Made by a program: the position numbers and the translations under genes | Notes under the pieces: model-generated | What the model was told of the DNA's origin: nothing | The model's input: only the letters and a program-made list of their open reading frames with translations | The model's database searches: none | Shown: positions 1-64,000 of the stretch, piece by piece | How positions within the stretch are numbered: the first letter of the stretch is position 1 | How the letters are laid out: each line of letters opens with the position of its first letter | From: Marsupella aquatica | Taxonomy: Eukaryota; Plantae; Marchantiophyta | DNA: 64,000 nucleotides | NCBI GenBank assembly: GCA_973895155.1 | Contig: OZ316897.1 | Span: 6,996,470 to 7,060,469, forward strand | Direction: 5' to 3'

Positions 1-911
1 CGGTGCAAGGGCGCCGTTCCTTTTAGGGAGGGCGGACGTGGAGGGAGGAGGCGTGAGTGGGCAGGGCGGGCACGGATCTCCACGTTTAGGATTAGGATCA
101 GAACCAGGAGCGGCCCTGACACTTAGCTTAGTGGGATTGCGGTCCCACTGGTAGGAGCAACACTTGTGCTCCTGCCTTGCTGTACATAGGTAGATTCGGG
201 CAAGTAGATTACTGTTAAGTAGATTAGGCTTACGATGCAAAGAATGGCGGATCCACTACCAGGATAAGTACCTGGGCAGCGGGGAGCTCAGGGCCTCTTC
301 TTTAGCAAGTTTTTAGTTTGCACCAGCCGGGCTGGGATCAAGTAGTACGAGAAGCTCTCGGTTAGTCATACAGTGACCCTTGTGTATATTCATGTTTCCT
401 CATGCCTAAGAGCTGAATAGAGTTGGCCTCACGGCTTAGTTCGCAGAACTTGTGTATGAGATGTACTGTTTGTATGGCAAGTGCATGGTATGACTCAGTC
501 AGAATGAGTCATTTTGCTATTTGTGTGTCGCATTAACTTGTGTGAAGAGTGCCCACATCAACAGAAGGAAGGAAAGTAAGCAGGGGAGTGAGAGTTGGAT
601 GTGTCGAGCTGAGAGAGGTCTTAGCGGCTTAACCAAGCCTATTGGGGATCATTCCGGCGGCGGAATCCAAACATACCTAACAAGACGGAGGGGAAGACAG
701 GGGAAGGCCTATATTAGGCCGGCTACGTATCTCATGACCCGATGAAGGATCTGTCCAGTATATGTGTGTAAAATGTTAATAGTAGTAGTAGAAGGTTAGC
801 AGCGTCCCATGCCGCTAAGCCGCGGAAACGGCCTCGCCAAGCACGAAACCTGCGGGAATCGGCTTGAGCTGGGGGGTTTCTTGGGTTTAGGGAGCCATGG
901 GACGCACCACA
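1..911 (+). repeat. 3' part of the 5' LTR of element A
   Basis: Near-identical to 10887-11807. Ends ...GACGCACCACA just before the PBS. Confidence 0.95.
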
Positions 912-915
912 TTTT

Positions 916-933
916 TGGCGCTAGATGGAGGGG
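916..933 (+). promoter_or_regulatory. Primer-binding site, tRNA-Asn-like
   Basis: TGGCGCTAGATGGAGGGG lies 4 nt after the LTR end. It has one mismatch to the complement of the plant tRNA-Asn(GUU) 3' end as recalled (CCCCTCCTTCTAGCGCCA). Confidence 0.8.
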
Positions 934-980
934 GCATTTCTTAAGCCGTGAGATATGAAGTTAGAACGGAAGCGTAGGTA

Positions 981-3917
981 ATGACTGACCTTACGCCGAG
1001 GGAAGAAAGAGTGATTCAACGGGAGAGAGCTCGACTGCAGCAGCTCGCCGGGTGGCATGATACACAGCAACTGAGAGGGGCAGAAAGAGCTGGTAGCTCC
1101 GAAACTGGAAGTGGCGTCGAAGAAGACATACCAGAAGAAGAGTCGGTAAGGAGAAGTGAGTCTCCAACCGACATGGGGGAACCAGAGGCACGGCCAGACG
1201 AGAGGCCAGGGACTAGATTGAGCCAGCGGTCGCGCATACATTACAAGGCATTTCATGGGAGAGGAGATGAGGATCCGGACGAATGGTTGGATGATTTCGA
1301 GGGAACCACTACAGCAAATGGAGAATCGGCCATCAAGATGCAGATTCTTCCCGGCCTGTTCAAGGGTGAGGCTAGGCCTTGGTACAGAGCATTAGATGTG
1401 GAAGATCAAGCCATCTGGGATATCTTCAAAACACTCTTTGTTAAGGAGTTTCGACCCATTGGAACTTCAGAACTAGCAGTGCTGAAGTTGGGACAACTTC
1501 GGTTCAAGGAGAACAAATCCTTCAGGAAGTTCTTGCAACGCTTTCAGAAACTGGTAAGACGTACAAAGACCAATGCATCTGAAGGTATGCAACTTCAATG
1601 GTTGGTGAATGCTTTGCCACAGAAGATGAGTTTTGCAATTAGGAAGGAGAACCCGGAGACCTTAGCCGAAGCAATTAAGGATATTCAATTATACATTAAT
1701 GCAGATATCACAAGCCGGAAGAAACAGCTTAAGTCTGAGAGTTCCTCATCAGAGGAGGGATCACCCCATAAGAAAAAAGATAAGAAGAAGAAACATTCCA
1801 AGAAGTCTAGAAGTGATAAGTCAAGCTCGGATAGTGGGAGTAGCAAGAGTGAGTCATCTTCTAGTTCTGAAGAAGAAAAAACTAGGAAAAGGAAGGGCAG
1901 AAGGAGAGGGAAGACGAAAGTCAAGATGGAGGCTAAGCCACCAGATAACATCGTAGCCCTTACCGAGCAACTTAAGGCTATCATTGCAGAGGTAAAACCA
2001 AAGAAGAAGGTAGTACAGGAGGATAGCTCTGTATGGTGTGCCTTATGTTATAAAACCGGACACCATAAAGATGCTTGTCCTAAGCTTAATACTAATCATG
2101 TTCGGCATGTGGCCGAGATCAGACCATGTCAGGGAGAAGTAGAGTACTTTTTGGGAGATGCCGCTGATAGTGTTTTCGGCATCAGTGAGACTGGAGCACG
2201 AGACCTATCCAACAAACCTGCATCTCTGTGGTCAGGGTTAAGGAACAATCCAGGAGAGATGTATCCTCGGATTATTCAGAACCCGTCAGTACCTCCTAGG
2301 CCGAATGTGCAAAGATTTGCGGCGTGCTATAATTGTGGTCAACCTGGCCATTTTGCTAGAGAATGCCCGAATGCACGCAAACAGGGTGATGGACAACCAG
2401 CTCAGCTATGTATGGGATGCCGACAGGAAGGTCATATGCTAGGGCAATGTCCTACTTGGTTGGCAGGCCTGGCCGCAAATCATAAGCTTTTGCCGATCAA
2501 GATCTTACCGCCAGGTACTACCCCCGGAGGAGTTCAAATCAACCACATCGAACTAGGATGGCAAGAGGATGCCGAGGCAGAGTTCGTACCATCTGATGAT
2601 GAGGCCGAAGCCCTATCAACCTTCTCAGAGGAGGATTTAGATCATGATTGCTACCGGGTCTCTACTCGATCTACCAGAAGGAAGGAAAGGTGGGATGGGC
2701 TGGCCAAAAATAAAGGGAAGGTTACGGAGGAAAGGATCGACTCTTCGTCAACATCAACAGAAGGAGAAGGGAGGGCTCCGGCAATACAGGTAAGCCATGA
2801 GCCCACCAGTGAAACCAATCCTTCACAAGATAGCGACTTCAATCGAGATCATCCTAAGTTGTTCTACCCCTCTGTTACGGCTAGTGTTAAGGAACAACTA
2901 AGAGAATTAGAAACCCTGGAGAATACCGAAGCCATTGCCAAGGATGTAAAACGAGCAAAAGCATTGTTTGCTTCGGAAGACCCAACAGCTGTGGAGACTA
3001 GCGTGGCAAAACTGGCCGAATCCAAGACGGAAACACCACCAGAAGAGAAGCCGATTGTTCCCTATGACCTGGCTAAAGATGTACTAGAATCTAGAGTCTC
3101 GGCAACAGTAGGTCAACTATTGAAAAATAGCCCGTACTTCCGGAAGCAATTAAGGAAGGCTATTCTCGGCAAGCCGAGATTACCCAAGGTAGCAACCAGA
3201 TCCGACGTACTAATGATAGAAGAAGATCAAGGAGCCCCAGCATTACCATTAATGATTCAAGGAGAATTATTACTACGGGTACCCATCGATGGAGGATCAG
3301 GGGTATGTATTATGATTGATTCAACAGCAAAAGGGTGGGGTCTAACACCGGAGATGACTGGAAGAGTGTTGAACATGGCCAATGGATATCAGGTCATTCC
3401 GACGGGAGTGTTAACCGGCATCAAGACAGAGATAGGAGGTATCTTCTTTAGCATTAACTATGTAGTAATGAAGCCGGTAAATCCTACGTCATTCCGGCTA
3501 TTGATTGGTAGGCCATGGCTGTACCTAGCCGAGGTAATAGAAGATTGGGGTAAAAAGCAGTTCACTTTCGGGACCCCCTCTATCACGGTATCCTGGGACA
3601 CTAAGGATGACCGTAGGAAAAGCATAAGGGAAGTAGATGGGTACGATAGTGGACTGGAGTCAGCCGATGAAGTACGTTGGTTAGAATGCTTCACTAACCT
3701 AACCGAAGAAGGTGTCTTTGGACCAGAGGTACCCCCCAGCGGATTATGGCAAGAACCAATGGAAGGTGACTTGGAAGAAGAAGACGAAGAGGTCGAGGAC
3801 TGCTTTACAATAGAATCCACCTTTTTAGCTGCAATTCCGGAGGAAGTTAAGGATGTAGACCAATTGGATGAAACGGCTAAGTGGGGAGCAGTAGCAGGGA
3901 CAGTGGATTTTCTGTAG
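981..3917 (+). CDS. gag: Gag-protease polyprotein, 978 aa
   Basis: Retrotransposon capsid-like region (FHGRGDEDPDEWL...ARPWY), K/S-rich tract, three CX2CX4HX4C knuckles, aspartic protease motifs PIDGGSG and LLIGRPWL. Confidence 0.92.
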   Translation: MTDLTPREERVIQRERARLQQLAGWHDTQQLRGAERAGSSETGSGVEEDIPEEESVRRSESPTDMGEPEARPDERPGTRLSQRSRIHYKAFHGRGDEDPDEWLDDFEGTTTANGESAIKMQILPGLFKGEARPWYRALDVEDQAIWDIFKTLFVKEFRPIGTSELAVLKLGQLRFKENKSFRKFLQRFQKLVRRTKTNASEGMQLQWLVNALPQKMSFAIRKENPETLAEAIKDIQLYINADITSRKKQLKSESSSSEEGSPHKKKDKKKKHSKKSRSDKSSSDSGSSKSESSSSSEEEKTRKRKGRRRGKTKVKMEAKPPDNIVALTEQLKAIIAEVKPKKKVVQEDSSVWCALCYKTGHHKDACPKLNTNHVRHVAEIRPCQGEVEYFLGDAADSVFGISETGARDLSNKPASLWSGLRNNPGEMYPRIIQNPSVPPRPNVQRFAACYNCGQPGHFARECPNARKQGDGQPAQLCMGCRQEGHMLGQCPTWLAGLAANHKLLPIKILPPGTTPGGVQINHIELGWQEDAEAEFVPSDDEAEALSTFSEEDLDHDCYRVSTRSTRRKERWDGLAKNKGKVTEERIDSSSTSTEGEGRAPAIQVSHEPTSETNPSQDSDFNRDHPKLFYPSVTASVKEQLRELETLENTEAIAKDVKRAKALFASEDPTAVETSVAKLAESKTETPPEEKPIVPYDLAKDVLESRVSATVGQLLKNSPYFRKQLRKAILGKPRLPKVATRSDVLMIEEDQGAPALPLMIQGELLLRVPIDGGSGVCIMIDSTAKGWGLTPEMTGRVLNMANGYQVIPTGVLTGIKTEIGGIFFSINYVVMKPVNPTSFRLLIGRPWLYLAEVIEDWGKKQFTFGTPSITVSWDTKDDRRKSIREVDGYDSGLESADEVRWLECFTNLTEEGVFGPEVPPSGLWQEPMEGDLEEEDEEVEDCFTIESTFLAAIPEEVKDVDQLDETAKWGAVAGTVDFL

Positions 3918-6900
3918 GCGTTGTGGCAGAGCCGACGGGGTCCACAACGCCATCGATCATCGGCAAGGAATTAAATACCAAGGGATCGGCATACAAGCCG
4001 ATTACGAGGGCAGAACAAATTGAGGCCCTATTAGAAGCCGAGAGAGCACAGCGGCCTAACTCGCAGGAGCAAGAGGTGGATGAGATGGACAGACACGATC
4101 CAGAGCCAAGGCAGGAAGGGGAGCCGACCACTAATTCAAAACCGAATAGACCGGTAAGGGGACAATCTATGGACACCAAGGAAGGGACCGACTCGGCTAG
4201 TCCAGCCGAGATCCCAGTTTATGGAGGTATGAGATTAGAGAGACTAGAAGCCGAACTGGACCCGAATTTGAAGAAGCAGATTAATATGATCCAAGCACGG
4301 CAATATCGGAAGCTCGACTTAGGAGAGGGAAGAGAACTGAACTTAGGGAGAAACCTAGCACCTGAGCTCGAGAAAGAGATCAGTGACTTATTGATTGAAT
4401 TTCAGGATGTGTTTGCATGGAGTCACCAAGATCTAAAGGGCGTAGATCCAACACTAGGGGAACATCGAATTGATCTCATGTTAGGAGCCAAATCATTTCG
4501 ACAACCAATTCGAAGGATGAACCCGAAGTATTCCCTGCTGGTCAAAACAGAAATCGACAAACTAGTGGAAGCTGGATTCATCACTCCAGTCCTGCATTCA
4601 GACTGGGTGTCTCCAATTGTGATAGTTCCCAAGAAAGCTGGACCCGATGGTAAACCCAAGATCCGGGTTTGTCAGGATTACAGGAAGCTGAATGAAGCAA
4701 CATTAAAAGACCATTTTCCTTTACCGTTTACTGATATGGTACTAGACATGGTAGCCAGTCATGAACTATATTCATTCATGGATGGATACTCTGGTTATAA
4801 CCAAATCAGGATTCGGCAGGAAGACCAAATCAAGACGGCCTTCATCACGGAATGGGGGATCTATGTCTTCAATCGTATGCCGTTTGGACTCTGCAACGCA
4901 CCAGCTATGTTCCAACGATTAATGGTGAACATTTTTCATGATTACTTGAGAAAGTTCATGGAAATCTTCATTGATGACTTTGCAGTATTCGGGAAGGCAT
5001 CGAAACATGCTAAATACCTCAGGAAAACCTTCATGAGATGTAGGGAGGTGGGTCTCAAGTTACACCCAGATAAATGTTTTTTTGCAGTAACCGAGGGGGT
5101 GCTACTAGGTCACAAGGTATCAAGGAAGGGCATTGAGATTGACAAAGGTAAGCTAGCAGTATGGCTAGATATCATGCAACCTAAGAACATAAAGGATGTA
5201 AGATCCTTCTTGGGATGCATTGGTTACTATCGCCGGTTCATCAAGGATTTTGCCAAGCTAGCTTTACCATTAACCAATATGCTCAAGGCAGGAGCAGACT
5301 TCGAACCCACACCCGAACGAGTCACAGCGGTGGTAGAATTGAAGCAGATGTTAGTAGAGGCCCCAGTCATGATAGCACCGGACTGGAACAAAGATTTTCA
5401 TGTTTTTGTAGATGTCTCGGGCTTCTGTATTGGCTCAGTACTAAGTCAGTTGGATGAGAAAGGAAGGGACCATCCCATATACTTCGCAAGCCGTCAGCTT
5501 GCCGATGCCGAACGGAACTACTCTACCACGGAAAGAGAAGCATTAGGAGTCATTTATTCTTGTAAAAAGTTTAGGCATTATTTACTAGGGTACAAGGTAA
5601 TCTTTCATATTGATCATGAAAGTTTGAAGTACCTAGTCAATAAGCCGGACCTTACAGGCAGAGTAGCAAGATGGATTTTGCTATTACAGGAGTTTGACTA
5701 TGAGCTGAGGATCAAGCCAGGAAAGTTACATGCCAATGCCGACTTCTTTTCAAGGATCACAGGTAAACCTGCCACAGATTGCATCGATGATCGATTCCCC
5801 GACGAGGAGCTATTCGTTGTGGAAATAGCTGGTACATGGTACCCTGAGATTTTACAATTTCTCAGCACTTCCAGATTACAGCCAGGATTAAGCCGAGAGC
5901 AAGCCGCAGTCTTTGTGCGGAAGGTCAGACAGTATCAGTGCATTAAAGGCATACTGCACAAGCATGGAATCAACGGCACGATTCAAAGGTGTTTGGAGAA
6001 GAGAGAGTTAAAACGAGTCCTACGGGCCATGCATGAAGAGGAGGCCGGAGGACATTTTGCCCCAGTAACCACGTCTAAGAAGATATTAAATGCCGGTTAC
6101 TGGTGGCCCACCTTGCACAAAGATGTCTATCAGTTTATCAAACAATGCGATCCTTGTCAACGAGCGGGAGGACCAAGGGCGTCCACCAGGCATCCACTGC
6201 ACCCTATTCTACCTCTGGCACCATTCGAGAAGTGGGGTATTGATTACATTGGACCTCTGAAACCACTGACCCACCCTCGACGGAACAAGTACATAATCCT
6301 GGCTACGGATTATGCAACTAAATGGGTAGAGGCCAGACCAACAACGAAGGATGATGCAATTACTACGGCTAGATTCATGTATGAGCAGATCTTCACCAGG
6401 TATGGAGCACCCCTAGAATTAGTTAGTGATAGAGGAACCCATTTTTTGAATGATATAATTAGTCGTTTAAATGAGCAGTATTTAGTTAAACATAGGCCTA
6501 CTACTCCCTACCATCCAAAGGCAAACGGGTTGACAGAACGAGCAACCGGAATCATAGGAAAGATATTGAACAAGACAGTAGCTCAGAACAAACTCGATTG
6601 GGATGATAAATTGTTTGCTGCTGTTTTTGCTTACAATCTGGCCTATAAATCCACTACCGGTCATACACCCTTCTTCTTAACCTTTGGACAAGAAGCCCTG
6701 GTACCCATGCAACTTGAGATACCGACATTTCAAGTTACAATTGAGGAAAGAGCCTCAGCGGAGGAGAGCCTAAAGGAGCGAGAATATAGGTTAGAAGCTT
6801 TAGAGGAAGCGAGAATGATTTCAGCCGAGAGAGTAGAATATAGACAGAATATCATGAAGCAGCAGTATGATAAAAGGTTAAAAGTAGTTAGTATTCATAC

Positions 6901-7147
6901 CGGTGATCTTGTGCTACTTTATGACAGTAGGTATAGTAGGTTTCCAAGAAAGCTTTACACTCGCTGGTTAGGACCCTTTAGAGTAACCATGATGTTCCCC
7001 AATGGCTCCGTGCAATTGGCCAACATTACGGGAGAGGTATATCCAGTTCGCATCCATTATGACCGCCTCAAGAAATACTATATGGACAAAGATGAAGTTG
7101 TTCGCGAGGACGCTTCACAATTAAGTGGGGAGCTATGTGATGCCTAG
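3881..7147 (+). CDS. pol: Pol (RT-RNase H-integrase), in the -1 frame relative to gag-pro
   Basis: RT motifs DYRKLN, MPFGLCNAP, FIDDF; RNase H VDVSG...YSTTEREAL; integrase HHCC, DDE core (GIDYIG, SDRGTHF, NGLTER) and GPF motif. The stop codon falls inside the 3' LTR. Confidence 0.95.
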   Translation: MGSSSRDSGFSVGVVAEPTGSTTPSIIGKELNTKGSAYKPITRAEQIEALLEAERAQRPNSQEQEVDEMDRHDPEPRQEGEPTTNSKPNRPVRGQSMDTKEGTDSASPAEIPVYGGMRLERLEAELDPNLKKQINMIQARQYRKLDLGEGRELNLGRNLAPELEKEISDLLIEFQDVFAWSHQDLKGVDPTLGEHRIDLMLGAKSFRQPIRRMNPKYSLLVKTEIDKLVEAGFITPVLHSDWVSPIVIVPKKAGPDGKPKIRVCQDYRKLNEATLKDHFPLPFTDMVLDMVASHELYSFMDGYSGYNQIRIRQEDQIKTAFITEWGIYVFNRMPFGLCNAPAMFQRLMVNIFHDYLRKFMEIFIDDFAVFGKASKHAKYLRKTFMRCREVGLKLHPDKCFFAVTEGVLLGHKVSRKGIEIDKGKLAVWLDIMQPKNIKDVRSFLGCIGYYRRFIKDFAKLALPLTNMLKAGADFEPTPERVTAVVELKQMLVEAPVMIAPDWNKDFHVFVDVSGFCIGSVLSQLDEKGRDHPIYFASRQLADAERNYSTTEREALGVIYSCKKFRHYLLGYKVIFHIDHESLKYLVNKPDLTGRVARWILLLQEFDYELRIKPGKLHANADFFSRITGKPATDCIDDRFPDEELFVVEIAGTWYPEILQFLSTSRLQPGLSREQAAVFVRKVRQYQCIKGILHKHGINGTIQRCLEKRELKRVLRAMHEEEAGGHFAPVTTSKKILNAGYWWPTLHKDVYQFIKQCDPCQRAGGPRASTRHPLHPILPLAPFEKWGIDYIGPLKPLTHPRRNKYIILATDYATKWVEARPTTKDDAITTARFMYEQIFTRYGAPLELVSDRGTHFLNDIISRLNEQYLVKHRPTTPYHPKANGLTERATGIIGKILNKTVAQNKLDWDDKLFAAVFAYNLAYKSTTGHTPFFLTFGQEALVPMQLEIPTFQVTIEERASAEESLKEREYRLEALEEARMISAERVEYRQNIMKQQYDKRLKVVSIHTGDLVLLYDSRYSRFPRKLYTRWLGPFRVTMMFPNGSVQLANITGEVYPVRIHYDRLKKYYMDKDEVVREDASQLSGELCDA
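3905..3964 (+). promoter_or_regulatory. Candidate -1 programmed ribosomal frameshift signal
   Basis: G GAT TTT in the gag frame (3905-3911), 5-nt spacer, 10-bp stem GGCGTTGTGG (3917-3926) / CCACAACGCC (3942-3951). Loop GCCGA can pair with TCGGC at 3960-3964. Confidence 0.7.
7123..7133 (+). promoter_or_regulatory. Polypurine tract of element A
   Basis: AAGTGGGGAGC lies 2 nt before TGTGATGCC. The same arrangement occurs in family 2, where the LTR edge is proven by a TSD. Confidence 0.85.
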
Positions 7148-7211
7148 ACAGGAATCACTCGGCCGGTTAAGTGGGTAAAGCAGGAAGGCACCCTAGGAAC
7201 ACCTTAGTATA

Positions 7212-10200
7212 GTGACAAAACAAGGAAAATATAAACAATTAGGGGCAACCATGGAACCCGGGCAGAGGCCGGAGGTAAGGCTGAGGGTGAAAACCCGATT
7301 AGGGTTAGGGCGCGTTAAGCGTCGGCGGCTAGGAAGGATCAACGGGAAGAAGGACCGGCAGAGGAGAGGGGTAAGGAGCGCTTGTAGGAGATGGTGGCTC
7401 ATTTGCGAGCACGAACTAGGCAGACGACTACGGGAGGCCAACTACTGTCAGTTGCTTAGGCAAGCACTCGGGGAGAGAGTAGATACCGACGATCAACCTA
7501 AGAAGGGTATGAGCAACGTCAATCAAGCGGCACATTTCTGGGGATGCCTGTTCGAACGGGCAACTGAGTACATCAAGACTTACGAGGACGAGGAGTCAGA
7601 AAGGGCAGCTCGAGAACGGCAGGAGCTCGCTCAATTGTGGGAGCTGCAGAAGACGGCTTTCTTAGGAGGCGAACTCATCAAGGACGAGTTCCTATGGACG
7701 CCTACTTCCAATCAACTCGACGATCTTCTGTTTTGCAAAGACAGCATCGTCGGCATCCGGGAGGCCATCAAGAACTGCAACGACATACACTGGGAATTAA
7801 AGGGTAGCACGGAAAGGTGGACCCAGGCAACGGTGCTAGGAGAAACCTCCACGGCAGCAGAGATGAAGAGGAAGGGAGCCGTCAACGATGAAGCCACCCC
7901 GGCAAAAAGAACGAGGTCGGCGGCACCAAAGAAGCCAGCCGAGCAGCAGAGCAGGAGGCAGGGAGAAGCCGAAGAGGAGGAGGTTGATCCCATCAAGGCC
8001 ATTCCAACCAGGGATGATACCTGGAAGGGCTGGGCGGCAACCCTACCGGTGGAGGTGCAACTACATTTTGCACGGGAGGAGGATGCATGCTTTACGGCCA
8101 TGCAGACCAAGAAGTACCAAGGCTTCATGGCCGGATCCGGCTTGGAGGCCTTTGTAAGATTACCATGGCTGAAGCCGGAGGTACCGGAGTCAGACCTATT
8201 AGAATTCGTGGGGTCATGGGAACCCGAGACCAATTGCACGAGGATATATGGGAAGGATTTCTATCTTACTCCCAAGGTGATTGCCGAAGTGTTTGGCTTG
8301 CCGATGGGCAATAAGACCAAAGTTGATACCAGGAAGACCTTGCCTGACAAGGAGTTCCGGTCGTTCCCCGGGCCATCAACGAAGAATGGCTTCTTCCGGA
8401 ACACCTGCACCAACCCGCACATAGGAGAGATGATCGACTTCTTGTGGGTGACCATGCATTGTAACTTGCCGAGGGCAGAGATCGGCAAGGCACAGGTCTA
8501 TCTGGCAGAAAGGCCAGACCCAAGCCGGGACTACAACGGGTACCTCCTCAACCAATTGAAGAAGATCTTAAAGGAGGAGCAGCAGGTAATCGGCATGGGG
8601 AGCGTGTCGCGGCTTGGCTATCACATGCCGCTGTTGTGCCGGTATGCCAGAGGTCAAACTTTTGCCCCGGTACTTCCCCTGCAGGTAAGGGCACCCGAGG
8701 AAGCTCCAACGCCGAGGCCGTTGGCTGAGAAGCCTCAACCACCTGCTAGTCCTACGATCGAGCAGGTGTTTAGGCCCAGGAAGGAAGACTTGCCGATGCA
8801 GCAACCAGGCATGCAGAGTCTGCTGAAACTACTGGAGAAAGAAAAGAAATCGGCATCGGCAACAACAACGGCAACGGCAACAATGCAGGACACTACTACA
8901 GAGGTAGGCCTACATCGGCTCACAAGAGAAAACCCCTTTGCTGGAGACAAGGAGAGAATCAGGCCGGAATCCAAGCCAGGTGTTCGAATGTACGTGGGAA
9001 CCTCAAGCTCCGAATCTGAGGCAGAATTGCCTGAAGCTCCTACCGAGGAAGAGGAGAGGGAGAAGCCGGAAATCCAAGAGGTAGAGGAGGCAGTGGAGGA
9101 CTGCAGCCATGATAATTCCGGCTATGGGTCGGACCATCACGTTCCAGGAGTAAGGACCTGTGGCCGGTTTGTCCCCACACTTCCAAGGGTAGTGCGAGGG
9201 GACCCCAACCAGCAGAGTAGCCCTGAGTCTCCCCCACCAGATGTTGCTCCCCCGAGCTTCGACGGCATAAAACAGACGGTGCAGGAATTTCAGGAGCGAA
9301 TCAAGCAGGAGGAAGAGGCCGCCCTGGCTAAGGAAAAGGATTTACCAGGAGGAGATTGGCCGGAGGACATCAGGCGGCTAGCCGAAAAAGGAAGCAAACC
9401 TCTAGCCACGATTGAAGAGATCCGCAGGACGGCTTGGGAGCAGAGGCCACGATGGGCGATGCCGATCACTTCTACTTACTCCACCTACGCTAAGAATAGA
9501 GCCATGGAGTATGGTGAGATGTGTGGGGAACTTGCGCTCGGCATCTTTGGAGAGGAGTTGGAGGTAGGACCCTTTTTCCATAGGGAGCAGTTGGAGAAGC
9601 ACCAATTAGAAGAAGCGGTGGCTTTAGAGAGAAGCAAGAAGGACGAGGTCATTCGGCGGCTTAGGAGGATGGGAGCCGAGATTTAAGATCTAAGGGCGGC
9701 CAAGAAAGCCCAAGATGAACTGCGGATTAAACGACATGAGCTGAACATCATGCAGGGGCAGTTGGACGCCGCGCAGGCTGATAATCAGAATATCAAGGAT
9801 AAACTGACTCAGACGCAGGAAGAGTTGGCCGACACGATCAAAGAAAGGGAAAAGTGGAAGCAAGAGCTGAAGAATACAGAGGAGGCCCACATAACAGCCA
9901 ACAGCCGGGCCATGGCGGAGACCCAAAGAAAGGAATGGGCGTTGAAAGGGGAGCTCGAGAAAATCCACGGAGCCCTTGAGCAGAAGGAGGTCGAGTTAGG
10001 GAAATCCTATCAAGGGATTATGGCGCTGCAGCAGGAGCTTGCGTCCCTAACGGCCAGCTTCAAGGCCGACCTAAGGGAGAAGGACGAGATGCTCGAACAG
10101 ACTTACGCCAAGATGAACCAGATGGAGTCTGTCATCATTGCAGAGCTCGACAAGGAGCTAAGAGCAACCCAGGAGGAGAAGGCTACCTTGAAGAAGGAAT

Positions 10201-10886
10201 TGGAGGAAGCCCACAGGGAGCAGGAGGAGGCCAAAAACGAGCTGGAGGGGGCACGTAAGGACCTGGATGAAACCCAAGAGGAGTTGGAGGAAATCACGAC
10301 GAAGATGGAGAACCTACAGCGGCGGGCCGACAACCAAACAGAGCGGCTGAAGAAACAAGCCGCAGTATTTAAATGCTTAGCTGCAGCAGGTCCATCTCCT
10401 GTTGGGACAAACCAGTTACCAGGGGTGGTAATTGCCGAAGGACAAGCCGCGCCACCTGCACCAGTGCCGGAGGTAAGTGGGAAGGGGAAGGGACCAGCTG
10501 CCGAGCCACCAACGAAGAAGAAGCGGAAACCTTCAGGGTCAAGGAGTAATACGACTTCACAGGCCGTGGTGATCAAGGAGGTAGACCCAGCACCGACCCC
10601 AGACAGGGTCACGGCTAAGGATCCAACTACCCTAGGGGAAGGGGAAGCCGAAGCCGTGGGGGTGGCTGAAGCCGAAGCCGTGGGGATGGCTGAAGCCGAA
10701 GCCGTGGGGGTGGCTGAAGCCGAAGCCGTGGGAGTTGTCGAGGCTGAAGCCGAAGGTGGACCCAGTCAGGCCGATGGAGAGTTGACTCGGTCAAGGGCAG
10801 GTAATCTGTCAGTAGGCGGGCCAACGGCAGTGGCTGAGGAGGAAGTGTTGGGGGCGTCCATTGAGGATCCACCACCGGTGTCGTGA
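7212..10886 (+). pseudogene. LTR-embedded accessory ORF (~1,220 codons) split by one in-frame TAA at 9684-9686 into the 824-aa and 378-aa ORFs
   Basis: Both ORFs share a frame, and the paralog at 61075-61590 reads through the site (KVEDLKAAKK). Central domain LLEFVGSW...FYLTPKVIAEVFGLP, Pro/acidic linker, long coiled coil, basic KKKRK motif. True start codon uncertain. Confidence 0.8.
10644..10754 (+). repeat. In-frame 24-bp tandem repeat (AEAEAVGV, about 4.5 copies)
   Basis: GAAGCCGAAGCCGTGGGGGTGGCT units, absent from copies B, C and the 60-kb copy. Confidence 0.9.
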
Positions 10887-11807
10887 CGGTGCAAGGGCGC
10901 CGTTCCTTTTAGGGAGGGCGGACGTGGAGGGAGGAGGCGTGAGTGGGCAGGGCGGGCACGGATCTCCACGTTTAGGATTAGGATCAGAACCAGGAGCGGC
11001 CCTGACACTTAGCTTAGTGGGATTGCGGTCCCACTGGTAGGAGCAACACTTGTGCTCCTGCCTTGCTGTACATAGGTAGATTCGGGCAAGTAGATTACTG
11101 TTAAGTAGATTAGGCTTACGATGCAAAGAATGGCGGATCCACTACCAGGATAAGTACCTGGGCAGCGGGGAGCTCAGGGCCTCTTCTTTAGCAAGTTTTT
11201 AGTTTGCACCAGCCGGGCTGGGATCAAGTAGTACGAGAAGCTCTCGGTTAGTCATACAGTGACCCTTGTGTATATTCATGTTTCCTCATGCCTAAGAGCT
11301 GAATAGAGTTGGCCTCACGGCTTAGTTCGCAGAACTTGTGTATGAGATGTACTGTTTGTATGGCAAGTGCATGGTATGACTCAGTCAGAATGAGTCATTT
11401 TGCTATTTGTGTGTCGCATTAACTTGTGTGAAGAGTGCCCACATCAACAGAAGGAAGGAAAGTAAGCAGGGGAGTGAGAGTTGGATGTGTCGAGCTGAGA
11501 GAGGTCTTAGCGGCTTAACCAAGCCTATTGGGGATCATTCCGGCGGCGGAATCCAAACATACCTAACAAGACGGAGGGGAAGACAGGGGAAGACAGGGGA
11601 AGGCCTATATTAGGCCGGCTACGTATCTCATGACCCGATGAAGGATCTGTCCAGTATATGTGTGTAAAATGTTAATAGTAGTAGTAGAAGGTTAGCAGCG
11701 TCCCATGCCGCTAAGCCGCGGAAACGGCCTCGCCAAGCACGAAACCTGCGGGAATCGGCTTGAGCTGGGGGGTTTCTTGGGTTTAGGGAGCCATGGGACG
11801 CACCACA

Positions 11808-13907
11808 GCGGCCAAGAAAGCCCAAGATGAACTGCGGATTAAACGGCATGAGCTGAACATCATGCAGGGGCAGTTGGACACCGCGCAGGCTGAGAATCAG
11901 AATATCAAGGATAAACTGACTCAGACGCAGGGAGAGTTGGCCGACACGATCAAAGAGAGGGAGAAGTGGAAGCAAGAGCTGAAGAATACAGAGGAGGCCC
12001 ACATAACAGCCAACAGCCGGGCCATGGCGGAGACCCAAAGAAAGGAATGGGCGTTGAAGGGGGAGCTCGAGAAAATCCGCGGAGCCCTTGAGCAGAAGGA
12101 GGCCGAGTTAGGGAAATCCTATCAAGGGATTATGGCGCTGTAGCAGGAACTTGCGTCCCTGACGGCCAGCTTCAAGGCCGACCTAAGGGAGAAGGATGAG
12201 ATGCTCGATCAGACTTACGCCAAGATGAACCAGATGGAGTCTGTCATCATTGCAGAGCTCGACAAGGAGCTAAGAGCAACCCGGGAGTAGAGGACTACCT
12301 TGAAACAAGAACGGGAGGAAGCCCAGAAGGAACTAGAGGAGGCACGCAAGGACCTGGATGAGACCCAGGAGGAGTTGGAGGAAATCACGAGGAAGATGGA
12401 GAACCTCCAGCGGCGGGCCAACAACCAAACGGAGCGGCTGAAGAAACAAGCCGCAGTATTTAAGTGCTTGTCTTCATCAGGCCCAACTCCAATTGGGGCA
12501 ACCAAGTTACCAGGAGTGGTACTGGCCGAAGAAAAAGCCGCGCCACCTGCACCAGTGCCGGAAGTAAGTGGGAAGGGGAAGGGACCAGCTGCCGAACCAG
12601 AAAAGAAGAAAAAGCGGAAACCTTCAGGGTCAAGGAGTAATCCGACTCCACAAGCTGTGGTGACCAGGGAGGTAGAACCAGCACCATCCTCCGGCATGAA
12701 TACGGCAATAGATCCCGCTATCATCACAGGTGGGGGTGGTGCGGCCCAAGCCGAACTACTCAGTAATGAGGCCGGTATTCCAGATCCGCCTCTTGAGCAG
12801 GCCAAGGAGACCATAGCCGAGGCTGAGGCCGTAACCGATTCCCGAGCCGATGCCGACGCCGATGGTGGACCCAGTCAGGCCGATGGAGAGTTGACTCAGT
12901 CAAGGGCAGGTAATCTGTCAGAGAATGAACCTACGGCAGTGGCTGAGGAGGAAGCGTTGGGGGCGTCCATTAAGGATCCTCCACCGGTGTCGTGATGGCG
13001 CAAGGGCGCCGTTCCTTTTAGGGAGGGCGGACATGGAGGGAGGAGGCGTGAGTGGGCAGGGCGGGCGCTGATCTCCAAGTTTAGGATTAGGATCAGGACC
13101 AGGAGCGGTCCTGACACTTAGCTTAGTGGGATTGCGGTTCCACTGGTAGGAGCAACACTTGTGCTCCTGCCTTGCTGTACATAGGTAGATTCGGGCAAGT
13201 AGATTACTGTTAGGTAGATTAGGCTTACGATGCAAAGAATGGCGGATCCACTACCAGGATAAGTACCTGGGCAGCAGGGAGCTCAGGGCCTCTTCTTTAG
13301 CAAGTTTTTAGTTTGCACCAGCCGGGCTGGGATCAAGTAGTACGAGAAGCTCTCGGTTAGTCATATAGTGACCCCTGTGTATATTCATGTTTCCTCATGC
13401 CTAAGAGCTGAATAGAGTTGGCCTCACGGCTTAGTTCGCAGAGCTTGTGTATGAGATGTACTGTTTGTATGGCAAGTGCATGGTATGACTCAGTCAGAAT
13501 GAGTCATTTTGCTATTTGTGTGTCGCATTAACTTGTGTGAAGAGTGCTCACATCAACCAAAAGGAAGGAAAGTAAGCAGGGGAGTGAGAGTTGGATGTGT
13601 CGAGCTGAGAGAGGTCTTAGCGGCTTAACCAAGCCTATTGGGGATCATTCCGGCGGTGGAATCCAAACATACCTAACAAGACGGAGGGGAAGACAGGGGA
13701 AGGCCTAGATTAGGCCGGCTACGTATCTCATGACCCGATGAAGGATCTGTCCAGTATATGTGTGTAAAATGTTAACAGTAGTAGTAGAAGGTTAGCAGCG
13801 TCCCATGCCGCTAAGCCACGGAAACGGCCTCGCCAAGCGCGAAACCTGCGGGAATTGGCTTGAGCTGGGGGGTTTCTTGGGTTTAGGGAGCCATGGGACG
13901 CACCACA
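11808..13907 (+). mobile_element. Family-1 LTR copy B (distal part), interrupted by element A
   Basis: Resumes at the position equivalent to ~9696 inside the LTR ORF, has nonsense codons, ends GACGCACCACA with no PBS after it. Confidence 0.9.
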
Positions 13908-15844
13908 CCCACATAGCAGCCAACAACCGGGCCATGGCGGAGACTCAAAGAAGGGAGAAGGCGTTGAAAGGGGAACTCGAGGATATCCGCGGAGCCCTAG
14001 AGCAGAAGGAGACCAAGTTAGGGAAATCCTATCAGGCGATTATCGTGCTGCGGCAGGAGCTCGCATCCATGACGGCCAGCTTCAAGGCCGACCTCCGCGA
14101 GAAAGACGACCAGCTCAACCAGACTTATGCCAAGATGAATAAAATGGAGTCTGAGGTCGTTACGGAGCTCGACAAGGAGCTGAGAGCAACCCAGGAGGAG
14201 AGGGCTACCTTAAAGAAAGAGTTGGAGGAAGCCCAGAAAGAGTTGGAAGAAGCCCAGAAGGAGCTGAAGGAGGCAAGGAAGGACCTGGATGAATTGCAGG
14301 AGGAGTTGGAGGAAAGCACGCGGAAGATGGAGAACTTACAGCGGCGAGCCGATAACCAAACGGAGCGGCTGAAGAAACAGGCTGCAGTATTTAAGTGCTT
14401 GGCTTCCTCAGGACCAACTCCAATTGGGGCAACCAAGTTACCTGGTGTAGTACTGGCCGAAGGAGAAGCCGAGACACTCGCACCGGTGCCGGAGGTAAGT
14501 GGCAAGGGGAAGGGGCCAGCTGCCGAACCAAAGAAGAAGAAGAAGCGGAAATCTTCTGGGTCAGGGAGTACTACGGCTCCTCAAGCCATCGGGACCAAGG
14601 AGGTAAACCCAACACCAACCTCCGGCATGGTCACGACAATGGATCCACCTGTCCAGGAAGGTGGGGATGGCAAGGCCGAGGCTGGGACAACTATTGATGA
14701 AGCCGTGGTAGCAAACCCACCACTAGAGCCAGTCGAGGAAACCATAGTCGGGGAAGCCGTGGCCGATACTGATGCCGAAGCCGAAGGTGGACCCAGTCAA
14801 GCCGATGAAGAGTTGACTCGGTCCGGGGCAGGTAATCTGTCAGAGGAAGGACTGACCGTAGTGGCTGCGGGGGAAGCGTTGGGGGCGACCATTGAGGATC
14901 CACCACCGGTGTCGTGACGGTGCAAGGGCGCCATTCCTTTTAGGAAGGGCGGACGTGGAGGTAGGAGGCGTGAGTGGGCAGGGCGGGCTCAGATCTCCAA
15001 GTTTAGGCTGAGGATCAGGACTAGGAGATGACCTTGACACTTAGATTAGTGGGATTGTGGATCCACTGGTAGGAGCAACACTTGTGCTCCTGCCTTGCTG
15101 TACATAGGTAGATTGTAGTTAGGTAGATTACAGGTAGGATATATTAAGCTTACGCTGCTAAGAATTGGCGGATCCACTACCAGGATAAGTACCTGGGCAG
15201 CGGGGAGTCCAGGGCCTCTTCTTTAGCAAGTTTTTAGTTGCACCAGCAGGGCTGGGATCAAGTAGTAAGAGAAGCTCTCGGTTAGTTATACTATGACCCT
15301 TGTGTATATTCATGTTTCCTCATGCCTAAGAGCTGAATAGAGTTGGCCTCACGGCTTAGTTCGCAGAACTTGTGTATGAGATGTACTGTTTGTATGGCAA
15401 GTGCATGGTATAACTCAGTCAGAAGGAGTCATTTTGCTATTTGTGTGTCGCATTAACTTGTGTGAAGAGTGCCCACATCAACTAATAGATGAAGGGAAGT
15501 AAGCAAGGGAGTGAGAGTTGGATGTGTCGAGCTGAGAGAGGTCTTAGCGGCTTAACCAAGCCATTTGGGGATCATTCCGGCGGCGGAATCCAAACATACC
15601 TAAAGGAAAACCGAGAGGGGAGGACAAGGGAAGGACGAGAATAGGCCGGCTATGTATCTCATGACCCGATGAAGGATCTGTCCAGTATATGTGAGTAAAC
15701 TGTTAATAGCAATAGTAGTAGAAAGAAGTTAGCAGCGTCCCATGCCGCTAAAGCCGCAAAATCGGCCTCGCCAAGAGTAAAACCTGTGGGAATCGGCTTG
15801 TGAGAGGGGTTTCTTGGGTTTAGGGAGCCATGGGACGCACCACA
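13908..15844 (+). mobile_element. Family-1 LTR copy C (distal part), interrupted by copy B
   Basis: Resumes at the position equivalent to ~9886. Coiled-coil frame is open to 14917. More diverged; ends CACCACA. Confidence 0.9.
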
Positions 15845-16073
15845 GCTGGTCTTCCTTCCCGTTGGTTACCCATAGCCGCCGGTACTTAGCGCGCCCTAAC
15901 CCTAATCGTGTTCCCTCCCCCGGCGTCCTTACTTTCGGCCTCGGCTTGGGTTCCATAGTCACCCTTAATTGTTTATATTTCCCTGTTTTTGTTACTATAC
16001 TAAGGTGTTTCCTAGGGTACACTCCTGATTTTACTATTTCAACTGGCTTAATGATTCCTGGCTAGGCATCACA
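15845..16073 (-). mobile_element. Family-1 LTR copy D, first 229 bp, inverted, interrupted by copy C
   Basis: Reverse complement begins TGTGATGCCTAG and aligns with 7136-7360. Confidence 0.9.
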
Positions 16074-19000
16074 GTTTCATGCCTTGGAAAGAGAATTTTC
16101 TCCTGTTGACACGTGGTGAGTTGGGAGCGCCTGGTTCATAAGGACAGTTTTGAACCAAGGCGCGGAGGTTAGAGAAGATTTTGGTGTGAGGTTGATAGGA
16201 AGGAGGAAGTTGAGGGGAGTGTGTGTGCGCCAGGGAGTTCAAAGGGAAAGAGGAGAGAGATTCAGCCAAGTAGTGGACAGGGATTTTAAAACTTCAGGGA
16301 GAAATGCTGAGGCGCGCGATAGGTTGCCGATCATTTTGGAAGGAAGAAAGAAAGAGAATTTTTGAGAAGTGCATCGCAGAACGGCGTTGGAGAGTTGAAA
16401 GGAGATGCGATTGTGAATGAAATCTCTCAAGGGGAGTTCAGAAAAAGAGATGGAAATCGATGGACTGGGAGGGTGTGCGCACGGGATCTGAATTCAGAGC
16501 TTTTGAGTGAATAGGGGACTTCAGCATACGAGAGGGAATGGAAGGGGGCGATGGTAAGTATTGAAGTGAATAGGAGGAAAGGAGAAATGGACAAGAATCA
16601 GGAGACTGAATAGAAAATGTTGTGGAAGAGATGGAATGGAACTTGAGAACTATGGTGAAGAAATGGAAGGGAATTTGAGAGTTGTGATGAAGGCCGGAAG
16701 AATTAATGAGCGCAGTGAAGGAGGCAGGGATCCATGATGGTGACCGATGAGTATTGAGATTGGAGACTTTAAACTTCGAGGAGAACAAGGAACATCAGGG
16801 AGAGGTCGCAGAACAGAATGAACCAAGCTGAAAGTAGTATCTCGAATGCAGCGGTCGATAAGTGACGGACCACCAGCATTGGGGCGGCAAATTGAAGAAA
16901 AGGATGACACGAAGAGTAGACAGTCGCAGGGCAACCATGGAGTGAGAACAGGGGAAAGGGAAAGAGAGAAAATAATTACGAGAAAAAGTGGCGAAGATAA
17001 AGATAGATCACAATATTGTAATTGATGATAAAGTGAGGAGCCGGAGGTTTCAGTGTAGAAATAGAGCGCGGCATTACGGTCGTCTTTGGAGAGCAAGCAA
17101 GTAGAGGATATAGGGATGAGTGGAGATGCATCGGACCGGAGAAAAGAGGACAGAAAAAACTAAGCTTTACTGGCTATGTCACCAGCATGTTTGATTTGGT
17201 TAGGCCCTCGTTGAGAACGGGCCATCAAACGAGTTGAGAAATAAAGGAAAACTGAAAGCTATTAAAGGAGGTCGAGCGTCATGGTGGATTCAAGTGGAGC
17301 CTGAGAACGCTAAAGAAAATCTGCGAGAAGTTCACAAGATTGTTTGGGAATTTTGACTGAAGAAGATAATGAGGATCAGATGACGAAGGAGTTTTTTCTG
17401 AGAGCTAAAAGCTGAATTAAGGGAAAACTTGGGCAAAAACAGCAGACTAATGAATGAAAACAAAAAAGAATGAATAAGAGGAATGACTGATTCAAGAGAA
17501 AACAAAAATGGGAATTTGAGTGGATCGCCATGTGTTCAAATAGGTTTGAGCAAAGCTAAGTGAAAACGATGAAGCGTCTCCGCTAAGGATCGTGAATTGT
17601 AATGAGAAGTTCAGTTTAACCAGTGTCATGAGGGACTAGTGAGAATAAATTTGAGAAGAAAGCGTTGCAGGACATCAAGCAAAATGTATTATAAGAAGAT
17701 GGTATTCTGATAACCAAGTTTTTGAAGGGAGGGGAATTCTTGTACTAGAAAAACAAGGAGAAGAAGTGACTTTTTTATGAGATTAGTTAGGAAATTCCAG
17801 TTGGAAGTGTGGATTACATGCAGATTTCTGCATCTAAAGTTATGGAGTTTTAATGGAGATTGTAGATTGATTGACTTACATTCATTCAACCAAGTGGAAT
17901 CCGGTAGTTGAAACTATATTTAAGCTAGGGACTATCCGTTACCATGGGGTTTGAGGTTACCGGCCGTAGGTTTTTTCTGTTGTGGGACTGGAAGCTTGAG
18001 GAGAGGAGGAAGAAAGGACAAGAGGAAGAGTGCAAGAAGAATGAGGACATGAAGGAAGCTCGCCGGAGACTGAAGTTGTGTTCAAAATGCCTGGCGGAAA
18101 CCATTGATGAGCTTGAGACCGAGACCTGACCTGTTGACCTGAACTGAGTTTAGTATGGAGACCTGAGTTAGAGGATGAGCAACCAAATAAATCTTTTGTA
18201 AACCTGAACCAAAACTTCTTCTTTTTGAGAATAAAGGAAACAAATGATGAGTTTGGGCTATTTTGTTGTGATGGAAACGATGAGATGTTGTTGTGGTAAA
18301 AATGCTTAGTTGTTGTTGAGATGAAAAAGATGAGTTGAAGTTAATTGAAAGTTATGTATGGGCGTGATCATGAATACAAATTGTAAATGAAAGAAAGTGA
18401 TGGATTAGTGTTTTAAATAAGAATGACTTAGTGTAATTTGGTATTTAAAATGAAAACTGAATAGGGTTAAAAGAAATTGAAACAACCTATGAAAATATGA
18501 TGTTATGGCCAAGTCCCTAAAAACATAAAAAGTTTACTTTAACACCGCTTTAAACTGGTCCCCGGACAAGAGTGGCGACCATACTGGGGAACTAGCGGAT
18601 CATTAGTTTTAGGGACACGCGATTAGTGTATGGGAAAGCCATTAGAAACTGTTGAACGTGAAGAGAATAGAGGCCCAAGTGAGACAAAGCTAAAAAGGGA
18701 AAATGAAGATAAGGCAAGTGTTTGAGAAGAGCGAGGAGAACGATCATTGAGGGCCATAGGTTCATTTAGGGTTGAGAGCTTAAGGGAGGCGAGCAGAAGG
18801 GCAGCCATGGGTCAAGGGAATTAGAAATGAGAATAGATAATAAGGGTTGCTTAAGATGAATGATTGATTGAATGAATGATTGATTGATTGATTGAGGGTG
18901 AGCTAGGTTTCTTAATCTCTTGAGGGGCAGTTTGACAGTGGCAGCTCAAGGAGCTGAGAGGCTGATCAACTGTGAATGGTTGGAAACAACTGATTTGTTG

Positions 19001-19188
19001 TGACCAAACATTCGAGGGAAGAGAGAGTGAAACCATAGTTTGAGGGTTATCGGCTTGTGTATGGATTCAGACACGAGTCCTACTATAGAGAGTTTTTCTG
19101 AGGCTTTCAGAAAAGAGAAGACTATGGAGGACATGATTAGGATGATGGCGGCTGCCATGCAGCTAATGAAGAGAGAGGATGCAGTTAG
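16074..19188 (+). mobile_element. Family-3 Gypsy-like fragment: LTR to 18568, PBS, leader and start of gag
   Basis: Inverted homology to 34370-35780 and ~39400-39490. LTR end CCCGGACA. Gag start MIRMMAAAMQLMKREDAV, truncated at ~19188. Confidence 0.8.
18573..18590 (+). promoter_or_regulatory. Primer-binding site, tRNA-Arg-like (family 3)
   Basis: TGGCGACCATACTGGGGA lies 4 nt after the LTR end and resembles Ogre/Tat-type Arg PBS. A second copy is at 34961-34978 (-). Confidence 0.7.
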
Positions 19189-19226
19189 TGAGCGTGATAC
19201 ACCCTCTTTTCCACTAAATGATTCTC

Positions 19227-19802
19227 TCAAACCCTTTGTTTTACCTCTACTATCACCTCGAAACTTCCCTTCCCCTGCTGAATAGAGTTCACAAAAACAG
19301 GTGCTTTCCAACCAGCTTCTCTTCGCAAATACTCAACATATCTCTTTTCACTCACCTCATCAAAACTAGTCCTTATACCACCACTCAACTCTGCCCTATC
19401 TCGTTCTGCTACATACACCCTTGGTTCATACATCATTGCTCCTACTTTTGCCTTCCCTCGATGCTTCTCAACAAGCACCTTCATCCCTCCCTTCCCAAAG
19501 TTCAATGGAACCCCTTCTCCATCGTCAAAGTATGCCAGTCTCTTTTTCCCTGGCTCCCCTACAAACTTGACCCATTGTTCCCTCAGGGCCTCCGTCAATT
19601 CTCTACAATCATTTCTGGTATGATCCTTTGAATCACACCACATGCACAACGCATTTGGCCTCCTCTCAGTTGGTTCTCTTCTCGGAACTTCGGTCCTCTG
19701 AGATCTCTGCTCTATCACATGGGAGGTCAAAAGCCTTTTACCTTTTGCTATCTTCTCTAGGTCAGTCGTACTCAACCCTGAGCTCAATCCTTCCACCTGC
19801 AC
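19227..19802 (-). pseudogene. gag: Family-3 gag C-terminal fragment with CCHC zinc knuckle
   Basis: CMWCDSKDHTRNDC; continues the frame of 33666-33962. Confidence 0.75.
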
Positions 19803-22800
19803 TGTTGCACCCCTAACCCGGGCCTTAAATCCAGTTTAGTTCCATGGGGCGACTTTGACCACCAGTCCGGGTGAGGGTTCGGGCAGGGAGGTGTGTAGTG
19901 GCCTCGATTAGCCCTAAGTCGGGCTAAGGCAATATACTTACTGGTATAACACTCACGCAACTCGTACTAGTCATAGGTATATTTGTTTTCCACCGCTGGA
20001 ATATTCCCACAGTTAGTGACTCGAACTAACTCTCGGCTTGGGGCTTTCAAGCCATCGATGTGACAGAACCTTGTGACATGCAATGGGTGGCAATCCCTAC
20101 CATTAGTCCGCACCCGGTACGTCCCTTGAAATGGCACCTTTGCCCAGACAAAGCATACACACAACACCAGTTACTCGCAAAAACATTAGAGGGAAAAGAC
20201 TACATTTACTCAGCGAAGAATCAGTTTACATAGTTGACTCAACTTCTAAGGAGGTCAGCGGGCCCAACGGCAGTCGATGCCCAGTCTCTACGAGGCCCCA
20301 CCCCGCACTTGCCCAGCAAGCTCGACTCTGGCTCTCACTCCTTGGTGCGCTCTGACCCTACTCAGGCCGGGACTCCCCGTGCCTCGCCTTTCCTTACGCT
20401 GAGATAACTAAGTCTTCTCCCCCTCCCACAGCGGAAGGGGAAGCCTAAATACTACATTCGCGGAAAGGATCAGGGAGATACTACCTCCCGAGGTAATGCC
20501 TACTGACTAACTACCTTCTAACTAACTGGCCGCACTCCTCTGACCGGTTGACTGTTGATGACAAGGACGCTGACCGGAATGGCATCAGCCAAGTCTACTG
20601 ACCAAAATCTAGTCCATTGCTGGACTCTATCTTACGTTGGCTGATCCTAACTGATCCGGTCCTAATTCTTCCTACTGTGCCACTAATCGGCGCCTAATGA
20701 TAGCTATTCTGTCGTTATGCCTAACCAAAAGATGCCGCTGACTCAACCGCCTTGCGCGGCGCCTGCTTCCACCCTTCGCTAACCACCCCTTACTTGCGAG
20801 CCGTGGTTGGACTAGGGTTTGTTCCCCTATCGGGGTGAGACCTCCAACCGCCTTGATCATAGGTGGGCCCAGGTCTTCCCCGTTGGAGGACAAGCAGGGT
20901 AATGTGGTCCTGCAAGGCCTTGTTATCTCGCACCGCCTCCTCCACTTCGTTTACAGCTTCATCGACCTTTGTCTGGAGCCGTGCTACCTCTAGGTTGAGC
21001 TGGTTGATGGAGTCACGATGGGTCTGGTCCTGCGCCAGCAATTTATCCCCTTCGGCGGAGAGACTAGCTACCTGCTGAGCTGCTTGTAGGAATTGGTTGT
21101 TGAGGTCGGTCAGGCTGGTAACCCGAGCCGAGGATTTCGAGCGCAACTGAAGCACGGTATCGTCCAGCTTCTTGAGATCTGCTTGCGCCCTGCTCAACTC
21201 CTGGGTTAGTCCGTCCCGCTGTTTGACGGTGGGGACTAACTCCTCACGGCGGGTAGTGGCCTCCTCCTTGAGGTGTTCTACCAGCATTTGGAGGCACCCA
21301 ATCTCATTCCCCTTCGCCATGAGTTCTTCTTCCAAGCGACTTACAATCCGTGGTTGGTGCTCTAACATGAAGAAGGCTGGTTGAAAATACGCCGAGACTT
21401 GTTGTCCGATGTACGTCGCCAGCTCCCCTGACAGAGTCTGACTAAACTTTTGGACCAGGTCGTAGGCCATGGTCCCCGGGGTTACTTGGTAGTCCTCAAT
21501 CCTCTCGGGTACCGGTGGTTCCTCGGGCGGGGTGGTGAGCTCCTCCATAGTCCGCAATGGGGAAGGAAAGGTTTCTTCAGGTGGTGGAGGGATTTGGGGT
21601 GGTTGTACTGCGGGTAGCGGAGGCTCGACGGAAGGGGGCGGCGGAATTTCAGCAGGAGGGGGTGACGAAGTATTAGTCGGGGCCTCCGGCTTGGGGTTTA
21701 TTCGAGGCATGGTAGTCCTCTCGCTCGGGGATGTCTCCCTTGGAGCGGGGGTGACATTAGTTGGGGCTGAGGTGGCCATATTCTTTCCTCTGGCCTCCCA
21801 TCGTGCCTTGTACCAGGCGAGGATGATGACGATATGACTTCCCAAGTAAGTCTTCCCCCCAATAGCCATACCTCCCTGAGCCCGCTTAAGCTCCCCCGAG
21901 AACCTTCGGTAAAAGAATTGGGCCCAGCTCCGCCGTTTGTACTGTTCCATCTGAACGATCGTGCAGAGGGAGATCTCGGATCATGGCTCAGTTATGTGTA
22001 GGGTAGTCCGTATGAAGTTAAGCCACTCCATGCAGATTAAGTTGGTGCACGACCCCTGCTTGTATCCGTTGTCCATCTTACCTTCGGGTTTGAAGTGCCA
22101 AGGTGTATACTCCTTATCCCAAATTTAGAGTTCAACCAGCATCGGCCCGGTTGGCAGGCAGAAGATCTGTGCTAACCGATGCTCCGTGAGTGATAAGGTC
22201 TATCCTGAAACCTTGGTGGTCGATGCGTCAGTGTCGAAATTGGAGATGAACTCACAAATCTCCTTTGGCCTGGCCACGCACGGTCTCCATAGCAAGTGAG
22301 CTAACTGCTCCAACTGATGCTCCTTGAGATAGTCCGCATGGTCGAGTTTCTTGATCGCGATCCAGACTACCTCGGGGACGCAGATTACTTGTAATAAGTT
22401 AGACTTATGATTATCCAGGGGCCGTCAGGTCTGGTTGGTCGGGAGGTTCACCGGGGCAGGTGCAAGAGCGGCGTTGGTTCGCGTTGTCGATTCGGGGGCC
22501 GGCGTCGTCCTTGCCCGCTTACGAGAACGTTGCTCGAGCTGCGGACTAACTCGCTCGGAACCCAAAGAACACTCGGTGTTGTTCACGGGATGGACTTGGG
22601 ATGGGTTGGGGAGTATGCCGGTGGTCATCGGCTGAGGGGCTGGTGGTGTCAATGTCGCCATATCCCAGTTGAAGGCGTTGGAGCTTTCCTCGAGGAACGT
22701 AAGATTATGGGCCGCATCCTGTTGTCTGTTGATGTCTTCTTGGCGCTTTTTGGCTGCAATCTGCTGGTCTAGGTACCCCGGGATCTTGTCAAACTCCGCT

Positions 22801-23655
22801 TGAGTAAGCCGCTAGCTGTCCTTCAGCCTAAAGAACTTCGCGGGGACTTCAAGAATCGCCTCTGCTACCGATCTAAGCCCTTCCTTGCTGAGATATAGCT
22901 TGGTGATGTAGTCCCGCAGCTTGTTGTAGCTGGAATCCCTGGTGATGGCCATCTTCTCGCAATTAACCTGCGCTACCTTGGCCACCAACTTTGCGTATCT
23001 TCTTTTGTAAGTGGCTTTCTCAGGACAAGAGTACCAGTAAGTCTCGGAGAACTTAGCACCTACCTCGCCAAACAAGGTCCAGAATCCCAAGGCTGTAAGG
23101 GTCATACTAACCTTTGTAGTCTGGTTCATCGAGTCCGCATTCCCGCTGTTTGGTCCGCTTACTGGTGGAGGCCTTCCTCGCCCTGACTAAATCTCACCAC
23201 ACCCTGCTCTTATCCCTCGATGATCTCCTCGTAAAGGTCAGCTTGATTCGAGCAAGAAGGCGAGAGAATGGCAGCGTCCACAAATTCTGAAAGGTAGAAA
23301 TGAGCAAATGGCCCGCAACGCCATCGACTCCGCTCTTATGGAGGTGCCAGGGTGAGCTCCGAGCGTGAGTGGGCAAGGTCGTTCCGGTTGTTGATGATGA
23401 GCTGAAGTTGGCGTCTCGGTCCAAGCGTGATTCTTCTAACGGATTTTACTCCGCCGCCGCCACCGTACCGTGGTCAAGCGTAATAACCCTCTGCCTTAAT
23501 TCGTAACCATCGGATCCACTAACCTACTCCTAATCTATTCATAATGGCAAAGACAGCTATTCGTGCTATTCTATGCTACGACTACGGTCCTAATGACCAT
23601 ATAAGACCTAATCTACGACCTGCATTTGGTTAAGTGACACGTTACCTGTGTCACA
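19803..23655 (-). repeat. Family-2 3' LTR (3,853 bp)
   Basis: Direct repeat of 29819-33660; TGTGAC...GCAACA on the minus strand; next to the PPT. Confidence 0.95.
20790..23424 (-). pseudogene. LTR-embedded accessory ORF, family 2 (3' LTR copy)
   Basis: Collinear fragments (23194-23424, 22812-23129, 22425-22661, 20790-21950) broken by stops. Central domain EICEFISNF...LAQIFCLPTG...NGYKQGSCTN, Pro-rich linker, coiled coil. Start approximate. Confidence 0.78.
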
Positions 23656-23657
23656 TA

Positions 23658-23668
23658 GCTCCCCACTC
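23658..23668 (-). promoter_or_regulatory. Polypurine tract, family 2
   Basis: GAGTGGGGAGC-TA-TGTGAC on the minus strand. Confidence 0.85.
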
Positions 23669-24063
23669 AAGTGTGAAGCGTCCTCGCAAACATCATTACG
23701 CTCGTCATCCTGGTGAAAGTACCTCTTCACATGATCGTAACTAACTCGATTGGGAAAGAGGTCGCCGGCGTACGTTGATAGCTGGAGTGATCCGTTCGGG
23801 TACATTTGCTGGACAATGAAAGGTCCCAGCCAGCATGTGTGTAACTTTCCTGGAAAGTACATGTACCTACTGTCGTACAGAAGGACAAGATCTCCCGTAG
23901 CGATGTCCACCTGGCGCAGTCCCTTGTCGTGTTGTTTCTTCGTTGCTTCCTGCCTGGTAGCCACGCATCGCGATGCCCACAATCTCTGTTCTTCTAGACT
24001 GTCAATCTTATATGCTCGATCGGATGAACTAGTAGCCTCCGGTAACCTGTGGCGGATGCTTAC

Positions 24064-24350
24064 CTTGGGGGGTTAACTAAGTGTATATTTTGGGGTACCA
24101 CGTATGATCCTAGCCTAATATAAATAGACCTATTTTATAAAGAAAATATTCCAAGAATATTCTTTATTTTCAATATTAATAACCTATTTTACTTTATAAA
24201 GGGTATATATTAAAGAATATTCTATAAACATGAGTTTATAATACCTTCTTTTGCCTCCTACGCTTTTTAAAAATTTAGTTAAAATATGCCAAAAATACCT
24301 ATTTTGGATCGCACGTGGTTCCTAAGATTTTTGATAGTCAACCCTCTAAG
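24064..24350. mobile_element. hAT-type MITE (287 bp) inserted in the family-2 integrase
   Basis: Imperfect TIRs CTTGGGGGGTTAACTA / TAGTCAACCCTCTAAG, 8-bp TSD ATGCTTAC, AT-rich interior. Confidence 0.9.
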
Positions 24351-27300
24351 ATGCTTACCCGCGGAGTCTCAACCTCGAACTCGATGAGTACAAGTGCATG
24401 TTGTCCGAATACCAAAAAATACGGACTGTGGTTTGTAGTAGTTTTAAACGCCAAGTTGTACGAATAGACCGCCGCAAAAAGCTTATCGTCCCAGTCCGTT
24501 TTGTGAGCGGCTACGGTTTTGTTGAGGATTTTTCCTACGATGCCATTAGCCCACTCTGCTAGTCCGTTACATTTGGGATGGTAAGGGGTAGTCTTCCTGT
24601 GCTTGACGAGGTAGCGGTCAGTCAGTTTTTCCACCGTTTTGTTCAAAAAATGCGTCTTGCGATCGCTGACTAACCCCAAGGGAGGTCCAAAACGGTGAAG
24701 ATCTGTTCATACAGGAACCTGGCGATGGTGGCCGCGTCATCCTTGTCCGTTTCCCGGGCCTCTACCCATTTAGTCGAATAGTCGATAGCGAGAAGGATGT
24801 ACCGGCAACGCCGACCTCGGGTTACCGGGGTGAATGGTCCGATATAATTGATGCCCCATTTCTCAAACGGGGCAAGGGGAAAGATCGGGGTAAGAGGATG
24901 ATTACCCGATTTGCAGGGTTTGTCCGCGCGTTGACATCAGTCGCAACCTCGGATGAAATGGGCTACGTCGTGATGAAGCGTAGGCCACCAATAACCTGCA
25001 TCCAAGATCTTGTGAACCGTGGTGACCGGGGCGAAGTGCCCCCTGCCTCCTCCTCGTGCATAGCTTGCATGACAATGATCGTCTCGTTATAATCTAGGCA
25101 TCTGCAGATCTTCCCATCAACGCCCTCCTTATGCAGATGTCCGCGTATCATCATGTAGGGTGCTGCCTTGCGTAGGAAGATTGATGCGGCCTCCTGATTA
25201 ATGTTACTAGGAATGCGGGTTGTTAAGAGGAAGGTGATTAGGTCCCCGTACCACATCGGTTGGTCCATTTCCACACGGAATAATTCTTCATCAAGGAATG
25301 CATCATCGACAGGTGCGTTGTCCAATTCCCCTTCAATCCTTGAGAAGAAGTCCGCATTCACGTGTGCCTTCCCAGGTCGTACCTTGACTTTGTAATCAAA
25401 TTCTTGGAGCAGCAAGACCCAACGGGCTATTCTTCCCGTCAAGTCCGCTTTGTTTACCATGTACTTGAGGCTGTCATGGTCAGTATGGAATACCACCTTA
25501 TATCCCAATAGATAATGGCGAAACTTTTTACACGAGTAGATGATCCCCAAGGCCTCCCAATCGGTGGGCGAATAGTTTTTCTCCGCTGCAAACAGTTGTC
25601 GGCTCGCAAAGTAATTGGGGTGGTCGCGTTTTTTGTCGTCCAGTTGGCTCAGCACTGACCCGATGCAAAACCCAGACACGTCAACATACACATGGAACTC
25701 CTTATTCCAATCGGGGGTAGTCAAGATCGGAGCCATAGTTAGCCATTTTTTTAGTTCGTCAAAGGCTGCTACTCTATGGGGAGTCATTTCCATGACTACG
25801 TCTTGCCTCATCATTTCGGTAAGGGGCAGGGCTATTTTGGCAAAAATTTGAATGAATCGTTGGTAGTAACCTACGCAGCCTAAGAAGGATCGCACCGCCT
25901 TTTGGTCCATAGGGTAAGGTACATTCATCCGAGCGGCCACTTTTTCTTGGTCCACCTCAATCCCTCGTTTGGATACTCGGTGTCCGAGCAGCACTCCTTC
26001 TGTTACCCTGAAGAAGTATTTACCCGGGTGTAACTTCAAACCTACTTCTCGGCATCGCTCAAAAGTTTGCCTCAGGTGTTCTGGGTGCTAAGCGATTGTT
26101 CCAAAGATGGCAAAATTGTCTATGAAGACCTCCAAAAATTCTCGTAGGAAATCATGAAAAATATTCATAATGATTCGCTGGAACATAGCCGGGGCATTGC
26201 ATAAGCCAAAGGGCATCCTTCTGAATGCGTAGGTTCCCCACTCAGTGATGAACGTAGTTTTGAGCTGGTCCGATAGTCTAATCCAAATCTGGTTATAACC
26301 CGAATATCCATCCAGGAAGGTGTATACCTCATTTTTGGCTACCATGTCAAGGACCATATTCGTGTAGGGGAGTGGGTAATGGTCTTTCCGAGTAGCGTCA
26401 TTGAGCTTCCGGTAATCCTGGCATATTTGAATCTTGGGTTTACCATCGGGCCCTACCTTCTTAGGAACCACCACAATGGGGGACACCCATTCGCTGGATA
26501 AGACGGGGTAGATGATATCCGCCACGATCAGTTGATCTAACTCCTCCTTTACCAAGATGGAATGTCTTGGATTAGTCTTCATTGTCTCTCTCAGACGGCA
26601 TGAGCACCCAAGTTTAGATCAATGACGTGTTCGCCGTAGGCCGGTGAAATTCCGGTTAAGTCTCAATGACTCCATGCGAAGACGTCCTCATATTCTGATA
26701 GGAGTTCTTGGATAGCCTTTTCCTCCGGGGCTCGTAGGCCATAATCGACATTGAATGTCCTCTCCCTCTTTGTGGTGTACTTGCTATAGTGTTCCTTGTG
26801 GATTACATCCACTTGGTCTCTGGTGGCCCGGTCAAGATGGGCCTCCAATTCCTCGAGTCTGGTGCCATTGTAGGCCACAGGTTCCCAGACTGTCAGCTGC
26901 TCCTTGGGTTCCTCCATTACGGACGGTACCTCGGGGCTCCATGTAACTTTCTTTCTTTTGGGAGGAGTGGCGGCCTCGGTAGCGCCCTCCTCGAGTATAC
27001 CTGGCAAGGTGCCCTGGTCAACGACCTTCGTAGGGCTCACTATTACAGGGAATTCTTCACCCGCCGCCGCATCATCTCTTACTGGCGTCCCTGGCGTCTC
27101 GATTGGGGCTGCTGGTCTGGGCTGGTTCAAAATATGGGCCTCTCGGGTGGCCCTTACCGCGAAGACTTCCTCCTCGTCCAGCCGAGAGATTAACTCTACC
27201 ATATTTACCTCTTGTTCGGAGATTTTCTCCTCTGAGTCATATTCTTCGGGTCCCTGGGGTGTTTCGCCCTGATAGTCCTCTTCCTTCCATGACACCATCG

Positions 27301-27659
27301 TAGTTGGGTTACCGAATTGTAACTCCTTCTTTCCCCAGTCGGTAACGACTCGGGCACCGTATAACCAGGGTCTGCCCAACAGTACTGGATAAGTCGAGGG
27401 TCGGACTGGTCGCATCACCAGGTAATTTAGAAAAAACTTGAGGCCTCCAATCCACGTGGATATCTTGGTCAATGTCCCCAATGGCATGATCTGGGCGCCA
27501 TTTGCTAACCGAATGGCACGCGTCGTAGGTTGATAAGATGTATATCCCAACCTCACGGAAGTGTCCTCCGTCATGATATTTACTCCGGACCCGCCATCTA
27601 CCGGTACAAACCAAAGTGTACAACCCGCTATCTCGATAGAGACCTCAGGCGCCCCTAAG

Positions 27660-27722
27660 TCCTGGTAAATCATCATACAGTCCTGGTAAATCATCATACA
27701 GTCCTGGTAAATCATCATACAG
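27660..27722 (-). repeat. 21-bp tandem triplication (MMIYQDC x3) at the gag/protease junction
   Basis: TCCTGGTAAATCATCATACAG occurs three times. Confidence 0.9.
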
Positions 27723-29782
27723 TCTTAGCCTCCTCAGCTTTTTCTGCCGCCTTAGCATCAGTGATATCCTTTTTAATGGCTTTTTGTGCTATTGGGCCTC
27801 GTAGGCTTCCAATTGCTTTTTGACCAGCTCCTCTACTTGCGGGTAAAACAACTTTGGGTTATCCCGTTGGTAGTCTTCCCGCTTGTCCGGTTCCATCGGA
27901 CTATGGTTATCTACGGCCACATCTCTTTGCTTGTCATTCTTCAGAGCCCGTGCTTCATACTTGTCTTTCTTGCGGGATGATCGGGTAGAAACGCGGTAAC
28001 ATTCGTTGTCCGCATGCGCTCCTGGTTGCTCGACTGCTTCTATGAGATCGATCCACTCGGTGGAGTCATCCTGCCATTCCAGCATTACCATTTGTACTAC
28101 CGCATCCGTAGTTGGTGGGGCCGTAGGTAGAGCAGCACGGACGGCACCGGCCTTCGCAGCTAACACCAAGGGGCAGTTTGACATGGAATGTGCTTCGGTT
28201 CGACAGACCTGGCACAACAAAATTGCTCTCCCATCCCCTTGCTTCCGTTGCTCCGTGCACTCTCGGGCAAAGTGACCAGGTTTCTCGCAATTATAGCAAA
28301 TCGGGGTCCTCCAAACTCCGGGTTTAGGTGGAATACTTGGATTGCTGATCATCGGGGGCCACCCCCATTCACAGGATACGGATAAGGGGTATGGAACTCG
28401 AGATTGTGGCCACTTAGGGTGCGAGGTCCCGTCATACTCATCTGGAACACCACCTCAGCCGGATCCTCGAAGAAGTACTCCATTGTGCTTCCCTCTGGCT
28501 CGGACTGTCCGGGCTCCAACTCTATCTGGTGCACACGAGTGTTCCACCTTGGGCATTCTTGCACCACGTGTCCAGACTGATAACATTTGGAGCACCAAGC
28601 ATGCGCTCGGATGGTCAGGCGGTTTCTCCGCCAAGTGCACCGATAGTGCTTTCAGCCGGTCTGTGATTTTGTTCAGCTTTTCTACTTCCATGGCCTTGGG
28701 GTCTGTGGTGACAACCTTGGATCACGGTTTATGTTTACCTGCATCTGACCATGATCCCTTCTTCCTTCGGTGGTTACGAGACTCTGACTCGGTATCGCTG
28801 GAGGATGAGCCAGTCGACGTCGGGCTACTAGACAGGGAATCACTAGACTCTGAATCAGAGTCTAACAAAGAGCTTGTCCAGCCCTTCTTCTTATGCCGGC
28901 GTCTTTTCTTCCTTTTCTTCTCGTCGTACTCTGAGTCGGAATTGCTGAATGTATGATACCTCCTGCTCTTCTTATGCTTGGTCCTCCTATTAAGCTGAGA
29001 GGCGTAGTGCGATTCCCTGAAGGATTCGGCACTATCAATTGCTTGTTGTAGAGTGGTGGTCTTCTTTTCTAGCACTGAGAACGCCATCCTTTGGTCTAGC
29101 GCGTTGACGAACCATTTCCTCAACAGGGAGTCATCGGGCTTAGGCCGAATCTTGGCGGCAACCTTCTGGAATTGCTGCAGAAATTTGCGAAGTGAGTCAT
29201 GCTTACCCATCTGCATTCGTTCGATTTTTGACAGGGCCCGAGATTCGATCCCCACGGGCCTAAACTCTTGCAAAAACACCGTCTAGAACTGGCCCCATGT
29301 GGAACCCCCCGTTGCAAGTTAAACCACGGGCGCGCTTCTCCCCGTAGCACGTCTGGAAGGATGGTTAGCTTAATGGCCTCCTCGCCATTTGCCTTGGCTG
29401 TGGCCTCAAACTCAGCTAGCCACTCATCGGGGTCGTCCATGGATCGTCCCTTGAAGGGTCGATAGTGGAACCGAGATCGCTGTGACACATTCTGGGCTGC
29501 CGGAGGCTGCAACGCACCTGGTGCATGCAGGGCTAGTGGAACCGGTGGAGTTCCTCCCGCCGCTGGTGCTTGGGTTCCCATCACAATAAGCAATCTTGCT
29601 TGGGAAGTTGAGCTCCCCGCTCCGCCAGATGCGGTATTTCCTTCCAAACTTGATGCTCCGTCTATTTGTTGTAAATACGCAGAACATGACCAGGTAATGG
29701 GCATGCCCCTTCCTACATGTCAAGGACAAAATCAAAGGTTAATAGCTCACTACACGGCTCCACTCGTAAGGCAAAATGAGTG

Positions 29783-29801
29783 CCCCCTCCATCTAGCACC
29801 A
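29783..29801 (-). promoter_or_regulatory. Primer-binding site, family 2 (tRNA-Asn-like)
   Basis: TGGTGCTAGATGGAGGGGG on the minus strand, 17 nt from the LTR end. Confidence 0.75.
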
Positions 29802-29818
29802 AAAAACCGGTTGCCGTA

Positions 29819-32800
29819 TGTCGCGCCCCTAACCAGGGCCTTAAAATCCAGTTTAATTCCATGGGGCAACTTTGATCACCAGTCGGGGTGAGGGTTCGGG
29901 CAGGGAGGTGTGTAGTGGCCTCGATTAGCCCTAAGTTGAGCTAAGGCAATATACTTACTGGTACAACACTCACGCAACTTGTACTAGTCATAGGTGTATT
30001 TGTTTTCCACCGCTGGAATATTCCCATAGTTAGTGACTCGGACTAACTCCCAGCTTAGGGCTTTCAAGCCATCGATGCGACAGAACCTTGTGACATGCAA
30101 TGGGTGGCAATCCCTACCATTAGTCCGCACCCGGTACGTCCCTTGAAATGGCGCCTTTGCCCAGACAAAGCATACACACAACACCAGTTACTCGCAAAAA
30201 CATTAGAGGGAAAAGACTACCTTTACTCAGCGAAGAATCAGTTTACATAGTTGACTCGACTTCTAAGGAGGTCAGCGGGCCCAACGACAGTCGATGCCCA
30301 GTCTCTACGAGGCCCCGCCCGCACTTGCCCAGCAAGCTCGACTCTGGCTCTCACTCCTTGGTGCGCTTTGACCCTACTCAGGCCAAGACTCCCCGTGCCT
30401 CGCCTTTCCTTACGATGAGATAACTAAGTCTTCTCCCCCTCCCACAGCGGAAGGAGAAGCCTAAATACTACATTTGCGGAAAGGAACTGGGAGATACTAC
30501 CTCCCGGGGTAATGCCTACTGACTAACTACCTTCTAACTAACTGGACGCACTCCTCTGACCGGTTGACTGTTGACGACAAGGGTGCTGACCGGAATGGCA
30601 TCAGCCAAGTCTACTAACCAAAATCTAGTCCATTGATGGACTCTATCCTACGTTGGCTGATCCTAACTGATCTAGTCCTAATTCTTCCTATTGTGCCGCT
30701 AATCGGTGCCTAATGACAGTTATTCTGTCGTTATGCCTAACCAAAAGATGCCGCTGACTCAACCGCCTTGCGTGGTGCCTGCTTCCACCCTTCGCTAACC
30801 ACCTCTTACGTGCGAGCCATGGTCGGACCAGGGTTTGTCCCCCTTTCGGGGCGAGACCTTGAGCCGCCTTGATTAGAGGTGGGCCTAGGTCTTCCCCGTT
30901 GGAGGACAAGCAGGGTAATGCGGTCCTGCAAGGCCTTGTTGTCCCGCACCGCCTCCTCCGCTTTGTTTGCAGCTTCATCGACCTCTGTCTGGAGCTGTGC
31001 TACCTCCAGGTTGAGCTGGTTGATGGAGTCACGATGGGTCTGGTCCTGCGCCAACAATTTATCCCATTCGGCGGAGAGACTAGCTACCTGCTGAGCTGCT
31101 TGTAGGAATTGGTTGTTGAGGTCGGTCAGGCTGGTAACCCGAGCCGAGGATTCCGAGCGCAATTGAAGCATGGTATCATCCAGCTTCTTGAGATCCGCTT
31201 GCGCCCTGCTCAACTCTTGGGTTAGTCCATCCCGCTGTTCGACGGTGCAGACTAACTCCTCACGGCGGGTAGTGGCCTCCTCCTCGAGGTGTTCTACCAG
31301 CATTTGGAGGCGCCCGATCTCATTCCCCTTCGCCATGAGTTCTTCTTCCAAGCGACTTACAATTCGTGGTTGGTGCTCTAACATGAAGAAGGCTGGTTGA
31401 AAATACGCCGAGACTTGTTGTCCGATGTACGTTGCCAGCTCCCCTGACAGAGTCTAACTAAACTTCTAGACCAGGTCGTAGGCCATGGTCCCCGGGGCTA
31501 CTTGGTAGTCCCCCATCCTCTCGGGTACCGGTGGTTCCTCGGGCGGGGTGGTGAGCTCCTCCATAGTCTGCAATGGGGAAGGAAAGGTTTCTTCAGGTGG
31601 TGGAGGGATGGGGGTGGTTGTACTACGGGTAGCGGAGGCTCGACGGAAGGGGGTGGCAGAATTTCAGCAGGAGGGGGTGACGGAGTATTAGTCGGGGCCT
31701 CCGGCTCGGGGTTTACCCGAGGCACGGTAGTCCGCTCACTCGGGGATGCCTCCCTTGGAGCGAGGGTGACATTAGTCGGGGCTGAGGTGGCCATATTCTT
31801 TCCTCTGGCCTCCCGCCGTGCCTTGTACCAAGCGAGGATGATGGCGATATGACTTCCCAAGTAAGTCTTCCCCCCAATAGCCATACCTCCCTGAGCCCGC
31901 TTAAGCTCCCCCGAGAACCTTCGGTAAAAGAATTGGGCCCAGCTCCCCCGTTTGTACTGTTCCACCTGCACGATCGTGTAGAGGGAGATCTCGGATCGTG
32001 GCTCAATTATGTGTAGGGTAGTTCGTATGAAGTTAAGCTGCTCCATGCAGATTAAGTTGGTGCACGACCCCTGCTTGTATCCGTTGTCCGTCTTACCTTT
32101 AGGTTTGAAGTGCCGAGGTGTATACTCCTTATCCCAAATTTGGAGTTCAACCGGCATCGGCCCGGTTGGCAGGCAGAAGATCTGTGCTAACCGATGCTCC
32201 GTGAGTGATAAGGTCTATCTTGAAACCTTGGTGGTCGATGCGTCAGTGTCGAAATTGGAGATGAACTCACAAATCTCCTTTGGCCCGGCCGCACACGGTC
32301 TCCATAGCAAGTGAGCGAACTGCTCCAACTGATGCTCCTTGAGATAGTCCACGTGGTCGAGTTTCTTGATCGCGATCCAGACTACCTCGGGGATGCGGAT
32401 TACTTGTAATAAGTTAGACTTGGGATTATCCGGGGGCCGTCAGGTCTGGTTGGTCAGGGGTTCGCCAGGGCAGGTGCAGGAGCGGCGTTGGTTTGCGTTG
32501 TCAATTTGGGGGTCGGTGTCGTCCTTGCCCGCTTACAAGAATGTTGCTTGAGCTGCGGACTAACTCGCTCGGAACCCGAAGAACACTCGGTGTTGTTCAC
32601 GGGACGGACTTGGGACTAGTTCGGGATTACGCCGGTGGTCATCGACTGAGGGGCTGGTGGTGTCGGTGTCGCCATATCCCAGTTGAAGGCGTTGGAGCTT
32701 TCTCCAAGGAACGTAAGATTACGTGTCGCTTCCCGTTGTCTGCTGATGTCTTCTTGGCGCTTTTCGGCTGCGATTTGCTGGTCTAGGTATCCTGGGATCT

Positions 32801-33660
32801 GGTCGAACTCCGCTTGAGTAAGCCGCTGGCTGCCCTTCAGCCTAAAGAACTTTGTGGGGACTTCAAGAATTGCCTCTGCTACCGATCTAAGCCCTTCTTC
32901 GCTGAGATATAGCTCGGTGATGTAGTCCCGCAACTCGTTGTAGCTGGAATCCTTGGTGATGGCCGTCTTCTCGCAGTTAACGTGCGCTACCTTGGCCACC
33001 AACTTTGCGTACCTTCTTTCGTAAGCGGCTTTCTCGGGACAAGAGTACTAGTAAGTCTAGGAGAACTTAGCACCTACCTCGCCAAACAAGGTCCAGAATC
33101 CCAAGGCTGTAAGGATCATACTAACCTTTGTAGTCTAGTTTGTCGAGTCCGCGTTCCCGCTGTTTGGTCCGCTTACTGGTGGAGGCCTTCCTCGCCCTAA
33201 CTAAATCTTGCCACACCCTGCTCTTATCCCTCGATGATCTCCTTGTAAAGGTCAGCTTGATTCGAGCAAGAAGGCAAGAGAATGGCAGCGTCCGTGAATT
33301 CTGAAAGGTAGAAATGAGCAAATGGCCCGCAACGCCATTGACTCCGCTCTTATGGAGGTGCCAGGGTGAACTCCGAGCGTGAGTGGGCAAGGTCGTTGAT
33401 GATGAGCTAAAGTCGGCGTCTCGGTCCAAGCGTGATTCTTCTAACGGATTTTACTCCGCCGCCGCCACCGTACCGCGGTCGAGCGTAATAACTCTCTGCC
33501 TTAATTTGTAACCATCCGATCCACTAACCTACTTCTAATCTATTCATAATGGCAAAGACGGCTATTCATGCTATTCTATGCTACGGCTACGGTCCTAATG
33601 ACCGTATAAGACCTAATCTACGACCTGCGTTCGGTTAAGTGACACGTTACCCGTGTCACA
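29819..33660 (-). repeat. Family-2 5' LTR (3,842 bp)
   Basis: Direct repeat of 19803-23655; bounded by the TSD. Confidence 0.95.
30806..33429 (-). pseudogene. LTR-embedded accessory ORF, family 2 (5' LTR copy)
   Basis: Fragments 33121-33429, 32616-33002, 31498-32157 and 30806-31384 match the 3' LTR copy. Several lesions differ between the two copies. Confidence 0.78.
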
Positions 33661-36051
33661 TGCACCCTCCTTTCAGTATCTTCCCTCTTCCCAACTACAT
33701 CCCTCGTGTTCTCTCTATCACCCTCCCTCCTTACCACCTCTCTCCTGGCTTCCCTGTCTTTTTCCCTCCTCCTACGCTCATTTACCTCAATACCGGCTCT
33801 CTCAACGAGACCCCAATCCGCTGGTCCTTCCACCCAAGTGGGTTTTAATAAATCCATGGCATTCTCTAGCTCGTCTCTAAGCTGCTCCCCTGCTGCTCTA
33901 AAAAATAGCTCTGACTTTTGGAGCTCAATAATTCTCACATCATGCCATGGGAGCTGGCTCATCCTTTGAGTGAACTCTCAAAGTAATTGTTGCAGCTCAA
34001 GTCTCTTCTTTCTCTCGTTAACCCAATCCTGGAAGGAAGTGTGAGTTTCTCGACTCGAATCCTCCAACTGAAATTCTTCTTTGATCCGTCGCTCAAAATC
34101 CCTCCAGTTTCTATCCTCAACTGACCTATCAACCAAAACCTGAACTGACCCCTTTAAACTCATCTCCACAACTGTGACAAACTTCTAGATTGCCACAACC
34201 TCATCCACCATTTGTATCTCGACTTGCGTCTTATACTCTTCTAAATACAGGGTAACATCTCGCCCATCAAACTTGCCTCTATTCGTAAGTATCGCCTGAA
34301 AGCATCTCGATGCCCTCATCTCTTGGTCTCTCTCTCTCCTCTCCACTGCTTCCCTCTCTCTCCTAACTGCATCCTCTCTCTTCATTAGCTGCATGGCAGC
34401 TGCCATCATCCTAATCATATCCACAGTCTCCTCTATCTGAAAGCTTCAGAAAAACTCTCTATAGTAGGATTTGTGTCTAAATCCATGCACAAGCCGATAA
34501 CCCTCGAACTATGGTTTCAGTCCCTCTTCCCTTGAATGTTTGGTCACAACAAGTCAGTTGTTTCCAACCACCCACAGCTAATCAGCCTCTCAGCTCCTTG
34601 AGCTGCTACTGTCGAACTGCCCCTCAAGAGGTTAAGAACCCTAGTTCACCCTCAATCAGTCAATCAATCAATCATTCATTCAATCAATTATTCATCTTAG
34701 TCAACCCTAATTATCTATTCTCATTACTAATTCCCTCAACCCATGGCTGCCCTTCTGCTTGCCTCCCTCAAGCTCTCAACCCTAAACAAACCTATGGCCC
34801 TCACTGGTTTCTCCCCTTGCTTTTCTCTATCTTGTGCCCTATTCTCATTTTCCCTATCTAGATTCGTCACCCTTGGGTCTCTATTCTCTTCATGATCAAC
34901 AGGTATTAATGGCTTTCCCATACACTAATCGCATGTCCCTAAAACTAATGATTTGCGAGTTCCCCAATATGGTCGCCACTCTTGTCCGGGGACCAGTTTA
35001 AAGCGGTGTGAAAATGAAATTTCTATGTTTTTAGGGACTTGGCCATAACATCTTAGTTTCATAAGTTGTTTCAATTCCACTTAACCCTATTCAGTTTTCA
35101 TTTTTAAAGCCAAATTACACTAAGTCATTCTTTTTTAAAACATTATGCCATCGCTTTCTTTCATTTTTACAATTCGTTGCATTCATGATCACACTCATAC
35201 ATAACTTTCATCTAACTTCAACTCATCATTTCCACCACAACAACTCATCATTTCCACCACAACAAAATAGTCCAAATTCATCATTTGTTTCTTTTTATTC
35301 TTAAAAGAAGAAGTTTTGGTTCGGGGTTACAAAATGTTTTCTTTGGTTGCTCATCCTCTAGCTCAGGTCTCCATGCTAAATTCAGTTCAGGTCAATAGGT
35401 CAGGTCTCGGTTTCAAACTCGTCAATGGTTTCCCCCAGGCACTTTGAACACAACTTCAGTCTCCGGCGAGCTTCCTTCATGTCCTCATTCTTCTTGCACT
35501 CTTCCTCTTGTCCTTTCTTCCTCCTCTCCTCAAGCTTCCAGTCCCACAACAAAAAAACCCTACGGCCGGAAATCTCAAACCCCATGGCAGCGGACAGTCC
35601 CTAATCTAAAAATGGACCCAATCACCGGGTTCCACTCATCGAATGACGACAATTTTATTATTTGAAACTCACTACAAAAGCTCCACAACATCAAGTCCAT
35701 AGTGGTCTGGGTGATCCATAACTCTAGCTGAAATTTCTTAATTAATTCCATAAATGGCTCATTTCTCCTCTTTGTAGCACCCTATAGTCTCTTTCAGGTT
35801 CAAAATTCATGTTTTTACTTCTCAAACGGATCCGTGGCTCATCCCCATTGAACTCATCATCTCTGATCCGTCCTCATCAGTTGAAGCTTCACAAAGGTCC
35901 TTCGTCTTCATCTTTTCAGTATTCAGTTACCTTACATTCTTATTGCCTGCCTTATCAAAATGTCCACGCCAAATCTTTTGACAGAGCCCCTTCTTTTTTG
36001 CTTCACTAAAATCCGTGTTCCTTAGGGTAAATTGATTGTCAGCTCACAAGA

Positions 36052-38313
36052 TGTCACGCGATGGACATAGGTCTTAACACCAAAAACGTCACTATGGGTG
36101 CCAAAACTATCTCCTTGTACCTGAGGATCACGAAGGGATGTTGTGAAGGCCGGTAAACACCAGTTTATGCCCTTAACACCAGACTATCATAACAAGACTC
36201 CGTCACACATCACCCAAGCTCAATCCCTAAGAACCAAGGTTGGGAATCAGATCTGCGCTCATGATAGTTCTGGTGAGAAGGGGTCTTCATATCGGGCCCG
36301 TACACACAGGGCCTAGCGCTACGATGCGCATAGGTCTATACGTATGCTTACTGTCATAGGTATGTTTCTATTCCGTTGCCGGGATGTACCCATAAACCAA
36401 TGACTCCTGACTGATTCCCGGCTTAGGGACTTCTAAGCCATTGCCCCACCACTCTGCCATTCCACTCTCAGCAATCAGAGCTATGATAGTTCTCACCCAG
36501 CCCGCTTCAATGCACCTTGTACACCTCTCAGTGGCGCTGCTAGTCCCATCATACACTCAGATTGCCTCACACACACACACATCCATGAGAGAAATGAGGC
36601 CTGAGAGGAAAACTCAATTAGATTCAAAGATGTGCACAATAGTTCACTGAGAACACTTGATCCGAACACTAGGCCCGAAGGCTGTCTCCTCCTGATTGCG
36701 ACGTGCTTGCCCCACAAGCCCCGTGCTTGCCATGCAAGCTCAATCCTGAACCTGAGCCCGACTCACTCCAGATTGCGACGGCAGATTGGACTCGAACCAA
36801 TCCCGTACTTGCATTGCAAACTCAATCCTGAACTCAACCTCCTTCACTGCACTTCATTCTTGGGGACACGTACAGATCTCACACCTCCATTTCAGAATAT
36901 CAAGTTACGCATGCACAGTTCTCGACTTCAAAGCTGGTACCAGGCCTAACGGCGATCTACCCCAGGCTACAATGAGGCCCGGCCTCACGCTTTCCCTGCA
37001 AGCTCAACTCTGGCCATAGATCCCTTAGTGCTCTCCACCAGACAAAGGCCGGGACTCCCCATGGATCACATAGCCTTGTTAGACTGAACTGTAAATGCTC
37101 CTCCTGCTGCCCCTCAATCAGTGTCTCAACCTCCCTAATGTGCTCACCACAAATCAAATTGAAATCTTCCCCACAGTTTACAATCACCAATACATCACCT
37201 ATCACCAAGGCTCTGTATCGGGGGAAAAGAACCCAGTTGTGCTACCCATTAGAAAGAGCCACAATCCAGCTCGCAAACCTAGCAACCCGTTGCTGTGAAG
37301 CTTGGCTGATTACTCCCTGAGTAATAGCACAACCAAGCTCTCCCCAACACGCAGCGTCCAAGTCCAGCCTTGCTTGCATAGAGCTCCTCCCTGCTGCTCA
37401 GTCTAAGTGAGATCACACAACTGAAGTCCCCCCCTGCCTCTATCGGGGGCTGCTCTATATACTCTCATACTGAGCCCAAATGGGTGGATACTACGCTGCT
37501 GGAGCCCCATCCCAGCCCTAACAGAGCCGCCACTATCTCTAACTACTGAACCCTAACTCGCAACTTTATTTCTATCTCGAATTGGCTATGTACTTCAGAT
37601 TCGGCTCTCCTCCATGGTTTTTGCGAGCTTGCGCCTCCTCTCCCGATTTCTCTATTCAACCATTTTCTGCGTGGATAGCAGCGTTGGAAGCGGCTTGAGC
37701 TCCTCTTTCCAACGAGGTCAATTATAGCCGATTTGGTCAAATACACAGAGAGTTATGCCCCCGCAACCGAGAGGGGGTACTCACTGCTGCGCTAACCCAA
37801 GTTACATAGCTAACCCGAGTTTGGCTAACCTAGCTATCCTATCTAACCCGAGTAGAGCTAACCCGTGGTCTCGGGTTAGGCCGCTACCCGCTATCCGCTA
37901 ACCTAGCCTAAGCTGAGCCCGAATCCGAGCTTACCTATGCTAACCTGAGGCCGCGCTGACCTGAGCTAAGCTGAAGCCGTGCTGACCTGAGCTAAGCTGA
38001 AGCCGTTCTTACCTGAGATAAGCTGAAGCCATGCTTACCTAAGCTAAGCTGAAGCCGTGCTTACCTAAGCTAAGCTGAAGCCGTGCTGACCTGAGCTAAG
38101 CTGAAGCCGTGCTCACATAAGCTAAGCCGTGGTCGAGCTTGGGTTAACCCGAAACTGAAGCCGAATTCGCTAATTCCGGCCACAAGTTAACCCGTCATAC
38201 TAATCAGGCCGTATCTTTCTTAATACACCTCCGTTTCTCAAGTGTTTTATATCGATTTTACTCGCCTTGACCAGATCTTTCCAATGCTCTTTACAAATCC
38301 GGATTTGGTGACA
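36052..38313. mobile_element. Probable solo-LTR-like insertion within the family-3 LTR
   Basis: TGTCAC...GTGACA inverted ends, compositional shift, no counterpart in the other family-3 LTR. No TSD found, so boundaries are uncertain. Confidence 0.4.
37955..38130. repeat. 26-bp minisatellite, about 6.5 copies
   Basis: GCTGACCTGAGCTAAGCTGAAGCCGT units. Confidence 0.9.
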
Positions 38314-39958
38314 TATTGAAAGAGATATGGTCGTCGACCACCCGCGACATAGCTTTTATTTCCCTACTCTTAACGCCATGATTGCCCTTATTCTTGCCAT
38401 CTTGCTAATTGTTATGCAATATCAATAGCTACTCCTTGCATACAGCAACCTACTTAATCAGATTACAAAATAAGGACCATGTCATTGGCGTCACACAAGA
38501 CTTCTCCAGGGTTTCTTTTCTTGATCGCAACAAAGATAATTCCTTTAGCATTCGTCAAGTCAGTCTCCTCACGTTTCCAATTTGTTCGATCACTTTCCTC
38601 TCCCAATCTCAACTTCTGTCCTAAACACTAAAATAACATTTCCTTGTCTGCTTTAAGTACTTCTCGAAGTTCCTTCTTCACCAGTCTCAATGATCGGGCA
38701 TTCGCCCCTTACTCCTTCACTCCCAAAATCCCACGAATAATTTCTTTAAAAAATGACAACATTCGACTGCTTTATTCTCATCTTCTTCAAACCTCCATTG
38801 CGTGCAACAGCCTTCACTCTAGAGTTCCTAAAAAAACTCATCCCTGCCACGACCATTCTTCTCCGCTCCTTGGTTCACCCGATCGCTTCCTCATTTGCCA
38901 TAGCCTCTCTCCTTTCAATCATTCCCTTTCTCCTCTTCTCATCTCGTATTTATCCCGTTCCAATTGACTCATGAATCTTGTCCACTCCAGCGCTGTTCCT
39001 CCCCACCGTCAAATTTCTCTCTCACCCCACCTCACCTCCGCATTGCCTAATAACTTGTCACAACACTCATCGTCCTATTCGTGGGCCGCCCCGCTGCTTC
39101 GTCCACATAATCAATCCTTCTCCAGTCTCCGCTCTCCTTTCCAAAAACTCACAAAGCTCCACACACACACAATCGCCCAGCATCACGGTCTTGTTGACTC
39201 TGCCATCAATCACCCGGAATCATAATTCTCACGGCATTTGCGATCTCCAAGCTCCGAATTCTCTCTTGGATCCCAGCCTCCTTTTTCTTGCTCACCTCCT
39301 TGTTCACCAAAAGACCCAAAAAAATTCAGCAACCACCCACAACTCACATACTTTGTCGACCATTTTCCTCCTTCCTATCAACTTCTCACGAAATCCTCTC
39401 TAACTTCCTCGCATCGATTTGAAAACTGCCCTTATGAACCGGACGCTCTCAGCTCACCACGTGTCAGTAGGAGAAAAATTCCTTCCAAAAGCCTCAAAAC
39501 CAAGGCTATTTCTTTTCTCCTCTATTCCTCTTTTGTCTTATTGTACGTCTTTCAACTTCAACTTGGCTTTGTTCTTTCTCTTCTCAACCAGAGATCTAAT
39601 TCATCACAAGCTGAACTTAAAACAAGTCGACCTCGATTCAGCCTACACAACTTCATTCGTCAAATATTTTCCCCGACGACATCGGTACCTTAGCCCATGA
39701 CCTGGTCCAAAAGTTTAGTCGGGACCTGTCAAGGGAACTAGCGGAGTATATCGGCCAACAGGTTGCTCATTACTTCCAATTGACCTTCTTCATGTTAGAT
39801 CATCGGCTTATGACTTGCTTGGAGGATGAACTTATGGCCAAGGGAACAGAGATCGGGCCCTCCAAATGATTGTGGAGCGCCTGGAGACAGTAGCCACCAC
39901 CGACCAAGGGGATTTAGTTTGTGTCTCAGACCAACAGGACAGACTTACCCAAGAGCTA

Positions 39959-41249
39959 CACTCTTTACAATATTTAGTGTCACGAAACAATTAGTGTCAC
40001 CCGCACTAATTAGGGGTAGCTCTTGATTTTCAGCCAAGTGACACTATTTAACGCCACCCTTAATTTTTAAAAATAAATTAATATATTAAAAAATATTGAT
40101 AATTAGAGGTGACAATGTTATTACCCTAAATTTGCTCTCACTCCAAAGTTATCCAAACTACCAATGACATCTATTTGTGTGTATGTTCTTAGAAAGTTTC
40201 TTTGTGTTTTACCTTGTCTGTCTTTGTGAAAGGAGGTTGATAGATTTATAACATGGTGGGAATAGATTGGCCGTCATAGTTAGATTTGCTAGCACAAGGG
40301 AAAGAGAATCAAGACTATGTCAAAATGTCACTGGTAATTAATCTGCATCTTGTTTGGCTTATCCTTGATGCATTTCAAAAAATGATAAATGAAGACCCAA
40401 AAATTATGGGGCTGGGACACGTGGCACATATGGGAAATTGATAAATCCAGGCAAACATTGATTTTTGACATTGGCAAGGGACTTTGTAGTTGAGGTGAAC
40501 AGTTCCATTGACAGACATGACATGTCTTATGCACAAAATTCAATGATAAACACCGGTTTGTCTCTAAATGTCAATGGTTTATAGTCTGAAAATCAACCTC
40601 AAAATCAACTTACACCTGAGCTTCAAAATATCATAGCGAAGTATCGAGTGAATTTTTAAGGGAGTCAAGTTGGCCTTGACATTGATGCTACTGTTGAAGT
40701 GGCTCCTGATATTGGTGAACCAAGTGAAGAGCCAGCTCAACCCTCTTCTCTTGGGGCTGTACGCCGTCTTGCAAGGATGAGACACAGGGGACAAATTGTA
40801 GGAGATTGAAAAGAATGTTAGTTTGTAGCTTATGTGAGAGAACATCTGCTATTCATAGTTGATCAAAGTGAATCAAACAGATCTTGTTTGCTCAATGTGG
40901 TTCAAGAGTACCCCAAACTGCAAATGTGAGGAGTTATAAATTTCTGAAGTTTGCTCAATGTTTGAGTAGTATATGGAAGGAGTTACAAGTTTCTAAAGTT
41001 TTCTCAATGTTTGAGTAGTAAAATTTGTAAATTGTAATCAAATATTGTTCACATTTTAAAATATTTTATAAGCAAATTTTAACTATTGTCCAATTTTTTT
41101 TTAGACTTTAAGTGTGTGTGACACTATTTGACTTGTGACCACAATTCGTGTCATACTATATTAGTGTCACACACCTTAATTACCGTCACTTACCTCAAAT
41201 ATAACCTCACAGTAATTAGAGTGTGTGAGACTAAATACTGTAAAGAGTG
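39959..41249. mobile_element. Non-autonomous TIR DNA transposon with CACTC...GAGTG ends and TA duplication
   Basis: TIRs of about 25 bp (CACTCTTTACAATATTTAGTGTCAC), repeated subterminal TAGTGTCAC motifs. Removing the element plus one TA restores the host frame TQELLKVQADL. Confidence 0.85.
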
Positions 41250-41753
41250 TACTTAAGGTTCAAGCGGACCTTAAGGGACTAGAGGCTGTTGTCATTCGGT
41301 TTGAGGAGTCCTCGGCTTGGGTTAAATGCCTGGCCAATCTAAACAACCAGTTTGTGCACGCTGCCCAACAGGTGAATATCCTCACCACCAACTGGGATAC
41401 GTGGTTGGCACAGCATCACGCCAACCTCAAAACAATTGGCCTCCTCAACATGGAGGTGGCCCGCCTACAGGCTGAGGTGTACAAAGTATCCAACAAAGTA
41501 GAGGAGGCAGCTCGGGATAACCAGGCCTTGCAAGATTGGGTTACCCTGTTGGTGAGCCAATGGAACGGGGCACGAAATGCCTTTGACCAAGGCGGCTTGA
41601 GGCCCCTACCCAACAAGGGGACAAACCTTGGGCCAGTAGCATAACATGCGCGAGGGGTGGTTAGAGAAGGGGGCAGGCAAGTTGCCGTGTGGGACAGGAG
41701 GGACACAGTGGCATCTTTTGGGTTAACCATAGCGAAAAAATAGTTGTCATTAG

Positions 41754-42040
41754 CTCGGGGTGTTGACTATCAAAAATCTTAGGAACCACGTGCGATCCAA
41801 AATAGGTATTTTTGACAGATTTTAACTAAATTTTTAAAAAGCGTAGGAGGCAAAAGAAGGTATTATAAACTTGTGTTTATAGAATATTCTTTAATATATA
41901 CCCTTTATAAAGTAAAATAGGTTATTAATATTGAAAATAGAGAATATTCTTGGAATATTTTCTTTATAAAATAGGTCTATTTATATTAGGCTAGGATTGC
42001 ACGTGGTACCCCAAAATATACACTTAGTTAACCCCCCGAG
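41754..42040. mobile_element. hAT-type MITE (287 bp), second copy, inverted
   Basis: CTCGGGG...CCCCGAG ends, 8-bp TSD GTCATTAG, near-identical to the reverse complement of 24064-24350. Confidence 0.92.
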
Positions 42041-43159
42041 GTCATTAGGCATCGATTAGCAACGTAGTAGATAGGATTAGGACAAATCCAATTAGGACAA
42101 TCAGACATAGGATAGGTGTCAATCAACATGTTATGAGTGATTGATAGTAAGACCTAGGGATTAGTATCGCAGTCAATTGCCCTAGCCTACTGATAGTCAA
42201 CTGAGTCAATAAGCTAATGGTCAACTGTGTAGGTAGGTATTTAGTCAAGGATTTTGGGGGGGAGGTAGCATCTCCCTTGACCCTCTGGCAAGTAGTATTA
42301 AAGACCCCCCCTTTTGCTTGGACGGGGGGGGGCTGTTGGTTTATTTTTGGTAAAGCAAGCTTGTATGGTGCATGGGGAGTCCCGGTCTGAGTAGATTAGA
42401 GAGCACTAAGGAGTGAGAGCCAGAGTTGAGCTTGTTGGGCAAGTGCGAGATTGGGTCTCATAGAGACTGGGCATCAATTGCCATTAGGCCTACTAGTCGC
42501 TTAGAAGTTGAGTCAACCATGTACATGCTACTTCTTTATCTGAGTAAACTTGGCCTTTTCCTCTGATCTTTGCGAGTAATCTGAGTATTGAGTATAACTT
42601 GCCTCAGACAAATTTCAAGGGACGTACCGGGTGCAGACTAATGGTTGGGATTGTAAGGAAGTGTATGCTAAATACGTCACGAGTTCTGGTTGTTGGCAAT
42701 GGCTTGAAAGTCCCCAAGCCAAGAGTTAGTCCAAGTCACTAACTGTGGATATGTTCCAACAGTGGAATTCAAACATACCTATGATGTTCATAGATACGTA
42801 AAGATATACATACATAGTCCAACTTAGACTAACTCAAGCCACTACACCCCTCCTTGCCCAAAACCTCACCTTTACTAGTGGGTGTGCGTGCCCCAAAGCA
42901 TTAACCCGAATTTAAGGTCCGGGTTGTTGGTGCAACAATGGCCCAATTGGCAGTTGGCTCTTGGCCCCCGTGCTTATGGGCGCTAACCCTTTGGGTGATA
43001 TGTGATGTGGGCCCAGATGGATTTTTGCCCTGGGTTGTTGCTTGTTGGTGTTGTTTATTGCCTTTATTGAGCTGCTTGTTTCCCCTTTTTTGTGGGGTTC
43101 CACGATATATTTATAAAAGGGAAAACAAATTTCAAGATTCCAAATGATGTTATCCAATT

Positions 43160-43560
43160 GAACCCACCCTTTGACCCAATCTCATAGAGGCTCTCCAAGA
43201 TTCCAATCCAGTGTTGATCCCATCTCAGAGAGGCTCTCCAAGATTCCAACAAGTCTTGGAGAGGTTCTCCAAGATTCCAACCTAGTGTCAAACCAATCTC
43301 GAGGCTCTTCAAGATTTCAACCCAATGTTGATCCCATCTCAGAGAGGCTCTTCAAGATTTTGACAATTCTTGGAGACTTTGTTGACCAATCTTGGAGAGG
43401 CTCTCCAAGATTCCGACCCAATCTCAGAGAGACTCTAAAAGATTCAAACTCAATGTCAAAGGGGCATCCAAGATTGACACAAAATAGGACGTCAATCTTG
43501 GAGAGGAATCCAAGATTGACTTAAAAATGGGGTCAATCTTGGAGAGGTCTCCAAGATTTT
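43160..43560. repeat. Degenerate tandem array of a palindromic TCTTGGAGAG/CTCTCCAAGA motif
   Basis: About ten variants of GAGAGGCTCTCCAAGATT; full palindromes near 43390 and 43537. Confidence 0.75.
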
Positions 43561-43599
43561 CCAAACATATGTTGGTGATTGATATCAAACATTGATAAC

Positions 43600-44102
43600 T
43601 GATGAATGTTGCTCCTCTCCTTCAGAGGAGAACGCACTTGACATGCTTACCAAAGTTTTACCTACCTATAGCTTTAGTCATTGTGTGGATATGATCTATT
43701 AATGTTAGGGCCAAATGGGAGACTATGTAGACATGTTACTTAGTTACATATTATATTGTGTTTCACCTAACTCATTGTGTGAATTGGAGTCAAGGTGGAG
43801 ATTGTTAGGAATTGACTCTAAGTTCCCAGCTTTAGTTAGTTTGCATGGCCTTATTAGGGTTAGTTCGTCCTTGGTTACATTAGGATAAGATCCACTTATT
43901 TAGGCCCACACATCTCAGTCCCCATTGGGGGGTATAGGTTGGAGGCAGAGCATTTTCTTCCTCATTCTTCACATGTACTCTCATATGCTATGGATCCTTC
44001 AGGAATTTCTCCACTAGTGGTGTCTCGTTGGTGTAACATGTGATCAAGTGTAGCTCTCATGTTTTGCATGTGTTGTCCAGTCTGAGATGACAATTTCTAA
44101 CA
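43600..44102 (+). mobile_element. Ty1/copia 3' remnant: RNase H tail, PPT and 300-bp LTR (43803-44102)
   Basis: SEENALDMLTKVLP (ADxLTK motif), PPT AAGGTGGAGA, LTR TGTTAG...CTAACA. Confidence 0.75.
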
Positions 44103-46003
44103 TTCAAGTATTGCTCTAACCAAACCATTAGTAGTTGGCAAGGTTCCCTTATAGAGGAAGCTTTTTTGGGAAAAAAACTTTGTTGCGTGAGAATGTACCT
44201 AAGGCTAATACAAACAATCCTGTCAAGCTGATTTTGTGAATGTAACTTCTAACGGTAATGTGAGTGTTGTGTTGGTGGATACATGGGCAGGCAGCTGCGG
44301 ATCTAGGGGCAGACATCAATGTGCTTTTACAACCGTTAGTATGCAATTCACCAACGACACTAAAGGGATAGTGTCAAGAGTGGTACATAGACTTTGAGTG
44401 AAGTTCATAGGCGAGAAACAAAACTTTGGTTAGTCAAGAGATGTTCAATGTCTTAGAGAGTTTAGCCGAAGACTTCAATTTATTAATAGGCTATCTTAAG
44501 AAGTACAATGTTACCTTGAAACCAGGAGAGTAAGTGCTCAATAGTTTTTCAAACAAGGGTGATTAGCCCATCATTGTACACGAAATTACTGAAAATAAAT
44601 AAAGATTTCACAAAGTAAATAAAATATTATGGTTTTTGTCATGTGTTTTGGCAAAACAATGGTGGAAATACTTCAAGGGGGGACATGATTGCTTTTTCTT
44701 TCACCTCCACCTTTCACCTCTTGCAAATAAGTAGAGGGTTGAACAGAAAACTTGTTGTTGTTGTTGTTGGAATAACATTAGCATGTTTAAATCCAATTCT
44801 GATAATGATAAGAACTATAGGGTTCTCAAAACCAAATCTAAGAATATTCTATTTATTTATAAAACTAGGGGTAGAAAATACTTATAATTTTTGTCTCTGA
44901 TTTTTAGGGTATTTCTTACTTTGGAAAATTGGGCATGATATGGGACTCCCCTTGGAGTCAGCCCCCGAGCTACTTAGTGCCCTTTGTTGTTTTTCTATTT
45001 GTAACTTTGAGTACATTCATGAAGAATGCACTTGCAAGATTTGGATAGGCGCTTAAGTGTAGTACCAGATTTTTATGGGCAATACTTGCACCTCAAGCTT
45101 AGCTCTCATTTTTGGGGGCATCTTACTTATGAAGCGCCAACTGTAAGTTAGAGTTGTGGCCTAGGCTTCTAGAGTGAAGTCTCTAGACCGCAATTCCATG
45201 ACTCATCATGTGAATGGGAAAACTTATGACTATGATGTATGTCAAATGATAATCATGTATGCTTTTTGTCATGATTTTTATTTGCATTAAAAAATGTGTT
45301 TGATACCCCAGCATAACATATGTGCATAGAAAAGAGTATAGTATGTTATGAATTATTATTAAAGTGATGACATGCATGATGGTTTTTCTTATCATTCAAA
45401 GAATGTGAGTGAGGTATATATTTTGGTGATATTTTTATTGTACTCCCCTCTATTCAGGTTCAAAGAAGGGCTAGTGGGGGTTAATTATAGCAATCAATCC
45501 ATCCATGTAAACATGAGTGTACTATATATAGTGCCTGGTTTTTGCAATTTTTGCAAAACGTCCTCAAACGAAATTTCCTCCTGTTGAATCTGTCTCCTTC
45601 ACACGGAGACAACGTCGCTGTCCGTCTGTGTACGTTTGTGTATTCGTCGTTGAATAGGAATTGTGTTATTTCACTTCCTTACACTCCACAAACCACAGAA
45701 ATCAGTCTCATTGCCATTTCTCTGTCGTCTGTCGTCTGTCGTCTGTGCCTTCTACTAGTCTTTGTTCTTTTCTTCTCTTCTCACGTCAGTTGGCTGCACT
45801 CTCGCTCTCGTCTATCGTGGCTATTTGGCTTTGGCGCTGATTCGTGTATTGTAGTGTCCTGCTATCTGCACCGCGAGGGTTTGTTATTTGTTTCCCTCCA
45901 CAATTCTATTTCACTAGGGTCTCTTGGCTGGCGGGCTCCAAAGAAAAGCCTCCGGGCGAGGCCAGGAAGAGGAGAACAGGGTGAAACATCTGAGAGTGAA
46001 GGC

Positions 46004-49000
46004 ATGACTACGCCGCTGAAAACGGACTCAGTCGTGAGTCTCAGCATCGTCGCCTCGTTTCTCCAATTTTTGAGCGCAGGTACTGTACTTTTTCTATCAA
46101 TTAATTTTTTCACGGCTAATGATCCCCATTCCTCCTCTTTGCGACACCGCCACGAAATTTCACTGAACTGAATTACGAGCTCACTGGTGGATGTTTATTT
46201 CCTTAGTTTACATAACTAGGTTGCTATGTATTGTTGTTTTTTAGGCGTTTCGCCGGTTTGACCTCTCAGAGCTGATTTTCATTCATTCTTCTTTACGTTT
46301 TGTGACCTTGTTAAGGGTTTTAAGCTTTGAATTAAAGTAGATAAATAAAGTTTATTCAGTGTCGATCTGGACTGCTCCTATTTCTCCTATGCGATACCTT
46401 ACCGGGGACCATCATCTGTGTACATTCGTCTTTGTTCTCCCGTGAGTCCTTCTTGACGCGTTGCGTGGTCTCCTTCGATCAGTTGATGACGGTTTGTGAT
46501 GATAACTGGGTTGCCATCTTCCGAAAACTACAAATTAACAAGCCTTGCTGTCATGTTTCGTACTAGGCATCTGTCTTGTAAGGAAGCTTAGTTTCTTTCA
46601 TTTTCTGCAAGGTTCTTGTCCTTTGCAGCAATCGACTACTCAACACCTAGATTGCGGGTTCCTTTTGATTGCAGATTTTCAATCACGTTCTTTCATACTT
46701 GCTCTCGCTTTTCCTAAAGCGTTGCAATTATTTTACAGTGGAACCTGCGTCGGGAACGGACACAGAGGGGCTAGAAGTTGCTGCGCAATGCCTGTCGGAG
46801 GTCTTTGGACTCAATACTTCAAATCGGGATCCCCGGATACGACTACTGTCATTGGTCGAGCTCTTTACAGCTGGGTCAGGCCCTGCAGCTGTATCTTCTG
46901 CTGGGCCCAGCACATCAGCTACCGATAATCTTCAGCAATCTACACCAGTCAGTGTCTCATTACCTTCTCACCTTTCATCCCCCGTAAGTTTGGCCTCGTC
47001 TCTATCCCGTGAAATGCAATGGTGGCTATGGTTGTGAATTGATTCCCCCAGTCTCTGAAGTGTTGGTTAGGATTCCCACCTTATAATGTTCCTTTTCGTA
47101 GGCAGTCCATTTAAATGATCGAACTTTTCTGTTAAATACGTCCATCCGCTGCTTATGGATTACTCATGAATATCTTGAGATAAGTCGCGGTCACAATGTT
47201 TGGGACATTGTTGTGAAGGTTTCCTTGTATCAGGGTTGGAGCTATTTGCGTGGAGTAGAACAGACTATGGTCAAGAGATCTGTCGGTCGTTTGCTGGATG
47301 ATGAATTTACGACGTATCCCCTCTCTTTCTTTCTGAAAATGCAAAGCTCGTGGACATTTTGCAGGCTGGACGTACGGCTGGTGAAACACTTGTCAATGGT
47401 ATGTGGCCAACGTGTAGAGTTGGCATGCCTTCACTCAGAGAACTTCCTTGTCTTGACCATTAAGTTCGAGAACCGAGTGATTACATTTTTAGAAAGGGGT
47501 TGCCGAACAATCTGGCAACATCCGCGACTTTCGTCCAGAGTTTTTGAGTAACACCTTTGTCTGCATGTGATGGTTTTTTTTCTCGAGTTTGCGGTTTTTT
47601 GTTAAGCTAGTAAAAAAAATTCATCATTTTTGTCTTGTGTAAGTGTGTTGTTTGGGAGGGGACATCATCCTGATCCATGGACGTGGATGAACCCCCTTCT
47701 TTGGTACGCAGATCGTACAACCTCGTCTGGGGAGTCTCTCCTGGATCAATTCAGGGAAGGACTGGAATTGGCAGGCTTTTTTGTACAAGATACTATTGAA
47801 AATGCTGAAAAACTAAACCAAGCCAAGCATACTTTGGATGACGCTTTGAAGGTGCGCGGTGCCTGCTTTCCTTCCAGGACTTTCTCACTTTGGTTTATGT
47901 CAAATAGGATTTGATCGTGTGGCTTGCTTCATTCCTCAGGGTATGGAGGGGGTCACAAATGTGAATTTTCCCCTCTTCCACTGTACTAATTTCTACTAGG
48001 AGAATTTGAATTTCTCTGTGCTTCAGTCAGTAACAAGATTTGTACAGCTCTTCTTCGGAGCCGCAAGACGTGTTCGCCACATTTTCTGCCCGTTTTGAGT
48101 GGTAGTTTGCAAGCAACGGAATTTCTGACGTTGATGTCCGGAATCTGTCTGCAGAAAGTACGATCCTCCAGCGTCGCTCCAAAATGGAGTGCTGGCTACT
48201 CAGAGGACACTCTGGTTCTTGCAGAGGCCTTCAAACTTCAAGGTATTCAGTGGATGACGTCCTGCTGGTCTTCCTGAGCTTGAATTGGCTGTTAGGTGGT
48301 GCCAAGCGTCTTCAGACACCCCGGGTTGTAGACAAAATCTTCAAAACCATTTTGCTGCAGTGAGACATAGATAGGATTTATTATGATTGTGGTTTAGCGA
48401 TATCTTAAATGAGCAAAAGTTGTATTTTGACTACATGTGTAGCGGTTAACGCTATAGAGAACTATTGGAAGGGTTGGGACGAAAGCCTTGATGTATCGTC
48501 ATTGCATGTTATCCCTTCACCGTTTCCCTGTGGGACTTTTTTCTTTGCTTGCAGGCAATGCGACCATGAGTGCTCAACGGTACCAGGATGCAATTCAATT
48601 GTATACATTGGCCATCTCTTTGTGCGGGAACAATGCGATCTTCTATTCAAACCGGTAATATTCTCCCTGATGTACCCCCGTCATACAATCACTGTCAATT
48701 ATTCTTGTTAACTTTGCTTTGTACTGACTATGGATTGGTTTTTGAATAATATGCTGGGGAAACAGTATGACCGAAATTAACGTTTCTAATCTAGGGCAGC
48801 AGCGCTTACACAAGTTGGGAAGTTTGCCGAAGCTATTGCGGACTGCGAGGTAGCGATTAAGCTTGACCCTCAGTACAGCAAGGCCTACAGCCGTTTGGGC
48901 CTTGTGTACTTTGCTCAGGGTCGCCTTCAAGAAGCCATCGAGAATGGTTTCCAGAAAGGTGAGCTGTATGTTTAGGTGATGATAAAAGTGAATCGTTTCC

Positions 49001-50456
49001 TGAAAGATGAATTGTAAACCAAGTGGTAATTGTAACGTATCATAAGCTCCAGGACCAGAAAAGTCAAGGGAGCTGCAACAAAAGAGTAGTAAAATGGAAT
49101 GGAATGAGCATCAAAGAAAGATTGCTCATTAGAGGACCAATATGTCCTCTATCAAACTACGGACCTAAAGAGTACTCAAGGATGTTCCAACCCTTCTCGC
49201 CGTTCTCTAGAATTGCTAGGATAAGTCTACCAAGGTGCTGAGGGGGCAGACTTTAAGAATGCATACAAATCTCTCACCAAGATCTGAGATTCCACTCTTA
49301 CACCCTCAGAAAACCTGCAAGCAATGAAAACATGACTTTCATTCTCTATGCTAGAGCTATCACAAAGTTGGCAAGCCCTTATTTTTCTTTCTATACCCTT
49401 CCATCTTCCCTCTTCTACTTCAAGATGGTGTGAAATATGTCTATAGCGAGCAATCATATGTCTGAGCGGTACTCTAATACTACTAGATAGGTATTCTTGT
49501 GAAACTGAAGGCCCTTATTGATTGTTATTGACCGCGTATGTGCGGATTCGTTTTAACTCATTGTTCAGTGAGTTCTGTCAGAGTTACCTCTCTCACATTA
49601 TGGTAGAGACGTAAATGATTTTTGACTCTGCTGCCACAGCTTTGGAGCTTGATCCCTCAAGTACCTCTGTGCAGGAGAACCTGCGGGTATGTATACAGAC
49701 CTTGATTGGTGCCAGTTACAGCAAAACTAAAAGATCGTCTGACGAAGATTCTCTGCCTTGGATTTTGTAAGATGATTCAAGCACTTCAAATGTCTCATTA
49801 CAGGCAGCCCAGCTAAAACTGGACGAGCAACTGAGGAGCAGGGATCAAGGACAAACTCATCCTCCAGGGACACAGGTACTTGAAGTTTATAAGACAGTCT
49901 GATGAGGCTTTGAAGGGTCTGATGGGGTGACTTGATTGAAGGAACCAGGAAGTCATGACATGTCTGGCAGTAAATATCTTGCTCATCCTTTTTTGTGGGT
50001 TTGTGACCTTGTTTCACGACCTAATAAACGGAAGGGCGAAACTCATGCGAGTTCAAGTTCTGACGTACTCTTTGTCTCCAGAATTCAGGAAACTTTACTG
50101 CATCAACGGGGGCACCTATGAACATGCCGTTGCCTCCTGATATTGCCAACTTGTTGCCTGGTATCTTAAATTTGGCTGCACAATTTGGACAAAGTGCACA
50201 AGAGACGCAACCACAAACGAGATCAAACCAGAATGCAGAGAATGACAGTCGTCCAGGCCATGGTATGAACTTCACCGATGGGGGAGTTCAGGTGGATTCG
50301 GACGTCAATCTAGATGGAAACTTCAATGTAACTTTTAATGGACAGCAACTTCCTCCGCAGTACGCTGGACTCATGCAATCTGTGTTTCAACAGATGTTCG
50401 GTGCATTTCCTGGCCAGAACCCCAATACTCGATCTGGTCCACCTGGGGGAAACTGA
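46004..50456 (+). CDS. SGT/SGTA-like TPR co-chaperone. Exons 46004-46079, 46739-46983 (alternative donor after 46947), 47365-47398, 47712-47851, 48155-48242, 48555-48654, 48795-48958, 49640-49686, 49804-49875, 50082-50456
   Basis: Phase-consistent GT-AG introns. N-terminal dimerisation-like motif (IVASFLQFL...EGLEVAAQCLSEVF), three TPRs (AEAFKLQGN...YSNRAAA...DPQYSKAYSRLG...ALELDP), Q/M/P/G-rich C-terminus. Confidence 0.9.
49140..49500 (-). mobile_element. Non-LTR retrotransposon (LINE) 3' fragment in intron 7
   Basis: HHLEVEEGRW...RACQLC...IENESHVFIAC matches a C-terminal CCHC finger typical of LINE ORF2. Boundaries approximate. Confidence 0.7.
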
Positions 50457-52439
50457 TGTCCGTGCTCCACAATTTGATCAGAATCCGGCACCTGCAATCT
50501 GATTCTATTGGGGTCATATGTTTTGTCAGATATTCCTCTCGTCACAGGTTAGTAACTAGATTTTGGTTTCACAACAAGATTTTATTCCAAATCTCCGGTG
50601 AAGAGTTTTTCTCTGCTTTATCCCATCAAGATTGAGAATTGGCACCACGCGTTGATTCCTTCTCGGCTCAGACAATCAGAGATACTTGACATGATTTTCC
50701 ATTCAATGCACGGGGCCTCTATGAAGGTTTTCTGACCTTTTGGTGAAACAAAACTGGAGAGGACTCCAACCCGATAGAAGTCCGCATCAACATTTGGTAA
50801 TTTTGGAAGGCATTTCAGTTGTAGTGCTGCCTTAATGTGTGGACTGAAAAAAAGTGAGGTCTTGCTCGTTTTGTCACCAACACAAGTGCGGACTCCTTTG
50901 GAAGTCTTCTGTACTGCTTAGTTTTATATTCAGTTTTGGCGAGAAGACAGAAGTTAAGGAACTGGGATGAGGAATTGGCGGGCATTGTTAACAAATCGTT
51001 GAAACCTGTCCTTCATCAAACCAGGTGTCGATATCACGACCAACCCTGCTGGTGGCTGTTGAAAGTGAGGACGGGAGGGTAGAATGTTTTGAATTAACCT
51101 TTAAGAGGCTATGAACTGTGTAGCTTGGTAGCCCATTTTGTAGGATCTACGCACAGCAAACACGCCTACGTGATGAGAAAATGAGATCATGAACAGACAA
51201 ATAATTTTTGGAAAGGCAAAGTTTGGGCCCATTTTTTGCAAAAGGAGAATGTATGCTAAGATTGACAACAAATATTATTAAGGGAACTGTAATTCTTGTG
51301 GAAATTTGATGGTTGAGAGTGATGTTTTGAAAGTCTGGACTCTTACATGTCCTACTATTATCAGCTAACATCTAATTCTGGTGGTTAATGATGTATTAAC
51401 ACTTTCAAGATTCAAAGTTTTTAGAACAGATGTTTTACACATGAGGGAGTTGAAGGGTGTGATTTGACTGGCTAAACAGTTCTACCTATAGAAAGTAGAA
51501 ACAGGTTTGTTAGATTGGAGAAAGTTGGGCCTGGTTGTTTCTTCTACCAGTTCTCTATGGGTACAGTGCGGAGACTGAGGCAAGTAAAGGAGCAGAGACC
51601 ACGTGTCTGTGGACCCGATTGGTTGGCTGGCCAGCACGCCAGTGAGAGCTGAATGAGGAGTGATGAGCATGTGGCGGAGGGTGAGGAAATATCGGGTGCA
51701 AACGTATATGGTTAAGCACGGGAGCTATCCCTCCATGGGAGATTATAGTTGACCCTATACGGGAGAATTAATGCAGTTGGCCTCATAATTTCAAGTAGTT
51801 ATCATCTATATGTATAGAAATATCCCATAAAGGGATGAGTGGCTGGCTCATGTTCTGGTAAAAATAATTGGCTGACAGACAGTACATTATACCATTTATT
51901 TTTAATGAGATTTAATCCTCAAAAAATGTGCTTATGTGTCAACTCATAAGTGGTTGAAAAGGTGATGATGAACCAGATGACGTTGACGAATGATGGAGGG
52001 CGTGTGAAATAATGCAAGACTGGCAGTCGCCTTCGGACCCAAATGGAAAATCAATTGGACTTTGATTGGACTTCGACCGAGGAGGGAGAGAAATTTTTAA
52101 ATATTTAGTAATATTGGGCCCAAATGGAAAAGCTATTGGACTTTGATCAGGGAGGGAGACTAAGACTGTGAGGGAAGTGGCGGCATCATCATAAGTGGAT
52201 TGATCTGCAGAAGCAAATGCAGGAGCTTAAGGTGGAGCCGGGCCCTCCTTCGACTCTCATTCTACACTTGGAAATTTGGGTAAGGGACTATGGCCCTGAG
52301 CTCTTGTGAACACTCAAATTCACTATCCTGTCATTCACTATGCTCATTTCTCAATAGAATTGCTAGTTCTTCAGGGAATGTGATGAGATTAGGTTTCCAG
52401 TTTGACAGATAGATGAGCTTGGGCGAGAACATTCAGGGT

Positions 52440-53590
52440 GAATTATTGATACTCACGCAACGCCTCATTTAGTGATTCATTGGGGGTGTGTTTGGCACTC
52501 CCGTCAATGGAATATCATATGACCATCTTGCGGAAAAAGAAGAACCCTATGACCTATGTCATTAAGTGATCCTGCGCAATTGCCCATCGGTTTGCCTAAG
52601 GATGATGTCCCTGCGGCTTACTTTAATATCTTCATTGCCCACCATGACAACACCAATCTGGGCCGTGGGCTTGTTATACCACCTTGGACCACTGTCGCAC
52701 TCGGCCATGAGGCGTAAAGATACCCCTGGAAAATTGCCCCCCTCTATCCAACTTCCCGCATTCTTAAATAAATGAACACCCCTATTATGTTCATACAACA
52801 TGTTTTGCAGTTGAATTTGGTTTAGCCTGCAACAAAAGCAATTGGAACCACTCATGTTGGAGATATGAAAATATAGTTAAGCAAGATGGAAGAGCAAATG
52901 GTCCTTGGATTGAGGAAAAGTACCTATTCCCAACTTCATTCGCGATATCATAAATGTACAATTGTGCAAATTTGTGTCCTTCTCCTATAGGGGGAAAAGA
53001 GCTCTCCACAAGATGGTACAATGCTACTTGGATACAAAAGGAGTACAGTCGTGACTATTATTTTGCTCATCCACTTTTGCACCACTGGAGGTAAAAGCCA
53101 AGGCATTGTTATAACCTCTTATGTTGTTGCAAAAACTCTCCCCAATATTGTTTTGCCTTGTAAGCGAGCTTCATAGAGGCTCCGGAGGGGCACCAAAATG
53201 AGGCAATATAATCTTGTTGGTGGCACAATAGGCACTAAAAATGGGATTGTTTTTGGTGCCCTTTGTGCATTCTTCAAGCCAATGAAGTGCCCCACATGTG
53301 TGGTAAACCACGTCCACACTCCCCAAACAATGTCGACCCAAGTAAGGATCCAATGAACTTCAAGCCTTGGGAAGACTGCTAATTAGTTGCGCGGGCCTTC
53401 ATTGCGCTATATCTTCTTCACTCTGTGGCACAGGCGTGATTGGTGTGGGCCTTCGTTGCGCTATATCTTCTTCAGTCTGTGGCACAGGCGTGATTGGTGC
53501 AACTGCCAAACTCTTCACTTCAAACGCAACATCAGGCACGATATTCGGTTCCCTTTCTCCACTTGACAACTCCAAGGTGCCCTTCACAAA
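52440..53590 (-). mobile_element. Decayed Helitron RepHel N-terminal region
   Basis: Ordered fragments CGALHWLEE, FAQLYIYD, YNKPT...RDIILRQTDGQLRRI across several frameshifts. Includes a 57-bp duplication at ~53393-53500. Confidence 0.8.
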
Positions 53591-53869
53591 CTGTCAAATT
53601 CACCATCCCCATCATTGAGATAATCTTTCTCAGCGTCATATAATTCCCCCACGTACAACATGTTCATCAAACCCGTCATCCATTGCCCCAATGATGAGCC
53701 ACTCCTCATAAAAAATGAGTTTGAGAGTGAGAGTGCACCGGTTCATGCGGAGGACAATCAATCCCCCCTTCATCCAATGCCCCCGTGATAAGTCACTCCT
53801 CATCATAGAGGCAAGGTTCTTACTGCACATGTGATGTTGCCTCAGCCTTCACCCAAAAATTAAAAAAAA

Positions 53870-54218
53870 CTCAACACGCCACATCCCTCCTCGGCCAATC
53901 CCTCTCTTCCATCTATTAGCACCCGGCTCTCTCCATTAACCTCCTTGAAGTCTTCTCTAACCTCCGTGCCTCAACTGCCATGTGCTCAATGTCCTTATCA
54001 AATTTGAATCCTCTCAGGCCGCCACATGTCACTACCACAATAATTGCCTTAAAGTTCACCTAACCAAAGGTAATCTCTTTTCTATTCTTCTTTGTCATAA
54101 ATATTACAGTTTTCTCCTTTCAAATAAAAGTCTCTTCCAAATCACAAACCATCACCATATACCTCCAACGCGAAATAAGGTTCTCCTTTCCCTTCCTTTA
54201 ATTTTCATCCCGACGACA
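53870..54218 (-). mobile_element. Family-3-related LTR 5' terminal fragment
   Basis: Ends CCCGACGACA as at 39681. TCTTCTCTAACCTCCGTGCC matches the reverse complement of ~16160-16179. Confidence 0.6.
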
Positions 54219-54885
54219 CCACCAATACCTCGTTGAGAGGAGACGTGTTCGAAACAGTACCCTCAACAAAAGAAACCTCTAATTACTCCATAGTCCCATC
54301 CATATTATTTATGTTCTCTACATCCAACGGAGATATAGTCATTCAAATTTACATGCCCAATTCCAAGCTCGACAAACCCTAACTAAGTTGAACGTCGATT
54401 AAGCCATTGCAAGAGACATGAGATATTAGAAGGAGCCCAATATACATCAAGGATACATCTAATAAGCCCCCCTCCTCCCACCCATCCAACCTTGGGACAC
54501 TAGAAGAAAACATGGCCCTTTATCACCAATTATCCAATGACCGAAATGAATAAATGACCAAAATTGGCAATGACACAAAATGAATGACAGGAGAATGACT
54601 GTCCAAAATGACCAATAGACTGAAATGACAAAATGATAAATTTTGCGTCATTTAGCCTAATGTCTATACTGACTGATACGACCAAAATGACACAATTAGT
54701 ATAAAATGGTCAATTTAGACATACATCCTAAATGACGCAACCAAATACAACGATGATAAATCAGTGTTTAGCACCATTGTAGTCACTTTGGACAACGGTT
54801 GTAAATGACCAAATCCTAGTTGGGTCGTTTTGGACAACGGTGATAAATGACAAAAAACCTATTTTTGTCATTTTAACCAACACTG

Positions 54886-55230
54886 CTAAATGACTAAATT
54901 TAGGGTCAATCTAAAAATCAAGATATATCAGTGTTTACAACAATATATAATCATTATGCACTTATCTCATAAATGACTAAATCTAGGGTCAATCTAAAAA
55001 TCAAAATATATCAGTGTTTACAACAATATACAGTCATTATGGACTTGTATCATAAATGATTACTTATAAAGTCAATCTAAAAATTAGGATATATTAGTCT
55101 TTATATTAATATATAGTCATTACAAACTTGTGTCATAAATGACTACTTCTAGAGTCATTAAGGAATCAATGATATATCAGTGATTAAAAGACTGGATAGT
55201 CATTGCGGACTCCGCCCATAAATAACTAAT
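54886..55230. repeat. ~83-bp tandem repeat (about 4 copies) inside an AAATGAC-rich zone that starts near 54540
   Basis: Recurring AAATGACTAAAT...GTCAATCTAAAAATC...ATATATCAGTG units. Confidence 0.8.
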
Positions 55231-55239
55231 TGTAGAGTC

Positions 55240-57902
55240 ATTGAAGAATGCCAATGACTGCAGTAAGGGTAATGTTGGCAGTCATATTGGAGGTCATTTT
55301 GACCAAATGACCACATATGTGGTCATTCAAGACGTCCCTCATGGTGTCATTATGGGTCAGCAAAAATTATCATGTTCGGTCTAGGAGCTTAAGGTGGGCC
55401 CGAGTGGGCCATGGGCCATATATAGAGGTGGCAACTCCTCCACTAGGTGCGGGACACTATACTCATCATTGTCCATCGACTAGTTGCAGCATAAACACTT
55501 TGGACACATGTTTTTGCGTTTACTTAAGGTATGATGCACCTTTGGGGAAATCACTCCCAAGTCATACGACTTTGGAGTGATTTGCCAAATTAAAGTGTCA
55601 CCATGGATGCATATCATCATATCCAAATGCAAATGGAGCCATTTTTTGGTCTCTCCAAGAAGTAGCGCAACACCAATGGAAGGTTGTCGTACTTTGATTT
55701 AATTGTGTCATGTTTGTGTCAGTGTTTGGATGGGGAATATTCTATTTTGTAAATAAATAATGATGGGGCACTCCAGGAGGTATTGTAATCTTTATTGGGT
55801 CATTTTTGACAAAATTTGTGTTACAAATGCCAATGACTACAAGTAAGGTCCCGAGTAAGGTGATTAAAACTGTCATATGGGATGTCATATAAGTCAAATG
55901 ACTGGACTTGTAGTCATTTGAGGGGTCCCTCATGAAATCATTAAGTAGAAGCACAAATAACCAGTTTGGGCTGGAGGCTAGAGGTGGGCCCTAGAGTGCC
56001 ATGTGGCCCCACATAGAGCTGAGAACCCCTCCACTAGGTGCAGGGCACTATGCTCATCATTGTCCAATCACTAGTTGTGCCAAACACTTTGGATCCATGT
56101 TTTCATGTTTACTTAAGGCATGATGCACCTTTGGGGAAATCACTCCCACGCCATACAACTTTGGAGTGATTTGCCAAATTAAAGTGCCCCCATGGATGCA
56201 TACTATCACATTCAAAGGCAAATAAAAGTTGTTTTTTGTTCTCCAAGAGATATTGCAGCACCAATGGAATGGGCGTGGTCATTGTGCTTCCCTATGTGGT
56301 GTGTGTGTGGGTTTTGGGTAAAGGAATATTCTAACTTTGCAAGGAATCTAAAGTGGGCTCTCTTTGGAGGTACTAGGGCCTTCATTGGGTCATTTGTGAA
56401 CAATGGCGTGTCATAAATGCCCAATGACTACAAATAAGGTCATTGAAACCGTCATATGGGATGTCATATAAGTCAAATGACTGGACTTGTTGTCATGTGA
56501 GGGGATCCCTTGTGCAATCATTGAAGACAAACATAAATGACCAGTTTGGGGCCAGGGGCTGGAGGTGGGCCCTAGAGTGCCATGTGGCCCCACATGGGGC
56601 TGTCAACCCCTCCACTAGGTGTGGAATACTATATATATTTACTATTATCCAACCATTAGTTGCACCATAATTAATGTTGAGTCATGTTTTTGCAGCGTTT
56701 ACCTAAGGCATGATGGAACTTTGGGGAAATCACTCCCAAGTCATACGACTTTGGAGTGATTTGCCAAAAATGTCACCATGGATGTATACCATCACATCCA
56801 ATTGCAAGTGAAATAATAGTTGTTTTCTTGTTCTTCAAGAGGTAGTGCAAAACCAGTGGAAGATTGTTGTCCTTCTATTAACTATATCATGATGTTTGTG
56901 CCGGTGTTTGGGTGGGGAATATTCTATTAAATTGCAAAGGGATTATGAGGGGGCACTCCGAGAGGTAGTGTAATTTTCACTGGGTCATTTTGGAGTAATG
57001 GTGTGTCCTTAATGCCAATGACTATAGTGAGGGTCATTTTGGCTGTCATATTCCAGGTCATTTGGACCAAATGATTGCATATGTGGTCATTAGAGAGGTC
57101 CTTCATGGTGTCATTATGAACCAGCATAAATGACAAGTTTAGGGCTAGGAGCTAGAGATGGGCCCTAGAGTGCCATGTGGCCCCACATAGAGCTAGAAAC
57201 CCCTCCACTAGGTGCGGGACACTGTATTTGTCATTATCCAACCACTAGTTAGACCATGAACACTTTGGAGCCATGTTTTTGCGTTTACTTAAGGCATGAT
57301 GGAACTTTGGGGAAATCACTCCCAAGTCATATGACTTTGGAGTGATTTGCCAAAAGTGGCACCATGGATGCATACCATCGACGTATCCAAAGGAAATAAA
57401 ACCTTTTTTAGTCTCTCCAAGAAGAAGTGCAACACCAATGGAAGGTTGTCATCCATCTATTTAACTGTGTCATGTTTGTGTCGGTGTTTGGATGGGGAAT
57501 ATTCTATTTTGCAAATGAATAGTGATGAGGCACTCTGGGAGGTAGTGTAATCTTTATTGGGTCATTTGGAACAAAGGCATGTCATAAATGCCTATGACTA
57601 CAAACAGGGTCATTAAAATTGTCATATGGGATGTCATATAAGTCAAATGACTGGTTTTGTGGTCATTTGAGGGGTCCCTTGTGCACTCATTTAGGAGAAG
57701 CACAAATGACCAGTTTGGGGCTAGGGGCATGAGGTGGGCCCTAGAGTGCCATGTGGCCCCACATAGAGCTGGAAACCCCTCCACTAGGTGTGGGACACTA
57801 TATTCATCATTGTCCAACCACTAGTTGCACCATGAACACTTGGAGCCGTGTTTTTGCATTTACTTAAGGCATGATGGAACTTTGGGAAAATCACTCCCAA
57901 GT
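55240..57902. repeat. ~590-bp tandem array (about 4.5 units) with a conserved hairpin
   Basis: GGGGAAATCACTCCCAAGTC-ATAC-GACTTTGGAGTGATTTGCC at ~55543, 56133, 56723 and 57309, truncated at 57902. Confidence 0.9.
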
Positions 57903-59166
57903 CGGAGCCCGCTCCCATTCTTTCAACAATACAAAAATCTTGCTTCCCGCCGTCTGACTTAAGAAATTGAAAGGGCATGGCGACAGAAGCAATCAAAAAC
58001 ATTGAAAACTTACCTTGAACTGACAGGACGCTCTAGGATGGGCTGCGCTCCTGGGACTATCCCACACTCTTGGGCGCAATCCTTTGTGCAATGCTTGGAC
58101 CAAAATCTGTCCGCTATCTCCCTGAGGTACTCCACAGATAAAGCAATCTCTAACACCTCTAGACTGAAGCTCGCAACGGCCTCAATCCTAAACACAAGAG
58201 CGCCTGAAACAGAGTCCGCAACTACAAGCTTTGCAAGTCGACTCTCTGAGCTCTCCCAGCTCATAGGTATCAGCGCGATTGCTTCCCTTCTTGATTGAGC
58301 GCTCTTCCAACGCTTGCTAGGTTGATATTCCAATGCTGACAATAAGCTATGGACAACAAGCTTAGAAGACCGTGGGGAGACAACTAAACTTGCAGCCACG
58401 AGGTCACATATCAAAGATAGGGGATTGCAGCCTTACCTGGGCTGAACCAAACCAAGCCGTTGTCACAAAACAAGTTGTGCAGCAATCCGCAACAACAACA
58501 GTGCAAATGCGGGCGAAACGATGTCCTCCACGAACCCAAAATGCGGCCACCCTATCCACCTCACACAATGAACAGACCTCCACAATCGACCCTAAACCTT
58601 GAACCTTGCCACCAAGCAATGAGCGGCCCGATGATCCACCTTGCTCCCCACTTTGTTAAACCTCCACAATGTGCCGACGACCTTCAACCCTGCCACCAAG
58701 CAATGAGCTCTCCGTTGTTCCTCACCCTAAACCCTCAACACTCCCGTCAAGTTGTGGACCAAAACTGCGATTGCTTCCTTGCTTCCCTCCAGAATTCTTG
58801 TTTTTGGCTGCGGATTATGGAAGCAAATACTCAAGAGGGTTTGCTTCACAAAAGGGCGCACTTTGCTAGTAAGGACCTACGCACACTGACTAAACGCCTG
58901 AACCCACACTTAGTGGCAGAACTGCTGGAAACCCAAAGCTACACCGACCTATTCCAACACCCCTAAGCCCCTGTTCCATTGAGGCAAGTCCTTGAGCTTG
59001 CTAGTTGCACACACACACGGGCTTTAGCAACAAAGGTTAGACCACTAATGAGAGCCATCCATTTAGACACAAAAATGAGGCCAATTAAGATTACATGCAT
59101 GCCAGTGTGGGACCCTAGCTAGCGGCACATCTACCACTTGTAAACTTTTGGCATGCACATACCCGG

Positions 59167-59193
59167 CCTAAACCCTAAACCCTAAAACCCTAG
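59167..59193. repeat. Short interstitial plant-telomere-like tract (CCCTAAA, about 3 copies)
   Basis: CCTAAACCCTAAACCCTAAAACCCTAG. Confidence 0.55.
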
Positions 59194-59649
59194 CCTAGAC
59201 CAAGTACCTTTAATTTACCTGGTAGATTACTTACCTTGTATCGCTATGTACGCACTCGCACAATATTAATTGCCAGGGCATTCCCTTAATTTAGTCCTAA
59301 TTTTCAAATGTGTTTAAAGGGACTAAGAAATTAGGATATATCCCGAATGCTATGTGTTGGGCGAGGTCAAATGGGATTAGATTGTGGTGTTAACCCTAAA
59401 GTTTTCTTGCATGTATAAAGCTCTATTGTAGAGGGAGTGACTTAACAAACTTCATTCTTGTTGGCTGAACTTAGTTATAGTTGCAACTTCCACCATAGTT
59501 AGGAATATGACTTCCCAAGAATTCTCCAAAACTCAGTCAACAACTTGTAACAAAAATGACACCAACAACCTAGGAGTCACAAAATATGGAAAGTCTCAAG
59601 CGAGTCACTTAAGGCAGGTCTCAGAATGGCCCAGTTTCTTCTAGTGTAT

Positions 59650-62600
59650 TCTATGCCTTCCCTTGTCTTCCTCTCGTGGTCTTCCTTTAGGTATGTTTGG
59701 ATTCCGCCGCCGGAATGATCCCCAACTAGCTTGGGTAAGCCGCTAAGACCTCTCTCAGCTCGACACATCCAACTCTTACTACCTTGCTTACTCCCTTCTC
59801 TTGGTTGATGTGGGCAATCTTCAAACAAGTTAATGCGACACACAAATAGCAAAATGACTCCTTGTGACTGAGTTATACCATGCATTTGCCATACAAACAA
59901 TACTTCTCATACACAAGATCTGCGAACTAAGCCGTTAGGCTAACTCTATTCATCTCTTAGGCATGAGGAAACATGAATATACACAAGTGTCACAGTATAA
60001 CTAACTGAGAGCTTCTTTTACTACTTGATCCCAGCCCTGCTGGTGCACTAAAAACTTGCTAAGGAAGAAGGCCTTGAACTCCCCGCTGCTCAGGTACTTA
60101 TCCTTGCAATGGATCCGCCTAATTCCTTGCAGCGTAAGCCTAATCTATCCTAACTAATATCTACCTATGTACAGCGAGGGAGGAGCACAAGTGTTGCTCT
60201 TACCAGTGGATCCGCAATTCCACTAATCTAAGTGTCAGGGCCGCCTCTTGGTCCTGATCCTAAGTCTAAACTTGGAGATTTGCGCCCGCCCTGCTCACTC
60301 ACGCCTCCTCCCTCCACGTCCGCCCTCCTTAAAAGGAGTGGCCCTCCACCACCGTCCTAGTAGCGGTGGCTGATCCTCAATGGACGCCCCCAACGCTTCC
60401 TCCGCAGCCACTGCCGTAGGTCCGCCTTCTGACAGATTACCTGGCCCAGACCGAGTCAACTCTCCATTGGCCTGACTAGGTCCACCCTCTGCTTCAGCCT
60501 CAGCATCGGCCACGGCCTCCAATACGGCTATGGCCTCCCTGGCATGCTCTAGTGGTGGATCCGGTACCCCGGCTTTGTCACTGACTATCCTGGCCTTGGC
60601 TTTGCTATCCCCGCCTTGTAGGACAATTGGATCATCTGCCGTGACCCTGCCTAAGGTTGGTGCCGGGTTCTCCTCCGTGGTCACGACGGCTTGAGAAGCC
60701 ATGTTACTCCCTGACCCAGAAGGTTTTTGCTTCTTCTTCTTCCCTGTTTTGGCAGCTGGTCCCTTCCCCTTGCCACTTACTTCCGGCACCAGTGCGAGTG
60801 TCGCGACTTGTCCTTCGGCCAGTACTACCCTTGGCAACTTGGTTGCCCCACTTGGAGTTGGAACTGATGAAGCCAAGCACTTAAATACTGCGGCTTGTTT
60901 CTTCAGCCGCTCCATTTGGTTGTTGGCCCGCCGCTATAAGTTCTCCATCTTCCTCCTGCGTTTTGTCCAGGTCCTTCTGGGCTTCCTCCAATCCCTTCTT
61001 TAAGGTAGCCCTCTCCTCCTGGGTTGCTCTCAGCTCCTTGTCGAGCTCCGTCACGACCTCAGACTCCATCTTGTTCATCTTGGCATAAGTCTGATCGAGC
61101 TGGTCGTCTTTCTCACGCAGGTCGGCCTTGAAGCCGTTAGGGATGCAAGCTCCTGCTGCAGCACAATAATCCCTTGATAGGATTTCCCTAACTCGGCCTT
61201 CTTCTGCTCAAGGGCTCCACGGATATCCTCGAGCTCCCCCTTCAATGCCCTCTCCCTCCTCTGGGTCTCTGCCATGGGCCGATTGTTGGTTGCTATGTGG
61301 GCCACCTCTGCATCCCTTAGCTCTTGCTTCCACTTCTCCCTTTCCTTGACCGCATTGGCCAACTCCCCTTGGGTCCGAGTCAGTTTATCTTTGATAATCT
61401 GATTATTAGACTGAGCGGTATCCAATTGCCCCTGCATGATGTTTAGCTCATGCCGCTTAATCCGCAGCTCATCTTGGGCTTTCTTGGCCGCCTTCAGGTC
61501 CTCTACCTTGGCTTCCTTCTCTCTAAGCCGTTGGATGACCTCGTCCTTCTTTCTTCTCACCGCTTCTTCCAATCGGCATTTTTCCAACATCTCTCTCTAG
61601 AAAAAAGGTCCCTGCTCCAACTCCTCCCCAAAGATGCTAAGCGCAAGTTCCCCACACATCTCCCCGTACTCTATGGCTCTTTCTTTAGCATAGGTGGAGT
61701 GAGTAGTAGTCATTGGCATCAACCACCGTGGCCTTTGTTCCCAAGCCGCCTTCCTTATTTCTTCTATCGTGGTTGGAGGGCTGCCCCGTCTTTCTGCAAG
61801 CCGCCGGATGTCTCTAGCCATTCTCCCCTAGGTAAATCCTTCTCCCTAGCTAGGGCTGGTTCCTCTGCTTCCCTGAGTCACTCCTGAAACTCCTGTGCCA
61901 TCTGTTTTATCTGGTCAAAGCTCGGAGGAGCGACATCTGGTGGGGGAGACTCCGGGCTGCTTTGCTGGGTGGGGTCCCCTCGAACTACTCTTGGAAGCGT
62001 GGGGATGAAACGGCCATAGGTCCTTACTCCTGGGACATGATGGTCCAACCCGTAGTTGGAGTCATTATTGCCGTAGTCCTCCACCACCTCCTCCCCGGCT
62101 TGGACTACCGATTTCCCCCGCTGCTCTCCTTGTCTTGTTGTGAACACGGCCTCTTGCCAATCATAACTCACAGGTCCTAGTTCCTCCTCCGGCTTCCAGG
62201 CTGTCTTGTCCCTTTGTTTACTGCAAACAGGAGCTTTAGGCTGCTCTTCCTCGGCTTTGGGACTCGAGGCTCCTACATACATTCAAACCCCCGGCTCGTT
62301 GTGGAAAGCCTTTTTTGAGGAAGTATTCTAAGGAGTATTAAATCTACACTTTTCAAAACTTTTGAAGCATTTTAAGTGACAAAATGAGTCACTTAGAGAA
62401 GATGAAGGAGTTAAGCTCTAAAACTGCTTTCACATTGAAGGATCTTTTTTAATCGCCAAATCATTTTCACATCTGAAGAATCGTTCAGGCGTTTTAAGTT
62501 GGATTTTGATTCAATTTTTCTTAAACCATTTTCTCTCCCTTTTCCTAAATTGAGCTCATTAGATAGAATTTAGCTTAGCTAAACTAGTTTAGCCATCATT

Positions 62601-63800
62601 AGGAATCTTAGCTTAGGAAAGTAGTTAGAACTACTCACCTTTTCAGATCTCTTTGATCTATGAGGGAGTATTATAATTGAACTCCCAGGCAAAATTGCCT
62701 TGTCATTTTCTCTGGAAATGATTTGTGACCAGTATGGGTCTTTTCCTCATGCCAGGTTGGGCTTAGGAGGAAGAATCGCAGAAATGAGAAAATGCACCAC
62801 CCAAATTCTACTGTTATTCATGATTTCCTCGTGCATTTCTTGCAAACCTTGGAATGACTGAATACATTTTAAGAAAACGTTTCTTTGGTTTTGTATGGAA
62901 AAAATATGAGTAAAGTTATGAAATCTAGAGTTTAGAGAATTGTAGTGAAATTCCTAATGTAAAGCCGATCTTTGTCGAGTATAAGGAATTTAGGAATGGA
63001 GTGAAAATCAAACTTCTATTGAGAAGGAGCGATAGTCTCAGATTTTCCATATTAAAACGATTGATCATAAATATTTTGAGTGATACATAGTAGTTGTGTA
63101 AGGAAAGAGACTCCTAAAGATCTCAAAGTCCTTAATACTATCATAAGTTGATTTCCTTTATTCCCTACAGGAACGAATTCGAGTTTCTAAGATACATTTT
63201 ATACAAGTTTCATCTAAAACGCTTACCACACTCGTGTTCCGACCTCCTTCTTTCCTTGGCTCCGGTAAAGGGGTTTTCCCTCATGAGTTGGCTTAGGCCG
63301 ACTTCTGGGGCAGTGTCCTGTACCATTGTCGTTGTCGTTGCCGTCCTCTTCTCCTTCTCCAGCAATTTCAGCAGATTCTGCATGCCTGGTTGTTGCATCG
63401 GAGTCTTCTGTCCTTGGCCTAAACACCTGCTCGATCGTAGGACTATCGGGCTGGTTGGGTTTCTCTACTACCGGCCTCTGTTTCGGAACCTCCTCTGGTG
63501 CCCTTGCTTGTAGGGGAAGTACTGGGGCAAAGATCTGACTTCGGGCATACCGGCACAACAGCGGCATGTGATAGCCAAGCCGCGACATGCTTCCATTGCC
63601 AATCACTTGATGTTCCTCCTTCAAGATCTTCTTCAGTTGGGTGAGGAGGTACCCGTTGTAATCCTGACTTGGGTCTGGCCTCTCCGCCAGGCAGACCTGT
63701 GCCTTGCCAATCTCTGGCCTTGTTAAGTTCCAATGCATGGTTACTCACAAGAAATCGATTATCTCTCCGATGTGCAGGTTGGTGCAGGTGTTCCGGAAAG
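59650..63800 (-). mobile_element. Older family-1 LTR fragment with decayed accessory ORF
   Basis: Reverse-complement homology to ~8395-11590. ORF pieces 63223-63738, 61878-62282, 61597-61821, 61075-61590, 60295-60915. Confidence 0.9.
62300..63230. mobile_element. Solo LTR (931 bp) of an unrelated AT-rich family
   Basis: TGTGGAAAGC...GCTTACCACA termini, 5-bp TSD CTCGT. Confidence 0.9.
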
Positions 63801-64000
63801 TCGCGGAACTCGACTACCTTAACACTAAGCTCCGGCGTCGCTGACTCCGACGCCAAGCTCCCTTATGGTCCAGGCCCGGATAGGCCATCCGGGTAGGACT
63901 TAGCATGGGGAGACTTGTGGGAAATGAGACATGGCACTGGCGAGGCTAGGGGCCAAGCTGGGGACACACACTAAGGACTTGGACTAGCCTATGGCTGGTC

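Follow-up and report, generated by a model that had tools for sequence, protein, structure and literature searches.

Structure of the retrotransposon

The window, a 64-kb stretch of Marsupella aquatica DNA, contains a young non-chromoviral Ty3/gypsy LTR retrotransposon of about 15.6 kb (element A), together with a complete element of a sister family (element B) and further LTR copies (table 1). Element A has TG...CA LTRs, a primer-binding site (PBS) that we take to match plant tRNA-Asn, a polypurine tract (PPT) and the domain order gag-PR-RT-RH-INT, with the protease identified by its DGGSG motif, not by a Pfam match. A TAG at 3915 is peculiar to element A: across all contig depth in four of four public runs, the site has a sense codon. 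The visible part of the 5' LTR matches the right end of the 3' LTR with 0 mismatches and a single 10-nt indel, and its start is expected some 3.76 kb before position 1 of the window.

Directly 3' of integrase stand the purine tract AAGTGGGGAG (7123-7132), CTA and then TGTGATGCC at 7136, where the 3' LTR begins; its end, GCACCACA at 11807, is an imperfect inverted repeat of that start. The original prediction had placed the PPT and a TGTGA terminus immediately after integrase and the pol stop codon inside the LTR, and both are seen, at 7123-7136 and at LTR nt 10-12 respectively. The block that precedes the LTR is common to element A, element B and locus L001, with divergence beginning immediately after TGTGA; among the 20 loci of an integrase scan, only L001 has the same LTR edge, and its sequence stops 75 nt beyond that edge. 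The main promoter, R and U5 presumably lie in the non-coding right end of the LTR. The family seems to be abundant and to have been active recently. Summed contig depth, which is not copy number, is 4.4x (X1) and 4.5x (X2) higher over the LTR gene than over gag-pol.

Table 1. Features of element A, element B and related LTR copies in the window
Feature	Position	Strand	Remarks
Element A 5' LTR, right end only	1..911	+	ends GCACCACA; remainder left of window
Primer-binding site TGGCGCTAGATGGAGGGG	916..933	+	from sequence; near-identical PBS in element B
gag-protease frame	981..3917	+	Pfam Retrotrans_gag and zf-CCHC
pol (RT, RNase H, integrase)	3881..7147	+	frame -1 relative to gag-protease
PPT and spacer	7123..7135	+	within block conserved in element B and L001
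Element A 3' LTR, 4,672 bp	7136..11807	+	TGTGATGCC...GCACCACA
TATAAA, LTR nt 95	7230..7235	+	retained in inverted copy; candidate LTR-gene promoter
LTR gene, likely 1,125 codons	7509..10886	+	frame open from 7197, first ATG 7251
N-terminal helical domain, about 105 aa	7509..7850	+	conserved; profile excluding A scores A, E 1e-6
Core domain	8010..8690	+	predicted VANC21 (DUF1985/PMD-like) DNA-binding fold
Premature TAA	9684..9686	+	private to element A copy
Long coiled-coil-like region	9687..10385	+	sub-threshold Pfam coiled-coil matches only
Basic KKKRK motif, then acidic repeat tail	10515-10529 (KKKRK)	+	composition; repeats
Non-coding right end of LTR	10887..11807	+	equals 1-911 bar one indel
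Older same-family LTR, right part (LTR nt 2561-4672)	11808..13907	+	90% identical
Still older same-family LTR, right part (LTR nt 2751-4672)	13908..15844	+	85% identical
Inverted same-family LTR piece, first 224 nt	15845..16073	-	78% identical; TGTGATGCC end adjoins unrelated DNA
Element B, complete, 13,859 bp	19803..33661	-	5-bp target-site duplication (TSD) GTGCA on both sides
Element B LTRs	33661-29819 and 23656-19803	-	about 3.85 kb each
LTR gene in element B 3' LTR, 772 codons	20790..23105	-	five in-frame stops; homologous to A gene
LTR gene in element B 5' LTR, decayed	30806..33119	-	homologous to A gene
Copy C, diverged family-A LTR piece	59654..63798	-	80-82% identity; most of gene and non-coding end

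A gene inside the LTR

The large ORF that follows pol is part of the LTR and not an internal ORF in the env position, as originally claimed, because both LTRs of the complete element B hold a homologous ORF. It begins downstream of the LTR start that the PPT defines, stops short of the LTR end and occupies 72% of the LTR. Counted from the ATG at 7251 the frame would have 1,211 codons; translation likely starts at 7509 instead, since the homologues begin near that ATG and the first 36 codons from 7251 lack codon-position bias (differences 8/10/6). The TAA at residue 726 of the 1,125-codon gene divides the element A frame into 829 and 399 codons. Position 9684 is within a sense codon in all contig depth in four of four public runs, and the matching site of copy C (61075-61596) also has one, so the gene is a single frame in the family and the copy in element A is broken. 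Stop-codon readthrough was ruled out because other copies have the sense codon. The gene of about 1,200 codons originally proposed thus stands as one family frame, but the element A copy is split at 9684 and its likely extent is 1,125 codons from 7509. No intact LTR gene was found among the copies within the 64-kb window.

The LTR pair of element B differs by 229 mismatches over 3,855 columns. The element has the same PPT block as element A and nearly the same PBS, and it is inserted in unrelated gag-like sequence. Against the element A gene, its two ORFs show 25% identity (E 1e-15) and 23% identity (E 7e-13) in the window database. Both carry stops at codons 227 and 302 and were therefore copied from one template, which bears out the earlier claim that the gene is duplicated at replication. 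Next to element A, the LTR remnant at 11808-13907 is likely the target into which it inserted. The inverted piece begins exactly at LTR position 1 (229 nt, E 2e-46), with unrelated DNA beyond it, in agreement with the original reading that this copy ends at the LTR terminus. A tandem duplication was considered for 11808-15844 and set aside; nested insertion is preferred, though not proven.

Protein domains and predicted fold

The order of the domains is conserved from element A to element B and to Calypogeia proteins at about 20-25% identity; a search with the longer protein returned only two Calypogeia proteins. For the core domain, a single-sequence homologue search found nothing, and a profile search without a word index found 61 homologues with common motifs. 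A pattern scan of metagenome contigs confirmed 0 of 266 candidates, and the 20 integrase-scan loci gave no scoring match to this domain (best E 1.4, L015-L017). The core domain has no Pfam match; its homologues, too, lack a sequence match to Pfam DUF1985, and none of 60 homologues matches PF10536 (PMD) at E 0.01; one has a sub-threshold match to Transposase_32 (E 0.006). PDB sequence searches returned coiled-coil noise only.

The model of the core domain has a pLDDT of 89.7. An Atlas lead, scoring 0.86 to a cluster in which 14% of the members are PMD, pointed to DUF1985 and PMD, and VANC21 of the Arabidopsis transposon VANDAL21 was named from it as the expected match before the structure was predicted. 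Only two of 48,161 PDB chains reach Z 2 with the model, the VANC21-DNA complex and a next one at Z 2.2. The complex (9lnk_A) aligns over 206 of 227 residues at 4.1 A rmsd and 7% identity with Z 7.8, a value within the range that the tool terms common for best matches; VANC21 in 9lnj_A reaches Z 8.3, and across the two alignments (206-208 residues) identity is 7-8%. Foldseek gave no match at E 0.001 in PDB or BFVD, the best BFVD match being an unnamed one at E 0.029; VANC21 was at rank 30 with E 2.7 and a TM score of 0.42, where the other matches listed had at most 0.19. The N-terminal domain (pLDDT 73.6), run as a control for the core-domain search, gave 4,142 generic helical-bundle matches at Z of at least 2 with no outlier, and no usable Atlas match was found for it. 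The region encoded by 8050-8660, singled out earlier for a fold search, lies within the core domain at 8010-8690, whose model matches VANC21. The KKKRK motif is present and no transmembrane stretch was found in the protein (top 19-residue hydropathy 0.97), both as first noticed.

Selection on the LTR gene

The original prediction had also proposed comparing dN/dS across copies. Between element A and copy C the values are 0.18 (0.10-0.30) and 0.33 (0.26-0.43), under the 0.62 (0.46-0.91) of the element B LTR pair, which was taken as the neutral baseline because its two LTRs should drift neutrally; off-frame values (0.96-1.62) were unsuitable for this use. In the coiled-coil half, comparison with the two nested remnants gave 0.51 and 0.43, which overlap the baseline. 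The values against copy C carry a signal of in-frame purifying selection on the LTR gene.

Relationship to known elements

In a tree of reverse transcriptases (33 of the 120 matches listed, midpoint root, no labelled reference elements), elements A and B group with Calypogeia with support 1.0, apart from the seed-plant matches; the closest relatives of element A among the matches listed are from this liverwort. After integrase, where chromoviruses have a chromodomain or CHDCR, no chromodomain was found by Pfam (E up to 1); pol extends 12 nt into the LTR and stops there. Pfam also detected no second (archaeal-type) RNase H in pol, where RH ends at residue 605 and the integrase zinc finger begins at 707; Tat, Ogre and Retand, in contrast, have an additional RNase H. 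Phygy/Selgy and the liverwort 'Tat Z2' are, like element A, non-chromoviral and without extra RNase H, and the Phygy/Selgy polyprotein likewise fills the internal region, according to the available text of PMC6317226 and PMC13468544. The same text presents Phygy/Selgy as short, describes no extra ORFs for them and gives NCGN as the preferred target of Phygy, from which A and B differ in size (14-15.6 kb) and, for B, in the TSD GTGCA.

OTA elements also combine a non-chromoviral Ty3/gypsy backbone with an accessory ORF. Their extra ORFs (PMD in Ogre, Transposase_28 in Retand, ORF-1 in Athila) are described within the internal region, either 5' of gag or in the stretch from pol to the 3' LTR (PMC7264820, PMC6317226). 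In element A, by contrast, that region is taken up by gag-pol, and the LTR holds the ORF. DNA binding is proposed for TRP28 (PMC11963269). The env-like ORF of Athila and SIRE lies between pol and the PPT; that of A and B lies downstream of the PPT, and in both LTRs of B. Our literature search found no description of an extra ORF inside a plant LTR. MMTV sag and HIV nef are retroviral genes coded in the LTR and duplicated at replication, with about 200-320 codons and actions at membranes or on immunity. The LTR gene shares with them the location of coding sequence in the LTR, but it has about 1,100 codons and its product is likely nuclear.

The best structural parallel is VANC21 (PDB 9LNK/9LNJ; DUF1985), which has the fold predicted for the core domain; it too is an accessory protein that a transposon encodes and that contains a coiled coil and variable linkers. 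VANC proteins come from MuDR DNA transposons of eudicots, whereas the LTR gene belongs to a retrotransposon LTR of a liverwort and its product has an additional N-terminal domain. VANC binds to short motifs and removes methylation from its own elements (PMC5735166); VANC and PMD proteins have a common fold, and VANC has a coiled coil. The angiosperm host PMD proteins MAIN, MAIL1 and MAIL2 would fall in the same fold family by way of VANC. MAIN and MAIL1 share the fold and act both in silencing and in opposing Polycomb; with such other roles for the same fold, a shared fold does not show function.

Proposed function

Because the core is predicted to fold like VANC21, the LTR likely encodes the element's own switch-on factor. 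We put at about even the chance that the product is a nuclear factor that binds DNA of its own family and keeps the family transcribable against host silencing. The original suggestions of a nuclear, non-envelope role and of anti-silencing gain support from the predicted fold. The gene would lie in U3, with a single copy in the genomic RNA, at its 3' end, and both LTR copies arising from one template as in element B. Its promoter would be within the first 370 nt of the LTR, with TATAAA at 7230, a transcription start near 7260 and translation from 7509, and the transcript would end at the poly(A) site of the LTR itself; a spliced subgenomic RNA is an alternative to an own promoter. With its own promoter and poly(A) site, a solo LTR would form a gene complete in itself. 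The VANC/PMD-like domain is predicted to bind DNA, the coiled coil to mediate oligomerisation and the basic motif nuclear entry. The protein would act in trans, because the gene of element B already had two stops when the element transposed. Like VANC on VANDAL elements, it would clear silencing marks from family LTRs or keep them from being set. VANC targets are tandem arrays of a short motif, whereas no such array was found in the element A LTR, where exact counts of 6-8-mers in the non-coding part gave no enrichment (the top count was reached in 39 to 190 of 200 shuffles); element B has a weak excess of AGTTAG (6 and 7 of 200 shuffles, uncorrected, exact k-mers). CpG observed/expected is 0.68 in the LTR and 0.60-0.64 in gag-pol, as low in the one as in the other, and so gives no sign of lasting protection from methylation.

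The protein could instead bind family DNA in order to steer integration, tethering the integration complex to family LTRs so that elements nest in safe sites of their own kind. Three successive junctions, at each of which an exact LTR end meets the interior of a same-family LTR (at nt 2561, 2751 and 224), would fit, as would the drop in identity from 90 to 85 to 78% in nesting order and an integrase with no chromodomain match. Yet element B sits in unrelated gag-like sequence, a single cluster, its left halves outside the window, is too little to show a preference, and the literature examined, as far as its available text goes, contains no targeting factor with a VANC/PMD fold; we regard this reading as unlikely. 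A role on RNA or particles (export, packaging, scaffold or cell-to-cell movement), as often proposed for env-like plant ORFs, would suit a long coiled coil and a gene in the env position of the genomic RNA, and PMC13547354 models Athila-domain and VANC proteins as pentamers. It is quite unlikely, since the protein has no transmembrane segment, its sole fold match is a DNA-bound nuclear protein and BFVD holds no match at E 0.001 or better (best 0.029); no result supports the particle transport once suggested for this gene. A protein that simply represses transcription of the family or acts as a brake on its copy number, similar to host PMD proteins that assist silencing, is improbable too. TE silencing requires MAIN and MAIL1, proteins of the same fold (PMC5418596), and a gene kept in solo LTRs would reach a higher dose as copies accumulate, but the family looks abundant and recently active and the solved structural match is an anti-silencer.

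Two further explanations deny the gene its place or its function, and we hold both to be very improbable. If the LTR were short (about 0.9 kb), the ORF would be an ordinary internal one between pol and the 3' LTR, and it is true that only 911 nt of the element A 5' LTR are visible, stopping just before the ORF end. Against this, element B has the homologous ORF in both LTRs of a TSD-bounded element, the PPT/TG edge at 7136 is common to three families, and the inverted copy and the 376-nt X6 contig (which aligns from 7136 to 7405 only) both start there; the three internal LTR sites with at least nine purines followed by TG (8074, 8778 and 10836) match no copy boundary. The ORF could also be a decaying passenger with no present function, given that every copy in the window is broken and element B transposed with stops in its gene. 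The in-frame purifying signal, a frame open across the family and a domain order that A, B and the Calypogeia proteins have in common speak against this reading.

Implications

Extra ORFs of plant LTR retrotransposons are without established function (PMC7264820), and the sequence-specific anti-silencing proteins in the examined literature, within its available text, come from DNA transposons. Element A may join the two, with a retrotransposon accessory protein of predicted anti-silencer fold in a bryophyte host. Related extra ORFs between the LTRs are already known. The gene bears on whether PMD arose in Gypsy elements or host genes, a question left open in PMC5418596, and on the proposal in PMC13547354 that VANC derives from host MAIN. 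A broader reading can be offered only tentatively: in a bryophyte clade of Ty3/gypsy elements the LTR would be a self-contained gene for a VANC-like, sequence-specific anti-silencer, each solo LTR remaining after host deletion would still make the factor that reactivates the family, and the PMD/VANC fold would have been a retrotransposon tool before flowering plants. On that self-contained reading, protein and binding site would travel as one recombination unit. The position of the gene is important as well: LTR-LTR recombination normally deletes coding capacity but would in this case spare the gene. Annotation would mistake such LTRs for host genes, and the 'unnamed protein products' of Calypogeia may be examples.

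Element A and its relatives

The first 911 nt of the window are the visible part of the 5' LTR of element A, a Ty3/gypsy retrotransposon, and end GCACCACA. As this part differs from 10887-11807 by no mismatches and one 10-nt indel, the insertion is young. The original prediction that the PPT and TG terminus directly follow integrase, with the pol stop inside the LTR, was confirmed, the stop lying 12 nt into the repeat. No second RNase H or chromodomain match was found in pol. Contigs of public sequencing runs indicate that the gag stop at 3915 is private to this copy, like the stop at 9684 in the LTR gene. The RT-RNase H region shares 70-71% identity with proteins of Calypogeia fissa, 60% with one from Riccia and ~48% with those of seed plants, and elements A and B (a complete sister-family element) cluster with Calypogeia with support 1.0 in a tree built from 33 of the 120 matches listed; by these identities and this grouping, the host is likely a liverwort or other bryophyte.

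At the protease/RT overlap (3905-3951), a likely site of -1 ribosomal frameshifting, G GAU UUU precedes a stable hairpin (z -2.87, matched by 0/200 shuffles) by 5 nt; GGAUUUU is a known slippery site. A contig of run X3 covers 3527-4291 gap-free, so an indel of this copy does not account for the frame change. Element B, unlike element A, passes from protease to RT in a single frame. A pre-LTR block of ~35 nt is nearly invariant in three families with widely differing integrases (window 7105-7140; element B 23656-23690; metagenome locus L001 899-939), and may act as a structured signal for priming or for integrase that extends past the PPT. Four other metagenome loci (L007, L008, L010, L018) have in common, 3' of integrase, GATGGT(C/T)GC(C/T)A(A/G)TTATGTGAGCCC, a probable LTR edge near integrase, without a clear purine tract. 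Telomere-like motifs occur in the LTR leader (TTAGGGTTAGGG, 7297-7310, retained in the inverted copy) and close to the right ends of the A and B LTRs (TTAGGG).

Features of the window
Feature	Position	Remark
Element A PBS	916	after 5' LTR
Element A gag-protease	981-3917	
Element A pol	3881-7147	RT, RNase H, integrase
Purine tract, then TGTGATGCC	7136	immediately 3' of element A integrase
Element A 3' LTR	7136-11807	4,672 bp
Nested LTR remnants	11808-13907, 13908-15844	
Inverted LTR piece	16073-15845	
Inverted pair	17753-19188, 34363-35775	1.45 kb, 84% identical, strong GC skew; flanks element B and a gag-like remnant (19227-19835)
Element B	33661-19803	minus strand
Tandem array, period 26 nt	37895-38154	
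Tandem array, period 83 nt	54804-55257	
Tandem array, period ~590 nt	55247-57954	
Further B-like LTR, by sequence	39684-42940	pieces 66-73% similar to element B LTR, opposite orientation; also a 281-nt piece 97% identical to element B integrase region
Copy C (diverged family-A LTR piece)	59654-63798	

A gene inside the LTR

The large ORF after pol was predicted to belong to the LTR itself, and its placement there is nearly certain on five lines of evidence other than the start of element A's own 5' LTR. Element B has two 3.85-kb LTRs (229 mismatches in 3,855 columns), a flanking perfect GTGCA duplication, a PBS near-identical to that of element A, the same pre-LTR block and a homologous ORF in each LTR, with 25% and 23% identity to A's in the core domain (8010-8690) and weaker homology in the coiled coil. 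The inverted piece, already proposed as an independent copy with the same terminus, does begin at LTR nt 1, adjoining unrelated DNA. Locus L001 (integrase 62% identical) has the pre-LTR block in common with A and diverges directly after TGTGA, and a 376-nt contig of run X6 aligns only within 7136-7405. Summed contig depth, which is not copy number, is 4.4x (X1) and 4.5x (X2) higher over the gene than over gag-pol, against 2x expected from intact elements alone, and hints at numerous solo LTRs in these runs.

The expected length of ~1,200 codons agrees with the frame counted from ATG 7251 (1,211 codons); the element A copy is split by TAA at 9684, and by sequence comparison the gene is likely 1,125 codons, starting at ATG 7509. 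Base 9684 belongs to a sense codon in all contig depth of four public runs (X1 85,632/85,632; X2 195,910/195,910; X3 182/182; X6 54/54), in contigs that drop rare variants, and the frame of copy C is also open there. ATG 7509 is indicated because a Met stands 4-9 residues ahead of a conserved FW motif in five of six aligned full-length homologues and both B copies; the sixth begins just past the motif. Differences between the first 36 codons of the 1,211-codon frame and the inverted copy fall evenly over codon positions (8, 10, 6). A TATAAA at 7230, retained in the inverted copy, is a candidate promoter; the start of transcription that we infer near 7260 would exclude ATG 7251 and be compatible with ATG 7509, with an out-of-frame ATG (7391) between.

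Element B's LTR pair, expected to drift neutrally, served as the baseline for selection on the gene; the simple estimator used for all comparisons gave this pair a dN/dS of 0.62 (0.46-0.91). The comparison across copies yielded values clearly below this baseline only for A against copy C: 0.18 (0.10-0.30) for a stretch of 184 codons that starts with the second half of the core domain, and 0.33 (0.26-0.43) for 570 codons further on. The nested remnants, at 0.51 (0.36-0.73) and 0.43 (0.33-0.59), were not clearly below it. The element B genes have stops in common at codons 227 and 302, besides three and five private ones; both therefore came from one template, and no intact gene was present in cis when element B moved.

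Predicted protein

Searching 1.84 billion representatives with a profile built from the four domain copies in the window gave 61 proteins at E <=0.001; of 20 looked up, seven have a named species, in each case Calypogeia fissa. None of 60 homologues scanned passed the Pfam cut-off (one repetitive match left out), and one had a weak Transposase_32 match. Loci L015-L017 hold decayed coding DNA directly after the integrase match, with a KVDWAQIIFNSL motif resembling the DWA motif of the core domain, and reach only E 1.4-1.6 with its profile. Atlas leads below 0.9 for this domain were DUF1985 and PMD clusters; DUF1985, VANC and PMD are linked in the literature, which also supplies the code of the VANC21 structure, with the fold link in the available portions of bioRxiv 2024.09.27.615353 and PMC13547354.

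The structure of VANC21, the DNA-binding anti-silencing protein of Arabidopsis VANDAL21, was set as target before the core domain was folded (pLDDT 89.7; 45 rows, 43 of the 61 matches). Only two of 48,161 PDB representatives reached Z >=2. One was VANC21 bound to DNA, at Z 7.8 and 7% identity, with 206 residues aligned at an rmsd of 4.1 A; the other, at Z 2.2, was unrelated. A second VANC21 entry gave Z 8.3. The structure search proposed for this region thus singled out VANC21 by Z, with a Foldseek E of 2.7, which is not significant, and a TM-score of 0.42 against <=0.19 among the other matches listed. A Z near 8 can be generic; the large gap to the next match and the full coverage argue against this, as does the N-terminal domain, which by the same procedure gave a smooth spread of helical matches. 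The modelled core domain very probably has the VANC21 fold. The best viral fold match was the unnamed BFVD A0A890CAY5 (E 0.029, TM 0.32). The protein comprises an N-terminal helical domain, linker, VANC-like domain, proline/acidic linker, coiled coil, basic motif and acidic tail; the basic motif and lack of a transmembrane segment had been noted correctly.

Comparison and possible function

LTR-coded proteins are familiar from MMTV (sag) and HIV (nef). The ORF described here is a real feature and belongs to a known kind, the accessory ORFs of plant non-chromoviral Ty3/gypsy elements; compared with other such ORFs, that of A and B is unusual in sitting inside the LTR, and by sequence it is conserved over at least two families. 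In the accessible parts of PMC7264820, PMC6317226, PMC11963269 and PMC3485330, extra ORFs of plant elements are placed in the internal region, and the element tables of PMC6317226 could include LTR-overlapping ORFs classed as 5' or 3'. The portions seen of PMC13468544, PMC12859917, PMC11728184 and bioRxiv 2026.08.24.746577 do not mention an LTR-borne gene. Our literature search, which most subscription papers lay outside, found no report of a large ORF within the LTR of a plant retrotransposon or of a VANC-like retrotransposon protein; PMD-A encoded by Gypsy elements is described for angiosperms in the text available of PMC5418596.

The main rival to anti-silencing is that the protein targets integration, as suggested by three successive junctions at which an exact LTR end meets the interior of a same-family LTR, with identity declining from 90 to 85 to 78%. 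Region 11808-16073 is a chain of three same-family remnants linked at exact LTR ends, a pattern that fits repeated self-insertion; the presumed target duplications begin GCGGC, CCCAC and GCTGG. Against anti-silencing, no enriched motif was found in the non-coding LTR of element A, CpG depletion of the LTR equals that of gag-pol, and host proteins with the same fold act in silencing. On the other side stands the predicted fold, common to the core domain and VANC21, a proven anti-silencer (function as given in the part seen of PMC5735166). Under the anti-silencing model, the likeliest of the readings, the LTR gene would yield a nuclear oligomer that binds DNA of its own family and counters silencing in trans, a chain that we consider about evenly balanced between holding and failing as a whole.
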